Assembly: GCA_003670425.1 (NCBI GenBank)
Contig: QWRL01000004.1
Span: 1-37,853, forward strand
DNA length: 37,853 nt
From: Chloroflexota bacterium
GTDB taxonomy: Bacteria > Chloroflexota > Anaerolineae > Anaerolineales > UBA11657
Direction: 5' to 3'
In this document: piece after piece, positions 1 to 37,853 of the stretch
How the letters are laid out: each line of letters opens with the position of its first letter
Position numbering within the stretch: the stretch's first letter is position 1
Position numbers and translations under genes: made by a program
The notes under the pieces: generated by a model
Told to the model about the DNA's origin: nothing
Databases searched by the model: none
The model's input: the letters and a program-made list of their open reading frames with translations, nothing else

Positions 1-26
1 ATGGTGAGGCGGATTGATATTGACAT
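1..26 (-). CDS. Possible 5' end of a gene running off the left edge (MSISIRLT...)
   Basis: Minus-strand ATG at 26-24 preceded by an SD-like AAGGA; only 8 codons are visible. Confidence 0.3.
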
Positions 27-189
27 TAGGGCATCCTTGTCCGGCCGCAGAGCGCGCCAAATATTTCTGTCTACTTATTATCGTTCGCGGGGTGCCGGAG
101 CGTATAAACGATGCGTAAAAGCTGCGGAGCCGCAGTGCTCGTGCATGCTGGACTACGCCTGACTTGCCGGCGGGGCTGGCGGAAAAGAC

Positions 190-1311
190 TTAGGGTGCCA
201 GCGCCTGGGCGAGGTCTGCAATCAAGTCGTCTGTGTGCTCGAGGCCGATAGAGATGCGCAGCAGATCTTCCGGTGTGGTGGAGTGCGCGCCTTCAATGGA
301 AGCACGATGCTCAATCAGGCTTTCGACCGCGCCAAGGCTGGTGGCGCGTGTAAAAAGCTGCACCCGTGCCGCCACGCGGATGGCGGCAGCGCGTCCGCCA
401 TGCACTTGCACAGACAGCATTCCACCGAACGCCTGCATTTGGCGGCCAGCCACCGCGTGGCCCGGATGGTCTGCAAGGCCCGGGTAGTGCACACTAGCCA
501 CCCCCGCATGGTCTGATAAAAATTCGGCAATGCGCAGCGCACTCGCCGATTGCGCCCGCACGCGCAGCGGCAGCGTGGAAATTCCGCGCAGCACCAGCCA
601 GCAATCAAAGGGCGCAGGCACCGCGCCGGCAATTTCCTGCAGTGCGCGGATGCGCTCGAAGATGCCGTCCGCCGCACGCGCCACGACCGCGCCGCCCAGT
701 ACATCACTGTGGCCGCTGAGGTACTTTGTGGTGGAATGCACCACCAAGTCTGCGCCGGCCTGCAGCGGATGCTGGAGGGCGGGCGTTGCCCAGGTGCCAT
801 CTACTGCGCACAACGCGCCGGCAGCATGCGCAATCTGCGCCACCCGTTCAATGTCAACAATTTTGAGCAGGGGATTGGAGGGCGTTTCAAGCCACAGCAA
901 GCGCGTGTTCGGGCGCAGCGCGGCTTGTATCTTTGCCGGATCGCCCATGTCTACGCGGTCAACCTGCAACCCCCACGGCTGCATCACTTCGCGCAGCAGG
1001 CGCGCAACGCCGTGGTACAGGTCATCGTGCGCAAGCACATGGTCTCCGGGCCGCAATGCCTGAAACACCGCTGCGCAGGCCGCGCTGCCGGATGCAAACG
1101 CCGCTGCACTGGCCCCGCCTTCAAGCGCAGCCAGGCATTCTTCAAGCATTGTGCGGTTGGGGTTGCCACTGCGCGTGTACACGTAGCCGCGCGGGTAGCT
1201 GGTGTCTGCTTCGCGCTCAAAGGTGGTGGACAGATGCAGCGGTGGTGCAATTGCACCGGTGGCCGGGTCGATTGTGCGCCCGGCATGCACGGCCATAGTT
1301 TCCAGTTTCAT
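190..1311 (-). CDS. PLP-dependent trans-sulfuration enzyme (cystathionine gamma-synthase/lyase, MetB/MetC family)
   Basis: Family motifs YTRSGNP, ETPSNP, HSTTKYLSGHSD (PLP lysine), SLGAVESLIEH and LRISIGLE. Confidence 0.92.
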   Translation of the reverse strand: MKLETMAVHAGRTIDPATGAIAPPLHLSTTFEREADTSYPRGYVYTRSGNPNRTMLEECLAALEGGASAAAFASGSAACAAVFQALRPGDHVLAHDDLYHGVARLLREVMQPWGLQVDRVDMGDPAKIQAALRPNTRLLWLETPSNPLLKIVDIERVAQIAHAAGALCAVDGTWATPALQHPLQAGADLVVHSTTKYLSGHSDVLGGAVVARAADGIFERIRALQEIAGAVPAPFDCWLVLRGISTLPLRVRAQSASALRIAEFLSDHAGVASVHYPGLADHPGHAVAGRQMQAFGGMLSVQVHGGRAAAIRVAARVQLFTRATSLGAVESLIEHRASIEGAHSTTPEDLLRISIGLEHTDDLIADLAQALAP

Positions 1312-2183
1312 GCGCGTTGTTCTCCGGTGAGTGTGATCACGGTGATCTCAGGCGGGCAGTTCTTGCGCAGCGGCAGCATAGCAGCGCCCACTCCGGGGTT
1401 CACATACAGCCAAATGCCGCCAACCCGGTGCAGGCCAAGCACATACTTGCGCCCCATGCGGGTGTGCTTTACGGCTCCCAGCCCCGCCAGGCGCAGCTGG
1501 CCGCCATGCGAGTGGCCGGAAAGCTGCACGGCGATGCGCCCGTCCGCCGCAGCTTCATCAGCATAGTCCGGCTCATGTGCCAGCAGCACTACTGGCGCAT
1601 CTGCGGGCGCCGCCGCCAGCGCAGCAGGCAGGTTGGCAAACCCCAGCTGCGCGCAGTCCACGCCTGCCAGCCACAGCTGCGCGCCTTCAACTTGCAGCGC
1701 TGCGCCGGAGTTGCGCAGCACCGTGACACCGTTGCGCGCCAGCGCCGCTGCCACAGCATCCACGCCGGCGAAATAATCGTGGTTGCCCAGCACGGCGAAC
1801 ACGCCAAGCTTTGCGTGCAGCGCGTTGAGTGTGGTGTCTATGTCCGGGGAGGTGCCATTGCGCGGGTAGCTGGTAAAGTCCACCAAATCCCCCGTGAACA
1901 CAATCACATCGGCTTGCAGTGCGTTGAGCTGCGCGGCCACCTGGGCACCGTCCACCCCGCGCACAAAACAACCCAGATGCAAATCAGAAAACTGCGCAAT
2001 GCGCAGGCCGTGCAGCGCGGCGGGCAAGCCCGGCAGCTGAATACTCTGTTGGTGCACAACCAGGCTGCCCGGCCGCAGTGTGGCGGCATAGCTCTCGCTG
2101 TAGCGGCTGCTTCGGTACCATCTGCCAAGCCGGCGCACAATCGGCCGGTAGACCCGCCCCCAAAAATGTAGATGTTCTGGCAT
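1308..2183 (-). CDS. Calcineurin-like metallophosphoesterase (YkuE/YaeI-like)
   Basis: Motifs SDLH, TGDLVD, GNHD, LAHEPD and SGHSHGGQ; 4-nt overlap with the downstream gene. Confidence 0.9.
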   Translation of the reverse strand: MPEHLHFWGRVYRPIVRRLGRWYRSSRYSESYAATLRPGSLVVHQQSIQLPGLPAALHGLRIAQFSDLHLGCFVRGVDGAQVAAQLNALQADVIVFTGDLVDFTSYPRNGTSPDIDTTLNALHAKLGVFAVLGNHDYFAGVDAVAAALARNGVTVLRNSGAALQVEGAQLWLAGVDCAQLGFANLPAALAAAPADAPVVLLAHEPDYADEAAADGRIAVQLSGHSHGGQLRLAGLGAVKHTRMGRKYVLGLHRVGGIWLYVNPGVGAAMLPLRKNCPPEITVITLTGEQRA

Positions 2184-2238
2184 GCTTGGAAATTATCGGC
2201 AGGTAAAATACCGGCGCCGCAATCAAATTGATAATATC

Positions 2239-2994
2239 ATGCGCGTGGCTTCATTGTCTGCAAACAAAACGGGAGCGCTGGCGGGCGGCAAGCGGTATTG
2301 GTTGCTGGCGCTTGTGCTGCTGGCCGGCGCCGCTGCAGCCGCATGGTGGTGGTGGCAGCCGCGCGCAAACCGGCCGGAGACCATGGCGCGGGTGCTCCGG
2401 CTGCGTGCGTGGTTTGCGGACCGTGGCACGCACAGTGCATGGGAAGTGCACGCCGGCCAGCGCTGCGCCAACGCGCCGCTGCTAATGCCCACTAACGGCT
2501 TCATTGGCTTTGGGTGGGATGACAGTTTTCGCCCCGGCCATCGCCACAGCGGCTACGACATCTTCAGCCCGCTGGGCGTCGAAAATATGGAGCCGGTAGT
2601 TGCGGCGCACGCCGGTTATCTGACGCGTGAGCCAGACTGGATCAGCACCGTCATCATCCGCCATCCAGACTTCGACGGCGTGCAGCCGCGCGCGCAAGTT
2701 TGGACCTACTACACCCACATGGCCGCCGCCGATGGACAGCAGTCGTTTGTGGCGCCAGAATTTCCACCGGGCACAAAAGAGGTCTTTGTTACGGCTGGCA
2801 CAGTGCTCGGAAAACAGGGCACATGGTCCGGCACACAGCACCTGCCCACCGGGTTGCATTTGCATTTTTCAGTTGTGCGCAGCAAAAGTGATGGCGGCTA
2901 TGCCAACGAAACGCGCATTGACAACACATACGACCCCGGGCCGCTGCTGGGCGTGACGGCGGCTGCCGACGGAGTGCTGCGATGCGCGAACTAG
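2239..2994 (+). CDS. Membrane-anchored M23-family metallopeptidase
   Basis: N-terminal hydrophobic segment, HSGYD (HxxxD), YTHM and LHLHF (HxH) zinc motifs. ATG 2239 preferred over 2182, which overlaps the start of the divergent gene. Confidence 0.75.
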   Translation: MRVASLSANKTGALAGGKRYWLLALVLLAGAAAAAWWWWQPRANRPETMARVLRLRAWFADRGTHSAWEVHAGQRCANAPLLMPTNGFIGFGWDDSFRPGHRHSGYDIFSPLGVENMEPVVAAHAGYLTREPDWISTVIIRHPDFDGVQPRAQVWTYYTHMAAADGQQSFVAPEFPPGTKEVFVTAGTVLGKQGTWSGTQHLPTGLHLHFSVVRSKSDGGYANETRIDNTYDPGPLLGVTAAADGVLRCAN

Positions 2995-4135
2995 CGCCGC
3001 TGTACTACATAACCAGCGCGGGGCTGCCAACGCCAAAGGCGAGCAGCGTGCAGGTGATGCAAATGTGCGCCGGGCTGGCAACGCAGGTGCCGACAACTCT
3101 GGTGCTGCCGCCCGCGCCAGTACCGCAGCCGGCAGCCAGCTTGATGCGCCATTACGATGTGCCCGCCAGCTTTTCAGTCTGGCGCCTGCCGCGCCGCGCA
3201 CATGCGCAGCTATGGCGCATGCACGCCGTGCGGCGCGTGCATGCGCAGCAGCGCGGCGCGTGGCTGTGCTACGCCCGCGGTCGGGATGTGCTGGCTGCAT
3301 GGCTTGCCCTGCAGCTGGGTGCCCATGCAATTTTGAAGTGCATGGCCGCCCCGTCTCGCGGCTGGAGCTGCGCTTGCTGCGCAGCGTGGCCGCGCATGCG
3401 CACGGCCAATTGGTGGCCATCTCTGCCGAGCTGGCAGCAGTTTACGGGCGTGAATACGGTATTCCCGCGCAGCGTTTTATCATCGCGGCGGATGCCGTCA
3501 GCCTGGCCCGCTTTACGCCGCAGCTGCAGCGCGCAGAAGCTTGCAGCGCATGCGGCCTTGCGCCGGACGCGCGTTATGCCGTGTATACTGGCGGCTTGTA
3601 CCCTGGCCGCGGTTTGGAGGCGCTCTTCGCAGCGATGCGCTCGCAAAGCGCGCAGCTTGTGGTGGTGGGCGGCGGCGCGCCCGCCGCTGTGCAACACTGG
3701 CGCTCAATTGCATCTGCAGCCGGCGTGCCCGATGCCATATTTACCGGTTATCAACCTCCTGCCCAAATTCCAAACTATCTGCAAGCGGCGGATGTGCTGC
3801 TGATGCCTTACGGCGCGCGCACCCTGACGCCCAGCGGCGAAGATACCACTGCATTTATGTCACCCCTAAAAATGTTTGAGTACATGGCGGCTGCACGCCC
3901 GATTGTGGCAAGCGATTTGCCGGCACTGCGTGGGACATTGCAGCACGAGCGCAACGCGCTGCTGGTTGCGCCGGATGAAGTGGCGCCGCTGGCGGCTGCC
4001 ATCGCGCGCGCACTGGCGGACTCCGGGCTGGCGGCGCGCCTGGCTGCAGCGGCGCGGGCCGATGTTGCGCAGCTTAGCTGGGAAGCGCGCGCACGCACGG
4101 TGCTGGCCGGTGTTGAATACGGGGTGCAAAGTTGA
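2982..4135 (+). pseudogene. GT4-family glycosyltransferase split by a single frameshift at about 3331-3334 (true pseudogene or sequencing error)
   Basis: The N-terminus (YITSAGLPTPKASSVQVMQMC) is in the 2982 frame; the C-terminal GT-B domain (YTGGLYPGRG, ADVLLMP, SPLKMFEYMAAARPIVASDLP) is in the 3065 frame. One extra T joins them into a 384-aa protein. Confidence 0.85.
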
Positions 4136-4178
4136 GCCCGGCTGTGATTGCAAGCGCCGCGCTGGCTGGATGGCCGCA

Positions 4179-5099
4179 ATGAATATTCTGGTTACCGGCG
4201 GGCGCGGTACCGTGGGCGCGCCGCTGTGCGCGGAGCTGCGCCGGCGCGGCCACAACGTGTGGGTGTGCGACTTGATGCATGCCCCGGCACCCAACTACAT
4301 GCGCTGTGATATCGGCGATTCGCGCCAGTTGGCGCGCGTGATGGATGCCGCGCAGCCAGAGCTGGTGTACCACCTCGCCGCGGAGTTTGGGCGCTGGAAC
4401 GGTGAAGACTACTACGAGCGCGTGTGGGCCACCAACGCCATTGGCACAAAGCATCTGCTGCGCCAGCAGGAGGCGCGCCGCTTTCGGCTGGTGTTCACCA
4501 GCAGCTCTGAAGTGTATGGCGATTTTGAGGGGCTGATGAGCGAGGCTGTGCTCGCGCAGCATCCCATCCGCCAGCTGAATGACTACGCCATCTCCAAGTG
4601 GGTCAACGAGCAGCAGATTATGAACTCCGCCGACCGGCACGCAACGGAGACGGTGCGCGTGCGGCTCTTCAACACCTACGGCCCGGGCGAGTATTACAAC
4701 GAGTACCGCAGCGTGGCGTGCCAGTTTATCTACCGCGCGCTGCACGGCCTGCCCTATACCGTGTACCTCAACCACCACCGCACTTCTTCATATATTGATG
4801 ACACGGTTTGCACGCTTGCCAACCTGGCGGATGCGGGCCGTTTTCTTGCGGGCAATGTGTACAACATTGCCGGTGCCGAATACCACGATATCAAGCAGCT
4901 ATCGGACTTGGTGCTGCGCCTGACCGGGCGCGACGACAGCCGGGTGCAATATGTGGAGCGCGAGGCGCACAATACGCTTAACAAGCGCGGCGACCTCACC
5001 AACGCCAGCCGCGATCTCGGCCACGTGGCGCGCTTTGACCTGGCCGCGGGTGTGCCGCTCACAATTGCGTGGCAGCGCGAAGTGTACGGGGTGCAATGA
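4179..5099 (+). CDS. NAD-dependent nucleotide-sugar epimerase/dehydratase (extended SDR)
   Basis: ILVTGGRGTVG, SSSEVYG, YAISK (YxxxK) and FNTYGPG motifs. Confidence 0.9.
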   Translation: MNILVTGGRGTVGAPLCAELRRRGHNVWVCDLMHAPAPNYMRCDIGDSRQLARVMDAAQPELVYHLAAEFGRWNGEDYYERVWATNAIGTKHLLRQQEARRFRLVFTSSSEVYGDFEGLMSEAVLAQHPIRQLNDYAISKWVNEQQIMNSADRHATETVRVRLFNTYGPGEYYNEYRSVACQFIYRALHGLPYTVYLNHHRTSSYIDDTVCTLANLADAGRFLAGNVYNIAGAEYHDIKQLSDLVLRLTGRDDSRVQYVEREAHNTLNKRGDLTNASRDLGHVARFDLAAGVPLTIAWQREVYGVQ

Positions 5100-6301
5100 T
5101 GCAGGCGCAAAAAATTGTGGTGATTGGCACCGGCTATGTGGGCCTGCCGGCTGCACTGCTGCTGGCGCGCGCCGGCCACTCGGTGGTGGGCGTAGACATC
5201 AACGACAACATTGTGCGCGCCATCAATGATGGTGTGCTGCATATCAATGAAGCTGCGCTGCAAGCCATTATGGATGAGCCGGCGGTGCGCGCCAACCTGA
5301 CGGCGCAGGCCACGCCCTGCGCAGCCGATGTTTTTTTCATTGCGGTGCCCAGCCCGCTGGACCAGCGCAAGAAGGTGGCGGACCTGAGCATGGTTGTGGC
5401 AGCCGTTGAAGGTTTGGTGCCGTATCTGCGCGCGGGCAATCTGGTGGTGCTCGAGTCCACCGTGCCGCCGCTCACTTGCCGCGAGCTGCTCACGCCCATT
5501 CTTGAGCGCTCTGGCCTGAAAGTCGGCGAGAACCTTTTTCTGGCGCATTGCCCGGAGCGCATTCTGCCCGGTGATGTGTTTTATGAAATTGTGCACAACG
5601 ACCGCATCATCGGTGCGCGCGATGCGCATTCCCGCAAGCTGGCTGCTGCGGTGTACAGCAGCTTTGTAAAGGGCGAGCTGCTTGAGACCGACGATGTGAC
5701 CGCCGAGCTGTGCAAGTTGATGGAGAACACCTATCGCGATGTGAATATTGCGCTGGCCAACGAGCTGGCTGCAGTTGCGGACACGCTGGGCATCGATGCG
5801 CGCGCTGCCATCGCGCTTTCCAACCGCCATCCGCGCGTGAACCTGATGGGGCCCGGCATTGGCGTGGGCGGGCATTGCATTCCCATTGACCCGTGGTTCA
5901 TCAAGGAAGTTGACCCGGCAAACTCGCGCCTCATCTTTGCGGCGCGCATGGTGAACGACGAGATGCCGCAGCGCGTGGCGGCGCGCGTGCGCCAGTCCGT
6001 GCGCGGTGTGCTGGATCCGCGCATCGTTGCGATTGGCGCAGCTTACAAACCAAATACCGAGGACACGCGCGAGAGCCCGGCCGTGCAGGTGGTGGAACTG
6101 CTGCGCGCCGATGGATACGAAGTGGCGCATTTTGACCCGCTGGTGAAGGGCATGGCCTACCCGGGTACGCTGGCAGCGGCCTGTGCCGGTGCGGATTGCC
6201 TTGTATTGCTGGTGGAGCACACGGTAGTGATGGCAGAGCTGGCAGCCCAGCGCCCGGAAATTGACCGCAATATGCGCACCGCGCAGGTCTTGCGCTTTTA
6301 A
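5096..6301 (+). CDS. Nucleotide-sugar dehydrogenase, WecC-like (UDP-N-acetylhexosamine 6-dehydrogenase)
   Basis: GTGYVG, ESTVPP, PERILPG, KLMENTYRDVNIA, GGHCIPIDPWF (catalytic Cys) and DTRESP motifs. Confidence 0.9.
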   Translation: MMQAQKIVVIGTGYVGLPAALLLARAGHSVVGVDINDNIVRAINDGVLHINEAALQAIMDEPAVRANLTAQATPCAADVFFIAVPSPLDQRKKVADLSMVVAAVEGLVPYLRAGNLVVLESTVPPLTCRELLTPILERSGLKVGENLFLAHCPERILPGDVFYEIVHNDRIIGARDAHSRKLAAAVYSSFVKGELLETDDVTAELCKLMENTYRDVNIALANELAAVADTLGIDARAAIALSNRHPRVNLMGPGIGVGGHCIPIDPWFIKEVDPANSRLIFAARMVNDEMPQRVAARVRQSVRGVLDPRIVAIGAAYKPNTEDTRESPAVQVVELLRADGYEVAHFDPLVKGMAYPGTLAAACAGADCLVLLVEHTVVMAELAAQRPEIDRNMRTAQVLRF

Positions 6302-6318
6302 TGCGGCTGGGTTATTAT
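6290..6318 (+). promoter_or_regulatory. Putative sigma70 promoter for the aro leader and operon
   Basis: TTGCGC (6290-6295), 17-nt spacer, TATTAT (6313-6318). Confidence 0.5.
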
Positions 6319-6326
6319 TTGAGCGT

Positions 6327-6398
6327 ATGAACGCAATGTATTTTGGAGGCTACTACTACTTCGGTGCCGCGCTTGCGGCCACCGTCGCTTCGCAGTAA
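6327..6398 (+). CDS. Putative Tyr/Phe attenuator leader peptide MNAMYFGGYYYFGAALAATVASQ
   Basis: 23-codon ORF with 4 Tyr and 2 Phe within codons 5-12, directly upstream of a terminator and the aromatic biosynthesis operon. Confidence 0.8.
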   Translation: MNAMYFGGYYYFGAALAATVASQ

Positions 6399-6428
6399 GT
6401 AGACTCGAGCCTTTTCGGATGAGTTCAC

Positions 6429-6461
6429 AAGCGCGGAGCAACCCTCCGCGCTTTTTGTTTT
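6429..6461 (+). terminator. Intrinsic terminator (attenuator) upstream of aroH
   Basis: Perfect 10-bp stem AAGCGCGGAG / CTCCGCGCTT with a 5-nt loop, followed by TTTGTTTT. Confidence 0.85.
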
Positions 6462-6476
6462 GAAGGAGGGGGCGAT

Positions 6477-6854
6477 ATGGCAATGATTTGTCGCGGGGTG
6501 CGCGGCGCAATCACGGTTGAGCAAAATGCGGCTGAGGATATCCTCAGCGGCACGCGAGAGCTGCTGCAGGCGCTGATTGCTGCGAATGGCATTCTGGTGG
6601 AGGATGTGGCCTCTGTGTTTCTAAGCGCGTCACCGGATCTGACAGCCGAGTTTCCGGCGCTGGCAGTGCGCGAGCTGGGCTGGCTGGAGACCGCTGTGCT
6701 GTGCACGCACGAGATGCAAGTGCCGCACGGCTTGGAGCGCTGTGTGCGCGTGCTGCTGCATTGGAACACAGAGCGGGCGCTGGGCGAGATCGAACACGTC
6801 TACCTGAAGGGTGCGGTGAAGCTGCGGCCGGACCGCGCACCCAAGGGCAAGTGA
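6477..6854 (+). CDS. aroH: Chorismate mutase, AroH class
   Basis: RGVRGAITV, FPALAVR, CVRVLLHWN and YLKGAVKLRPD motifs; SD GAAGGAGG. Confidence 0.93.
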   Translation: MAMICRGVRGAITVEQNAAEDILSGTRELLQALIAANGILVEDVASVFLSASPDLTAEFPALAVRELGWLETAVLCTHEMQVPHGLERCVRVLLHWNTERALGEIEHVYLKGAVKLRPDRAPKGK

Positions 6855-6931
6855 GCAGTTCGCAGGTTGATTGCCGGTGGATCTGCCGGCAGCTGATTAA
6901 TGATGCGCAGGCATCCAAGGAGTGATGTGAA

Positions 6932-7942
6932 ATGGTGATCGTAATGCAAGCGGGTGCCACAGCCGCACAGATAGCCGCCGTTGTAGCGCGGGTGGAGCAG
7001 GACGGGTTGAAGACGCAGGTTGTGCGCGGCACCGAGCGCAACATTGTGTGTGCGCTGGGTGATGACCGCCTGGTGGACAAGCGCGCTTACGCGGTGCTTG
7101 ACGGCGTGGAGACTGCAACGCCTATCCTAAAGCCGTTCAAGCTTGCATCGCGCGAGGCGCAGCCGGCGGACAGCACCGTGCACCTCAAAACGCTGCGCGT
7201 TGGCGGCCCGACGATTGCGATTGTTGCCGGCCCGTGCTCGGTGGAGAGCCGCACGCAGATGCTGGAAATTGCCCACGCAGTCAAAGAGGCTGGTGCGCAT
7301 GCATTGCGCGGCGGCGCCTTCAAGCCGCGCAGCTCGCCGTACAGCTTTCAGGGCATGGGCGAGGAGGGGCTGGTCATTCTTGCGGAAGCCGGTGCGGCGA
7401 CCGGCCTGCCGGTGGTGACTGAAGTTATGTCTGCGGAGCAGTTGGTGCTTGTGCAAAAGTATGCGGATGTGCTGCAGATCGGCGCGCGCAACATGCAGAA
7501 CTATGAGCTGCTGCGCGCCGTGGGTGCCGTCAAGCTGCCCGTGCTGCTCAAGCGTGGACTGATGTCCACCATTGAAGAGCTGCTGATGAGCGCCGAGTAC
7601 ATCCTTTCATCCGGCAATCCGCATGTGATCTTGTGCGAGCGCGGTATTCGCACTTTTGAGAAATACACCCGCAACACCACCGACATCAACGCCATCCCCG
7701 TGTTGAAACATATGACGCACCTGCCGGTGATGCTTGACCCCAGCCACGGCGTGGGGCAGTGGGAGTATGTGCCAGCCGTGGCGCGTGCGGCTGTGGCTGC
7801 GGGTGCCGACGGCCTGCTGGTTGAAGTGCACAATCATCCTGATCAGGCGCTTTCAGATGGCGCACAAAGCTTGAAGCCCGAGGTGTTTGCGGCATTGGTG
7901 AAGGAGTGCCGCGCTGTGGCTGGCATTATCGGCCGCAATTAA
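6932..7942 (+). CDS. aroF: DAHP synthase type I-beta with N-terminal ACT domain, copy 1
   Basis: [45 protein letters not shown] and DPSH motifs; SD AAGGAG. Confidence 0.93.
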
Positions 7943-7963
7943 TTTGTACAAATTGGAGTCGCA

Positions 7964-8974
7964 ATGATCATCGTAATGCGCGCGGGTGCCTCCCGCGAAG
8001 AAATTGACAATGTGGTGGTGCGTGTGGAGCGTGACGGCTTCAAGGCGCATCTGAGTGCGGGTGCAGAGCGCACCATCATCGGCCTGATTGGAGATGACCG
8101 CCCGCTCGACAAGCAGCTATATGAAGTGCTGCCCGGCGTTGAGAAGGCCATGGCGGTGCTCAAGCCGTTCAAGCTGGCTTCGCGCGAGTTTTCCGCTGCA
8201 GATACTTTGGTGACCGTCAAGGGCGTGAGCATTGGCGGCACGCAAGTGGTGCTGATGGCCGGCCCGTGTGCGGTGGAAAGCCGCGGCCAGCTGCTGGAGA
8301 CGGCGCATGCCGTCAAAGCCGCGGGTGCACAAATGCTGCGCGGCGGCGCATTCAAGCCGCGCAGCTCGCCGTACAGCTTTCAGGGGCTGGGCGAGGATGC
8401 GCTGAAGATTTTGGCGGAGGCGCGCGAGCAGACAGGCCTGCCCGTGATCACAGAAATCATGACGCCCGAGCATCTGCCCATGGTTTGCGACTACGTGGAC
8501 ATGCTGCAAATTGGCGCGCGCAATATGCAAAACTACGAGCTGCTCAAGGGCGTTGGCCGCACCACGCTGCCGGTGCTGCTGAAGCGCGGGCTGATGGCCA
8601 CCATGGAGGAACTGCTGATGAGTGCGGAGTACATCCTTGCCGCCGGCAACCGGCAGGTGGTGTTATGCGAGCGCGGCATCCGCACCTTTGAAAAATATAC
8701 TCGTAACACGACGGATATCAATGCCATCCCGGTGCTCAAGCACCTGACGCATTTGCCGGTGATGCTTGACCCCAGCCACGGGGTTGGCGCTACGCGGTAC
8801 GTGCTGCCCGTGGCGCGCGCGGGCATTGCTGCGGGTGCGGACGGGCTGCTGGTGGAAGTGCACTGCAATCCGGAAGAAGCCCTCTCGGACGGCGGCCAGA
8901 GTCTGCGGCCGGATCAATATTCCGAGCTGGTGCGCCAGGTGCGCGTCATTGCGCGCGCTGTCGAACGCAGTTAA
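7964..8974 (+). CDS. aroF: DAHP synthase type I-beta with N-terminal ACT domain, copy 2
   Basis: Same motifs and same length (336 aa) as copy 1; SD GGAG. Confidence 0.93.
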
Positions 8975-9004
8975 TCGCAGCGTATTTATTTACACGGGCT
9001 TGCT

Positions 9005-9889
9005 GTGAATTCAATGCTGGCACTGCACAATGCGCGCATCACCATTGCGGGGCTGGGCTTGATGGGGGGCTCGCTGGCACTGGCGCTGCGCGGCAAGTGT
9101 GCGCATGTGACCGGTGTGGATGTGGATGCCGCAGCGCGCAGTGCAGCGCTGGCGGGGCAAGTGGTGCCGGCGGTGGAGAGTGACTTGCGCGCTGGCATTG
9201 TGGATGCAGATGTGCTGGTACTGGCCACGCCGGTGGGAGTGATCCTGCAGCAATTGCAAGAACTCAAGGCGCACACCGCCGCGCCGCACGCAGCGCTGGT
9301 TGTGCTGGATCTGGGGTCCACCAAGACGGAAATTATTGCGGCGATGGAAGCGCTGCCCGCAGCGTGCGACCCGGTGGGCGGGCATCCGATGTGTGGCAAA
9401 GAAGTGGCCGGCTTGGAGCACGCGGATGCGGCGCTCTATCACGGCGCAACTTTTGTGCTTGCGCCGCTGGCGCGCACCAGCCCGGCCGCATTGCAGCTGG
9501 CGCATGCGGTGGTGGCGGCAGTTGGCGCGCACGCGCTGCTGCTGGACGCTGCGCGCCACGACCAGCTGGCGGCGGCAACCAGCCATGTGCCTTACTTGAT
9601 TGCGTGCGCATTGATGTCTGCGGCAAGCGCGGCAGCCGTAGATGATGACGCGCTATGGCAGCTTGCGGCCTCGGGTTTCCGCGACACATCGCGCCTTGCT
9701 GCCACTTCAGTAAAAATGATGCTGGACATTCTGCGCACCAACCGGGCGCCAGTGCGGGCGGCGCTCAAGGCGCAGCGCAGCCAGATTGACCGGCTGGCCG
9801 GGCTGCTGGAAGGCGATGAGGCTGCCTTGGCGCAGTTTTTGCAGAGCGTGCGCAGCGAGCGCATGCTGCGTTTCCCGCCCGCCGGCTAA
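9005..9889 (+). CDS. tyrA: Prephenate/cyclohexadienyl dehydrogenase (TyrA), no C-terminal ACT domain
   Basis: GLGLMGGS, DLGSTK, GGHPMCG, SHVPY and SGFRDTSR motifs. The start may be ATG 9014. Confidence 0.88.
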   Translation: MNSMLALHNARITIAGLGLMGGSLALALRGKCAHVTGVDVDAAARSAALAGQVVPAVESDLRAGIVDADVLVLATPVGVILQQLQELKAHTAAPHAALVVLDLGSTKTEIIAAMEALPAACDPVGGHPMCGKEVAGLEHADAALYHGATFVLAPLARTSPAALQLAHAVVAAVGAHALLLDAARHDQLAAATSHVPYLIACALMSAASAAAVDDDALWQLAASGFRDTSRLAATSVKMMLDILRTNRAPVRAALKAQRSQIDRLAGLLEGDEAALAQFLQSVRSERMLRFPPAG

Positions 9890-9933
9890 CCCTGAATCTT
9901 GTGGCAAGAACATTTGCTGCACTCAAAGCGTAA

Positions 9934-11217
9934 ATGAAAATTCACGGACGCGCTGCCAATCTGTGCGGCCCGGTTGCGCTGGCCGGTGATAAATCCATGT
10001 CGCACCGCGCTTTGCTGCACGCAGCCCTCAGCCCCGCCCGCAGCACGCTGCGCAATGTGCTGCGGGCCGGTGTCACCGAAGCCATGATTGGCTGCTTGCA
10101 GCGCCTTGGCGTGCACATTGAGCAAGCCGGCGCCGAACTGCATGTGCAGGGCGGGGCGTGGCGGCCGGTGCCGGACGCGCTGCATTGCGGCAACTCCGGA
10201 ACGACGCTGCGCTTGCTGCTTGGCGCGATTGCCAGCCAGCCGCTGCGCGCCACACTCGACGGCACCGCCGGCTTGCAGCGCCGCCCCATGCAGCGCCTCG
10301 CCGATCCATTGCGCCTGATGGGCGCACAAATTGACAACAACTTTGCGCCGCTGACGGTGAGCGGCGGCGGGCTGCACGGCATCGAATACGCAATTCCGGT
10401 TGCTTCCGCACAAGTAAAAGCCGCGCTGTTGCTTGCTGCCTTGCACGCCAGCGGCCCCACTACCTTGCACGAGCCCGGCCCCTCGCGGGATCACTCGGAG
10501 CGCATGCTGCGCGCACTTGGTGTGGATGTGCGCTCGGATGAAAATGTTGTCACGCTGCATCCGCTTTCTGCGGCGCTGCCCGCCGCGCACCTCACGCTGC
10601 CGGGCGACATGTCGGCAGCTGCCTTCATGCTGGCGATTGCCGTGCTCGTGCCCGGCTCTGTCATTCAGCTGCAGGGCGTGGGCGTCAACCCCACGCGCAC
10701 CGGCTTCCTTGAAGCGCTGCAAGAAATGGGCGCAGACATTCGCATCACAAACCAGCGCGATGAAGGCGGCGAGCCAGTGGCGGACTTGGAGGCGCGCCAC
10801 AGTGCATTGCGTGCCATTGAGATTGGCGGCGCGCGCGTTGTGCGCATGATTGATGAGTTCCCGATCTTTGCGGTGCTGGCTGCGCAAGCGGCCGGGCGCA
10901 CCGTAGTGCGGGATGCCGCCGAGCTGCGCCTGAAAGAATCCGACCGCATTACAGTGCTGGCGGGTGAGCTGCGCAAGCTGGGTGTGGTGCTCACCGAGCA
11001 TGCCGACGGTTTTGAGTTGCATGGACCGCAGGCCATTCGGCCGGCGCTGGTCGCCAGCCATGGGGACCACCGCCTTGCCATGTCGCTGGCGATTGCGGGT
11101 TTGCTGGCGCCTGGCACAACGACGGTTGCTGGTGCCGATGCCGTTGACGAATCGTTTCCGGGTTTTGGCGCAGTGCTGCAGCAGCTGGGCGCAGCAGTCG
11201 AAGTTGACGGCACCTGA
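9934..11217 (+). CDS. aroA: EPSP synthase
   Basis: GDKSMSHR, GNSGTT, SAQVK, RDHSERML, IDEFP, LRLKESDR and GDHRLAM motifs. Confidence 0.95.
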   Translation: MKIHGRAANLCGPVALAGDKSMSHRALLHAALSPARSTLRNVLRAGVTEAMIGCLQRLGVHIEQAGAELHVQGGAWRPVPDALHCGNSGTTLRLLLGAIASQPLRATLDGTAGLQRRPMQRLADPLRLMGAQIDNNFAPLTVSGGGLHGIEYAIPVASAQVKAALLLAALHASGPTTLHEPGPSRDHSERMLRALGVDVRSDENVVTLHPLSAALPAAHLTLPGDMSAAAFMLAIAVLVPGSVIQLQGVGVNPTRTGFLEALQEMGADIRITNQRDEGGEPVADLEARHSALRAIEIGGARVVRMIDEFPIFAVLAAQAAGRTVVRDAAELRLKESDRITVLAGELRKLGVVLTEHADGFELHGPQAIRPALVASHGDHRLAMSLAIAGLLAPGTTTVAGADAVDESFPGFGAVLQQLGAAVEVDGT

Positions 11218-11230
11218 TAATTTCTGAGCC

Positions 11231-12106
11231 ATGTCTGCCACCTCGCAAGCACAAGCCGGTGCGGCGCCCACGATTGTGATCCTTGGGCATCCGGTGCATC
11301 ACAGTGTCTCGCCGGCGATGCAGGGCGCAGCTTTTGCAGCGTTGGGCTTGCCGCACCGCGTGGTGGCGGTGGATGTGCCACCAGCTGAATTGCCGGCGGC
11401 GATTGCGCGCTTTCGCAGCGGCGAGTGGGCTGGCGGCAATGTCACCATTCCGCACAAGCGCGCGGTGCTGGCGTTGCTCGATGAAGTGACGGACACCGCA
11501 GCGCTGCTGGGCGCCGCAAACACCATCATCAACCGCGGCGGGCGCCTGGTGGGTGACAACACCGATGCGGCCGGCTTCACCGCGGATTTGGACCTCCATG
11601 CGGTTGACCCGCGCGGCGCGCCAGTGCTGGTGTTTGGCACTGGTGGCTCGGCGCGCGCGGTGGCGTATGCATTGCTGCAGCGCGGCGCAGCGGAGGTGCG
11701 CCTGCTGGGCCGCAACATTGCACAGGGCGCGCAGCTGGCACGCGAGCTGCATGCCGTCACCGGCGGGCGGCTGATAAATTTTGCATGGACGCCAACTGAT
11801 CTGGGCGATGCATCGCATGGCTGTGTGCTCGCCGTCAACTGCACCCCGCTGGGCCAGACGCCGGATATTTACACCACACCGTGGTTTCAGGTTGTGCCGT
11901 TTGGCGGCAAGCCCTTCATCTACGACCTTGTATATAATCCAGCGCAGACGCTCTTGCTGCGGCAGGCGCTCTCGCACGGCTTGCAATGTGCCACCGGGTT
12001 GGGCATGCTTGTGCAGCAAGGCGCGCTTGCATTCCAGCGTTGGACGGGCAGCGCAGCGCCCGTGGCAATCATGCGCGCCGCAGCGGAAGCCAAACTTTAT
12101 GCTTAG
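11231..12106 (+). CDS. aroE: Shikimate dehydrogenase
   Basis: HSVSP, NVTIPHK, AANT, NTDAAG, GTGGSARA, DLVYNP and GLGMLVQQG motifs. Confidence 0.93.
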   Translation: MSATSQAQAGAAPTIVILGHPVHHSVSPAMQGAAFAALGLPHRVVAVDVPPAELPAAIARFRSGEWAGGNVTIPHKRAVLALLDEVTDTAALLGAANTIINRGGRLVGDNTDAAGFTADLDLHAVDPRGAPVLVFGTGGSARAVAYALLQRGAAEVRLLGRNIAQGAQLARELHAVTGGRLINFAWTPTDLGDASHGCVLAVNCTPLGQTPDIYTTPWFQVVPFGGKPFIYDLVYNPAQTLLLRQALSHGLQCATGLGMLVQQGALAFQRWTGSAAPVAIMRAAAEAKLYA

Positions 12107-13271
12107 ATTTATCACCGCCGGAGAGTCGCACGGGCCAAGCGTGCAGGTCATCATCGAGGGCCTGCCGGCTGGCTTGCCGCTCACAGCTGCAGACATCAAC
12201 CCGGACCTGGCACGCCGCCAGCTGGGCTATGGCACTGGTGCGCGCATGAAGATCGAGCATGATGTTGTGCAAATCCTCGCGGGCGTGATGAACGGCAGTA
12301 CAACCGGTGCACCGATTGCACTCACGGTTGAAAATGTGGACCACGCCAAATGGAAAGATGTGGCCGTCCCGCCGTTGACCACGCCGCGTCCCGGCCACGC
12401 AGACTTGGCCGCCGCCATCAAGTACGGCTATGACGACATGCGCTACAGCCTGGAGCGTGCCTCCGCGCGCGAGACGGCAGCGCGCGTTGCCGCTGCGGCA
12501 GTCTGCCGCAAATTTTTGAAGCAGTTTGGAATTGAGATTGGCAGCTACGTACTTGAGATTGGTGCGGTGGCAGCGAATGTTGCGCACATGCCGGTGGCCG
12601 AACGCTGCCGGCTGGCAGAGGCGTCTGATGTGCGCTGCCCGGATGCAGGCGCTGCCGAACTGATGCGCGTGCACATCCGCGACATGATGCTGGCCAAGGA
12701 CACGCTGGGCGGAATCTTTGAAGTGGCAGCCGTAGGCGTGCCGCCCGGCCTTGGCTCGCATGTGCAATGGGATCGCAAGCTGGATGGCCGGCTGGCGCAA
12801 GCCATGCTCAGCATCCATGCCGTCAAAGGCGCAGAGGTTGGACCCGCATTTGACAACGCGCGCCTGCCTGGCACGCAAGTGCATGATGAGTTGTTCCGCG
12901 AAGGCGAGCGCATTGTGCGGCGCACCAACCGCGCCGGTGGCACAGAAGGCGGCATCACCACCGGTGAGGCCTTGCTGGTGCGCGCAGCAATGAAGCCCAT
13001 CAGCACCACCCTCAACCCGCTCATGACCGTGGACCTGGCAACGGGCGTCAGTGGCCCAACAACCTACGAGCGCTCGGATTTTTGCGCGGTGCCGCGCGCA
13101 GCCGTGATTGGTGAAGCGATGGTGGCGCTGGTACTGGCCGAAGCACTGCTCGAAAAGTTGGGTGGCGACTCGCTGGCAGAAATGCGCCCGCGCTTTGCTG
13201 CGTTGCGCACCTCGGCCCTGCCGGACCTGGTGATGGCCAACACGCCCATCAAATTCTGGCCGGCAGAATGA
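12099..13271 (+). CDS. aroC: Chorismate synthase
   Basis: MLRFITAGESHG, RPGHAD, ERASARETA, NRAGGTEGG, KPIST and ERSD motifs. Confidence 0.95.
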   Translation: MLRFITAGESHGPSVQVIIEGLPAGLPLTAADINPDLARRQLGYGTGARMKIEHDVVQILAGVMNGSTTGAPIALTVENVDHAKWKDVAVPPLTTPRPGHADLAAAIKYGYDDMRYSLERASARETAARVAAAAVCRKFLKQFGIEIGSYVLEIGAVAANVAHMPVAERCRLAEASDVRCPDAGAAELMRVHIRDMMLAKDTLGGIFEVAAVGVPPGLGSHVQWDRKLDGRLAQAMLSIHAVKGAEVGPAFDNARLPGTQVHDELFREGERIVRRTNRAGGTEGGITTGEALLVRAAMKPISTTLNPLMTVDLATGVSGPTTYERSDFCAVPRAAVIGEAMVALVLAEALLEKLGGDSLAEMRPRFAALRTSALPDLVMANTPIKFWPAE

Positions 13272-13277
13272 GGCACA

Positions 13278-13286
13278 TGCTACAAT
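13278..13286 (+). promoter_or_regulatory. Putative extended -10 promoter for the tRNA
   Basis: TG-C-TACAAT ending 11 nt upstream of the tRNA 5' end. Confidence 0.5.
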
Positions 13287-13297
13287 GCGAAGCACTG

Positions 13298-13369
13298 TGG
13301 GCCATGGTGCAATTGGCAGCACAGCGGACTTTGGATCCGTCGATCCTGGTTCGAGTCCAGGTGGCCCAG
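13298..13369 (+). tRNA. tRNA-Gln(TTG), CCA not encoded
   Basis: Acceptor stem TGGGCCA/TGGCCCA, D stem GTGC/GCAC, anticodon arm GCGGA-CT-TTG-GA-TCCGT, T arm CCTGG-TTCGAGT-CCAGG, discriminator G. Confidence 0.96.
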
Positions 13370-13381
13370 CAACTATGATCG

Positions 13382-13427
13382 AGGGCGGGGTGCACGCGGC
13401 CATTGGCCCGCTGCCACCGCCCTTTTT
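13382..13427 (+). terminator. Probable terminator after the tRNA
   Basis: AGGGCGG...CCGCCCT closes a long imperfect GC hairpin that ends in a T-run. Confidence 0.6.
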
Positions 13428-13440
13428 CATTTCCCCACTT

Positions 13441-13446
13441 TATAAT
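13441..13446 (+). promoter_or_regulatory. Putative -10 box for glmU-cdd
   Basis: Consensus TATAAT 14 nt upstream of the glmU ATG in a GC-rich background. Confidence 0.5.
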
Positions 13447-13460
13447 TTGGCTTGCAAAGC

Positions 13461-14834
13461 ATGAAACTAGCAGCCGTAATTCTTGCCGCCGGGCAGGGCA
13501 CGCGCATGAAGTCTGCGCTGCCCAAGGTGCTGCAGCAGCTGGCGGGCCGGCCACTGGTGCAGTACGCAGTGGAAGCGGCCCACGCAATTGGGGTTGCCGC
13601 GCCCACGCTGGTGGTGGGGCATGGCATGGATGCGGTGCAGGCGGCGGTGGGCAGCCATGCGCGCTTTGTGGTGCAGGCGCAGCAACTGGGTACCGGCCAT
13701 GCCGCCCTGCAGGCGGCTGCGCTGCTACGTGACAGTGCGGAACTTGTGCTGATCTGGTATGCAGACATGCCGCTGCTGCGCCCGGAGACGCTGCACGCCG
13801 TGGTGGAAGCGCAGCAGGCCAACCGCGGCCCGCTCACAATCCTCACTGCCAGCGCGGATGATGCGCGCGGCTTTGGCCGCGTGCTGCGCGACCCCAAGCG
13901 CCGCGTGCGCGCAGTAGTGGAGGAAGCGCATGCCACGCGCCGCCAGCTGGCCATGCGCGAGCTGAACGCCGGTGTGTATTGCGCACGCGCAGACTGGTTG
14001 TGGAAGGAGCTGGCGCGCCTGCCGGCTTCGCCCAAAGGCGAGTACTACCTGACGGACCTGGTGGGTGTGGCCGTGGCGCAACGGCGCAACGTGGCCAGTG
14101 TGCAGCTGAGTGCAACCGACGAACTAATTGGCATCAATACGCGGGTGCATCAGGCTGAGGCGGAGGCTGCCCTGCGCTTGCGCATCAACCAGCAGTGGAT
14201 GGCGGCGGGTGTGCACCTGCTGGATCCGGCGAGTACTTATATTGAGCCGGGCGTGCACCTCGAGCCGGATTGCGTCATTCTTCCCAACACGCACCTGTGT
14301 GGCAATACCAGCGTGGGTGCGCACAGCGCCATCGGCCCCAACAGCATTGTGCGTGACAGCACCGTCGGGGCGCACTGCCGCATTGAATATTCTGTGATTG
14401 AGTCGGCGGTGGTGGAAGACGACGTGAACATCGGCCCGTTTGCGCATCTGCGCCCGGGCGCGCACCTGGCGCGCGGCGTGCACATGGGAAATTTTGGCGA
14501 GGTCAAGAATTCCTACCTTGGCCCGGAAGTAAAGATGGGCCACTTCAGCTACATCGGCGATGCGCAGATTGGCGCACGCACCAACATTGGCGCCGGCACA
14601 ATCACATGCAACTTTGGCATGGACCAGAAGAAGCACCGCACCGTGGTGGGCGACGATGCCTACATTGGCAGCGACACGATGCTGGTGGCACCGATAACGG
14701 TGGGAGCGCGCGGCCGCACCGGCGCGGGTTCCGTGGTGACGCATGATGTGCCGGCGGACGCGCTGGCGGTAGGAGTACCGGCGCGCGTGATTAAGCGCAC
14801 GCTGCCGGATGCAAAGCCCGCGGGAGACAGTTAA
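13461..14834 (+). CDS. glmU: Bifunctional UDP-GlcNAc pyrophosphorylase / GlcN-1-P acetyltransferase
   Basis: LAAGQGTRMKSALPKVL, QQLGTGHA, GEYYLTD, hexapeptide repeats, GNFGEVKNS and HFSYIGDA. Confidence 0.96.
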   Translation: MKLAAVILAAGQGTRMKSALPKVLQQLAGRPLVQYAVEAAHAIGVAAPTLVVGHGMDAVQAAVGSHARFVVQAQQLGTGHAALQAAALLRDSAELVLIWYADMPLLRPETLHAVVEAQQANRGPLTILTASADDARGFGRVLRDPKRRVRAVVEEAHATRRQLAMRELNAGVYCARADWLWKELARLPASPKGEYYLTDLVGVAVAQRRNVASVQLSATDELIGINTRVHQAEAEAALRLRINQQWMAAGVHLLDPASTYIEPGVHLEPDCVILPNTHLCGNTSVGAHSAIGPNSIVRDSTVGAHCRIEYSVIESAVVEDDVNIGPFAHLRPGAHLARGVHMGNFGEVKNSYLGPEVKMGHFSYIGDAQIGARTNIGAGTITCNFGMDQKKHRTVVGDDAYIGSDTMLVAPITVGARGRTGAGSVVTHDVPADALAVGVPARVIKRTLPDAKPAGDS

Positions 14835-14882
14835 TATGACTTTCATTATTGATGGCCGGGAATTTTCTTGGGGGGTGGGCGC

Positions 14883-15299
14883 GTGACCGCGGCTGTTGTG
14901 CCAACGGCCGACCAGCAAGCAGAGCTGGTGCAGCGCGCCGTGGCGGCGATGGATTGGGCTTACGCGCCATACTCAAAATTTCCAGTGGGCGCAGCCTTGC
15001 TGTGCGCATCCGGCCGCATTTATGACGGCGTGAATGTTGAGAACGCTGCCTATTCGCCCGGCGTGTGCGCAGAGCGCACCGCAGCCTTCAAAGCTGTGTC
15101 GGAAGGCGAGCGCGAGTTTGTGGCCGTGGCTGTGGCCACGCGCGGTGCGGGTGCACCGTGCGGCGTTTGCCGCCAGGTACTGGCGGAGTTTGGCTACGGC
15201 ATGACTGTCATTCTTGCGGATGCCGACAGCAGCGTGCGCCTCGTCACCACGCTGGCAGCGTTGCTGCCGGAAGCGTTTCTCCCGCAGCATCTGGTTTAG
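14883..15299 (+). CDS. cdd: Cytidine deaminase (homotetrameric type)
   Basis: AYAPYSKFPVGAA, NVENAAY, CAERTA and PCGVCRQ motifs; GTG start approximate. Confidence 0.93.
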   Translation: MTAAVVPTADQQAELVQRAVAAMDWAYAPYSKFPVGAALLCASGRIYDGVNVENAAYSPGVCAERTAAFKAVSEGEREFVAVAVATRGAGAPCGVCRQVLAEFGYGMTVILADADSSVRLVTTLAALLPEAFLPQHLV

Positions 15300-15443
15300 C
15301 TTAACAGCAGCACTGCTAGCGCCGCCAGCCCGCGCTCTGCACGGCAGCGCGCAAATAATAAAACATTTTTCGGGCTGCGGGCGGGCGGTAATTATTTGCA
15401 TGCGCTGCATGCGCGCAAACAGTGCTGTTCAATTTGTTCGCGT

Positions 15444-15452
15444 TGGTATAAT
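15444..15452 (+). promoter_or_regulatory. Extended -10 promoter, probably giving a leaderless recO mRNA
   Basis: TG-G-TATAAT, then 6 nt, then ATG 15459; no SD sequence. Confidence 0.7.
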
Positions 15453-15458
15453 GCGCGC

Positions 15459-16226
15459 ATGCTGCGCACGCGCACCGTAAGAACCGAAGCGATTGTGCTG
15501 CGCCAGCAGGAGTTTGGCGAGGCGGACCGCATGCTGACGCTCTTCACGCCAATGCTGGGGAAGCTGCGCGTGCTGGCCAAGGGTGTGCGGCGCGCCACCA
15601 GCCGCAAGGCTGGCCACGTTGAGTTGTTTGTGCGCTCGGAAATGCTGCTCTCGCGGGGGCGCGATATGCATCTGGTGACGCAAGCGGACACGCTTGCGGC
15701 ACACCGCCCGGTGCGCGAGGACCTGGTGCGCAGCACTTATGCCACTTACTTTGCTGAATTGCTGGACCGCTTTACGCCCGAGGAAGAATCCGGCCCGGCG
15801 CTTTACGAATTATTTTCAGATGCGCTCGGCTGGCTTTCGGAAACTGCGCAGCCCGATTTAACTGCGCGTTTTTTTGAGGCACAGCTGCTGCGCCTTGCGG
15901 GGTACCAGCCGGAGCTGCGCCGCTGCGTTGTGCGCGGCTGCGCGATTACTGCACGGGCGCAGTACTTTGACCCGCTGGCGGGCGGCGTGGCGTGCCCGCC
16001 GTGCGGCACCGGGCGCGCCGGCGCACTTGCCATCAGCCTGGGCGCACTCAAGGTGCTGCGCTTGATGGAAAGCTGCCCGCACTCGCGGTTGCTGCAATTG
16101 CGCGTAAGCCCCGGCGTGGCGCGGGAGCTGGAGTTGTTGTTGTTGCGCTATGTCACGGTCGTTCTGGAGCGCAGCTTAAAGTCGGTGGACTTTCTAAATC
16201 TCGTGCGGCGCACTGCAGGTGCCTAG
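15459..16226 (+). CDS. recO: DNA repair protein RecO
   Basis: EAIVLR..FGEADRMLTLFT..GK...AKGVR OB-fold; GYQPEL..C and CPPC zinc-finger region. Confidence 0.92.
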   Translation: MLRTRTVRTEAIVLRQQEFGEADRMLTLFTPMLGKLRVLAKGVRRATSRKAGHVELFVRSEMLLSRGRDMHLVTQADTLAAHRPVREDLVRSTYATYFAELLDRFTPEEESGPALYELFSDALGWLSETAQPDLTARFFEAQLLRLAGYQPELRRCVVRGCAITARAQYFDPLAGGVACPPCGTGRAGALAISLGALKVLRLMESCPHSRLLQLRVSPGVARELELLLLRYVTVVLERSLKSVDFLNLVRRTAGA

Positions 16227-16308
16227 CCCGCGGGCAGCCAGCCGCGCACGCTGCAGCAGTTTGCAACGCGCCCAATCCGTTGCTGTGCGAACCCGCTAAA
16301 ACTCAAGC

Positions 16309-19305
16309 ATGTCATCCAGCCTGACTTTTCAAGAAGTGGTGATGGCGCTGGACCGCTTCTGGGCGCAGCGCGGCTGCCTCATTTGGCAGCCGTACAACCA
16401 TCAGGTGGGTGCCGGCACAATGAACCCGGCCACGGCGCTGCGCGTGCTGGGCCCCGAGCCGTGGAACGTGGCGTATGTGGAGCCATCCATCCGGCCCGAT
16501 GACGGGCGCTATGGCGAGAATCCCAACCGGCTGCAGCAGCACTTTCAATATCAAGTGATCCTTAAGCCGGATCCCGGCAATCCGCAAGAGCTGTATCTGG
16601 AGTCATTGCAAGCGCTGGGGTTGAACCTGGCCGCGCATGATGTGCGCTTTGTGGAGGACAACTGGGAGTCGCCGGCGCTGGGAGCGTGGGGCCTGGGCTG
16701 GGAGGTGTGGCTGGACGGGCAGGAGATCACGCAGTTCACTTACTTTCAGCAGGCCGGCGGGCTGGTGCTTGATCCGGTTGCAGTTGAGATTACTTACGGC
16801 TTGGAGCGCATTCTGATTGCGCTGCAGCGCGTGCGTGGTTTTCGCGAGATACGCTGGAATGCCGCCCTGAGCTATGCGGATGTAAACCTGCAATCCGAAC
16901 AGGAGTACAGCAAGTACTACTTTGAAGTGGCGGATGTTGAGCGCATGCGCGCACAGTTTGATTCTTATGAAAGCGAAGCCAAGGCGGTGCTGGCAGCCGG
17001 GCTGGTACTGCCGGCCTATGACAATGTGCTGCGCTGCTCGCATGCGTTCAATGTGCTGGATACGCGCGGCGCGGTGGGCGTCACCGAGCGCGCGCAGTTT
17101 TTTAAGCGCATGCGCAACCTGACGCGGCAGGTAGCGGAAGCGTGGCGCGCGCAGCGCGCAGAGCTGGGCCACCCGTTGCTGGTGGATGGCTCCGAGCCGG
17201 CAGCCCGGCCGGCCGCGCAGCTGCCGCTCGCAAAAGCGCCGGCCACCTTTTTGCTTGAGATTGGCACGGAGGAGCTGCCCGCTGCAGATGTGGACAGCGC
17301 GATCGCGCAGCTGCAATTGCTGCTGCCGCAACTGTTGCTGGCGGAACGGCTGGCGCATGGTGCGATTGTTGTGAACGGAACGCCGCGCCGCCTGGCGGTG
17401 AGCATTGCTGGGTTGCCGGCGCTGCAGCCGGATGCGGAGACGGTGGCGCGCGGGCCGGCGGTGAGCAATGCGTTTGATGCTGCGGGGCAGCCCACGCCGG
17501 CGGCGCAGGGTTTTGCGCGCGGCAAGGGCGTGGCGGTGGGTGCGCTGCAGCGGCGCAGCATGGACGGCGGCGAGTACGTGGTGGCGCTGGTGCGCGCCAC
17601 AGGCCAGCCGCTGGCTGTGGTGCTGGCAGAACTGGCGCCGCGCATCCTTGCAGCGCTTGAGTTTAAGAAGAGCATGCGCTGGCGGCCGGGGCGCACTGCG
17701 CCGGCGTTTTCCCGGCCGGTGCGCTGGCTTGCGGCAATGATTGATGCGCAGGCGCTGCCCTTTGAGTGGGGCGGCTTGCAAGCGGGCAGCACTTCGCGTG
17801 CGCTGCGCTCTGATGCGGCGCCGGGCGGTGAAGTGATTGAGATTGGCGCGGCCGACAGTTACAGCCAGAGCATGCGGGCGCACGGAATTATTCTTGAACA
17901 TGAAGCGCGCGCCCGCACAATCATGGAGCAGGCGCAGCAGCTGGCTGCAAAGGTGGACGGCACGATTGCGGCGGATGCCGGGCTGCTGGCCGAGGTTGCC
18001 AATCTGGTGGAGTGCCCGACCGCATTTTTGGGTTCGTTCGAGGAAGCGTATCTGGAGCTGCCGCAAGAAGTGCTGGTGTCTGTGATGAAGAAACATCAGC
18101 GCTACTTTCCGGTTTGGCGGGCGGGCCGGTTGCTGCCGTTTTTTGTGGGTGTGCGCAACGGAGATGCCACAAACCTGGCGCAGGTGGTGGAGGGCAACGA
18201 GCATGTGATTCGGGCGCGCTTTGCGGATGCCAGTTATTTTGTGCGCGATGATTTGCGCCACGACCTTGCCGGCTTTCGCAGCCGGCTTGCGCGGCTCACG
18301 TTTCATGAGCAGCTGGGCTCGATGCTGGACAAGAGCGCGCGCGTGGAAACAATTGTTGAGCGGCTGGCGCCGCTGCTGCAGCTCGTTAGTGAGCTGCCGG
18401 TTGCGCTGCGGGCTGCCCATCTTTGCAAGGCAGACCTGGCCAGCCGCATGGTGGTGGAGATGACGGCGCTGCAGGGCGTGATGGGGCGCGCGTACGCGTT
18501 GCGCGCGGGCGAGCCGCCCGCGGTGGCGCAGGCGATTGAGCAGCACTACTGGCCGCAGGCAGCTGGTGACCCACTGCCCGAATCAGCTGCGGCTGCAGCT
18601 GTGGCACTTGCAGACCGGCTGGATACGCTGTGCGGATTGTTTGCGCTCGGCCTGGTGCCCACCGGTTCGGCGGACCCGTTTGGCTTGCGGCGCGCTGCGC
18701 TGGGCGTGGTGCAGATTCTGCTGGGGCGCACGCAGGCACTGGATCTGCGCAGCGCGCTGACGGTTTGCGCCGCATGCCAGCCGCTGGCGGTTGGCGCTGC
18801 GGCGCAGCAGGACGCGCTGGCTTTCATTGCCGGCCGGTTGCGCGGCGTGCTGCTGGAAGCGGGCCACCGCCATGATGTGGTGGAGGCCGTGCTGGCAGCA
18901 AAGGCGCATGATCCTTACGCTGCGCAACAAGCGGCGGCACAGCTTTCTGCATGGCTGGTGCGCGCCGAGTGGGCGCCACTGCTGGAGGCGTTTGCGCGTT
19001 GTGCACGCATGACGCGAGAACTGGACGGCACAACGCCGGTGCTGCCGGCTGCGCTGCAGCACGCAGCCGAGCAGGATCTGTGGCGCGGCTTGCAGGCTGC
19101 GGAGGCCGCGTGTGCGCAGCACAGCAGCGTGGACGGGCTGCTGCGCGCGTTGCAGCCGCTGGCGCCATTGGTGGTGAAGTTTTTTGAGGATGTGCTCGTG
19201 ATGGATGAAGATGCGGCGGTTCGCAGCAACCGGCTGGGATTGCTGCAGCGTGTGGCAGCATTGGGCACCGGCATTGCAGATCTATCAAAGCTGGAGGGTT
19301 TTTAG
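16309..19305 (+). CDS. glyQS: Glycyl-tRNA synthetase, fused alpha-beta chain
   Basis: Alpha motifs ([39 protein letters not shown]) followed in frame by beta motifs ([38 protein letters not shown]). Confidence 0.95.
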
Positions 19306-19410
19306 TGGCCGTTACTCCAGCGGCAAGCGGGCTTTGCAACCGGCCGGGCTGGGCCTTTGCATGCTGATTGAGTTCGGGTGCGCGGGCTGCGGCTGCGCTG
19401 CGCCAAACTA

Positions 19411-21321
19411 ATGTCAAATCTCAACGCCATCAGGGAGCGCATTGACATCGTCGAGCTGATTGGCGAGAGCGTTAAGCTGCGCCGCTCCGGGCGCGGCTAC
19501 AGCGGGTTTTGCCCATTCCACCCCAATGAGAAGACGCCGTCCTTTTATGTGTGGGCCGACACGCAGCGCTGGCGCTGCTTCGGCGCATGCAATACCGGCG
19601 GGGATGTCTTCGAGTTTGTTACGCGCCGCCAGGGCCTTTCTTTTTCTGAGGTGGTGCAGCAGCTTGCCAAGCGTGCGGGGGTGGAGCTGGCTCCGCCCAA
19701 CCCGCGCGCGGCCCAAGAGTCTGCAGTGCAAGACCGGCTGCGCACCGTATTGGCTGCCGCCGCCAACTTTTATCACAATGCGCTGCTGAACAGTGCGGCT
19801 GCGCGCAGCGTGCGCGAGTATTTGGAGGGGCGCGGCGTAACACCCGCCACCCAGCAGCGTTTTGTGCTGGGGTACGCGCCTGACAGCTGGGATGCCGGCC
19901 TGAAGTTTTTTCGCGAGAGCGGCTACGCAATCGAGGACCTTGCGGCAGCGGGTCTGGTCAACCAGACTGATGAAGGGCCGCCGCGCGACCGTTTTCGCAA
20001 CCGCCTCATGTTTCCCATTCGCGACCGCGACGGACGCACAGTTGGGTTTGGCGCACGGGCGCTGAACCCGGCGGACAACCCCAAGTACCTCAACTCGCCG
20101 CAGACGGAGCTGTTTACGAAAGGCGCATTGCTGTACGGTCTGGACTTTGCGCGCAAGGCTGTGCTGGAACAGCGCGAAGCAGTGCTGGTGGAAGGCTATA
20201 TGGATGTGATTGGCGCGCATCAGGCCGGATTTGTGAATGTGGTTTCGCCGATGGGAACGGCGCTCAGCGACCGCCAGCTGCAGTTGGTGCGCAGCGGCAA
20301 TCCGCGCATTGTGCTGGCGCTGGACGCAGACGCCGCCGGCGGGCAGGCCGTGCTGCGCAGCCTGAATGTGGCGCGCGAAGATGGCGACCGGGAGGAGACG
20401 CCGGCGTTTGATCCGCGCGGGCTGGTGCGCAACGAAGCGCGTTTGAAGCTGGATATCCGGGTTGCCGCGCTGCCGGCGGGCATGGACCCGGACGAGTTGA
20501 TTGCGAAAGACCCCGCTAACTGGCGCGCGATAGTTGCCAATGCGCAGCCGGTTGTCGATTTTGTGATGAGCACACTTGCCGCCGGACGCGACCTGAAGAG
20601 TGCCAAGGTAAAAGCCGAGTTGAGTGATGCACTGCTGCCCATCATCCAGGATGTGAGCCATCCAACAGAGCGTGGCGCCTATATCCAAAAACTGGCGCGC
20701 TTGCTGCAAGTAGATGAGCGCACTTTGGTGCAGGCTGCCAGCCCGCGCCAGCTGCGGCCGCGTCCGTCCACACCCGCCACAGCGCCAGCGGCTGAGTCTG
20801 CCACCAGCAGCCTGAACGCACTTGAGACCCACTGCCTGGCTGCACTGGTGAATGCGCCCGCGTTGCTGGCGCTTGTCAACCGCCAGCTGCGCGAGCTGGA
20901 GCTGCAACTGCCGGTGCTGGGGCGCAATGACTTTGCCGAGACGCAGTACAGTCTGGTCTTTGGGCAGTTGAGTGCCGCGCTGGAGCAGCTCGATCAAGAG
21001 CCACTGGATTATTTGAATGCACAGATTGAACCCGCACTTGCCGAAACATTGCAGGCCTTGCTGGAGCACGGCCGGAAAATGGCGTCACCCGAAGAGCGCG
21101 TGCAGCGCGACTTGGTGGATTCGGCGGTGCGCCTGCGCCAGCGCACCATCCGGCAGCGCCTGACGGAGCTGCAGTTTATTGCAGAGCAGGATGGCGCTGC
21201 GCCGGATGTTGGCGCACAGAACCCGGAACATGATGCGGGCGCGCTCACTGGCGGACTGCAGCGCATCCAAAGATATCTGGCGCCGGTTTCGCGGCGCGAC
21301 AAAATTTCCGGTGCGCTGTAG
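19411..21321 (+). CDS. dnaG: DNA primase
   Basis: CPFH..EKTPSF..CFGAC zinc finger, DRFRNRLMFPI, PKYLNSP, EGYMDV, DADAAG and DPDE motifs. Confidence 0.96.
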   Translation: MSNLNAIRERIDIVELIGESVKLRRSGRGYSGFCPFHPNEKTPSFYVWADTQRWRCFGACNTGGDVFEFVTRRQGLSFSEVVQQLAKRAGVELAPPNPRAAQESAVQDRLRTVLAAAANFYHNALLNSAAARSVREYLEGRGVTPATQQRFVLGYAPDSWDAGLKFFRESGYAIEDLAAAGLVNQTDEGPPRDRFRNRLMFPIRDRDGRTVGFGARALNPADNPKYLNSPQTELFTKGALLYGLDFARKAVLEQREAVLVEGYMDVIGAHQAGFVNVVSPMGTALSDRQLQLVRSGNPRIVLALDADAAGGQAVLRSLNVAREDGDREETPAFDPRGLVRNEARLKLDIRVAALPAGMDPDELIAKDPANWRAIVANAQPVVDFVMSTLAAGRDLKSAKVKAELSDALLPIIQDVSHPTERGAYIQKLARLLQVDERTLVQAASPRQLRPRPSTPATAPAAESATSSLNALETHCLAALVNAPALLALVNRQLRELELQLPVLGRNDFAETQYSLVFGQLSAALEQLDQEPLDYLNAQIEPALAETLQALLEHGRKMASPEERVQRDLVDSAVRLRQRTIRQRLTELQFIAEQDGAAPDVGAQNPEHDAGALTGGLQRIQRYLAPVSRRDKISGAL

Positions 21322-21336
21322 ACTTTGTTTCTGCAC

Positions 21337-22983
21337 ATGAAACCCAAAAAGTCCGCCCCGAAACCCAAGCCAAAGCGCCCGGCGCAGGCGGCTGCAATTG
21401 CGGCTGCCGGCGCGGCTCCAAGCGCAGCCACAGACGCAGCGGATGCGGCGCATTTGTGGCTGCGCCGCGCCAGCGCCGGGTTGGGCGCAGGCAACCTGAA
21501 TGCCGCGGCCGATGACTTGCTGGAGGCGGACGACGACATTGAAACTGATGATGAACCGGACGGCGCAGGCAGCGAGGCAGAAGAAGAAGCTGCCGTGCGC
21601 GAGGCCGCATTGGCTGCTGCCGACGACCCGGTGCGCATGTACCTGCGCGAGATCGGCCGCGGTGATTTGCTGACGGGCGAGCAAGAGTTGTGGCTCGCGC
21701 TGCAAGTGTCTGCGGAACACTGGTTCGCCAAGATCAAAGCGGAGGGAGTTGATGGGCGCGGGCCGGCAGCCAGCGACAAGGTGCTGCTGCTGCGGCTGTG
21801 GGCTTCCATTACTGCGCAGTGGAACGAGCTTGCAGCAGAACGCAAGCGCGCACAGGGGCCGCCATTAAGGATTGCGGATGTGCTGGCCGAGGCCACAAGC
21901 TTGCGCAGCGGGCCGCGCTTGCCCGAGCGTTCGATGGTGCGTGCGTGGCTGCACAACGGCCGCTGGGGATCGGACCCGGCTTGGGACGCAGTCGCTAAAA
22001 GTTTGCTGTATGTTTTGCGCGGGCTGTATTTGCTGCCGCTGAATGTGCGCGTGGAGCTGGCCAGCAAGCTCAAGCGCGCGAGCAAACTGCCGACGGCTGA
22101 GGTGCTGGCGGCAATGCTGCCCACACGCGGCGTTGTGCTTTGGGATACAGCTGAGGTGCAGCGCCGCTCTGAACAGGCCACAGACACGATGGTGCGCAGC
22201 AACCTGCGGCTGGTTGTCAGCGTGGCCAAGCGCTATTTCGCCAGCGGCATCTCGATGCTTGACCTGATTCAAGAGGGCAACATTGGCTTGATGAAAGGCG
22301 TGAAGAAGTATGATCCGGCCCGTGGCTTCCGGCTCAGCACTTATGCCACGTGGTGGATCCGGCAGTCCATCACGCGCTCCATTGCGGATCAAGCGCGCAC
22401 CATCCGCATCCCCGTGCACATGACCGAGGCCATCAACCGCATCAACCGCGCGCGCCGCGCCCTAACGCAGCAACTGGGCCGCGATCCGCGCAATGAAGAG
22501 CTGGCACTGGATATCGAGGAGTTCACGCCCGCCGAAAAAGACGCGGTGCGCGATGCGTGGGCGCACAAAGGCATCATGGAGCCGGGCTTGATGCACAAAC
22601 TGGATTTGGCTGCCCGCAAGATTTCCAAAACAATCCAGCTCACCGAAGAGACGTTGTCGCTTGACACGCCCACAGGCGATAAAGACGCCGGCGGCGAATT
22701 TGGGGATACTCTGGCCGATGAACGCGTGCCCACTGTAAACGACCAGGCAGTTGAAAGCAACATGCGCGATGCGATGCGCCAGAGCCTGGGCGCGCTGCTG
22801 GATAGCGAGCGCAAAGTGATAGACATGCGCTACGGCCTCACGGATGGCAAAGCCCGCACCCTTGAAGACGTTGGCGCCACACTGGGCCTTACCCGTGAGC
22901 GCGTGCGCCAAATTGAAGCCAAAGCACTGCGCAAGCTGCGCAACCCAAGCCGCAGCGGAGGGTTGCGCGAGCACCTCACATAA
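21337..22983 (+). CDS. rpoD: RpoD/SigA-like sigma-70 factor with a large non-conserved insertion
   Basis: DDPVRMYLREIG (region 1.2), NLRLVVSVAKRY, DLIQEGNIGL, STYATWWIRQ, ARTIRIPVHM, TRERVRQIEAKALRKLR (region 4.2); lies downstream of dnaG. Status as the primary sigma is not proven. Confidence 0.8.
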   Translation: MKPKKSAPKPKPKRPAQAAAIAAAGAAPSAATDAADAAHLWLRRASAGLGAGNLNAAADDLLEADDDIETDDEPDGAGSEAEEEAAVREAALAAADDPVRMYLREIGRGDLLTGEQELWLALQVSAEHWFAKIKAEGVDGRGPAASDKVLLLRLWASITAQWNELAAERKRAQGPPLRIADVLAEATSLRSGPRLPERSMVRAWLHNGRWGSDPAWDAVAKSLLYVLRGLYLLPLNVRVELASKLKRASKLPTAEVLAAMLPTRGVVLWDTAEVQRRSEQATDTMVRSNLRLVVSVAKRYFASGISMLDLIQEGNIGLMKGVKKYDPARGFRLSTYATWWIRQSITRSIADQARTIRIPVHMTEAINRINRARRALTQQLGRDPRNEELALDIEEFTPAEKDAVRDAWAHKGIMEPGLMHKLDLAARKISKTIQLTEETLSLDTPTGDKDAGGEFGDTLADERVPTVNDQAVESNMRDAMRQSLGALLDSERKVIDMRYGLTDGKARTLEDVGATLGLTRERVRQIEAKALRKLRNPSRSGGLREHLT

Positions 22984-23023
22984 GCTGGAAAGCGGGCAAT
23001 CCGCCCGCAATTGGCAGCAGATT

Positions 23024-23047
23024 TGTAGTTTGTGATAAACTACACAC
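23024..23047 (+). promoter_or_regulatory. Putative operator overlapping an extended -10 upstream of nuoA
   Basis: TTGTGATAAACTACACAC (TGTGA-N6-ACACA); inverted repeat TGTAGTTT-N5-AAACTACA; TG-A-TAAACT. Confidence 0.55.
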
Positions 23048-23094
23048 ACGTCCGCGCGCCCCAATCCCAAGCGTTTTTACCCCGGCTAAATCTC

Positions 23095-23466
23095 ATGCCA
23101 GTCCAGCAGCTTATCCAAGATTACTTGCCAGTTGGTATTTATTTTGCGGTTTCCGTTGGATTAGCGGGCCTGATTGCATTTTTGGGGCACATGCTTGGCC
23201 CGCGCCACGATACGCCGGAGAAACTCATGCCATACGAGTCCGGCATGACCCCGATTGGCGCGGCTGTGCGCCGGGTGCCGGTGCGCTATTACCTTGTGGC
23301 GGTGCTCTTCATTTTGTTTGATATTGAGGTGGTGTTCTTTCTGCCATGGGCGGTGGTGCTGCGCAAACTGGGCATGTTTGGGCTGCTTGAGATGCTGGTG
23401 TTTGTGGCGATATTGCTGGTGGGCTATGTGTACGTATGGAAGCGCGGTGCGCTGGAGTGGGAATAA
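23095..23466 (+). CDS. nuoA: NADH-quinone oxidoreductase subunit A
   Basis: PYESG, YYLVAVLFILFDIEVVFFLPWA and WKRGALEWE motifs. Confidence 0.93.
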   Translation: MPVQQLIQDYLPVGIYFAVSVGLAGLIAFLGHMLGPRHDTPEKLMPYESGMTPIGAAVRRVPVRYYLVAVLFILFDIEVVFFLPWAVVLRKLGMFGLLEMLVFVAILLVGYVYVWKRGALEWE

Positions 23467-23497
23467 AGTTTTTGCTGGAACCTGGAGCGTAATATAA

Positions 23498-23980
23498 ATG
23501 GGCGCTGAACAAAAGCTGGGCAACATGGGTGTGGTCACTACTTCACTGGAGACAGTGGTGAACTGGGGCCGCGCTGGCGCTATCTGGCCCATGTTATTCG
23601 GGCTGGCGTGTTGTGCAATGGAGATGATTGCGACGCAAGCCGGCACGTACGATGCCTCGCGCTTTGGCATGGAGCTGATGCGCGCCTCGCCGCGCCAGGC
23701 GGACTTGATGATTGTGGCCGGGCGCGTGACGCGCAAGATGGCACCGGTGCTGCGCCGGTTGTACGATCAAATGCCGGATCCCAAGTGGGTGATCAGCATG
23801 GGCGACTGCGCGTCCTGCAGCGGCGTGTTTAACAATTACGCATTGGTGCAGGGCGTGGACGAGGTGGTGCCTGTGGATGTTTACATTGCCGGCTGCCCGC
23901 CGCGGCCAGAGGCGCTGATTGACGGCTTCCTAAAACTGCACGAGAAAGTGCGCGGCGAGAAGCTGGCGCGCTGGGCTTAA
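23498..23980 (+). CDS. nuoB: NADH-quinone oxidoreductase subunit B
   Basis: [16 protein letters not shown] and GCPPRPE motifs. Confidence 0.96.
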
Positions 23981-23995
23981 GTTCAGGGTTTAACT

Positions 23996-24517
23996 GTGAG
24001 CCATTTAGAACGGACTGTTAGCGCGCTGCAAGTGCGCTTTCCACATGGCGTGCTGGCTGCGGTTGAATTTCGCGGGGACCTTACGCTCCAGATTGACAGC
24101 GCCAGCCTGCTGGCAGTCTGCCAATACCTGCGCGATGAGCCGACACTCGCCTACAACGTGCTGGTTGACATTGGCGCTGTGGATTATTCGCCGCAGGAGC
24201 CGCGCTTCGCACTCTTCTATATTGTATGTGCGCTGGTGCACAACACGCGCTTGCGCTTGAAGGTATTGCTGCCCGGCACCGAGCCGGTTGCGCCAAGCAT
24301 TACCGGCATCTGGCCGTCGGCCAACTGGCCCGAGCGCGAGGCCTTTGACATGATGGGCATTGGCTTTGACGGCCACCCGGATTTGCGCCGCATCTTGATG
24401 CCGGCGGACTGGGAGGGGCACCCGCACCGCAAGGACTATCCGCTGGGCTACGAAGAAGTGCAGTTCACATTTAACAAGCGCGAAATTGACGCGCGCAAAA
24501 AATATGCGACCAGTTAG
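23996..24517 (+). CDS. nuoC: NADH-quinone oxidoreductase subunit C
   Basis: ANWPEREAFDMMGI, GHPDLRRILMP and GHPHRKDYP motifs. Confidence 0.94.
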   Translation: MSHLERTVSALQVRFPHGVLAAVEFRGDLTLQIDSASLLAVCQYLRDEPTLAYNVLVDIGAVDYSPQEPRFALFYIVCALVHNTRLRLKVLLPGTEPVAPSITGIWPSANWPEREAFDMMGIGFDGHPDLRRILMPADWEGHPHRKDYPLGYEEVQFTFNKREIDARKKYATS

Positions 24518-24535
24518 CCGCACGGCAGCAACCAA

Positions 24536-25771
24536 ATGAGCCAGGTTCGCGAACTTGAAACCACGGTGGAAGAGCTGAAGCATCTCTTCAGCCCGCGCGC
24601 AGCCACCGGCGAGACCATGCTGCTAAATCTTGGGCCGCAGCATCCCAGCACGCATGGCGTGCTGCGCCTGTTGCTGGAGCTGGACGGCGAAGAGGTGGTG
24701 TCTTGCATTCCGGATGTGGGCTTCCTGCACACCGGCATTGAGAAGAACATGGAGGCCAAGACCTTCCTAAAGGCGCTGGTGATGACGGACCGCATGGACT
24801 ACCTCAACAACATGGGCAACAACCTGACGTATTGCCTGGCGATTGAGAAGCTGTGCGCAATTGAAGTGCCGGAGCGCGCGCAGGTGCTGCGTGTAATCTG
24901 CGCGGAGTTGCAGCGCATTGCCTCGCATCTGGTTTGGCTGGGCACCTCCGCGATTGACCTGAATGCCAGCAGCATCCTCATCTACTGCTTCCGCGATCGC
25001 GAGCGCATCATGGACTTGTTTGAGTTGATCGGCGGACAGCGCATGATGACGTCCTATATTCGCCCGGGTGGCGTGTGGCGCGATGTGCCTGCCGAGTTTC
25101 CCGAAGCGGTCGAGTCGTTCCTGGACTACCTTCCCAAAAAGCTGGATGACTACGAGCGCCTGCTGGACAAGAATCCGATTTATCTGGCGCGCACAATTGA
25201 CATTGGAATTGTGGATGGCGATGAGGCGCTGGCGTGGGGCATGACGGGCCCGGCGCTGCGCGGCTCGGGGGTGAACTTTGATGTGCGCCGCGCAATGCCA
25301 TATTCCGGCTACGAAAACTTTGAGTTTGATGTGCCGCTGGAGACCGGCTGCGATGTTTACGCGCGCTATCGCGTGCGCATGCGCGAGTTTCGCGAATCGA
25401 TCAAGATCATCCGGCAAGGACTGCGCCTGCTCAAGCCCGGTCCCTTCATTACATCTGACCGCAAGTTTGCGCCGCCGCCGCGCGCCGAGCTGGGCCGCAG
25501 TATGGAAGCGGTGATTCATCATTTCAAATACTGGACGGATGGCTTTCCTGCGCCGGACGGCGAAGTTTATGTGGCCACCGAGTCGCCGCGTGGCGAGCTG
25601 GGCTGCCTGCTGGCGGGCGATGGCGGACCGAATCCGCGCCGCGTGCATTTCCGCACGCCTTCGTTCAATACGCTGCAGGTGCTTTCTTGGCTGGGCAAAG
25701 GTTACTTGGTAGCTGACCTTGTTGCAATTATTGGCTCGATTGATATTGTGCTGGGCGATGTTGACCGCTAA
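24536..25771 (+). CDS. nuoD: NADH-quinone oxidoreductase subunit D
   Basis: GPQHPSTHGVLR, DRMDY, ESPRGE and DIVLGDVDR motifs. Confidence 0.96.
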   Translation: MSQVRELETTVEELKHLFSPRAATGETMLLNLGPQHPSTHGVLRLLLELDGEEVVSCIPDVGFLHTGIEKNMEAKTFLKALVMTDRMDYLNNMGNNLTYCLAIEKLCAIEVPERAQVLRVICAELQRIASHLVWLGTSAIDLNASSILIYCFRDRERIMDLFELIGGQRMMTSYIRPGGVWRDVPAEFPEAVESFLDYLPKKLDDYERLLDKNPIYLARTIDIGIVDGDEALAWGMTGPALRGSGVNFDVRRAMPYSGYENFEFDVPLETGCDVYARYRVRMREFRESIKIIRQGLRLLKPGPFITSDRKFAPPPRAELGRSMEAVIHHFKYWTDGFPAPDGEVYVATESPRGELGCLLAGDGGPNPRRVHFRTPSFNTLQVLSWLGKGYLVADLVAIIGSIDIVLGDVDR

Positions 25772-25805
25772 CAGCGCCACTTGAATTGAAAAGCGTATAG
25801 CGAAT

Positions 25806-26300
25806 ATGATGAGCCTGCAGCAAAAATACCCGGACGAAGTGGCGGCGATCCTGGCGCGCTACCCCGCTGACAACAAGCGCTCGGCGGTAATGCCGCTGCT
25901 GTACCTGGCGCAGCGCGCAGAAAATTATGTGCCGGCGGCTGCGCTGGATGAAGTGGCCGCGTTGTGCGAAATTGCGCCGACGCAGGTGGCCTCGATTGTG
26001 GGTTTTTACACGCTGTATTACGACAAGCCGGGCGGCCGGCACCGCATTCAAGTTTGCACAGACTTGCCGTGTGCCTTGCGCGGAGCTGACGATTTCGCTG
26101 CCAAACTGTGCGCGCATTTGGGCGTGGAGATGGGCGCCACCACCGCAGATGGCAAGGTGACAGTGGAGGCAGTGATGTGCCTCGCTGCCTGTGACCGCGC
26201 GCCAATGTTTCAGGTGCAGAACGGCGCTGGGCTTACGTTTCACGAAAACCAAACGCTGGAGAGCGTGAAGGCCCTAGTGGCCAAATTACAAGCGGAATAG
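25806..26300 (+). CDS. nuoE: NADH-quinone oxidoreductase subunit E
   Basis: CTDLPC...CLAAC 2Fe-2S ligands and FYTLY. Confidence 0.93.
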   Translation: MMSLQQKYPDEVAAILARYPADNKRSAVMPLLYLAQRAENYVPAAALDEVAALCEIAPTQVASIVGFYTLYYDKPGGRHRIQVCTDLPCALRGADDFAAKLCAHLGVEMGATTADGKVTVEAVMCLAACDRAPMFQVQNGAGLTFHENQTLESVKALVAKLQAE

Positions 26301-26314
26301 AAGGAGCATATACA

Positions 26315-27625
26315 GTGACAGAACATGTAGTCTTGCGCCACCGGCAGCCCGGCTTGGAGAATATCAACCAGCTGGCTGCGTATCAGGCCAGCGGCGGCTT
26401 TGAAGCGTACCGGACTGTTGTGACCAGCATGACCCCGCAAGCTGTGATTGATTTGATCAAGGCCAGCGGATTGCGCGGCCGCGGCGGTGCGGGTTTCCCC
26501 ACCGGCGTCAAGTGGTCATTCCTTAGCAACCGCTTTCCGCGCTATGTGGTGGCCAACTCTGATGAGTCCGAGCCCGGCACTTTTAAAGACCGCGAGATTA
26601 TGGAGCGCAACCCGTTCCAGTTTCTTGAGGGATTGATGATTGCGTCTTACGCCGCCCAAGCCAGCACCGCTTACAACTATTTGCGCGGCGAGTTTTGGGA
26701 GCTGGCTGCGCGCCTGGATGCGCAAATTGCAGAGCTGCATGCGGCCGGCCTGCTTGGCAAGAATGTGCTTGGCACGCAGTATTCACTGGCGGTGCACAAT
26801 CATCTGGGCGCGGGTGCGTACATTTGCGGCGAAGAGAGTGCGCTGCTCGAATCGATTGAGGGCAAGCTGGGGCAGCCGCGCCTCAAGCCGCCGTTCCCCG
26901 CCGACCGCGGCTTGTACGGCCAGCCCACTGTGGTGAACAACACCGAGACGCTGGCAAATATTCCGCCGATTGTGGCGCGCGGCGCGGAGTGGTACCGCAC
27001 ACTGGGCACAGAGAGCAGTCCCGGCACCAAGGTCATGTGCCTCTCCGGCCATGTTGCCAACGCCGGCAACTATGAAGTGCCGTTTGGGATTACCTTTCGT
27101 GAATTAATCTTTGGCCTGGCCGGCGGCATCCGGGGCGGGCGCACGCTCAAGGCTATTCTGCCAAGCGGGGCATCCGCCCCCATTCTGGCAGCCACCGACA
27201 AGGTGCTGGACACGCGCCTCACTTACGAGGATGTGGCCGCGCTGGGATCGCAGCTCGGTTCTGCGTCCATCATTCTCATGGACGAGACGGTGGACATGAG
27301 CTGGGTGGCGCTCAAGACCACGCACTTCTTCAAGCACGAGTCCTGCGGCAAGTGCACGCCGTGCCGCGAAGGCACCTATTGGATGACGCACATTCTGGAC
27401 CGCGTGCAGGCGGGCGGGGTGCAGGCCACGGACCTGGCTTTGTTGAGCGATGTGACGCAACAGATTGGCGGAAAGTGTTTGTGCCCGCTGGGAGATTTTG
27501 CGACGAGCGCTGTGGTCTCGAGCCTCAAGTTGTTTCCGGCTGACTACGAGCAGCACCTGATGGGGGCGGCTGCCGTGCCTGCCAAGCCCGCTGCGCGCGC
27601 CAAAGTGGCGCAGCCTGTAAGCTGA
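26315..27625 (+). CDS. nuoF: NADH-quinone oxidoreductase subunit F
   Basis: GLRGRGGAGFPTG, DESEPGTFKD, GAGAYICGEE and ESCGKCTPCREG...C motifs. Confidence 0.96.
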   Translation: MTEHVVLRHRQPGLENINQLAAYQASGGFEAYRTVVTSMTPQAVIDLIKASGLRGRGGAGFPTGVKWSFLSNRFPRYVVANSDESEPGTFKDREIMERNPFQFLEGLMIASYAAQASTAYNYLRGEFWELAARLDAQIAELHAAGLLGKNVLGTQYSLAVHNHLGAGAYICGEESALLESIEGKLGQPRLKPPFPADRGLYGQPTVVNNTETLANIPPIVARGAEWYRTLGTESSPGTKVMCLSGHVANAGNYEVPFGITFRELIFGLAGGIRGGRTLKAILPSGASAPILAATDKVLDTRLTYEDVAALGSQLGSASIILMDETVDMSWVALKTTHFFKHESCGKCTPCREGTYWMTHILDRVQAGGVQATDLALLSDVTQQIGGKCLCPLGDFATSAVVSSLKLFPADYEQHLMGAAAVPAKPAARAKVAQPVS

Positions 27626-27695
27626 CGCGCACTGCGCAAACTAATTCTGAAAGTAGAAACTATGACTGCGCATTTTCAAGACAGCATCAGCAGCC

Positions 27696-30218
27696 ATGCC
27701 TGAACCAGTTTCCTTCTTTGTGGATGGGCAGCCGGTAACGGCTGCGCCCGGCACGATTGTGGTGGATGCAGCCAAGACGGTGGGCAACGACATCCCCGTG
27801 TTTTGTTATCACCCCAAGCTGGATCCGGTGGGCATGTGCCGCATGTGCCTGGTGGAGATTGGCATGCCGCAGCGCGATCGCGCCACCGGCGCTGCCGTGC
27901 TGGATGAAGACGGCCAGCCCAAGATAGCGTGGCTGCCAAAATTGCAAACTGCATGCACGACTCCAGTGGCGGCCGGCATGCATGTGCGCACAACAACTGA
28001 TGCAGTAGAACGCGCGCGCAAAGATGTGGTGGAACTAATTCTTACTTCGCATCCGCTGGACTGCCCGGTATGCGACAAGGGCGGCGAGTGCCCGCTGCAG
28101 AATTTGACGATGCGCCACGGCCCCGGCAGCTCGCGCTTTGTGTTTGACGAGAAGATCAAGCTGGAGAAGCATGTGCCGCTTGGCGACCTGATTTATCTGG
28201 ATCGCGAGCGCTGCATTCAGTGCGCGCGCTGCACGCGCTTTCAGGAGGATATTGCCGGCGATCCGGTGATCGGCTTTGACCAGCGCGGCCGCAGCCTGCA
28301 GATTGTGACGCACTCCGATCCCGGCTTCGACAGCTATTTTTCCGGCAACACTACTGACATCTGCCCCGTGGGTGCGCTGACCACTGCAGATTTTCGCTTT
28401 GGTGCGCGCCCGTGGGAGCTTAAGCATTCCGATTCGATTTGTACGCATTGCCCCGTGGGCTGCAATCTGCATTTGAATACGCGCCGCTCCGGCGTGGCCG
28501 GCGACTTTGTAATCAAGCGTGTGATGCCGCGCCAGAACGAGCTGGTGAATGAAACCTGGATCTGTGACAAGGGCCGCTTTGGCCAGCACTTTGCCACCAG
28601 CATTGACCGCCTGACGGTGCCGCTGGTGCGGCGCGGCGGGCAGCTGGTGGAAGCCACGTGGGATGAGGCGCTGGCAGCAGTTGCAGCGCGCATGCAAGCA
28701 GCGCCGGGCGCGGTGGCTGCGCTGGCGGGCGAGCGCCTGTCCAATGAAGACTTGTTTGCGCTGCGGCGCTTGATGGAAGGCACCGGCGGGCGGGTGGCGC
28801 TGTGGCCGGGCGCCATGGGCGGCGGTGATGTTGTGCAGCAAGTGGGCGTTGGTGCAGGCACCGACATTGCGCGCGCGAGCGGCGACACCGCAATTGTGCT
28901 GGTGGCGACTGACCTGGAAGAAGAAGCGCCAGTATGGTGGCTGCGCGTGCGCCAGGCCGCCACAAAAGCCGGCGCCACGCTGGACAAAAGCCGCGCACAA
29001 TTGATTGTGCTTAACGGGCGCAGCACAACTGCGGACTCATGCGCAACACATGTGGTGCGCTATGCCTACGGCGCAGAAGCTGCCAGCGTGACGGCGCTGA
29101 CGGCAATGGCAGCGCAAGTGCGGGCGGGTCAGGCGCCGCCAGCGGGCGTGACGGCTGAAATCGCCGGCGCTGCGCAAGCACTGGCTGCCGCCAAAAATAT
29201 TATTGTGTTCTACGGACGCGATGGCTTGGGATACGCGGGCTCAACGGCCGTGGCGCAAGCGTGCGCAAACCTGCTGATTGCCACCGGCAACGGCGGCCGC
29301 CACAACAGCGGGCTGGTGCCAGTGTGGCCGCACAGCAATACGCAAGGTGCGTGGGACATGGGTGTGCGCCCCAGCGGCCTGGGCGCAGCCGAGTTTGCGG
29401 CGGATGCTGCGGTGGTGATTGCAGCCGGCGCCGATCCGTTGGGTGATGGCGAGCAGCTGCCGGGCTCCACGTTTGTGGTGGCGGTGGAGTTGTTTGCCAC
29501 GCTGACGGCGCAGCGCGCTGATGTGGTGCTGCCGGCGCGCGCGTTCACCGAGCGCGAGGGCACGCTCACCAGCGGCGAGCGCCGCGTGCAGCGCTACTAT
29601 CCGGCGCTGCCCGTGCGCGGCCAGGCGCGCGCAGACTGGCAAATCTTTTCGCAGATTGGCGAGCAGCTGGGGCTTGGCAAGAGTCCGGTTTCGGCAGCAG
29701 CCGTCATGTTGGAAATTTCCCGCAGCGTTGCGCACTATGCCGGCATCAACTATCAAGCGCTGGCCAATGTGGAAGCCCAATGGCCGGATGTGGGCGGCAG
29801 TGATTTGTACTACGGTGGCACGGCATTTCAAAACAACGGCGGGCTGGGTGTGCAAACACCGACGCTGATAGAGCGCGGGCAGGCGGTTGCGGCGCTGGCC
29901 GTGGCTGCCGCTGCTGCGCCACCGGAAGGACTGCGGGCCGTGCCGGTTGCGGTGCTGTATGACCGCAGCACAACATTTGTGCGGTCGGCTGTGATGGGGG
30001 CGCACATTCCCGCGCCGTATGTGGAGCTGAATGCTGCGGATGCAGCGCGCATGCAGGTGGCTGATGGTGCGCGCGTGCGCTTGCAGGTGCAAGGGCGCAG
30101 CGCAGAGCTGACGGCACGCGTAAACGGCCGCGCCCCGCTGGGCGTGGTGTTGGTGCCGCAAAGCTTGGGCGGGCTGGTGCTGCACAGCGCGCAGCCGGCA
30201 ACAGTGGAGCGGGCCTGA
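27696..30218 (+). CDS. nuoG: NADH-quinone oxidoreductase subunit G (with the extra N7-type cluster motif)
   Basis: FCYHP, CRMC, HPLDCPVCDKGGEC, CIQCARC, CPVGAL and CTHCPVGC...CDKGRF motifs. Confidence 0.95.
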   Translation: MPEPVSFFVDGQPVTAAPGTIVVDAAKTVGNDIPVFCYHPKLDPVGMCRMCLVEIGMPQRDRATGAAVLDEDGQPKIAWLPKLQTACTTPVAAGMHVRTTTDAVERARKDVVELILTSHPLDCPVCDKGGECPLQNLTMRHGPGSSRFVFDEKIKLEKHVPLGDLIYLDRERCIQCARCTRFQEDIAGDPVIGFDQRGRSLQIVTHSDPGFDSYFSGNTTDICPVGALTTADFRFGARPWELKHSDSICTHCPVGCNLHLNTRRSGVAGDFVIKRVMPRQNELVNETWICDKGRFGQHFATSIDRLTVPLVRRGGQLVEATWDEALAAVAARMQAAPGAVAALAGERLSNEDLFALRRLMEGTGGRVALWPGAMGGGDVVQQVGVGAGTDIARASGDTAIVLVATDLEEEAPVWWLRVRQAATKAGATLDKSRAQLIVLNGRSTTADSCATHVVRYAYGAEAASVTALTAMAAQVRAGQAPPAGVTAEIAGAAQALAAAKNIIVFYGRDGLGYAGSTAVAQACANLLIATGNGGRHNSGLVPVWPHSNTQGAWDMGVRPSGLGAAEFAADAAVVIAAGADPLGDGEQLPGSTFVVAVELFATLTAQRADVVLPARAFTEREGTLTSGERRVQRYYPALPVRGQARADWQIFSQIGEQLGLGKSPVSAAAVMLEISRSVAHYAGINYQALANVEAQWPDVGGSDLYYGGTAFQNNGGLGVQTPTLIERGQAVAALAVAAAAAPPEGLRAVPVAVLYDRSTTFVRSAVMGAHIPAPYVELNAADAARMQVADGARVRLQVQGRSAELTARVNGRAPLGVVLVPQSLGGLVLHSAQPATVERA

Positions 30219-30235
30219 CGGCCGGCGCAAATAAT

Positions 30236-31252
30236 ATGGCTTGGCAGGAAATTGGTTTCATCGCGCTCGAAGCAGCGATCAAGAGCATTCTGCTGGCGTT
30301 TGTGCTGCTGACGGCTTTTGCGTACATGACGTTTGCCGAACGCAAGGTTGCCGCGCTGATGCAGGTGCGCAGCGGCCCGAACCGCGTGGGTCCGTGGGGC
30401 TTGCTGCAGCCGGCTGCGGACGGTGTCAAGGCGCTCTTTAAAGAAGAGATTGTGCCGGCGGGCGCCGACCGCGTGCTGTTTATTGCTGCGCCGATATTGG
30501 TGGCAGTGCCGGCGCTGATCATCATGGCCGTGATTCCGCTTGGCCCGGATATGGTGCTCTTTGGGCGTCCGATGCGCCTCGCAATCACTGACATAAATGT
30601 CGGGACGCTGTATGTGCTTTCAGTGGCATCGGTGGCGGTGTATGGAATTGTGCTCGCCGGCTGGTCATCCGCCAACAAGTTTTCGATGATGGGCGGCATT
30701 CGGGCCACTGCCCAAATGGTGAGTTATGAGCTGGCGCTCGGCCTTTCTTTTGTGGGCCCGATCATGCTGGCGGGCTCATTGAGCCTGCGCGATATTGTGG
30801 TCGCGCAGCAGCAGTCGGTTTGGTATGTGGTGCTGCAGCCGCTGGGCGCGCTGCTGTTCTTTGTGGCTGCGCTGGCCGAGGTCAACCGCGCGCCGTTTGA
30901 CATGCCCGAAGCCGAGCAGGAGCTGACCGCCGGTTACTTTACCGAATACTCCGGCATGAAATTCTCGCTGTTCTTCATGGGCGAATACATCAAGATGATT
31001 GCGGTGAGTGCGCTGACTGCTACGCTGTTCTTCGGCGGTTATCTTGGGCCGATGGTGGACCAGTATCCGCTGCTGGGAATTGTGTATCTGGGGGGCAAGA
31101 CGCTGGCGTTCCTGTTCCTGATGATTTGGATCCGCCTGACGCTGCCGCGCATGCGTTACGACCAGTTGATGGCGTTTGGCTGGAAGCGCATGCTGCCGCT
31201 GGCGCTTGCCAATGTGGTGATAACCGCGGTGGCGCTTGTACTGGCGCAATAG
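30236..31252 (+). CDS. nuoH: NADH-quinone oxidoreductase subunit H
   Basis: ERKV, GPNRVGPWGLLQP, AQMVSYE and NRAPFDMPEAEQEL motifs. Confidence 0.96.
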   Translation: MAWQEIGFIALEAAIKSILLAFVLLTAFAYMTFAERKVAALMQVRSGPNRVGPWGLLQPAADGVKALFKEEIVPAGADRVLFIAAPILVAVPALIIMAVIPLGPDMVLFGRPMRLAITDINVGTLYVLSVASVAVYGIVLAGWSSANKFSMMGGIRATAQMVSYELALGLSFVGPIMLAGSLSLRDIVVAQQQSVWYVVLQPLGALLFFVAALAEVNRAPFDMPEAEQELTAGYFTEYSGMKFSLFFMGEYIKMIAVSALTATLFFGGYLGPMVDQYPLLGIVYLGGKTLAFLFLMIWIRLTLPRMRYDQLMAFGWKRMLPLALANVVITAVALVLAQ

Positions 31253-31260
31253 GGGGCTGA

Positions 31261-31758
31261 ATGTTTATTGAGATCCTTAAGGGCCTTGGCACAACGCTAA
31301 AGCATTCGTTCCAGCCGCGCATCACACTGCAATACCCGGAGGAGAAGCGCCCCGTTCGGCCGCGCTTCAAGGGCCGCCATGAGCTGAAGCGCTATGACAA
31401 CGGGCTGGAGAAATGCATCGGCTGCTCGCTGTGCGCTGCGGCGTGCCCGGCTGATGCAATTTTTGTGGAGGCTTCCGAGAACTCTGATGCAGAGCGTTAC
31501 TCGCCCGGCGAGCGCTACGCGCGCGTGTATGAAATCAACATGCTGCGCTGCATCTTTTGCGGCTTTTGCGAAGACGCCTGCCCCACTGAGGCAATTGTGA
31601 TGGAACACGAGTACGAGCTTTCGTTCTATGACCGGGCGAGCGCCATTTACACAAAGGACATGCTGCTGGTGCCGCCGGCGGGCGCACCGGACACGCCGCA
31701 GCAGGTGGCGCCGGGCAGCTTCAACCGTTCCATTCCGGACATGCATAACCCGGACTGA
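31261..31758 (+). CDS. nuoI: NADH-quinone oxidoreductase subunit I
   Basis: Two CxxCxxCxxxCP motifs and TLQYPEE. Confidence 0.96.
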
Positions 31759-31759
31759 C

Positions 31760-32302
31760 ATGACGGCTGCTCCCCTAATAATCTTTGCGGTTTTGGCGGC
31801 GGTGGCCGTGGCCTCCGGGCTGGCCATGATGCTCAGCCAGAACGCGGTGTACTCGGCATTGTTTTTGGTGATTAACTTTACGGTGGTTGCGGTGCTGTTT
31901 CTAATTCTTGGCGCGCCGTTCATTGCGATGCTGCAAATTACCGTGTATGCCGGCGCGATCATGGTGCTGTTTATATTTGTGATCATGCTGCTGGGCGGAG
32001 AGCGCCTGCCGGCGCCGCAGCAGCGGCTGCGCTGGCAGCAGCCGCTGGCGGTGGTGCTGGTGCTGGCGCTGCTGGCGCTGGCCGGCTACGTGTTCGCGCA
32101 GGGCGCTGCGCCGGCCGCAGTGCTGGCTGAACCGCAAGATTATGGCAGCCCGGCAGCGCTGGGCCTGCTGCTGTTCACAAAGTATTTGTTCCCGTTTGAA
32201 TTTACATCGTTGCTGCTGCTCGTTGCCATGATTGGCGTGGTGGTGCTGACGGCAGTGGAGGAGCGCCGGCGCCGTTTGCCGCGCGCGTCGCGCCGCACAT
32301 GA
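31760..32302 (+). CDS. nuoJ: NADH-quinone oxidoreductase subunit J
   Basis: [17 protein letters not shown] and [15 protein letters not shown] motifs. Confidence 0.94.
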
Positions 32303-32601
32303 TCCCGGTCAACTACTATCTGGCGCTTTCGGCGGTGTTGTTTGGCATTGGTGCGCTGGGCGTGCTGGTGCGCCGCAACGCGCTGGTGATTTTTATGTCG
32401 ATTGAATTGATGCTGAATGCGGCGAATGTGGCGTTTGTTGCGTTCTCGCGCCAGTTTGGCGAGCTTGACGGCCAGATCATGGTGCTGTTTGTGCTTACGG
32501 TTGCGGCGGCGGAAGTTGCCGTGGGCCTGGCGATGATTGTTGCCATCTTTCGTACGCGCGCGTCCATCAACGTGGACGAGCTCAATTTGCTGCGCGGCTA
32601 A
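32299..32601 (+). CDS. nuoK: NADH-quinone oxidoreductase subunit K
   Basis: [11 protein letters not shown] and [11 protein letters not shown] motifs. Confidence 0.96.
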
Positions 32602-32611
32602 GAAGCGGGCC

Positions 32612-34687
32612 ATGTTTGAACTTGCCCCGCTGGTGCTTGCGTTTCCGATTGCCGGCGTGCTGCTCAATCTGCTTTTTGGGCGCTACTTAAACGAGCGCTG
32701 GATCAGCATCATTGGCGTGGCGGCGGTGGGCGGCGCATTTGGGGTTGCCGTCCTGCAGGCGCTGGCGCTGGCCGGCAGCGGCTACCATGCGCATCTGGCG
32801 CTGCTGGCAAACTGGATCGAAGTGGGACAGCTGCAGGCACCGTGGCAGTTGCGCGTGGACACCCTGTCGGTGACCATGATGCTGCTGGTGACGGGCGTGG
32901 GCATGCTCATCCACATTTATGCCAGCGGCTACATGCATGGTGATGCGCGCTTTGCGCGTTTCTTCATCTACCTCAACCTTTTTATCACCGCCATGCTGGT
33001 GCTCGTGGGCGGGGACAACTACCTGATGCTGTTTGTGGGCTGGGAAGGCGTGGGCCTGTGCTCGTTCTTGTTGATTGGCTTTTGGTATGACGCCGGCGAG
33101 CCGAGCGCTTCGGCGCGCGTTGGCGGCGAGCCGCAGGCGGGTGCGGGCAATGCGCGTGCCGGGCGCAAGGCGTTCGTGGTCAACCGCATTGGCGACTTCG
33201 GCTTGCTGCTGGCAATGTTCATGATCTTTTGGCGGGTGGGCTCGCTGCAGTTTGATGCGGTGGCGGATTATTTTTCTGTGCAAGGGGCTGCAGCCGGCGG
33301 GCTGGCAACCGTCATCACGCTGCTGCTGCTGGTTGGGGTGTGCGGCAAGTCGGCACAGATTCCGCTGTTCGTCTGGCTGCCCGACGCGATGGCCGGCCCC
33401 ACTCCCGTTTCCGCGCTTATTCATGCAGCCACCATGGTCACAGCGGGCATCTATCTTGTGGCGCGCTCGGCGGTGATGTTTGAGCTGGCGCCCGTGTCGC
33501 AAATGGTGGTGGCGCTGGTGGGTGCGACGACGGCGTTCATGGCAGGCACGATTGCACTGGCGCAATATGACATCAAGCGCGTGCTGGCGTATTCAACCAT
33601 CAGCCAGCTGGGCTTCATGGTGGCGGCGGTGGGGCTGGGCGGCTATGTGGCCGGCATGTTCCATCTTCTGACGCACGCGTTCTTCAAGGCGCTGCTGTTT
33701 CTTTCGGCCGGTTCGGTTATTCATGGCGTTGAGCACGGTGCGCATGCCACGCATGCGCATGTGGATGTGCAGGATATGCGCGTGATGGGCGGCTTGAGAA
33801 GCAAGATGCCGGTGACGTTTTGGGTTTATCTAATCGGCGCGCTGGCGCTGGCTGGCGTGTTTCCCCTGGCGGGTTTTTGGTCCAAGGATGAGATTCTTGC
33901 GGATGCGTGGCACGTTGGCATGGTGGAGGGGCACTGGCATGGTGTGCTGGTGTACGTGCTGCTGGCGCTGGCGGCGCTTTCCACTGCGCTGTATATGACG
34001 CGCCAGATCATCCTGGTGTTCTTTGGTGCGCCCCGTTCTGAGGCTGCTGCGCATGCGCATGAAAGCGCGCCACTGATGACTGCACCGCTGGTGGTGCTGG
34101 CACTGCTGTCTGTGCTCGGTGGTTTGCTGAACCTGCCGGGCTGGCACGCGCTGGGTACGTGGCTGGAGCACACACACGAGTTCTTTCAAACCGGCGCGTT
34201 CAACGCGTTGGTGGCTGGCATTTCCACGCTGGTGGCGCTGGCCGGAATCGGGCTTGGCTACCGCGTTTATTTTCTGGCGCCACGCACCACCGCGGATGCT
34301 GCAGACGCGCTGCAGCCGGCGCTGGGGCCCATGTTTGGGTTTCTGCGCGGCAAGTGGTTTGTGGATGAGCTGTACGACGCTGTGATCGTGCGCCCGTTTG
34401 AGCGCGGTGCGCGCAGCCTGGCCTTTGCGCTGGATTGGAATTTCTGGCATGACGGCTTTCATAACTCAGTGCTGGCGGCGGGCTTTCGCATGCTGGCAGC
34501 ATTTCTTTCCGGACCGGTGGACAAAACCGTCATTGACCGCCTGTTCGACGCTCTGGCGGGCGCCGTCCGGGTGGTGGGCAGCCGCAACCTGCAGCGCTTG
34601 CAGACCGGTTACGTGCGCAACTACGCGTTGGGCGTGGTGCTCGGCGTAGTGGCCGTGATGGGTTACTTTGTGAGCCGGAGCATTTAG
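32612..34687 (+). CDS. nuoL: NADH-quinone oxidoreductase subunit L (691 aa, extended lateral helix)
   Basis: GWEGVG, NRIGD, KSAQIPL, WLPDAMAGPTPVSALIHAATMV, HAFFKA, SKDEIL and LQTG motifs. Confidence 0.95.
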   Translation: MFELAPLVLAFPIAGVLLNLLFGRYLNERWISIIGVAAVGGAFGVAVLQALALAGSGYHAHLALLANWIEVGQLQAPWQLRVDTLSVTMMLLVTGVGMLIHIYASGYMHGDARFARFFIYLNLFITAMLVLVGGDNYLMLFVGWEGVGLCSFLLIGFWYDAGEPSASARVGGEPQAGAGNARAGRKAFVVNRIGDFGLLLAMFMIFWRVGSLQFDAVADYFSVQGAAAGGLATVITLLLLVGVCGKSAQIPLFVWLPDAMAGPTPVSALIHAATMVTAGIYLVARSAVMFELAPVSQMVVALVGATTAFMAGTIALAQYDIKRVLAYSTISQLGFMVAAVGLGGYVAGMFHLLTHAFFKALLFLSAGSVIHGVEHGAHATHAHVDVQDMRVMGGLRSKMPVTFWVYLIGALALAGVFPLAGFWSKDEILADAWHVGMVEGHWHGVLVYVLLALAALSTALYMTRQIILVFFGAPRSEAAAHAHESAPLMTAPLVVLALLSVLGGLLNLPGWHALGTWLEHTHEFFQTGAFNALVAGISTLVALAGIGLGYRVYFLAPRTTADAADALQPALGPMFGFLRGKWFVDELYDAVIVRPFERGARSLAFALDWNFWHDGFHNSVLAAGFRMLAAFLSGPVDKTVIDRLFDALAGAVRVVGSRNLQRLQTGYVRNYALGVVLGVVAVMGYFVSRSI

Positions 34688-34726
34688 CCCCGCAACGCTG
34701 CATCAAAGCATGAGGCATTCTTCATA

Positions 34727-36247
34727 ATGGAAATTCTGAACTTTTTATCCTCCACCCTTTTGCTGGTGGTTTTCTTTCCGCTGCTGGGCGCAGTGGTGTT
34801 GCTGTTCATCAACCGCGAGCAAAAAGATCTCATTCGCTGGCTGGCGGTTGTGTTTTCGCTCGCCACCTTTGCGCTGTCGCTGGTGATGCTGGCGCAGTTT
34901 GATGCGCGTGTGCCCGGCGAACAGCTGACTGTGGTTGTGCCCTGGATTCAAGTGGGCTCCAGCTGGAACATCAATTTCCATTTGGGCCTCGATGGCATGA
35001 GCATCCTGCTGGTGCTGCTCACCACGCTGCTGACGCCGATCGCAATCTTCAGCTCATGGACCGCCATTCAAGAGCGCGTTAAAGAATACATGATCTTTTT
35101 CCTGATGCTCGAGACCGGCATGCTGGGCGTGTTCCTCTCGCTCGATCTGTTTTTGTTTTACATCTTTTGGGAATTTACGCTGGTGCCGATGTATTTTCTG
35201 ATTGGGATCTGGGGCGGCTCCAACCGTATTTATGCCGCGCTGAAATTCTTTCTTTATACGATGGCTGGATCCATCTTGATGCTGGTTGCCATCTTGTGGC
35301 TGGGTATCTACCAAGGCACATTTTCTGTGCCGGAGCTGGCGGCGCGCGGCGGCATCGATCCCGGCATGCAGCGCTGGCTGTTTCTGGCGTTCGCGGCAGC
35401 CTTTGCCATCAAGGTGCCCATGTGGCCGCTGCACTCCTGGCTGCCGGACGCGCATGTGGAGGCGCCCACAGCCGGCTCGGTGATTTTGGCTGGTGTGCTG
35501 TTAAAGCTCGGCACCTATGGCTTTCTGCGATTCAACCTGGCGCTCTTTCCTGATGCGTCCTTGTATTTTGCGCCGCTGATGGCAACCCTGGCCGTGATCG
35601 GCATTGTGTACGGGGCAATCGTGTCCTACCCGCAGCGCGATGTAAAGAAGCTGGTGGCGTACTCATCAGTGAGCCACTTGGGCTTTGTGATGCTGGGCTT
35701 GTTTGCGCTAAATACCCAGGGCATTCAAGGTGCTGTGCTGCAGATGGTTAATCACGGTCTTTCCACTGGTGCACTGTTCTTGCTTGTGGGCATGATCTAC
35801 GAACGCCGGCACACGCGCGACTTGGGTGAGTTCGGCGGTTTGTGGACGGGCATGCCCGTGTATGGCACGCTGATGTTGATCGTGGTGCTGTCTTCCATGG
35901 GCCTGCCGGGCCTGAACGGATTTGTGGGCGAGTTCACTATTCTGCTGGGTGCGTTTGGGTCGGAGGCGCTGGCTTCACCGGTTTACACAATTGTTGCGGC
36001 GTTTGGTGTAATTCTGGCGGCGATTTACTTGTTGTGGATGTTTCAGAAAATGTTTCTGGGCCAGATTACCAACCCCAAGAACGAGAATCTGCCTGACCTC
36101 AACTGGCGCGAAGTGCTGGTGCTGGTGCCTTTGCTGGTCTTGATTTTTTGGATTGGCTTGTACCCGCAGCCTTTCTTTAATTTGATCCAGTCCTCGGTGG
36201 GCGATCTTGCAAACTCGTTTAGTGCGGCCGGCATTGCCGCGCGCTAG
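34727..36247 (+). CDS. nuoM: NADH-quinone oxidoreductase subunit M
   Basis: FWEFTLVPMY, KFFLYT, WLPDAHVEAPT, LLKLGTYG, AYSSVSH and GFVGEF motifs. Confidence 0.96.
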   Translation: MEILNFLSSTLLLVVFFPLLGAVVLLFINREQKDLIRWLAVVFSLATFALSLVMLAQFDARVPGEQLTVVVPWIQVGSSWNINFHLGLDGMSILLVLLTTLLTPIAIFSSWTAIQERVKEYMIFFLMLETGMLGVFLSLDLFLFYIFWEFTLVPMYFLIGIWGGSNRIYAALKFFLYTMAGSILMLVAILWLGIYQGTFSVPELAARGGIDPGMQRWLFLAFAAAFAIKVPMWPLHSWLPDAHVEAPTAGSVILAGVLLKLGTYGFLRFNLALFPDASLYFAPLMATLAVIGIVYGAIVSYPQRDVKKLVAYSSVSHLGFVMLGLFALNTQGIQGAVLQMVNHGLSTGALFLLVGMIYERRHTRDLGEFGGLWTGMPVYGTLMLIVVLSSMGLPGLNGFVGEFTILLGAFGSEALASPVYTIVAAFGVILAAIYLLWMFQKMFLGQITNPKNENLPDLNWREVLVLVPLLVLIFWIGLYPQPFFNLIQSSVGDLANSFSAAGIAAR

Positions 36248-36306
36248 ATTGTTGCGGCAGCCTACAGTTTGGCAGTTGCGCCGCCTGCGCCAACGGATTT
36301 AGCAGC

Positions 36307-37758
36307 ATGACTTTTCCGGATTTGAATCTGGCAGCAGCAGTGCACCTGTTGTTCCTTGCAGGTTGGGCGAGTGCTTTGCTGCTGGTGGATCTGTGGATTC
36401 CCAAAACGCACAAGACTGTAACTGGCTGGCTGGCGTTTGCGGGACTTGCAATTGCGCTGGTGCTGGTCAGCGCGCAGCAGGGCTCGCGCCAGGCAGCTTT
36501 CGGCGGTACGCTTGCCACTGACGGCTTCTCCACGCTGATGAACTTCATCTTCATTGGCGCGGGCATGCTGTCTGTGTTGATGGCGCTCAACTACCTGCGC
36601 CAGCACGATCTTGAGCGCGGCGAGTTTTACCCGCTGCTGCTGTTTTCGATTGTGGGCATGATGGCCATGGGCATGGCAAAAGACCTGATCATCGTGTTTT
36701 TGTCGCTGGAGCTGTTGTCCATTCCGCTGTATGTGCTGGCAGGCTTTGGGCGCCCGCGCATTGAGTCGGAGGAAGCGGGCCTCAAGTATTTTCTGCTGGG
36801 GGCTTTTTCATCTGCGTTCCTGGTGTACGGCATTGCGCTGGTCTATGGCGCGACACAGGCCACCAGCTTTGCCGGCATCGGTGTTGCGCTGGATGCAGGG
36901 CGCGCGGGGTCGCCATTGTTGCTGGCAGGCGTGGGCCTGATCATGGTGGGCATGGGCTTCAAAGTGGCGGCTGTCCCCTTCCATATGTGGACGCCGGACG
37001 TGTATGACGGTGCGCCTTCGGTTGTGACGGCATTCATGTCGGTTGGCGCGAAGGCGGCCGGCTTTGCTGCCCTGGTGCGGGTGTTGTTTGACGCGCTGGC
37101 GCCGCTGGCTGCAGAGTGGGGTGTGGTGGTGGCCACGCTGGCTGCCTTGAGCATGGTGCTTGGCAACGTGGCTGCGATTGCGCAAACATCCATGAAGCGC
37201 ATGCTCGCATACTCCTCCATTGCGCATGCGGGCTATGTGGCCGTGGCCGCCCTGATTGATGCGCAGGGCGCCCAGTCAAACTTTTCGGCCGGTGCTGCGA
37301 TTTTCTATTTGGGGGCTTATGCCCTCACTAATCTGGGTACGTGGGCGGTGGTGCTGGCGGTTGAGAAACCGGAGCGCATGACCACGGATGTGGCAGACTA
37401 CGCTGGCCTCGGCCGCACCCAGCCCGCGCTGGCCGCAGCCATGACACTCTTTATGCTGTCGCTGACGGGGCTGCCGCCATCGATTGGGTTTGTGGCGAAG
37501 TTCTATGTGTTCCGGGCAGCACTGGAGGCGGGCTATACGTGGTTGGTGCTGCTGGGTGTGGTTACAGTTCTGATCTCTGCCTACTACTACTTGCGCGTGA
37601 TCGTAGTGATGTGGATGAAAGAAGGCTTGGGCGAGGCTCTTCTGCCGCGCGCGCTGAACTTCACCATCTGGTTTACCGCTGCCGGAACGCTCGTCTTTGG
37701 CATTGTGCCGGGCCCCTTAATGCGTTTCGTCGAAACCTCGGTGCGCGGAATTTTCTAA
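36307..37758 (+). CDS. nuoN: NADH-quinone oxidoreductase subunit N
   Basis: EAGLKYFLLG, FKVAAVPFHMWTPDVYDGAP, KRMLAYSSIAHAGY and GFVAKF motifs. Confidence 0.96.
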   Translation: MTFPDLNLAAAVHLLFLAGWASALLLVDLWIPKTHKTVTGWLAFAGLAIALVLVSAQQGSRQAAFGGTLATDGFSTLMNFIFIGAGMLSVLMALNYLRQHDLERGEFYPLLLFSIVGMMAMGMAKDLIIVFLSLELLSIPLYVLAGFGRPRIESEEAGLKYFLLGAFSSAFLVYGIALVYGATQATSFAGIGVALDAGRAGSPLLLAGVGLIMVGMGFKVAAVPFHMWTPDVYDGAPSVVTAFMSVGAKAAGFAALVRVLFDALAPLAAEWGVVVATLAALSMVLGNVAAIAQTSMKRMLAYSSIAHAGYVAVAALIDAQGAQSNFSAGAAIFYLGAYALTNLGTWAVVLAVEKPERMTTDVADYAGLGRTQPALAAAMTLFMLSLTGLPPSIGFVAKFYVFRAALEAGYTWLVLLGVVTVLISAYYYLRVIVVMWMKEGLGEALLPRALNFTIWFTAAGTLVFGIVPGPLMRFVETSVRGIF

Positions 37759-37787
37759 CAGGCTGCAGGTTTGGAGGAGTGTAATTG

Positions 37788-37820
37788 CGAGCCCGTCCGA
37801 GTGACGGGCTCGTCTTGTTT
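37788..37820 (+). terminator. Intrinsic terminator closing the nuo operon
   Basis: 10-bp stem CGAGCCCGTC / GACGGGCTCG with a 5-nt loop, followed by TCTTGTTT. Confidence 0.8.
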
Positions 37821-37853
37821 GAGGGTAAGCAAGCTGCGTTGTCTGATGATCAC

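Follow-up and report, generated by a model that had tools for sequence, protein, structure and literature searches.

A candidate tyrosine- and phenylalanine-responsive leader-peptide attenuator upstream of the aroH operon in Chloroflexota

How the genes for aromatic amino acid synthesis are controlled in a mostly uncultured phylum is the question raised by the 37,853-nucleotide stretch of DNA analyzed here as a whole (the window). A sequence-only reading had proposed that a short upstream open reading frame (uORF) rich in Tyr and Phe codons, together with a terminator and an alternative pairing, forms a ribosome-mediated attenuator controlling a seven-gene aro/tyr operon in a probable Chloroflexota genome. 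The assignment to Chloroflexota is correct, and the proposed attenuator is supported by a conserved uORF, a covarying terminator and synteny. A classical ribosome-mediated transcription attenuator sensing charged tRNA-Tyr and tRNA-Phe is the favored interpretation, with a probability of about 85%. All features of the locus described below lie on the forward (+) strand and carry window coordinates.

The uORF occupies positions 6327 to 6398 (23 codons plus TAA), with an ATG at 6327, a TAA at 6396 to 6398, and the predicted peptide MNAMYFGGYYYFGAALAATVASQ. Codons 5 to 12 (6339 to 6362) are the putative control codons and read Tyr-Phe-Gly-Gly-Tyr-Tyr-Tyr-Phe (YFGGYYYF); six of these eight are Tyr or Phe and none is Trp, exactly as the sequence-only reading had described. 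The first ATG (6327) corresponds to the conserved uORF start, because relatives of the same genus do not have the second ATG. A Shine-Dalgarno-like motif was looked for upstream of this ATG and none was found. Between the uORF stop and the aroH start there are 78 nt. Among ATG-started leaders, peptide length ranges from 20 to 42 residues, and the feature kept in the leader peptide across 76 distinct leaders is the aromatic run. The region around the stop codon has a peculiarity of its own: by a by-eye count, 11 of 25 aligned leaders carry TAAGTAG or TGAGTAG at this position (6396 to 6402; alignment columns 70 to 76), and the GTAG places a TAG in the +1 frame directly 3' of the stop. This GTAG may contribute to the lower part of the antiterminator helix, or may catch ribosomes that have slipped on the aromatic run.

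Downstream of the leader, Pfam assignments agree with the claimed operon aroH-aroF-aroF-tyrA-aroA-aroE-aroC. The first gene encodes a type I chorismate mutase (aroH, 6477 to 6854; CM_1, E = 1.2e-42) and is preceded by the Shine-Dalgarno sequence AAGGAGG (6463 to 6469). It is followed by two DAHP synthase genes (aroF, 6932 to 7942 and 7964 to 8974; DAHP_synth_1 and DAHP_snth_FXD in each), prephenate dehydrogenase (tyrA, 9005 to 9889; PDH_N/PDH_C), EPSP synthase (aroA, 9934 to 11217; EPSP_synthase), shikimate dehydrogenase (aroE, 11231 to 12106; Shikimate_dh_N) and chorismate synthase (aroC, 12099 to 13271; Chorismate_synt). The seven genes are closely packed, and according to Pfam their products make chorismate, prephenate and Tyr. 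Genomic neighborhood comparison reveals that a DAHP synthase follows aroH in 30/30 relatives, while the upstream sugar gene of the window is adjacent in 3/30. The tandem DAHP synthase paralogues (6932 to 8974) each carry an N-terminal ferredoxin-like domain and may represent isoenzymes with different feedback inhibitors. A prephenate dehydratase was not found in the organism's own genome (75% complete). In three relatives (genomes G025, G008 and G002; loci L111, L112 and L113, respectively), the prephenate dehydratase gene is located directly 3' of a gene that by eye resembles leuB (isopropylmalate dehydrogenase), and no aromatic uORF precedes it at any of the three loci. Phe synthesis thus seems to lie outside the operon of the aro leader.

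The sequence-only reading had named the alignment of aroH-upstream regions in related genomes as the decisive comparison, and this comparison bears it out. All 30 relatives of the same order encode a small ORF with a Phe/Tyr run 70 to 260 nt upstream of aroH. In 29 of them the best eight-codon window holds at least five aromatic residues, and the 30th, with four of eight, is plainly homologous. A wider set of 80 named aroH loci was drawn from a scan of one genome per species, with phyla assigned from the organism names in the records; the Candidatus Multivorans locus was looked up and belongs to Acidobacteriota. The 49 loci labeled Chloroflexota cover Anaerolineae, Chloroflexia including Roseiflexus, Ardenticatenia, Thermoflexales and others, and the remaining 31 comprise Planctomycetota (14), Acidobacteriota (10), Desulfobacterota (3), Gemmatimonadaceae (1), Verrucomicrobia (1) and two unlabeled loci. 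An aromatic window of at least 5/8 is found upstream of aroH in 48 of the 49 Chloroflexota-labeled loci (41 with an ATG start, 7 with GTG or TTG), including one doubtful case whose uORF is 258 nt upstream of aroH (L046); the single locus lacking an aromatic uORF is L095. None of the 31 other loci contains such a window, the best in any frame reaching at most 4.

Composition of the run departs from the earlier description in one respect. The best windows of the 76 distinct leaders contain 229 Tyr, 219 Phe and 26 Trp residues, so that the claimed dominance of Tyr does not extend across the family. Since Tyr and Phe are about equally frequent, the family is best read as a Tyr-plus-Phe sensor, with the Tyr bias peculiar to the window's genus. 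The leader appears to be new as a family member, and it spans the Chloroflexota lineages sampled.

Within the organism's own genome (2.08 Mb, 75% complete; six frames), 23 of 23,548 ATG-started ORFs of 10 to 45 residues reach five aromatic residues in eight. Only three reach six in eight, two of which are nested forms of the leader uORF, and the leader uORF is the sole small ORF that combines at least five aromatic residues in eight with a perfect terminator within 70 nt. The remaining ORFs that reach five in eight are embedded in longer ORFs. Other small ORFs with aromatic or single-residue runs in this genome (C79, C95, C120, C98, C35, C46, C129 and C68) were set aside, since each forms an internal or terminal part of a longer ORF. 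A covariance model of the leader returns one full match in the own genome (91.3 bits), and elsewhere in the phylum 13 of 14 full-length matches have aroH just downstream. The phylum scan matched 15 of 151 genomes, a figure that comes from a one-order model with stricter filters and is therefore no gauge of distribution. A second model match in L091 (3043 to 3170, minus strand) corresponds to the 3' end of a longer ORF and its terminator, and was rejected as a leader.

Structurally, the best-defined element is the intrinsic terminator (6429 to 6461), located where the sequence-only reading had placed a 10-bp hairpin with a U-tract, just before the aroH Shine-Dalgarno sequence. Its stem (6429 to 6438 with 6444 to 6453) consists of ten perfect pairs, seven of them G-C, closed by a 5-nt loop (6439 to 6443) and followed by the U-tract TTTTTGTTTT up to 6461; it begins 30 bases past the uORF stop. 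The fold has an energy of −16.9 kcal/mol (z = −5.87), equaled by 0/200 shuffles. Of the 76 distinct leaders, 72 have a terminator-like hairpin and T-run downstream of the uORF. In the alignment of 25 Anaerolineales leaders, 91.6% of cells in the terminator columns pair, compared with 37 to 57% when the columns are slid, and compensatory changes occur at 8 of 11 pairs; a covarying stem, which the sequence-only reading had suggested looking for in relatives, is thus present. On a 75-row alignment, itself fitted to a terminator-only model, 96.1% of cells pair. Covariation of the terminator is strong.

The conserved antiterminator arises when the uORF 3' end (6384 to 6393) base-pairs with terminator positions 6433 to 6442 in the 5' arm and loop. 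In the window, its 5' strand comprises the last uORF codons up to the stop (6384 to 6396) and pairs with 6431 to 6442: GT (6384 and 6385) with AC (6441 and 6442), GCTTCGC (6387 to 6393) with GCGGAGC (6433 to 6439), and GT (6395 and 6396) with 6431 and 6432. A small internal hairpin (6402 to 6425), seen in folds of the window only, is located inside this helix. RNA spanning 6363 to 6443 adopts the antiterminator fold at −35.3 kcal/mol (z = −3.08), with 1/200 shuffles as good. In most relatives the strongest partner of the terminator 5' arm and loop is likewise the last 13 to 18 nt of the uORF, extending into the stop codon.

Among the 25 Anaerolineales leaders, 73.8% of cells in the antiterminator columns pair (28 to 48% when slid), two-sided changes are seen at 10 of 14 pairs, and a covariation score of 0.233, against 0.181 after shuffling, is reached in 1/500 shuffles. 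On the 75 rows, an alignment fitted to the terminator-only model, 65.6% of cells pair (39 to 50% when slid) and every one of the 14 pairs has changed on either strand; both alignments mix registers. Duplex energies point in the same direction: the segment following the aromatic run pairs with the terminator arm and loop of its own leader at −15.85 kcal/mol versus −13.33 kcal/mol with those of other leaders, a value as low in 0/10,000 permutations, and 42 of 45 leaders fall below expectation. Kin leaders are non-independent, so the conservation and duplex figures somewhat overstate the support. Covariation support for the antiterminator is moderate, below that of the terminator.

Directly 3' of the control codons, a local hairpin (P1, 6363 to 6383) folds at −12.2 kcal/mol (z = −2.32; 5/200 shuffles as good), in agreement with the hairpin that had been noted there. 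A hairpin recurs at this place in folds of relatives. Its covariation is weak and not clean, with 50% of cells pairing against 40.6% in shuffles, yet 57% when the columns are slid by +3. The protector role assigned to P1 does not hold for the conserved antiterminator in the window: there the hairpin does not overlap the antiterminator strand, and the two form together in naked RNA without competition. In some relatives, inspection of the folds indicates that the 3' half of P1 appears to overlap the antiterminator strand by 2 to 5 nt.

These elements can be assembled into a switch for which we infer from the sequence the regulatory outcome, uORF translation, stalling, transcription start and footprint geometry. 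A ribosome covers about 12 to 15 nt beyond its A-site codon. When Tyr and Phe are plentiful, the ribosome would pass YFGGYYYF and reach the stop at 6396, where it would cover 6384 to 6396, the antiterminator 5' strand, and leave it unable to pair. With that strand masked, the terminator (6429 to 6453) and its U-tract would form, and transcription would stop before aroH. Poor charging of tRNA-Tyr or tRNA-Phe would instead make the ribosome stall on codons 5 to 12 (6339 to 6362), with its front edge at most at about 6375. The free 6384 to 6396 strand could then pair with 6431 to 6442, that is, with most of the terminator 5' arm and loop, before the 3' arm is made, and the polymerase would continue into aroH-aroF-aroF-tyrA-aroA-aroE-aroC. 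The spacing on which this geometry depends is similar among relatives: the distance from the end of the last aromatic codon to the uORF stop is 33 nt in the window and 24 to 42 nt in Anaerolineales (mostly 33 to 36 nt). For most Anaerolineales, the antiterminator strand maps to −18 to +1 counted from the stop; in the window it makes up the last 13 nt of the uORF.

Fold simulations with ribosome masks constrain how such a switch could operate. At equilibrium, the mean terminator probability is 0.82 with a stalled ribosome and 0.95 with one at the stop. A switch is seen in only 6 of 45 leaders, and the window's own leader is not among them, with a terminator probability of 0.96 in every mask state. 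Equilibrium therefore favors the terminator in most leaders under any ribosome mask; folds of this kind cannot reveal the switch, which would have to be kinetic. When RNA is folded before the 3' arm exists, mean sequestration of the 5' arm is 0.73 with a stalled ribosome, 0.67 with a single ribosome at the stop, and 0.40 with all upstream RNA blocked. The stalled and stop states thus differ weakly, and a clear contrast appears only under the full upstream block. In the window, sequestration with the ribosome at the stop rises to 0.88, because 6367 to 6375 can pair behind the ribosome. In this model such pairing would have the wrong polarity unless hairpin 6363 to 6383 re-forms first. The same folds bear on the untranslated RNA. 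In the textbook trp model, pairing of regions 1 and 2 causes termination when the leader is untranslated. This feature is absent from the window, where the hairpin and the antiterminator coexist; since naked window RNA forms both together, the untranslated leader is predicted to read through. Region 1:2 pairing is a trait of the trp model that not every attenuator needs to have.

How translation of the uORF would begin is suggested by the sequence upstream. A promoter-like site, TTGCGC-N17-TATTAT (6290 to 6318), scored 8/12 in the window, under the scanner cut-off of 9/12, and its putative −10 element ends 8 nt 5' of the uORF ATG. A promoter-like site scoring at least 9/12 and ending 5 to 13 nt before an in-frame ATG is found in 23 of 29 Anaerolineales leaders and in 36 of 67 ATG-started leaders overall, the rate at 5,177 control ATGs from these loci being 0.95%. 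Because the putative −10 ends only a few nucleotides before the ATG in most relatives, the uORF is probably leaderless or nearly so. Transcription would then probably start 1 to 3 nt before the ATG at 6327, and the leaderless leader mRNA would be translated while emerging from the polymerase. Leaderless cysteine-rich short ORFs are known from mycobacteria, where they act as attenuators, largely on downstream translation; they share the leaderless leader peptide with the present uORF and differ in the amino acid sensed and in phylum. The uORF start of pheL and pheM, by comparison, is Shine-Dalgarno-led.

Two observations concern the same interval. A hairpin of 6 bp followed by TTTT (6281 to 6295) overlaps the end of the upstream dehydrogenase gene, and its 3' arm contains the putative −35 hexamer of the leader promoter. 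The stretch is also contained in 14 RNA runs, and contigs assembled from four of them span 5900 to 6972; as assembled contigs bridging the region, these sequences give no transcript starts or ends and are neutral on termination. In the contigs of the four libraries, differences from the window are concentrated between the putative −10 element and the ATG (6316, 6321, 6322 and 6324), with no difference listed from 6325 to 6529, over the entire leader.

The closest alternative leaves the uORF and terminator as they are and concerns the pairing partners. The sequence-only reading had proposed 6367 to 6375 as the antiterminator strand, and the complementarity it described is real: CCGCGCTTG (6367 to 6375) is the exact reverse complement of CAAGCGCGG (6428 to 6436). 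This 9-bp match gives the strongest duplex found for the window's leader (L001, −16.9 kcal/mol), and the hairpin at 6363 to 6383 that would protect it is stable. The pairing is, however, not conserved beyond the genus, with 42.9% of cells pairing against a shuffle mean of 42.4%, a level reached by 211/500 shuffles. Of the three leaders of the genus, L002 and L003 retain only eight of the nine pairs, a position in the hairpin loop having changed in each. The geometry also runs against it, as a ribosome stalled on codons 10 to 12 would cover 6367 to 6375, given the usual footprint, while a ribosome at the stop would leave this strand exposed, which is the wrong polarity. That this pairing is the working antiterminator in the window's genus, with P1 as protector, is therefore improbable, and the uORF 3' end is the preferred partner.

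Other explanations dispense with attenuation altogether and fare worse still. The terminator hairpin lies 128 nt past the stop of a UDP-glucose/GDP-mannose dehydrogenase-family gene, and could in principle merely terminate the upstream sugar-nucleotide cluster next to a chance ORF, the outcome that the sequence-only reading had itself named as contrary to its proposal. That gene, however, has its own small hairpin and T-run (6281 to 6295), a promoter-like site separates it from the uORF, and such a uORF arises by chance in about 1 in 1,000 small ORFs. Synteny contradicts it further: the sugar gene accompanies the leader in the 3/30 relatives given above, whereas uORF, terminator and aroH occur together in 30/30. 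This explanation is hardly credible. It is only slightly easier to suppose that the leader RNA is read by a tRNA (as in a T-box), a metabolite or a protein, with the aromatic codons incidental, or that the uORF acts only on aroH translation. The relevant passages of PMC1262725 describe T-box control of such genes in Firmicutes, and those of PMC4833913 propose that leader genes boost translation through reinitiation. Against this very improbable pair of mechanisms stand an in-frame aromatic codon run whose in-frame start and stop are kept while the nucleotides drift, and the 78 nt to the aroH start, which with a terminator in between leave little room for reinitiation. Moreover, the Rfam search suggested by the sequence-only reading yields no known leader: no Rfam 15 family (Phe, Trp, His, Leu and Thr leaders and the T-box included) matches 5800 to 7000 with E values up to 10 considered, except that the best hit, MicC (E = 1.2), is a chance match to the terminator. 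Conservation of the uORF over a phylum might finally indicate a functional small protein. The kept part is the Phe/Tyr run only, in peptides of 20 to 42 residues whose remainder varies with its RNA pairing partner, and a protein function is accordingly most unlikely. The attenuator sensing charged tRNA-Tyr and tRNA-Phe remains the preferred reading.

Among described systems, the nearest functional counterpart is the aroR leader (Phe-Tyr-Phe) of Corynebacterium glutamicum, which precedes the aroF (DAHP synthase) operon (Neshat et al. 2014, as presented in PMC11802643). According to the account in PMC11802643, ribosome stalling on aroR enhances readthrough, and the system responds to Phe and not to Tyr. 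In both systems, a leader containing Phe as well as Tyr codons precedes a DAHP synthase operon. The Chloroflexota leader differs in that its run has 5 to 8 aromatic residues with Tyr about as frequent as Phe, and in that its operon starts with aroH and includes tyrA; aroR belongs to Actinobacteria, and has a shorter aromatic run and a Phe response. The resemblance considered here is functional only. The pheL-pheA and pheM-pheST attenuators of Escherichia coli and other gamma-proteobacteria, as outlined in the pertinent sections of PMC11802643 and PMC3082878, share a short uORF with an aromatic codon run, a terminator and an alternative pairing, but are limited to Phe codons, with pheA or the Phe-tRNA synthetase under their control. 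The trpL/hisL logic, as summarized in part of PMC9413887, is that a ribosome at the leader end yields the terminator and a ribosome stalled on the control codons yields the antiterminator. The window leader would share this logic; it differs in its untranslated state, as the trp leader terminates and the window leader is predicted to read through.

Chloroflexota have figured little in such surveys. Chloroflexota are missing from the tyrA-linked attenuators in the relevant portion of a 2005 survey, a 2013 regulon study covers, in its pertinent sections, five Chloroflexi genomes with Rfam families only (PMC3766115), and a 2016 study, in the passage concerned, left Chloroflexi aside for lack of genomes (PMC4833913). 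In the full-text articles searched, no description of an aromatic leader in Chloroflexota was found; the supplements of PMC4833913 and PMC3766115 might list such leaders.

A second leader of similar appearance is found in the same organism. On another contig of its genome (C142, 13565 to 13682; equivalent to L131, 266 to 383), a short ORF with His-His-His and then a terminator lie just upstream of a gene that we take, from its N-terminal sequence, to be hisG. Among 29 loci from this set of relatives (L133 to L161; two of the rows represent one place), 27 have a His-rich uORF (three to seven His in seven residues) preceding the putative hisG. The Rfam His leader does not match this His-rich leader, the best match being Leu_leader (E = 0.17). 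The His-rich uORF before hisG has the appearance of another leader-peptide attenuator family within the order, so the group would use attenuation logic elsewhere too.

Taken together, the aro Tyr/Phe leader and the His leader before hisG in the same order could belong to a phylum-wide, uncatalogued family of leaderless leader-peptide attenuators in Chloroflexota, in which untranslated RNA defaults to readthrough and termination needs a ribosome that has finished the peptide and sits on the antiterminator strand at the stop. We advance this generalization tentatively, as a proposition with slightly less than an even chance of being right. For the locus itself, the leader provides a concrete, testable candidate element for the control of aromatic amino acid synthesis in a large, mostly uncultured phylum, and the data suggest that leaderless translation and attenuation are combined in Chloroflexota. 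In the bacterium of the window, the aromatic pathway would most likely be switched on only when Tyr and Phe run short. The approximately 76 distinct leaders are material for an RNA family with which to annotate metagenome-assembled genomes, and flagging aroH-led operons as putatively Tyr/Phe-responsive would aid in reading metatranscriptomes.

Two further features were noted in passing. Within the window, a single 998-residue ORF (16309 to 19305) encodes a fused glycyl-tRNA synthetase that has the domains of both its alpha and its beta subunit. Elsewhere in the same genome (contig C45, 2659 to 2838), a region upstream of an S-adenosylmethionine synthetase-like gene resembles, by eye, a SAM riboswitch followed by a terminator.

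Follow-up and report, generated by a model that had tools for sequence, protein, structure and literature searches.

The stretch of DNA analysed here (the window; 37,853 nucleotides) derives from a freshwater Anaerolineales bacterium and contains a complete 14-gene nuoA–N operon, including the NADH module (nuoE, F, and G). Pfam matches were obtained for all 14 genes in order; those of nuoA–K were to Oxidored_q4, Oxidored_q6, Complex1_30kDa, Complex1_49kDa, 2Fe-2S_thioredx, Complex1_51K, the NuoG domains, NADHdh, Fer4, Oxidored_q3, and Oxidored_q2. A sequence-only reading of this DNA had described the order L-M-N followed by a terminator, a single nuoM, and the retention of the full NuoEFG module, and the open reading frames, the Pfam matches, and the hairpin agree with it on all three points. 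NuoL contains the Proton_antipo_N and Proton_antipo_M domains, the lateral helix (HL), and the TM16 anchor, and its best solved relatives are NuoL/Nqo12/ND5. A TTG codon at position 32537 also lies in the open frame of nuoL and is a possible alternative start. In NuoM, the residues E149, K229, K260, and E402 correspond in the alignment to E144, K234, K265, and E407 of Escherichia coli NuoM. The genes and the parts of the NuoL helix are as follows.

23032..32601, + strand: nuoA, B, C, D, E, F, G, H, I, J, and K, upstream of nuoL in the same operon
32612..34687 (stop included), + strand: nuoL, 691 amino acids from ATG; PF00662 and PF00361
34355..34441, + strand: HL unit 1, the canonical first segment (residues 582–610, WFVDELY...ALDWN); P595 aligns with E. 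coli P552
34433..34465, + strand: motif D608-W-x-F-W612-H613-D614-x-x-H617-N/D at the repeat junction
34442..34528, + strand: tandem copy of unit 1 (residues 611–639, FWHDGFHNS...GPVDKT); a gap in six short orthologues and E. coli
34529..34609, + strand: HL unit 2 (residues 640–666, VIDRLF...LQTG), aligned with the IDG...QTG segment of canonical NuoL
34610..34684, + strand: TM16 anchor helix (residues 667–691; helix 668–690 in the AlphaFold2 model)
34727..36247, + strand: nuoM, the sole copy in the operon, 506 amino acids; PF00361 and PF01059
36307..37758, + strand: nuoN, 483 amino acids; PF00361; its orthologues follow nuoM in related loci
37787..37813, + strand: terminator-like hairpin of 11 pairs (8 G-C), with a T-rich tail to 37823

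In its gene content and order, the fit of its NuoL core, and its key NuoM residues, the encoded enzyme resembles the canonical complex I of E. coli (3RKO/7Z84) and Thermus thermophilus (4HE8), but its HL is much longer. Specifically, the span from W582 to G666 of NuoL comprises 85 residues (nucleotides 34355–34609), whereas the equivalent span comprises 51 residues in E. coli K-12 (W539 to G589), approximately 54 in T. thermophilus (read off the alignment), and 54–55 in six orthologous NuoL proteins of the same order that lack the insert. The canonical range of approximately 51–56 residues, which is sized for three modules, is therefore exceeded. Among 150 NuoL cluster representatives, a motif rule measured the span in 82 and not in 68, so that the share of long helices among NuoL proteins at large is a rough figure; 50 of the 82 had a span of 53–56 residues.

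The excess is an in-frame tandem duplication in which the first 29 helix residues recur. Alignment with the short orthologues and with E. coli gave a net insertion of 29–30 residues, and the phmmer alignments to solved NuoL chains broke in two at the HL, with residues 531–554 of T. thermophilus matching the query twice. In profiles of 84 distinct sequences, a register offset of 29 scored 31.3, whereas shuffled profiles averaged −29.0 (sd 8.8, z 6.8), and none of 3000 shuffles reached this score. When the 65 sequences with a span of 84 were considered, 29 was the sole positive register among offsets 20–39 (35.1, the rest ≤ −9.8). The sequence-only reading had estimated an 85-residue span against roughly 50–56 in canonical NuoL and had proposed a 29-residue internal repeat; both estimates were accurate, all five of its residue pairs (V10/V39, F15/F44, A19/A48, L22/L51, and D27/D56) were found, and the alignment with single-M NuoL that it suggested is the one that yielded the net insertion.

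The same reading had also considered that a tandem nuoM might have collapsed during assembly, at 34687–34727 or 36247–36307. The helix is covered by public contigs of four runs, three of them DNA runs from different studies and the fourth an RNA library, and no indel was reported in them. The first junction is bridged by contigs of X1, X4, X9, and X15, and the second by those of X1 and X15, with no joint reported; since all four runs consist of contigs, whose depth gives no copy number, only the bridging and the absence of joints were used. Other assemblies, including single-contig genomes such as G025, have the identical gene order and insert. A collapsed tandem gene is excluded by the bridging contigs and the related loci, and an assembly artefact of any kind, including a spurious 87-base duplication, can practically be dismissed.

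Among 401 good genomes of the order, approximately 255 carried the insert; of the 272 genomes sampled outside the order, none did. Of the 105 loci fetched for the clade that carries this insert (A-type loci), none had two nuoM genes, and in 90 L-M-N was whole. The lengthened HL, always with a single nuoM, is the usual state in Anaerolineales. The insert is under purifying selection. The D, W, H, and H of the junction motif were invariant in 18 of 18 sequences, and D608, W612, H613, D614, and H617 were near-invariant across 86 long NuoL proteins. The insert has also been lost at least three times independently, and these losses were accompanied by no change in gene content. One further genome (G013) has a long HL with one nuoM, but with a different repeat, of 24 residues.

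Long NuoL helices are also a feature of 2M complex I, which was reportedly described by Chadwick et al. in 2018 (ISME J), a paper that may contain an earlier mention of long helices in single-M Chloroflexota operons. In the available portions of the relevant papers, the HL of the 2M enzyme is longer by approximately one module width, as is that of the window (26 residues there and 29–30 here; PMC8004040, PMC7117926, PMC9040806, PMC7419157). The 2M enzyme occurs in Chloroflexota, and the present genome encodes one on another contig (C48), in a separate L-M1-M2-N cluster with its own long NuoL. However, the second, divergent nuoM, which lies between nuoL and nuoN in the C48 cluster, is missing from the window operon, and the 2M insert repeats the IDG unit in the second half of the helix with an offset of approximately 26, whereas unit 1 is repeated here with an offset of 29. 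Furthermore, nuoB, C, D, E, F, G, and I are all part of the window operon, whereas the 2M cluster of a genome of the same genus (G002) consists of A-H-J-K-L-M1-M2-N, that is, membrane subunits only. Clusters of this Chloroflexota type, lacking nuoE, F, and G and with nuoB, C, D, and I elsewhere, are described in the sections of PMC7117926 and PMC8004040 that were available. In a tree with the HL masked, the two types of NuoL formed separate clades and, judged from the sequences, the insert arose independently of that of the 2M complex.

The analogy with 2M enzymes drawn in the sequence-only reading was therefore apt in length, but it does not extend to the duplicated unit or to a second nuoM. 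Its suggestion that the helix is a relic left after the loss of nuoM2 is not supported. The size of the insert, close to that in 2M enzymes, would suit such a relic, or a neutral leftover; but the unit duplicated here differs from that of 2M enzymes, its five near-invariant residues indicate strong conservation, one nuoM was found in every fetched locus with enough downstream DNA, and the separate clades of the two NuoL types also argue against this scenario, which we consider very unlikely.

Another likeness is to Complex_I_1 and Complex_I_2 of 'Ca. Manganitrophaceae', which have NuoL helix insertions and which, in the accessible text of Yu et al. (2022, PMC9040806), are not credited with any additional pumping subunit; whether enzymes of this kind are already able to take one or are in transition was left open by the authors. 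These organisms belong to a different phylum (Nitrospirota), the likeness is one of description, and distribution, repeated loss, and co-variation are not covered in the parts of that paper at hand. A literature search of limited coverage turned up neither a solved 2M structure nor any paper connecting Anaerolineae or Anaerolineales with NuoL.

In the four-module enzymes described so far, as far as the excerpts of PMC7117926, PMC9040806, and PMC8004040 extend, the extra module has a gene of its own, and a fourth antiporter encoded elsewhere was one of the options of the sequence-only reading. Two candidate sources do exist in this genome, the C48 cluster and an orphan divergent antiporter-like gene on contig C117, but neither tracks the insert. 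The supply of the fourth module in trans, with M1, M2, or the orphan as its source, would be in keeping with the presence of both operon types in most relatives and with the composition of the G002 2M cluster: it holds only membrane subunits, so that the remaining subunits must come from genes elsewhere. On the other hand, two genomes that have the long form and no 2M cluster, G068 (95% complete, in 5 contigs) and G107 (94% complete), encode only L, M, N, and the orphan, and the 2M cluster is present in short-form genomes as well. By eye, the TM7 and TM8 lysines are missing from the orphan, which occurs in short-helix genomes and in G027 (99% complete), which has no NuoL match and in which the orphan is the only PF00361 match; it was rejected as the fourth module because of this distribution. 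Supply in trans consequently appears improbable. A single helix-profile match was also tried as a proxy for the absence of a 2M cluster and failed, in that the cluster is present in G332 and G393, and G244 carries a lone long NuoL-like gene, which leaves only G068 and G107.

AlphaFold2, given an alignment of 108 sequences, predicted a single unbroken helix of 83 residues (581–663), followed by TM16 at 668–690, in a model that is a single chain and blind to partner subunits. The pLDDT of NuoL was 89.3 overall, 80–89 over residues 581–630, and 67–74 over residues 631–660. The core of the model matched E. coli NuoL with a Z score of 51 and an rmsd of 1.7–1.9 Å, the fit reaching residues 555–558; among the 50 structure matches listed, no aligned range of the model passed residue 656, and TM16 lay outside all of them. 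At 100° per residue, an insertion of 29 residues shifts the helical face by just 20°. The hydrophobic-moment pattern of unit 1 (approximately 100–200°, then approximately 290°) is repeated in the copy, and the phase in which the copy meets unit 2 matches that of unit 1 in the short forms, although the profile has no single constant face along the HL and is alone no proof of a straight surface helix. Because the copy retains the features of its source segment, it probably continues the HL as a straight amphipathic helix, and we infer an extension of approximately eight turns, or approximately 43 Å, roughly the width of one antiporter-like module.

A straight helix of the modelled length would also be consistent with an ordinary 1:1:1 complex, needing no extra subunit, in which TM16 docks one module nearer the quinone end, by NuoN and NuoK/J/A, and clamps more of the arm. 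However, TM16 and unit 2 are the same in the long forms and in the short forms derived from them, so that a shifted anchor would require one TM16 sequence to fit two unlike sites. Moreover, when columns that were near-invariant in the long forms were compared with those of six short forms, none of 80 NuoN columns had changed in at least three of the six, and this arrangement is unlikely. By the same measure, none of the 164 near-invariant NuoL columns outside the insert (in 86 long forms) had changed, whereas 4 of 193 had in NuoM, a signal that comes from six short sequences in four lineages and consists of conservative substitutions. Three of these NuoM columns (F124, F142, and V153) are near the TM5 glutamate E149, and the fourth (M391) belongs to the MGLPG stretch and lies 11 residues ahead of E402, taken here as the TM12 break. 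In the available text of PMC7419157, the TM12-break loop is in contact with the TM5 glutamate of the adjacent antiporter-like subunit, and the HL touches the modules at TM7.

A 1:1:1 complex in which the 29 added residues lie next to NuoM, folded back or bulging out in the form of a surface hairpin or a kinked stretch, must be taken seriously. The insert might then act as an added clamp, as a lipid or metal site on its H-D-x-x-H-D face, or as the place where another respiratory complex docks; a binding site could be formed by its conserved His and Asp residues, which are spaced i and i+4. Such a complex has the simplest stoichiometry and accords with the repeated loss of the insert with no other gene altered, and a contact between the insert and NuoM would also predict that NuoM is the only co-varying subunit. 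The E. coli HL tolerates insertions of 6–7 residues at G532 and P564, according to the accessible part of Belevich et al. (2011, PMC3274701), but the same source gives a pumping efficiency of only 22–27% after the addition of 6–7 residues at P552, which sits between NuoL and NuoM in 3RKO. These mutants carry insertions in the same NuoL helix, yet of flexible, laboratory-made residues, whereas the present insert is a natural, conserved, helical copy. A folded-back insert is further opposed by the sequence alignment, in which no conserved Gly or Pro for a turn was found in the insert (its middle is A/G/S-rich but variable), by the absence of a break in the AlphaFold2 helix, and by the amphipathic pattern of the copy, which mirrors that of a segment that is straight in the solved structures. 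In addition, none of the co-varying NuoM sites is at TM7; they lie at TM5 and close to the TM12 break.

The reading that we favour, tentatively and with its chances put somewhat short of even, is that the HL acts as a ruler for an L-M-M-N arm in which NuoM, from its single gene, occupies two neighbouring places, giving a five-proton enzyme from 14 genes. The double use of NuoM was also among the options of the sequence-only reading. A decorated 1:1:1 complex of the kind just described is nearly as likely. Given that unit 1, unit 2, and TM16 are alike in the long and short forms, both ends of the HL probably dock at the canonical places, and the simplest filler of the added distance would be a fourth module. 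Because two relatives (G068 and G107) need no extra gene, the sole NuoM would supply this module in a second copy. The length of the HL would set the number of M copies, and lineages that have precisely lost the repeat would revert to L-M-N and pump one proton fewer per cycle. The retained length and helical phase of the insertion, the unbroken helix predicted beyond a well-fitting core, the constancy of NuoL outside the insert, and the location of the co-varying NuoM columns are all consistent with this proposal, as is the recurrence of a long HL with one nuoM in G013 and, as described in the text available, in two Manganitrophaceae clusters (PMC9040806).

Several observations weigh against a double use of NuoM. 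M1 and M2 of the C48 cluster share only 36% identity, a divergence suggesting that each position normally requires its own specialised subunit, and the four-module enzymes described above each encode the extra module separately. We know of no complex I in which one gene product occupies two places in the membrane arm. A contact between two NuoM copies would need some stop to further chain growth, and at least three losses without a change in gene content suit a dispensable ornament equally well. The tolerance of the E. coli helix, the single-chain nature of the model, and the small set of short sequences behind the co-variation count on the same side.

A longer NuoL helix has been used as a genomic marker of a fourth proton-pump module, and hence of a higher H+/e− ratio. 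In Anaerolineales, roughly two thirds of the genomes sampled carry this marker without a fourth gene; if the marker is unreliable, helix length alone is no sign of extra pumping capacity. The role of the lateral helix has been a standing question since the piston model was abandoned, and at least three independent losses have left natural pairs of long and short orthologues as a ready comparison for its function. If the double use of NuoM is true, it would constitute a new assembly principle, and bioenergetic models of these organisms would change. If the helix is indeed a ruler, the pumping stoichiometry of complex I would have been tuned in evolution by the length of one helix, without gene gain or loss.

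The nuoA–N operon lies entire on the forward strand in the final 15 kb of the window, with 14 of 14 subunits identified in order by Pfam, including the NADH module (E, F, and G). Its 3′ part is organized as follows:

32612–34687, forward strand: nuoL
34727–36247, forward strand: nuoM
36307–37758, forward strand: nuoN
37787–37813: terminator-like hairpin after nuoN

The order L-M-N followed by a terminator, as described in the sequence-only reading, was confirmed. The source genome (G000) is a 2.08-Mb MAG with 75% completeness. Directly 5′ of the operon, dnaG and rpoD separate it from a gene at 16309–19305 in which the alpha and beta subunits of glycyl-tRNA synthetase are fused in a single ORF of 998 amino acids.

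In the single-nuoM, 14-gene complex I of this order, the lateral helix of NuoL contains a 29-residue duplication that is real and conserved, extends across the order, and has been lost repeatedly. Nucleotides 34355–34609 encode W582 to G666, a span of 85 residues that starts at the WFVDELY motif and ends with the QTG before the anchor helix TM16; this length had already been counted from the sequence, and alignment established a net insertion, with 51 residues between the aligned points in E. coli K-12 NuoL (W539 and G589) and 54–55 in six NuoL proteins from the same order and orthologous group. Among the representatives of the 50%-identity clusters nearest to the window NuoL (n = 150), 82 could be measured with a motif rule, and their spans were 53–56 residues in 50, 80–82 in 22, 84–85 in eight, and 70 and 92 in one each. 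The surplus length in the window NuoL derives from a tandem internal repeat. Alignments to solved chains split within the helix, with T. thermophilus residues 531–554 matching the query twice (phmmer). In 84 distinct sequences, span residues 1–27 and 30–56 gave a profile score of 31.3, which was reached in none of 3,000 column shuffles (mean −29.0, z 6.8), and 29 was the sole positive offset between 20 and 39 (65 sequences of span 84). The consensus sequences of the two repeat units are WWVDELYWAVIINPYIALARFLADVVD and FWHDWFHDSVIAGGFRGLARFLAGPVD, and every residue pair previously listed for the repeat is present. In the junction motif DWxFWHDxxHD, the D, W, H, and H were invariant in 18 aligned long helices, most of the helix being less conserved; D608, W612, H613, D614, and H617 were near-invariant in 86 long forms.

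Two kinds of NuoL locus were found among 40 relatives: type A, that of the window's operon, and type B, the L-M1-M2-N (2M) kind. The helix was long (i.e., contained the copy) in 17 of the 20 type A loci and short in three. Type A genes were ordered L-M-N in 17 loci, and the contig ended after nuoM in two; in the remaining locus (L018; G014:C455, 1–1272), small unrelated ORFs occupied the 1.27 kb after nuoL in nuoM's place, so this operon is interrupted or rearranged after nuoL. L-M1-M2-N was present in 15 of the 20 type B loci, the other five being incomplete at the ends of the contig or retrieved sequence. When one genome per species was scanned with the long-helix alignment, at least 562 stretches were confirmed, and of the best 80 of these loci, 68 had L-M-N and 12 were interrupted by contig ends. 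Five more type A loci also had L-M-N, and none of the 105 type A loci fetched contained two nuoM genes. The helix profile matched 332 of 401 genomes sampled in the order, with best E-values in two groups; about 255 of the 401 had a full-length match at E ≤ 1e-32 (hand count). Of 301 genomes sampled across the phylum, 21 matched at E ≤ 1e-35, all within the window's order, and the 272 genomes outside it gave no match. The helix was covered, with no indel reported, by contigs of three DNA runs from different studies and one RNA-library run, whose contigs are no proof of transcription. The L–M junction (34687–34727) was spanned by runs X1, X4, X9, and X15 and the M–N junction (36247–36307) by X1 and X15, with no joint reported, and the collapsed tandem gene considered in the sequence-only reading is excluded. 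The probability of an assembly artefact is practically negligible, because relatives' loci have the same insert and single nuoM and contigs from independent runs bridge the junctions.

The same genome also encodes a 2M cluster. Contig C48 (locus L132, 1–6232), cut at both ends, carries a nuoL of 718 amino acids (span 82), nuoM1, nuoM2, and the start of nuoN. The M1 and M2 proteins are divergent (36% identical), and M2 has Leu at the position of NuoM's TM7 lysine (window K229, E. coli K234). A cluster of this kind in a genome of the same genus (G002) is arranged as nuoA-H-J-K-L-M1-M2-N, which agrees with the Chloroflexota 2M type as described in the available sections of PMC7117926 and PMC8004040. 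Profile comparison detected no offset-29 repeat in the C48-type helix; the sole positive offset was 26, a weak repeat from the IDG unit (score 5.3). By eye, the 80-residue class of cluster representatives contains two copies of an FD..VVDG.VNG unit, which fits the insert of 26 residues that a passage of PMC9040806 gives for 2M complexes. Thus, the first 29 helix residues (unit 1) are duplicated in type A, whereas the IDG...QTG segment (unit 2) is duplicated in the 2M type, and the two NuoL types formed separate clades in a helix-masked tree. The sequences therefore show that the type A insert is independent of the 2M insert, and the earlier suggestion of a relic left by a lost nuoM2 is very improbable. 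In three genomes of the window's family (G008:C31, G004:C52, and G006:C78), a single contig carries both the 14-gene operon and the 2M cluster, which share one orientation and are separated by about 30 kb. The cluster representative P0011 (736 amino acids) has an A-type insert (DWDFFHDLFHD, span 85), yet grouped with 2M-type NuoL on a long branch of the helix-masked tree; it may have arisen by recombination or misassembly. One 99% complete genome has a solitary long NuoL-like gene (G244:C46:184946–185893; 719-aa frame) and lacks matches to M1, M2, or N elsewhere; this gene may be what is left of a 2M cluster.

Eight distinct genes in G000 matched PF00361; the window holds three of them, C48 holds four, and the last is an orphan:

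4776–6173 of contig C117 (locus L131), minus strand: very divergent antiporter-like gene, 466 amino acids, PF00361 at 50.6 bits

The orphan lacks the TM7 and TM8 lysines (by eye), and its two flanking ORFs (373 and 408 amino acids) had no Pfam match. It was present in 40 of 41 genomes searched and was the sole PF00361 match in G027, a 99% complete genome with no NuoL match. As an insert-linked fourth module it was rejected, because it also occurs with short helices and in G027; so was the 2M cluster, which short-helix genomes possess and the long-helix genomes G068 and G107 lack. The proposal that a fourth antiporter is encoded elsewhere therefore held insofar as both candidates exist, but neither tracks the insert, and a borrowed fourth module is quite unlikely. 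The long-helix genomes G068 (95% complete and in 5 contigs) and G107 (94% complete) have L, M, N, and the non-tracking orphan and nothing further of this kind, so a fourth module there, if one exists, must be an additional copy of a subunit they already encode.

In helix-masked trees, the six short-helix proteins occupied four places within the long-helix clade, the first branch of which was a long-helix cluster representative (P0008). Well-supported branches in a tree of 49 rows forced at least four state changes, and holding the six short forms together was rejected by the AU test (log-likelihood lower by 117.8, p 0.0003). The most economical scenario is a single gain of the repeat and, later, no fewer than three precise losses; helix segments may also have been exchanged between lineages.

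AlphaFold2, with an alignment of 108 NuoL sequences (mean pLDDT 89.3), predicted one helix at 581–663, then TM16 at 668–690. The model core fitted E. coli NuoL up to residues 555–558 (rmsd 1.7–1.9 Å, Z about 51); in the best 50 rows of the structure comparison, aligned model ranges stopped by residue 656, with TM16 outside all, and no long-helix structure was among them. A Gly/Ala/Pro-rich loop after the GFWYD motif (window 33092–33136, residues 161–175) had pLDDT <50 and corresponds to a gap of ~14 residues in alignments to solved NuoL chains. Window P595 aligns with E. coli P552, which sits between NuoL and NuoM in 3RKO according to the available text of PMC3274701. Between this NuoL/NuoM boundary and TM16, long forms therefore have about 70 residues, compared with about 40 in short forms. 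The added 29 residues amount to about eight turns, or about 43 Å at 1.5 Å per residue; a module is about 40 Å wide. The copy (611–639) repeats the amphipathic pattern of unit 1 and connects to unit 2 with the normal phase, and no NuoL columns outside the insert separated long from short forms. The two anchoring ends of the helix therefore probably dock as usual; a displacement of TM16 toward NuoK/J is unlikely. With such a helix, the arm may hold four modules, L-M-M-N. Almost as probable is a 1:1:1 enzyme whose helix copy bulges or folds back and has some other function.

Co-variation was assessed in columns that were near-invariant in long-helix loci and scored if changed in at least three of the six short-helix loci. 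Such changes affected 4 of 193 columns in NuoM, none of 80 in NuoN, and none of 164 in NuoL outside the insert. Short-form NuoM was not more divergent overall than long-form NuoM in identity to the window NuoM (0.65–0.69 in short forms; long-form minimum 0.64). The four positions are F124, F142, V153, and M391. F142 and V153 flank E149 (E. coli E144, the TM5 glutamate), and M391 lies 11 residues before E402 (E. coli E407) within the MGLPG stretch, which we take to be the TM12 break. As stated in parts of PMC7419157, the TM12-break loop contacts the TM5 Glu of the adjoining antiporter-like subunit, and the lateral helix connects the TM7 helices; the signal, from six sequences in four lineages with conservative substitutions, therefore points weakly to module–module contacts, not helix contacts.

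NuoL helix inserts in further complex I clusters of 'Ca. Manganitrophaceae' are noted and left unexplained in the available text of PMC9040806, and the general puzzle is thus already in print. The Anaerolineales case, with its separate origin, spread, losses, and NuoM co-variation, was not found in the literature searched (Chadwick et al. 2018 was outside the search). Another genome, G013, has a third kind of insert with L-M-N. Its NuoL ORF (locus L143, G013:C195; locus 7007–9016, minus strand) has an E. coli-like GWGFD motif, a span of 75, and a tandem repeat in which unit 1 is copied over 24 residues (9/24 identical, by eye); a single nuoM and then nuoN come after the ORF. This repeat is a third, independent route to a longer helix with a single M. 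For the complex I of the window's order, we tentatively lean toward a four-module L-M-M-N arm, in which NuoM would be used twice, filling two positions, and the lengthened helix would serve as the ruler.
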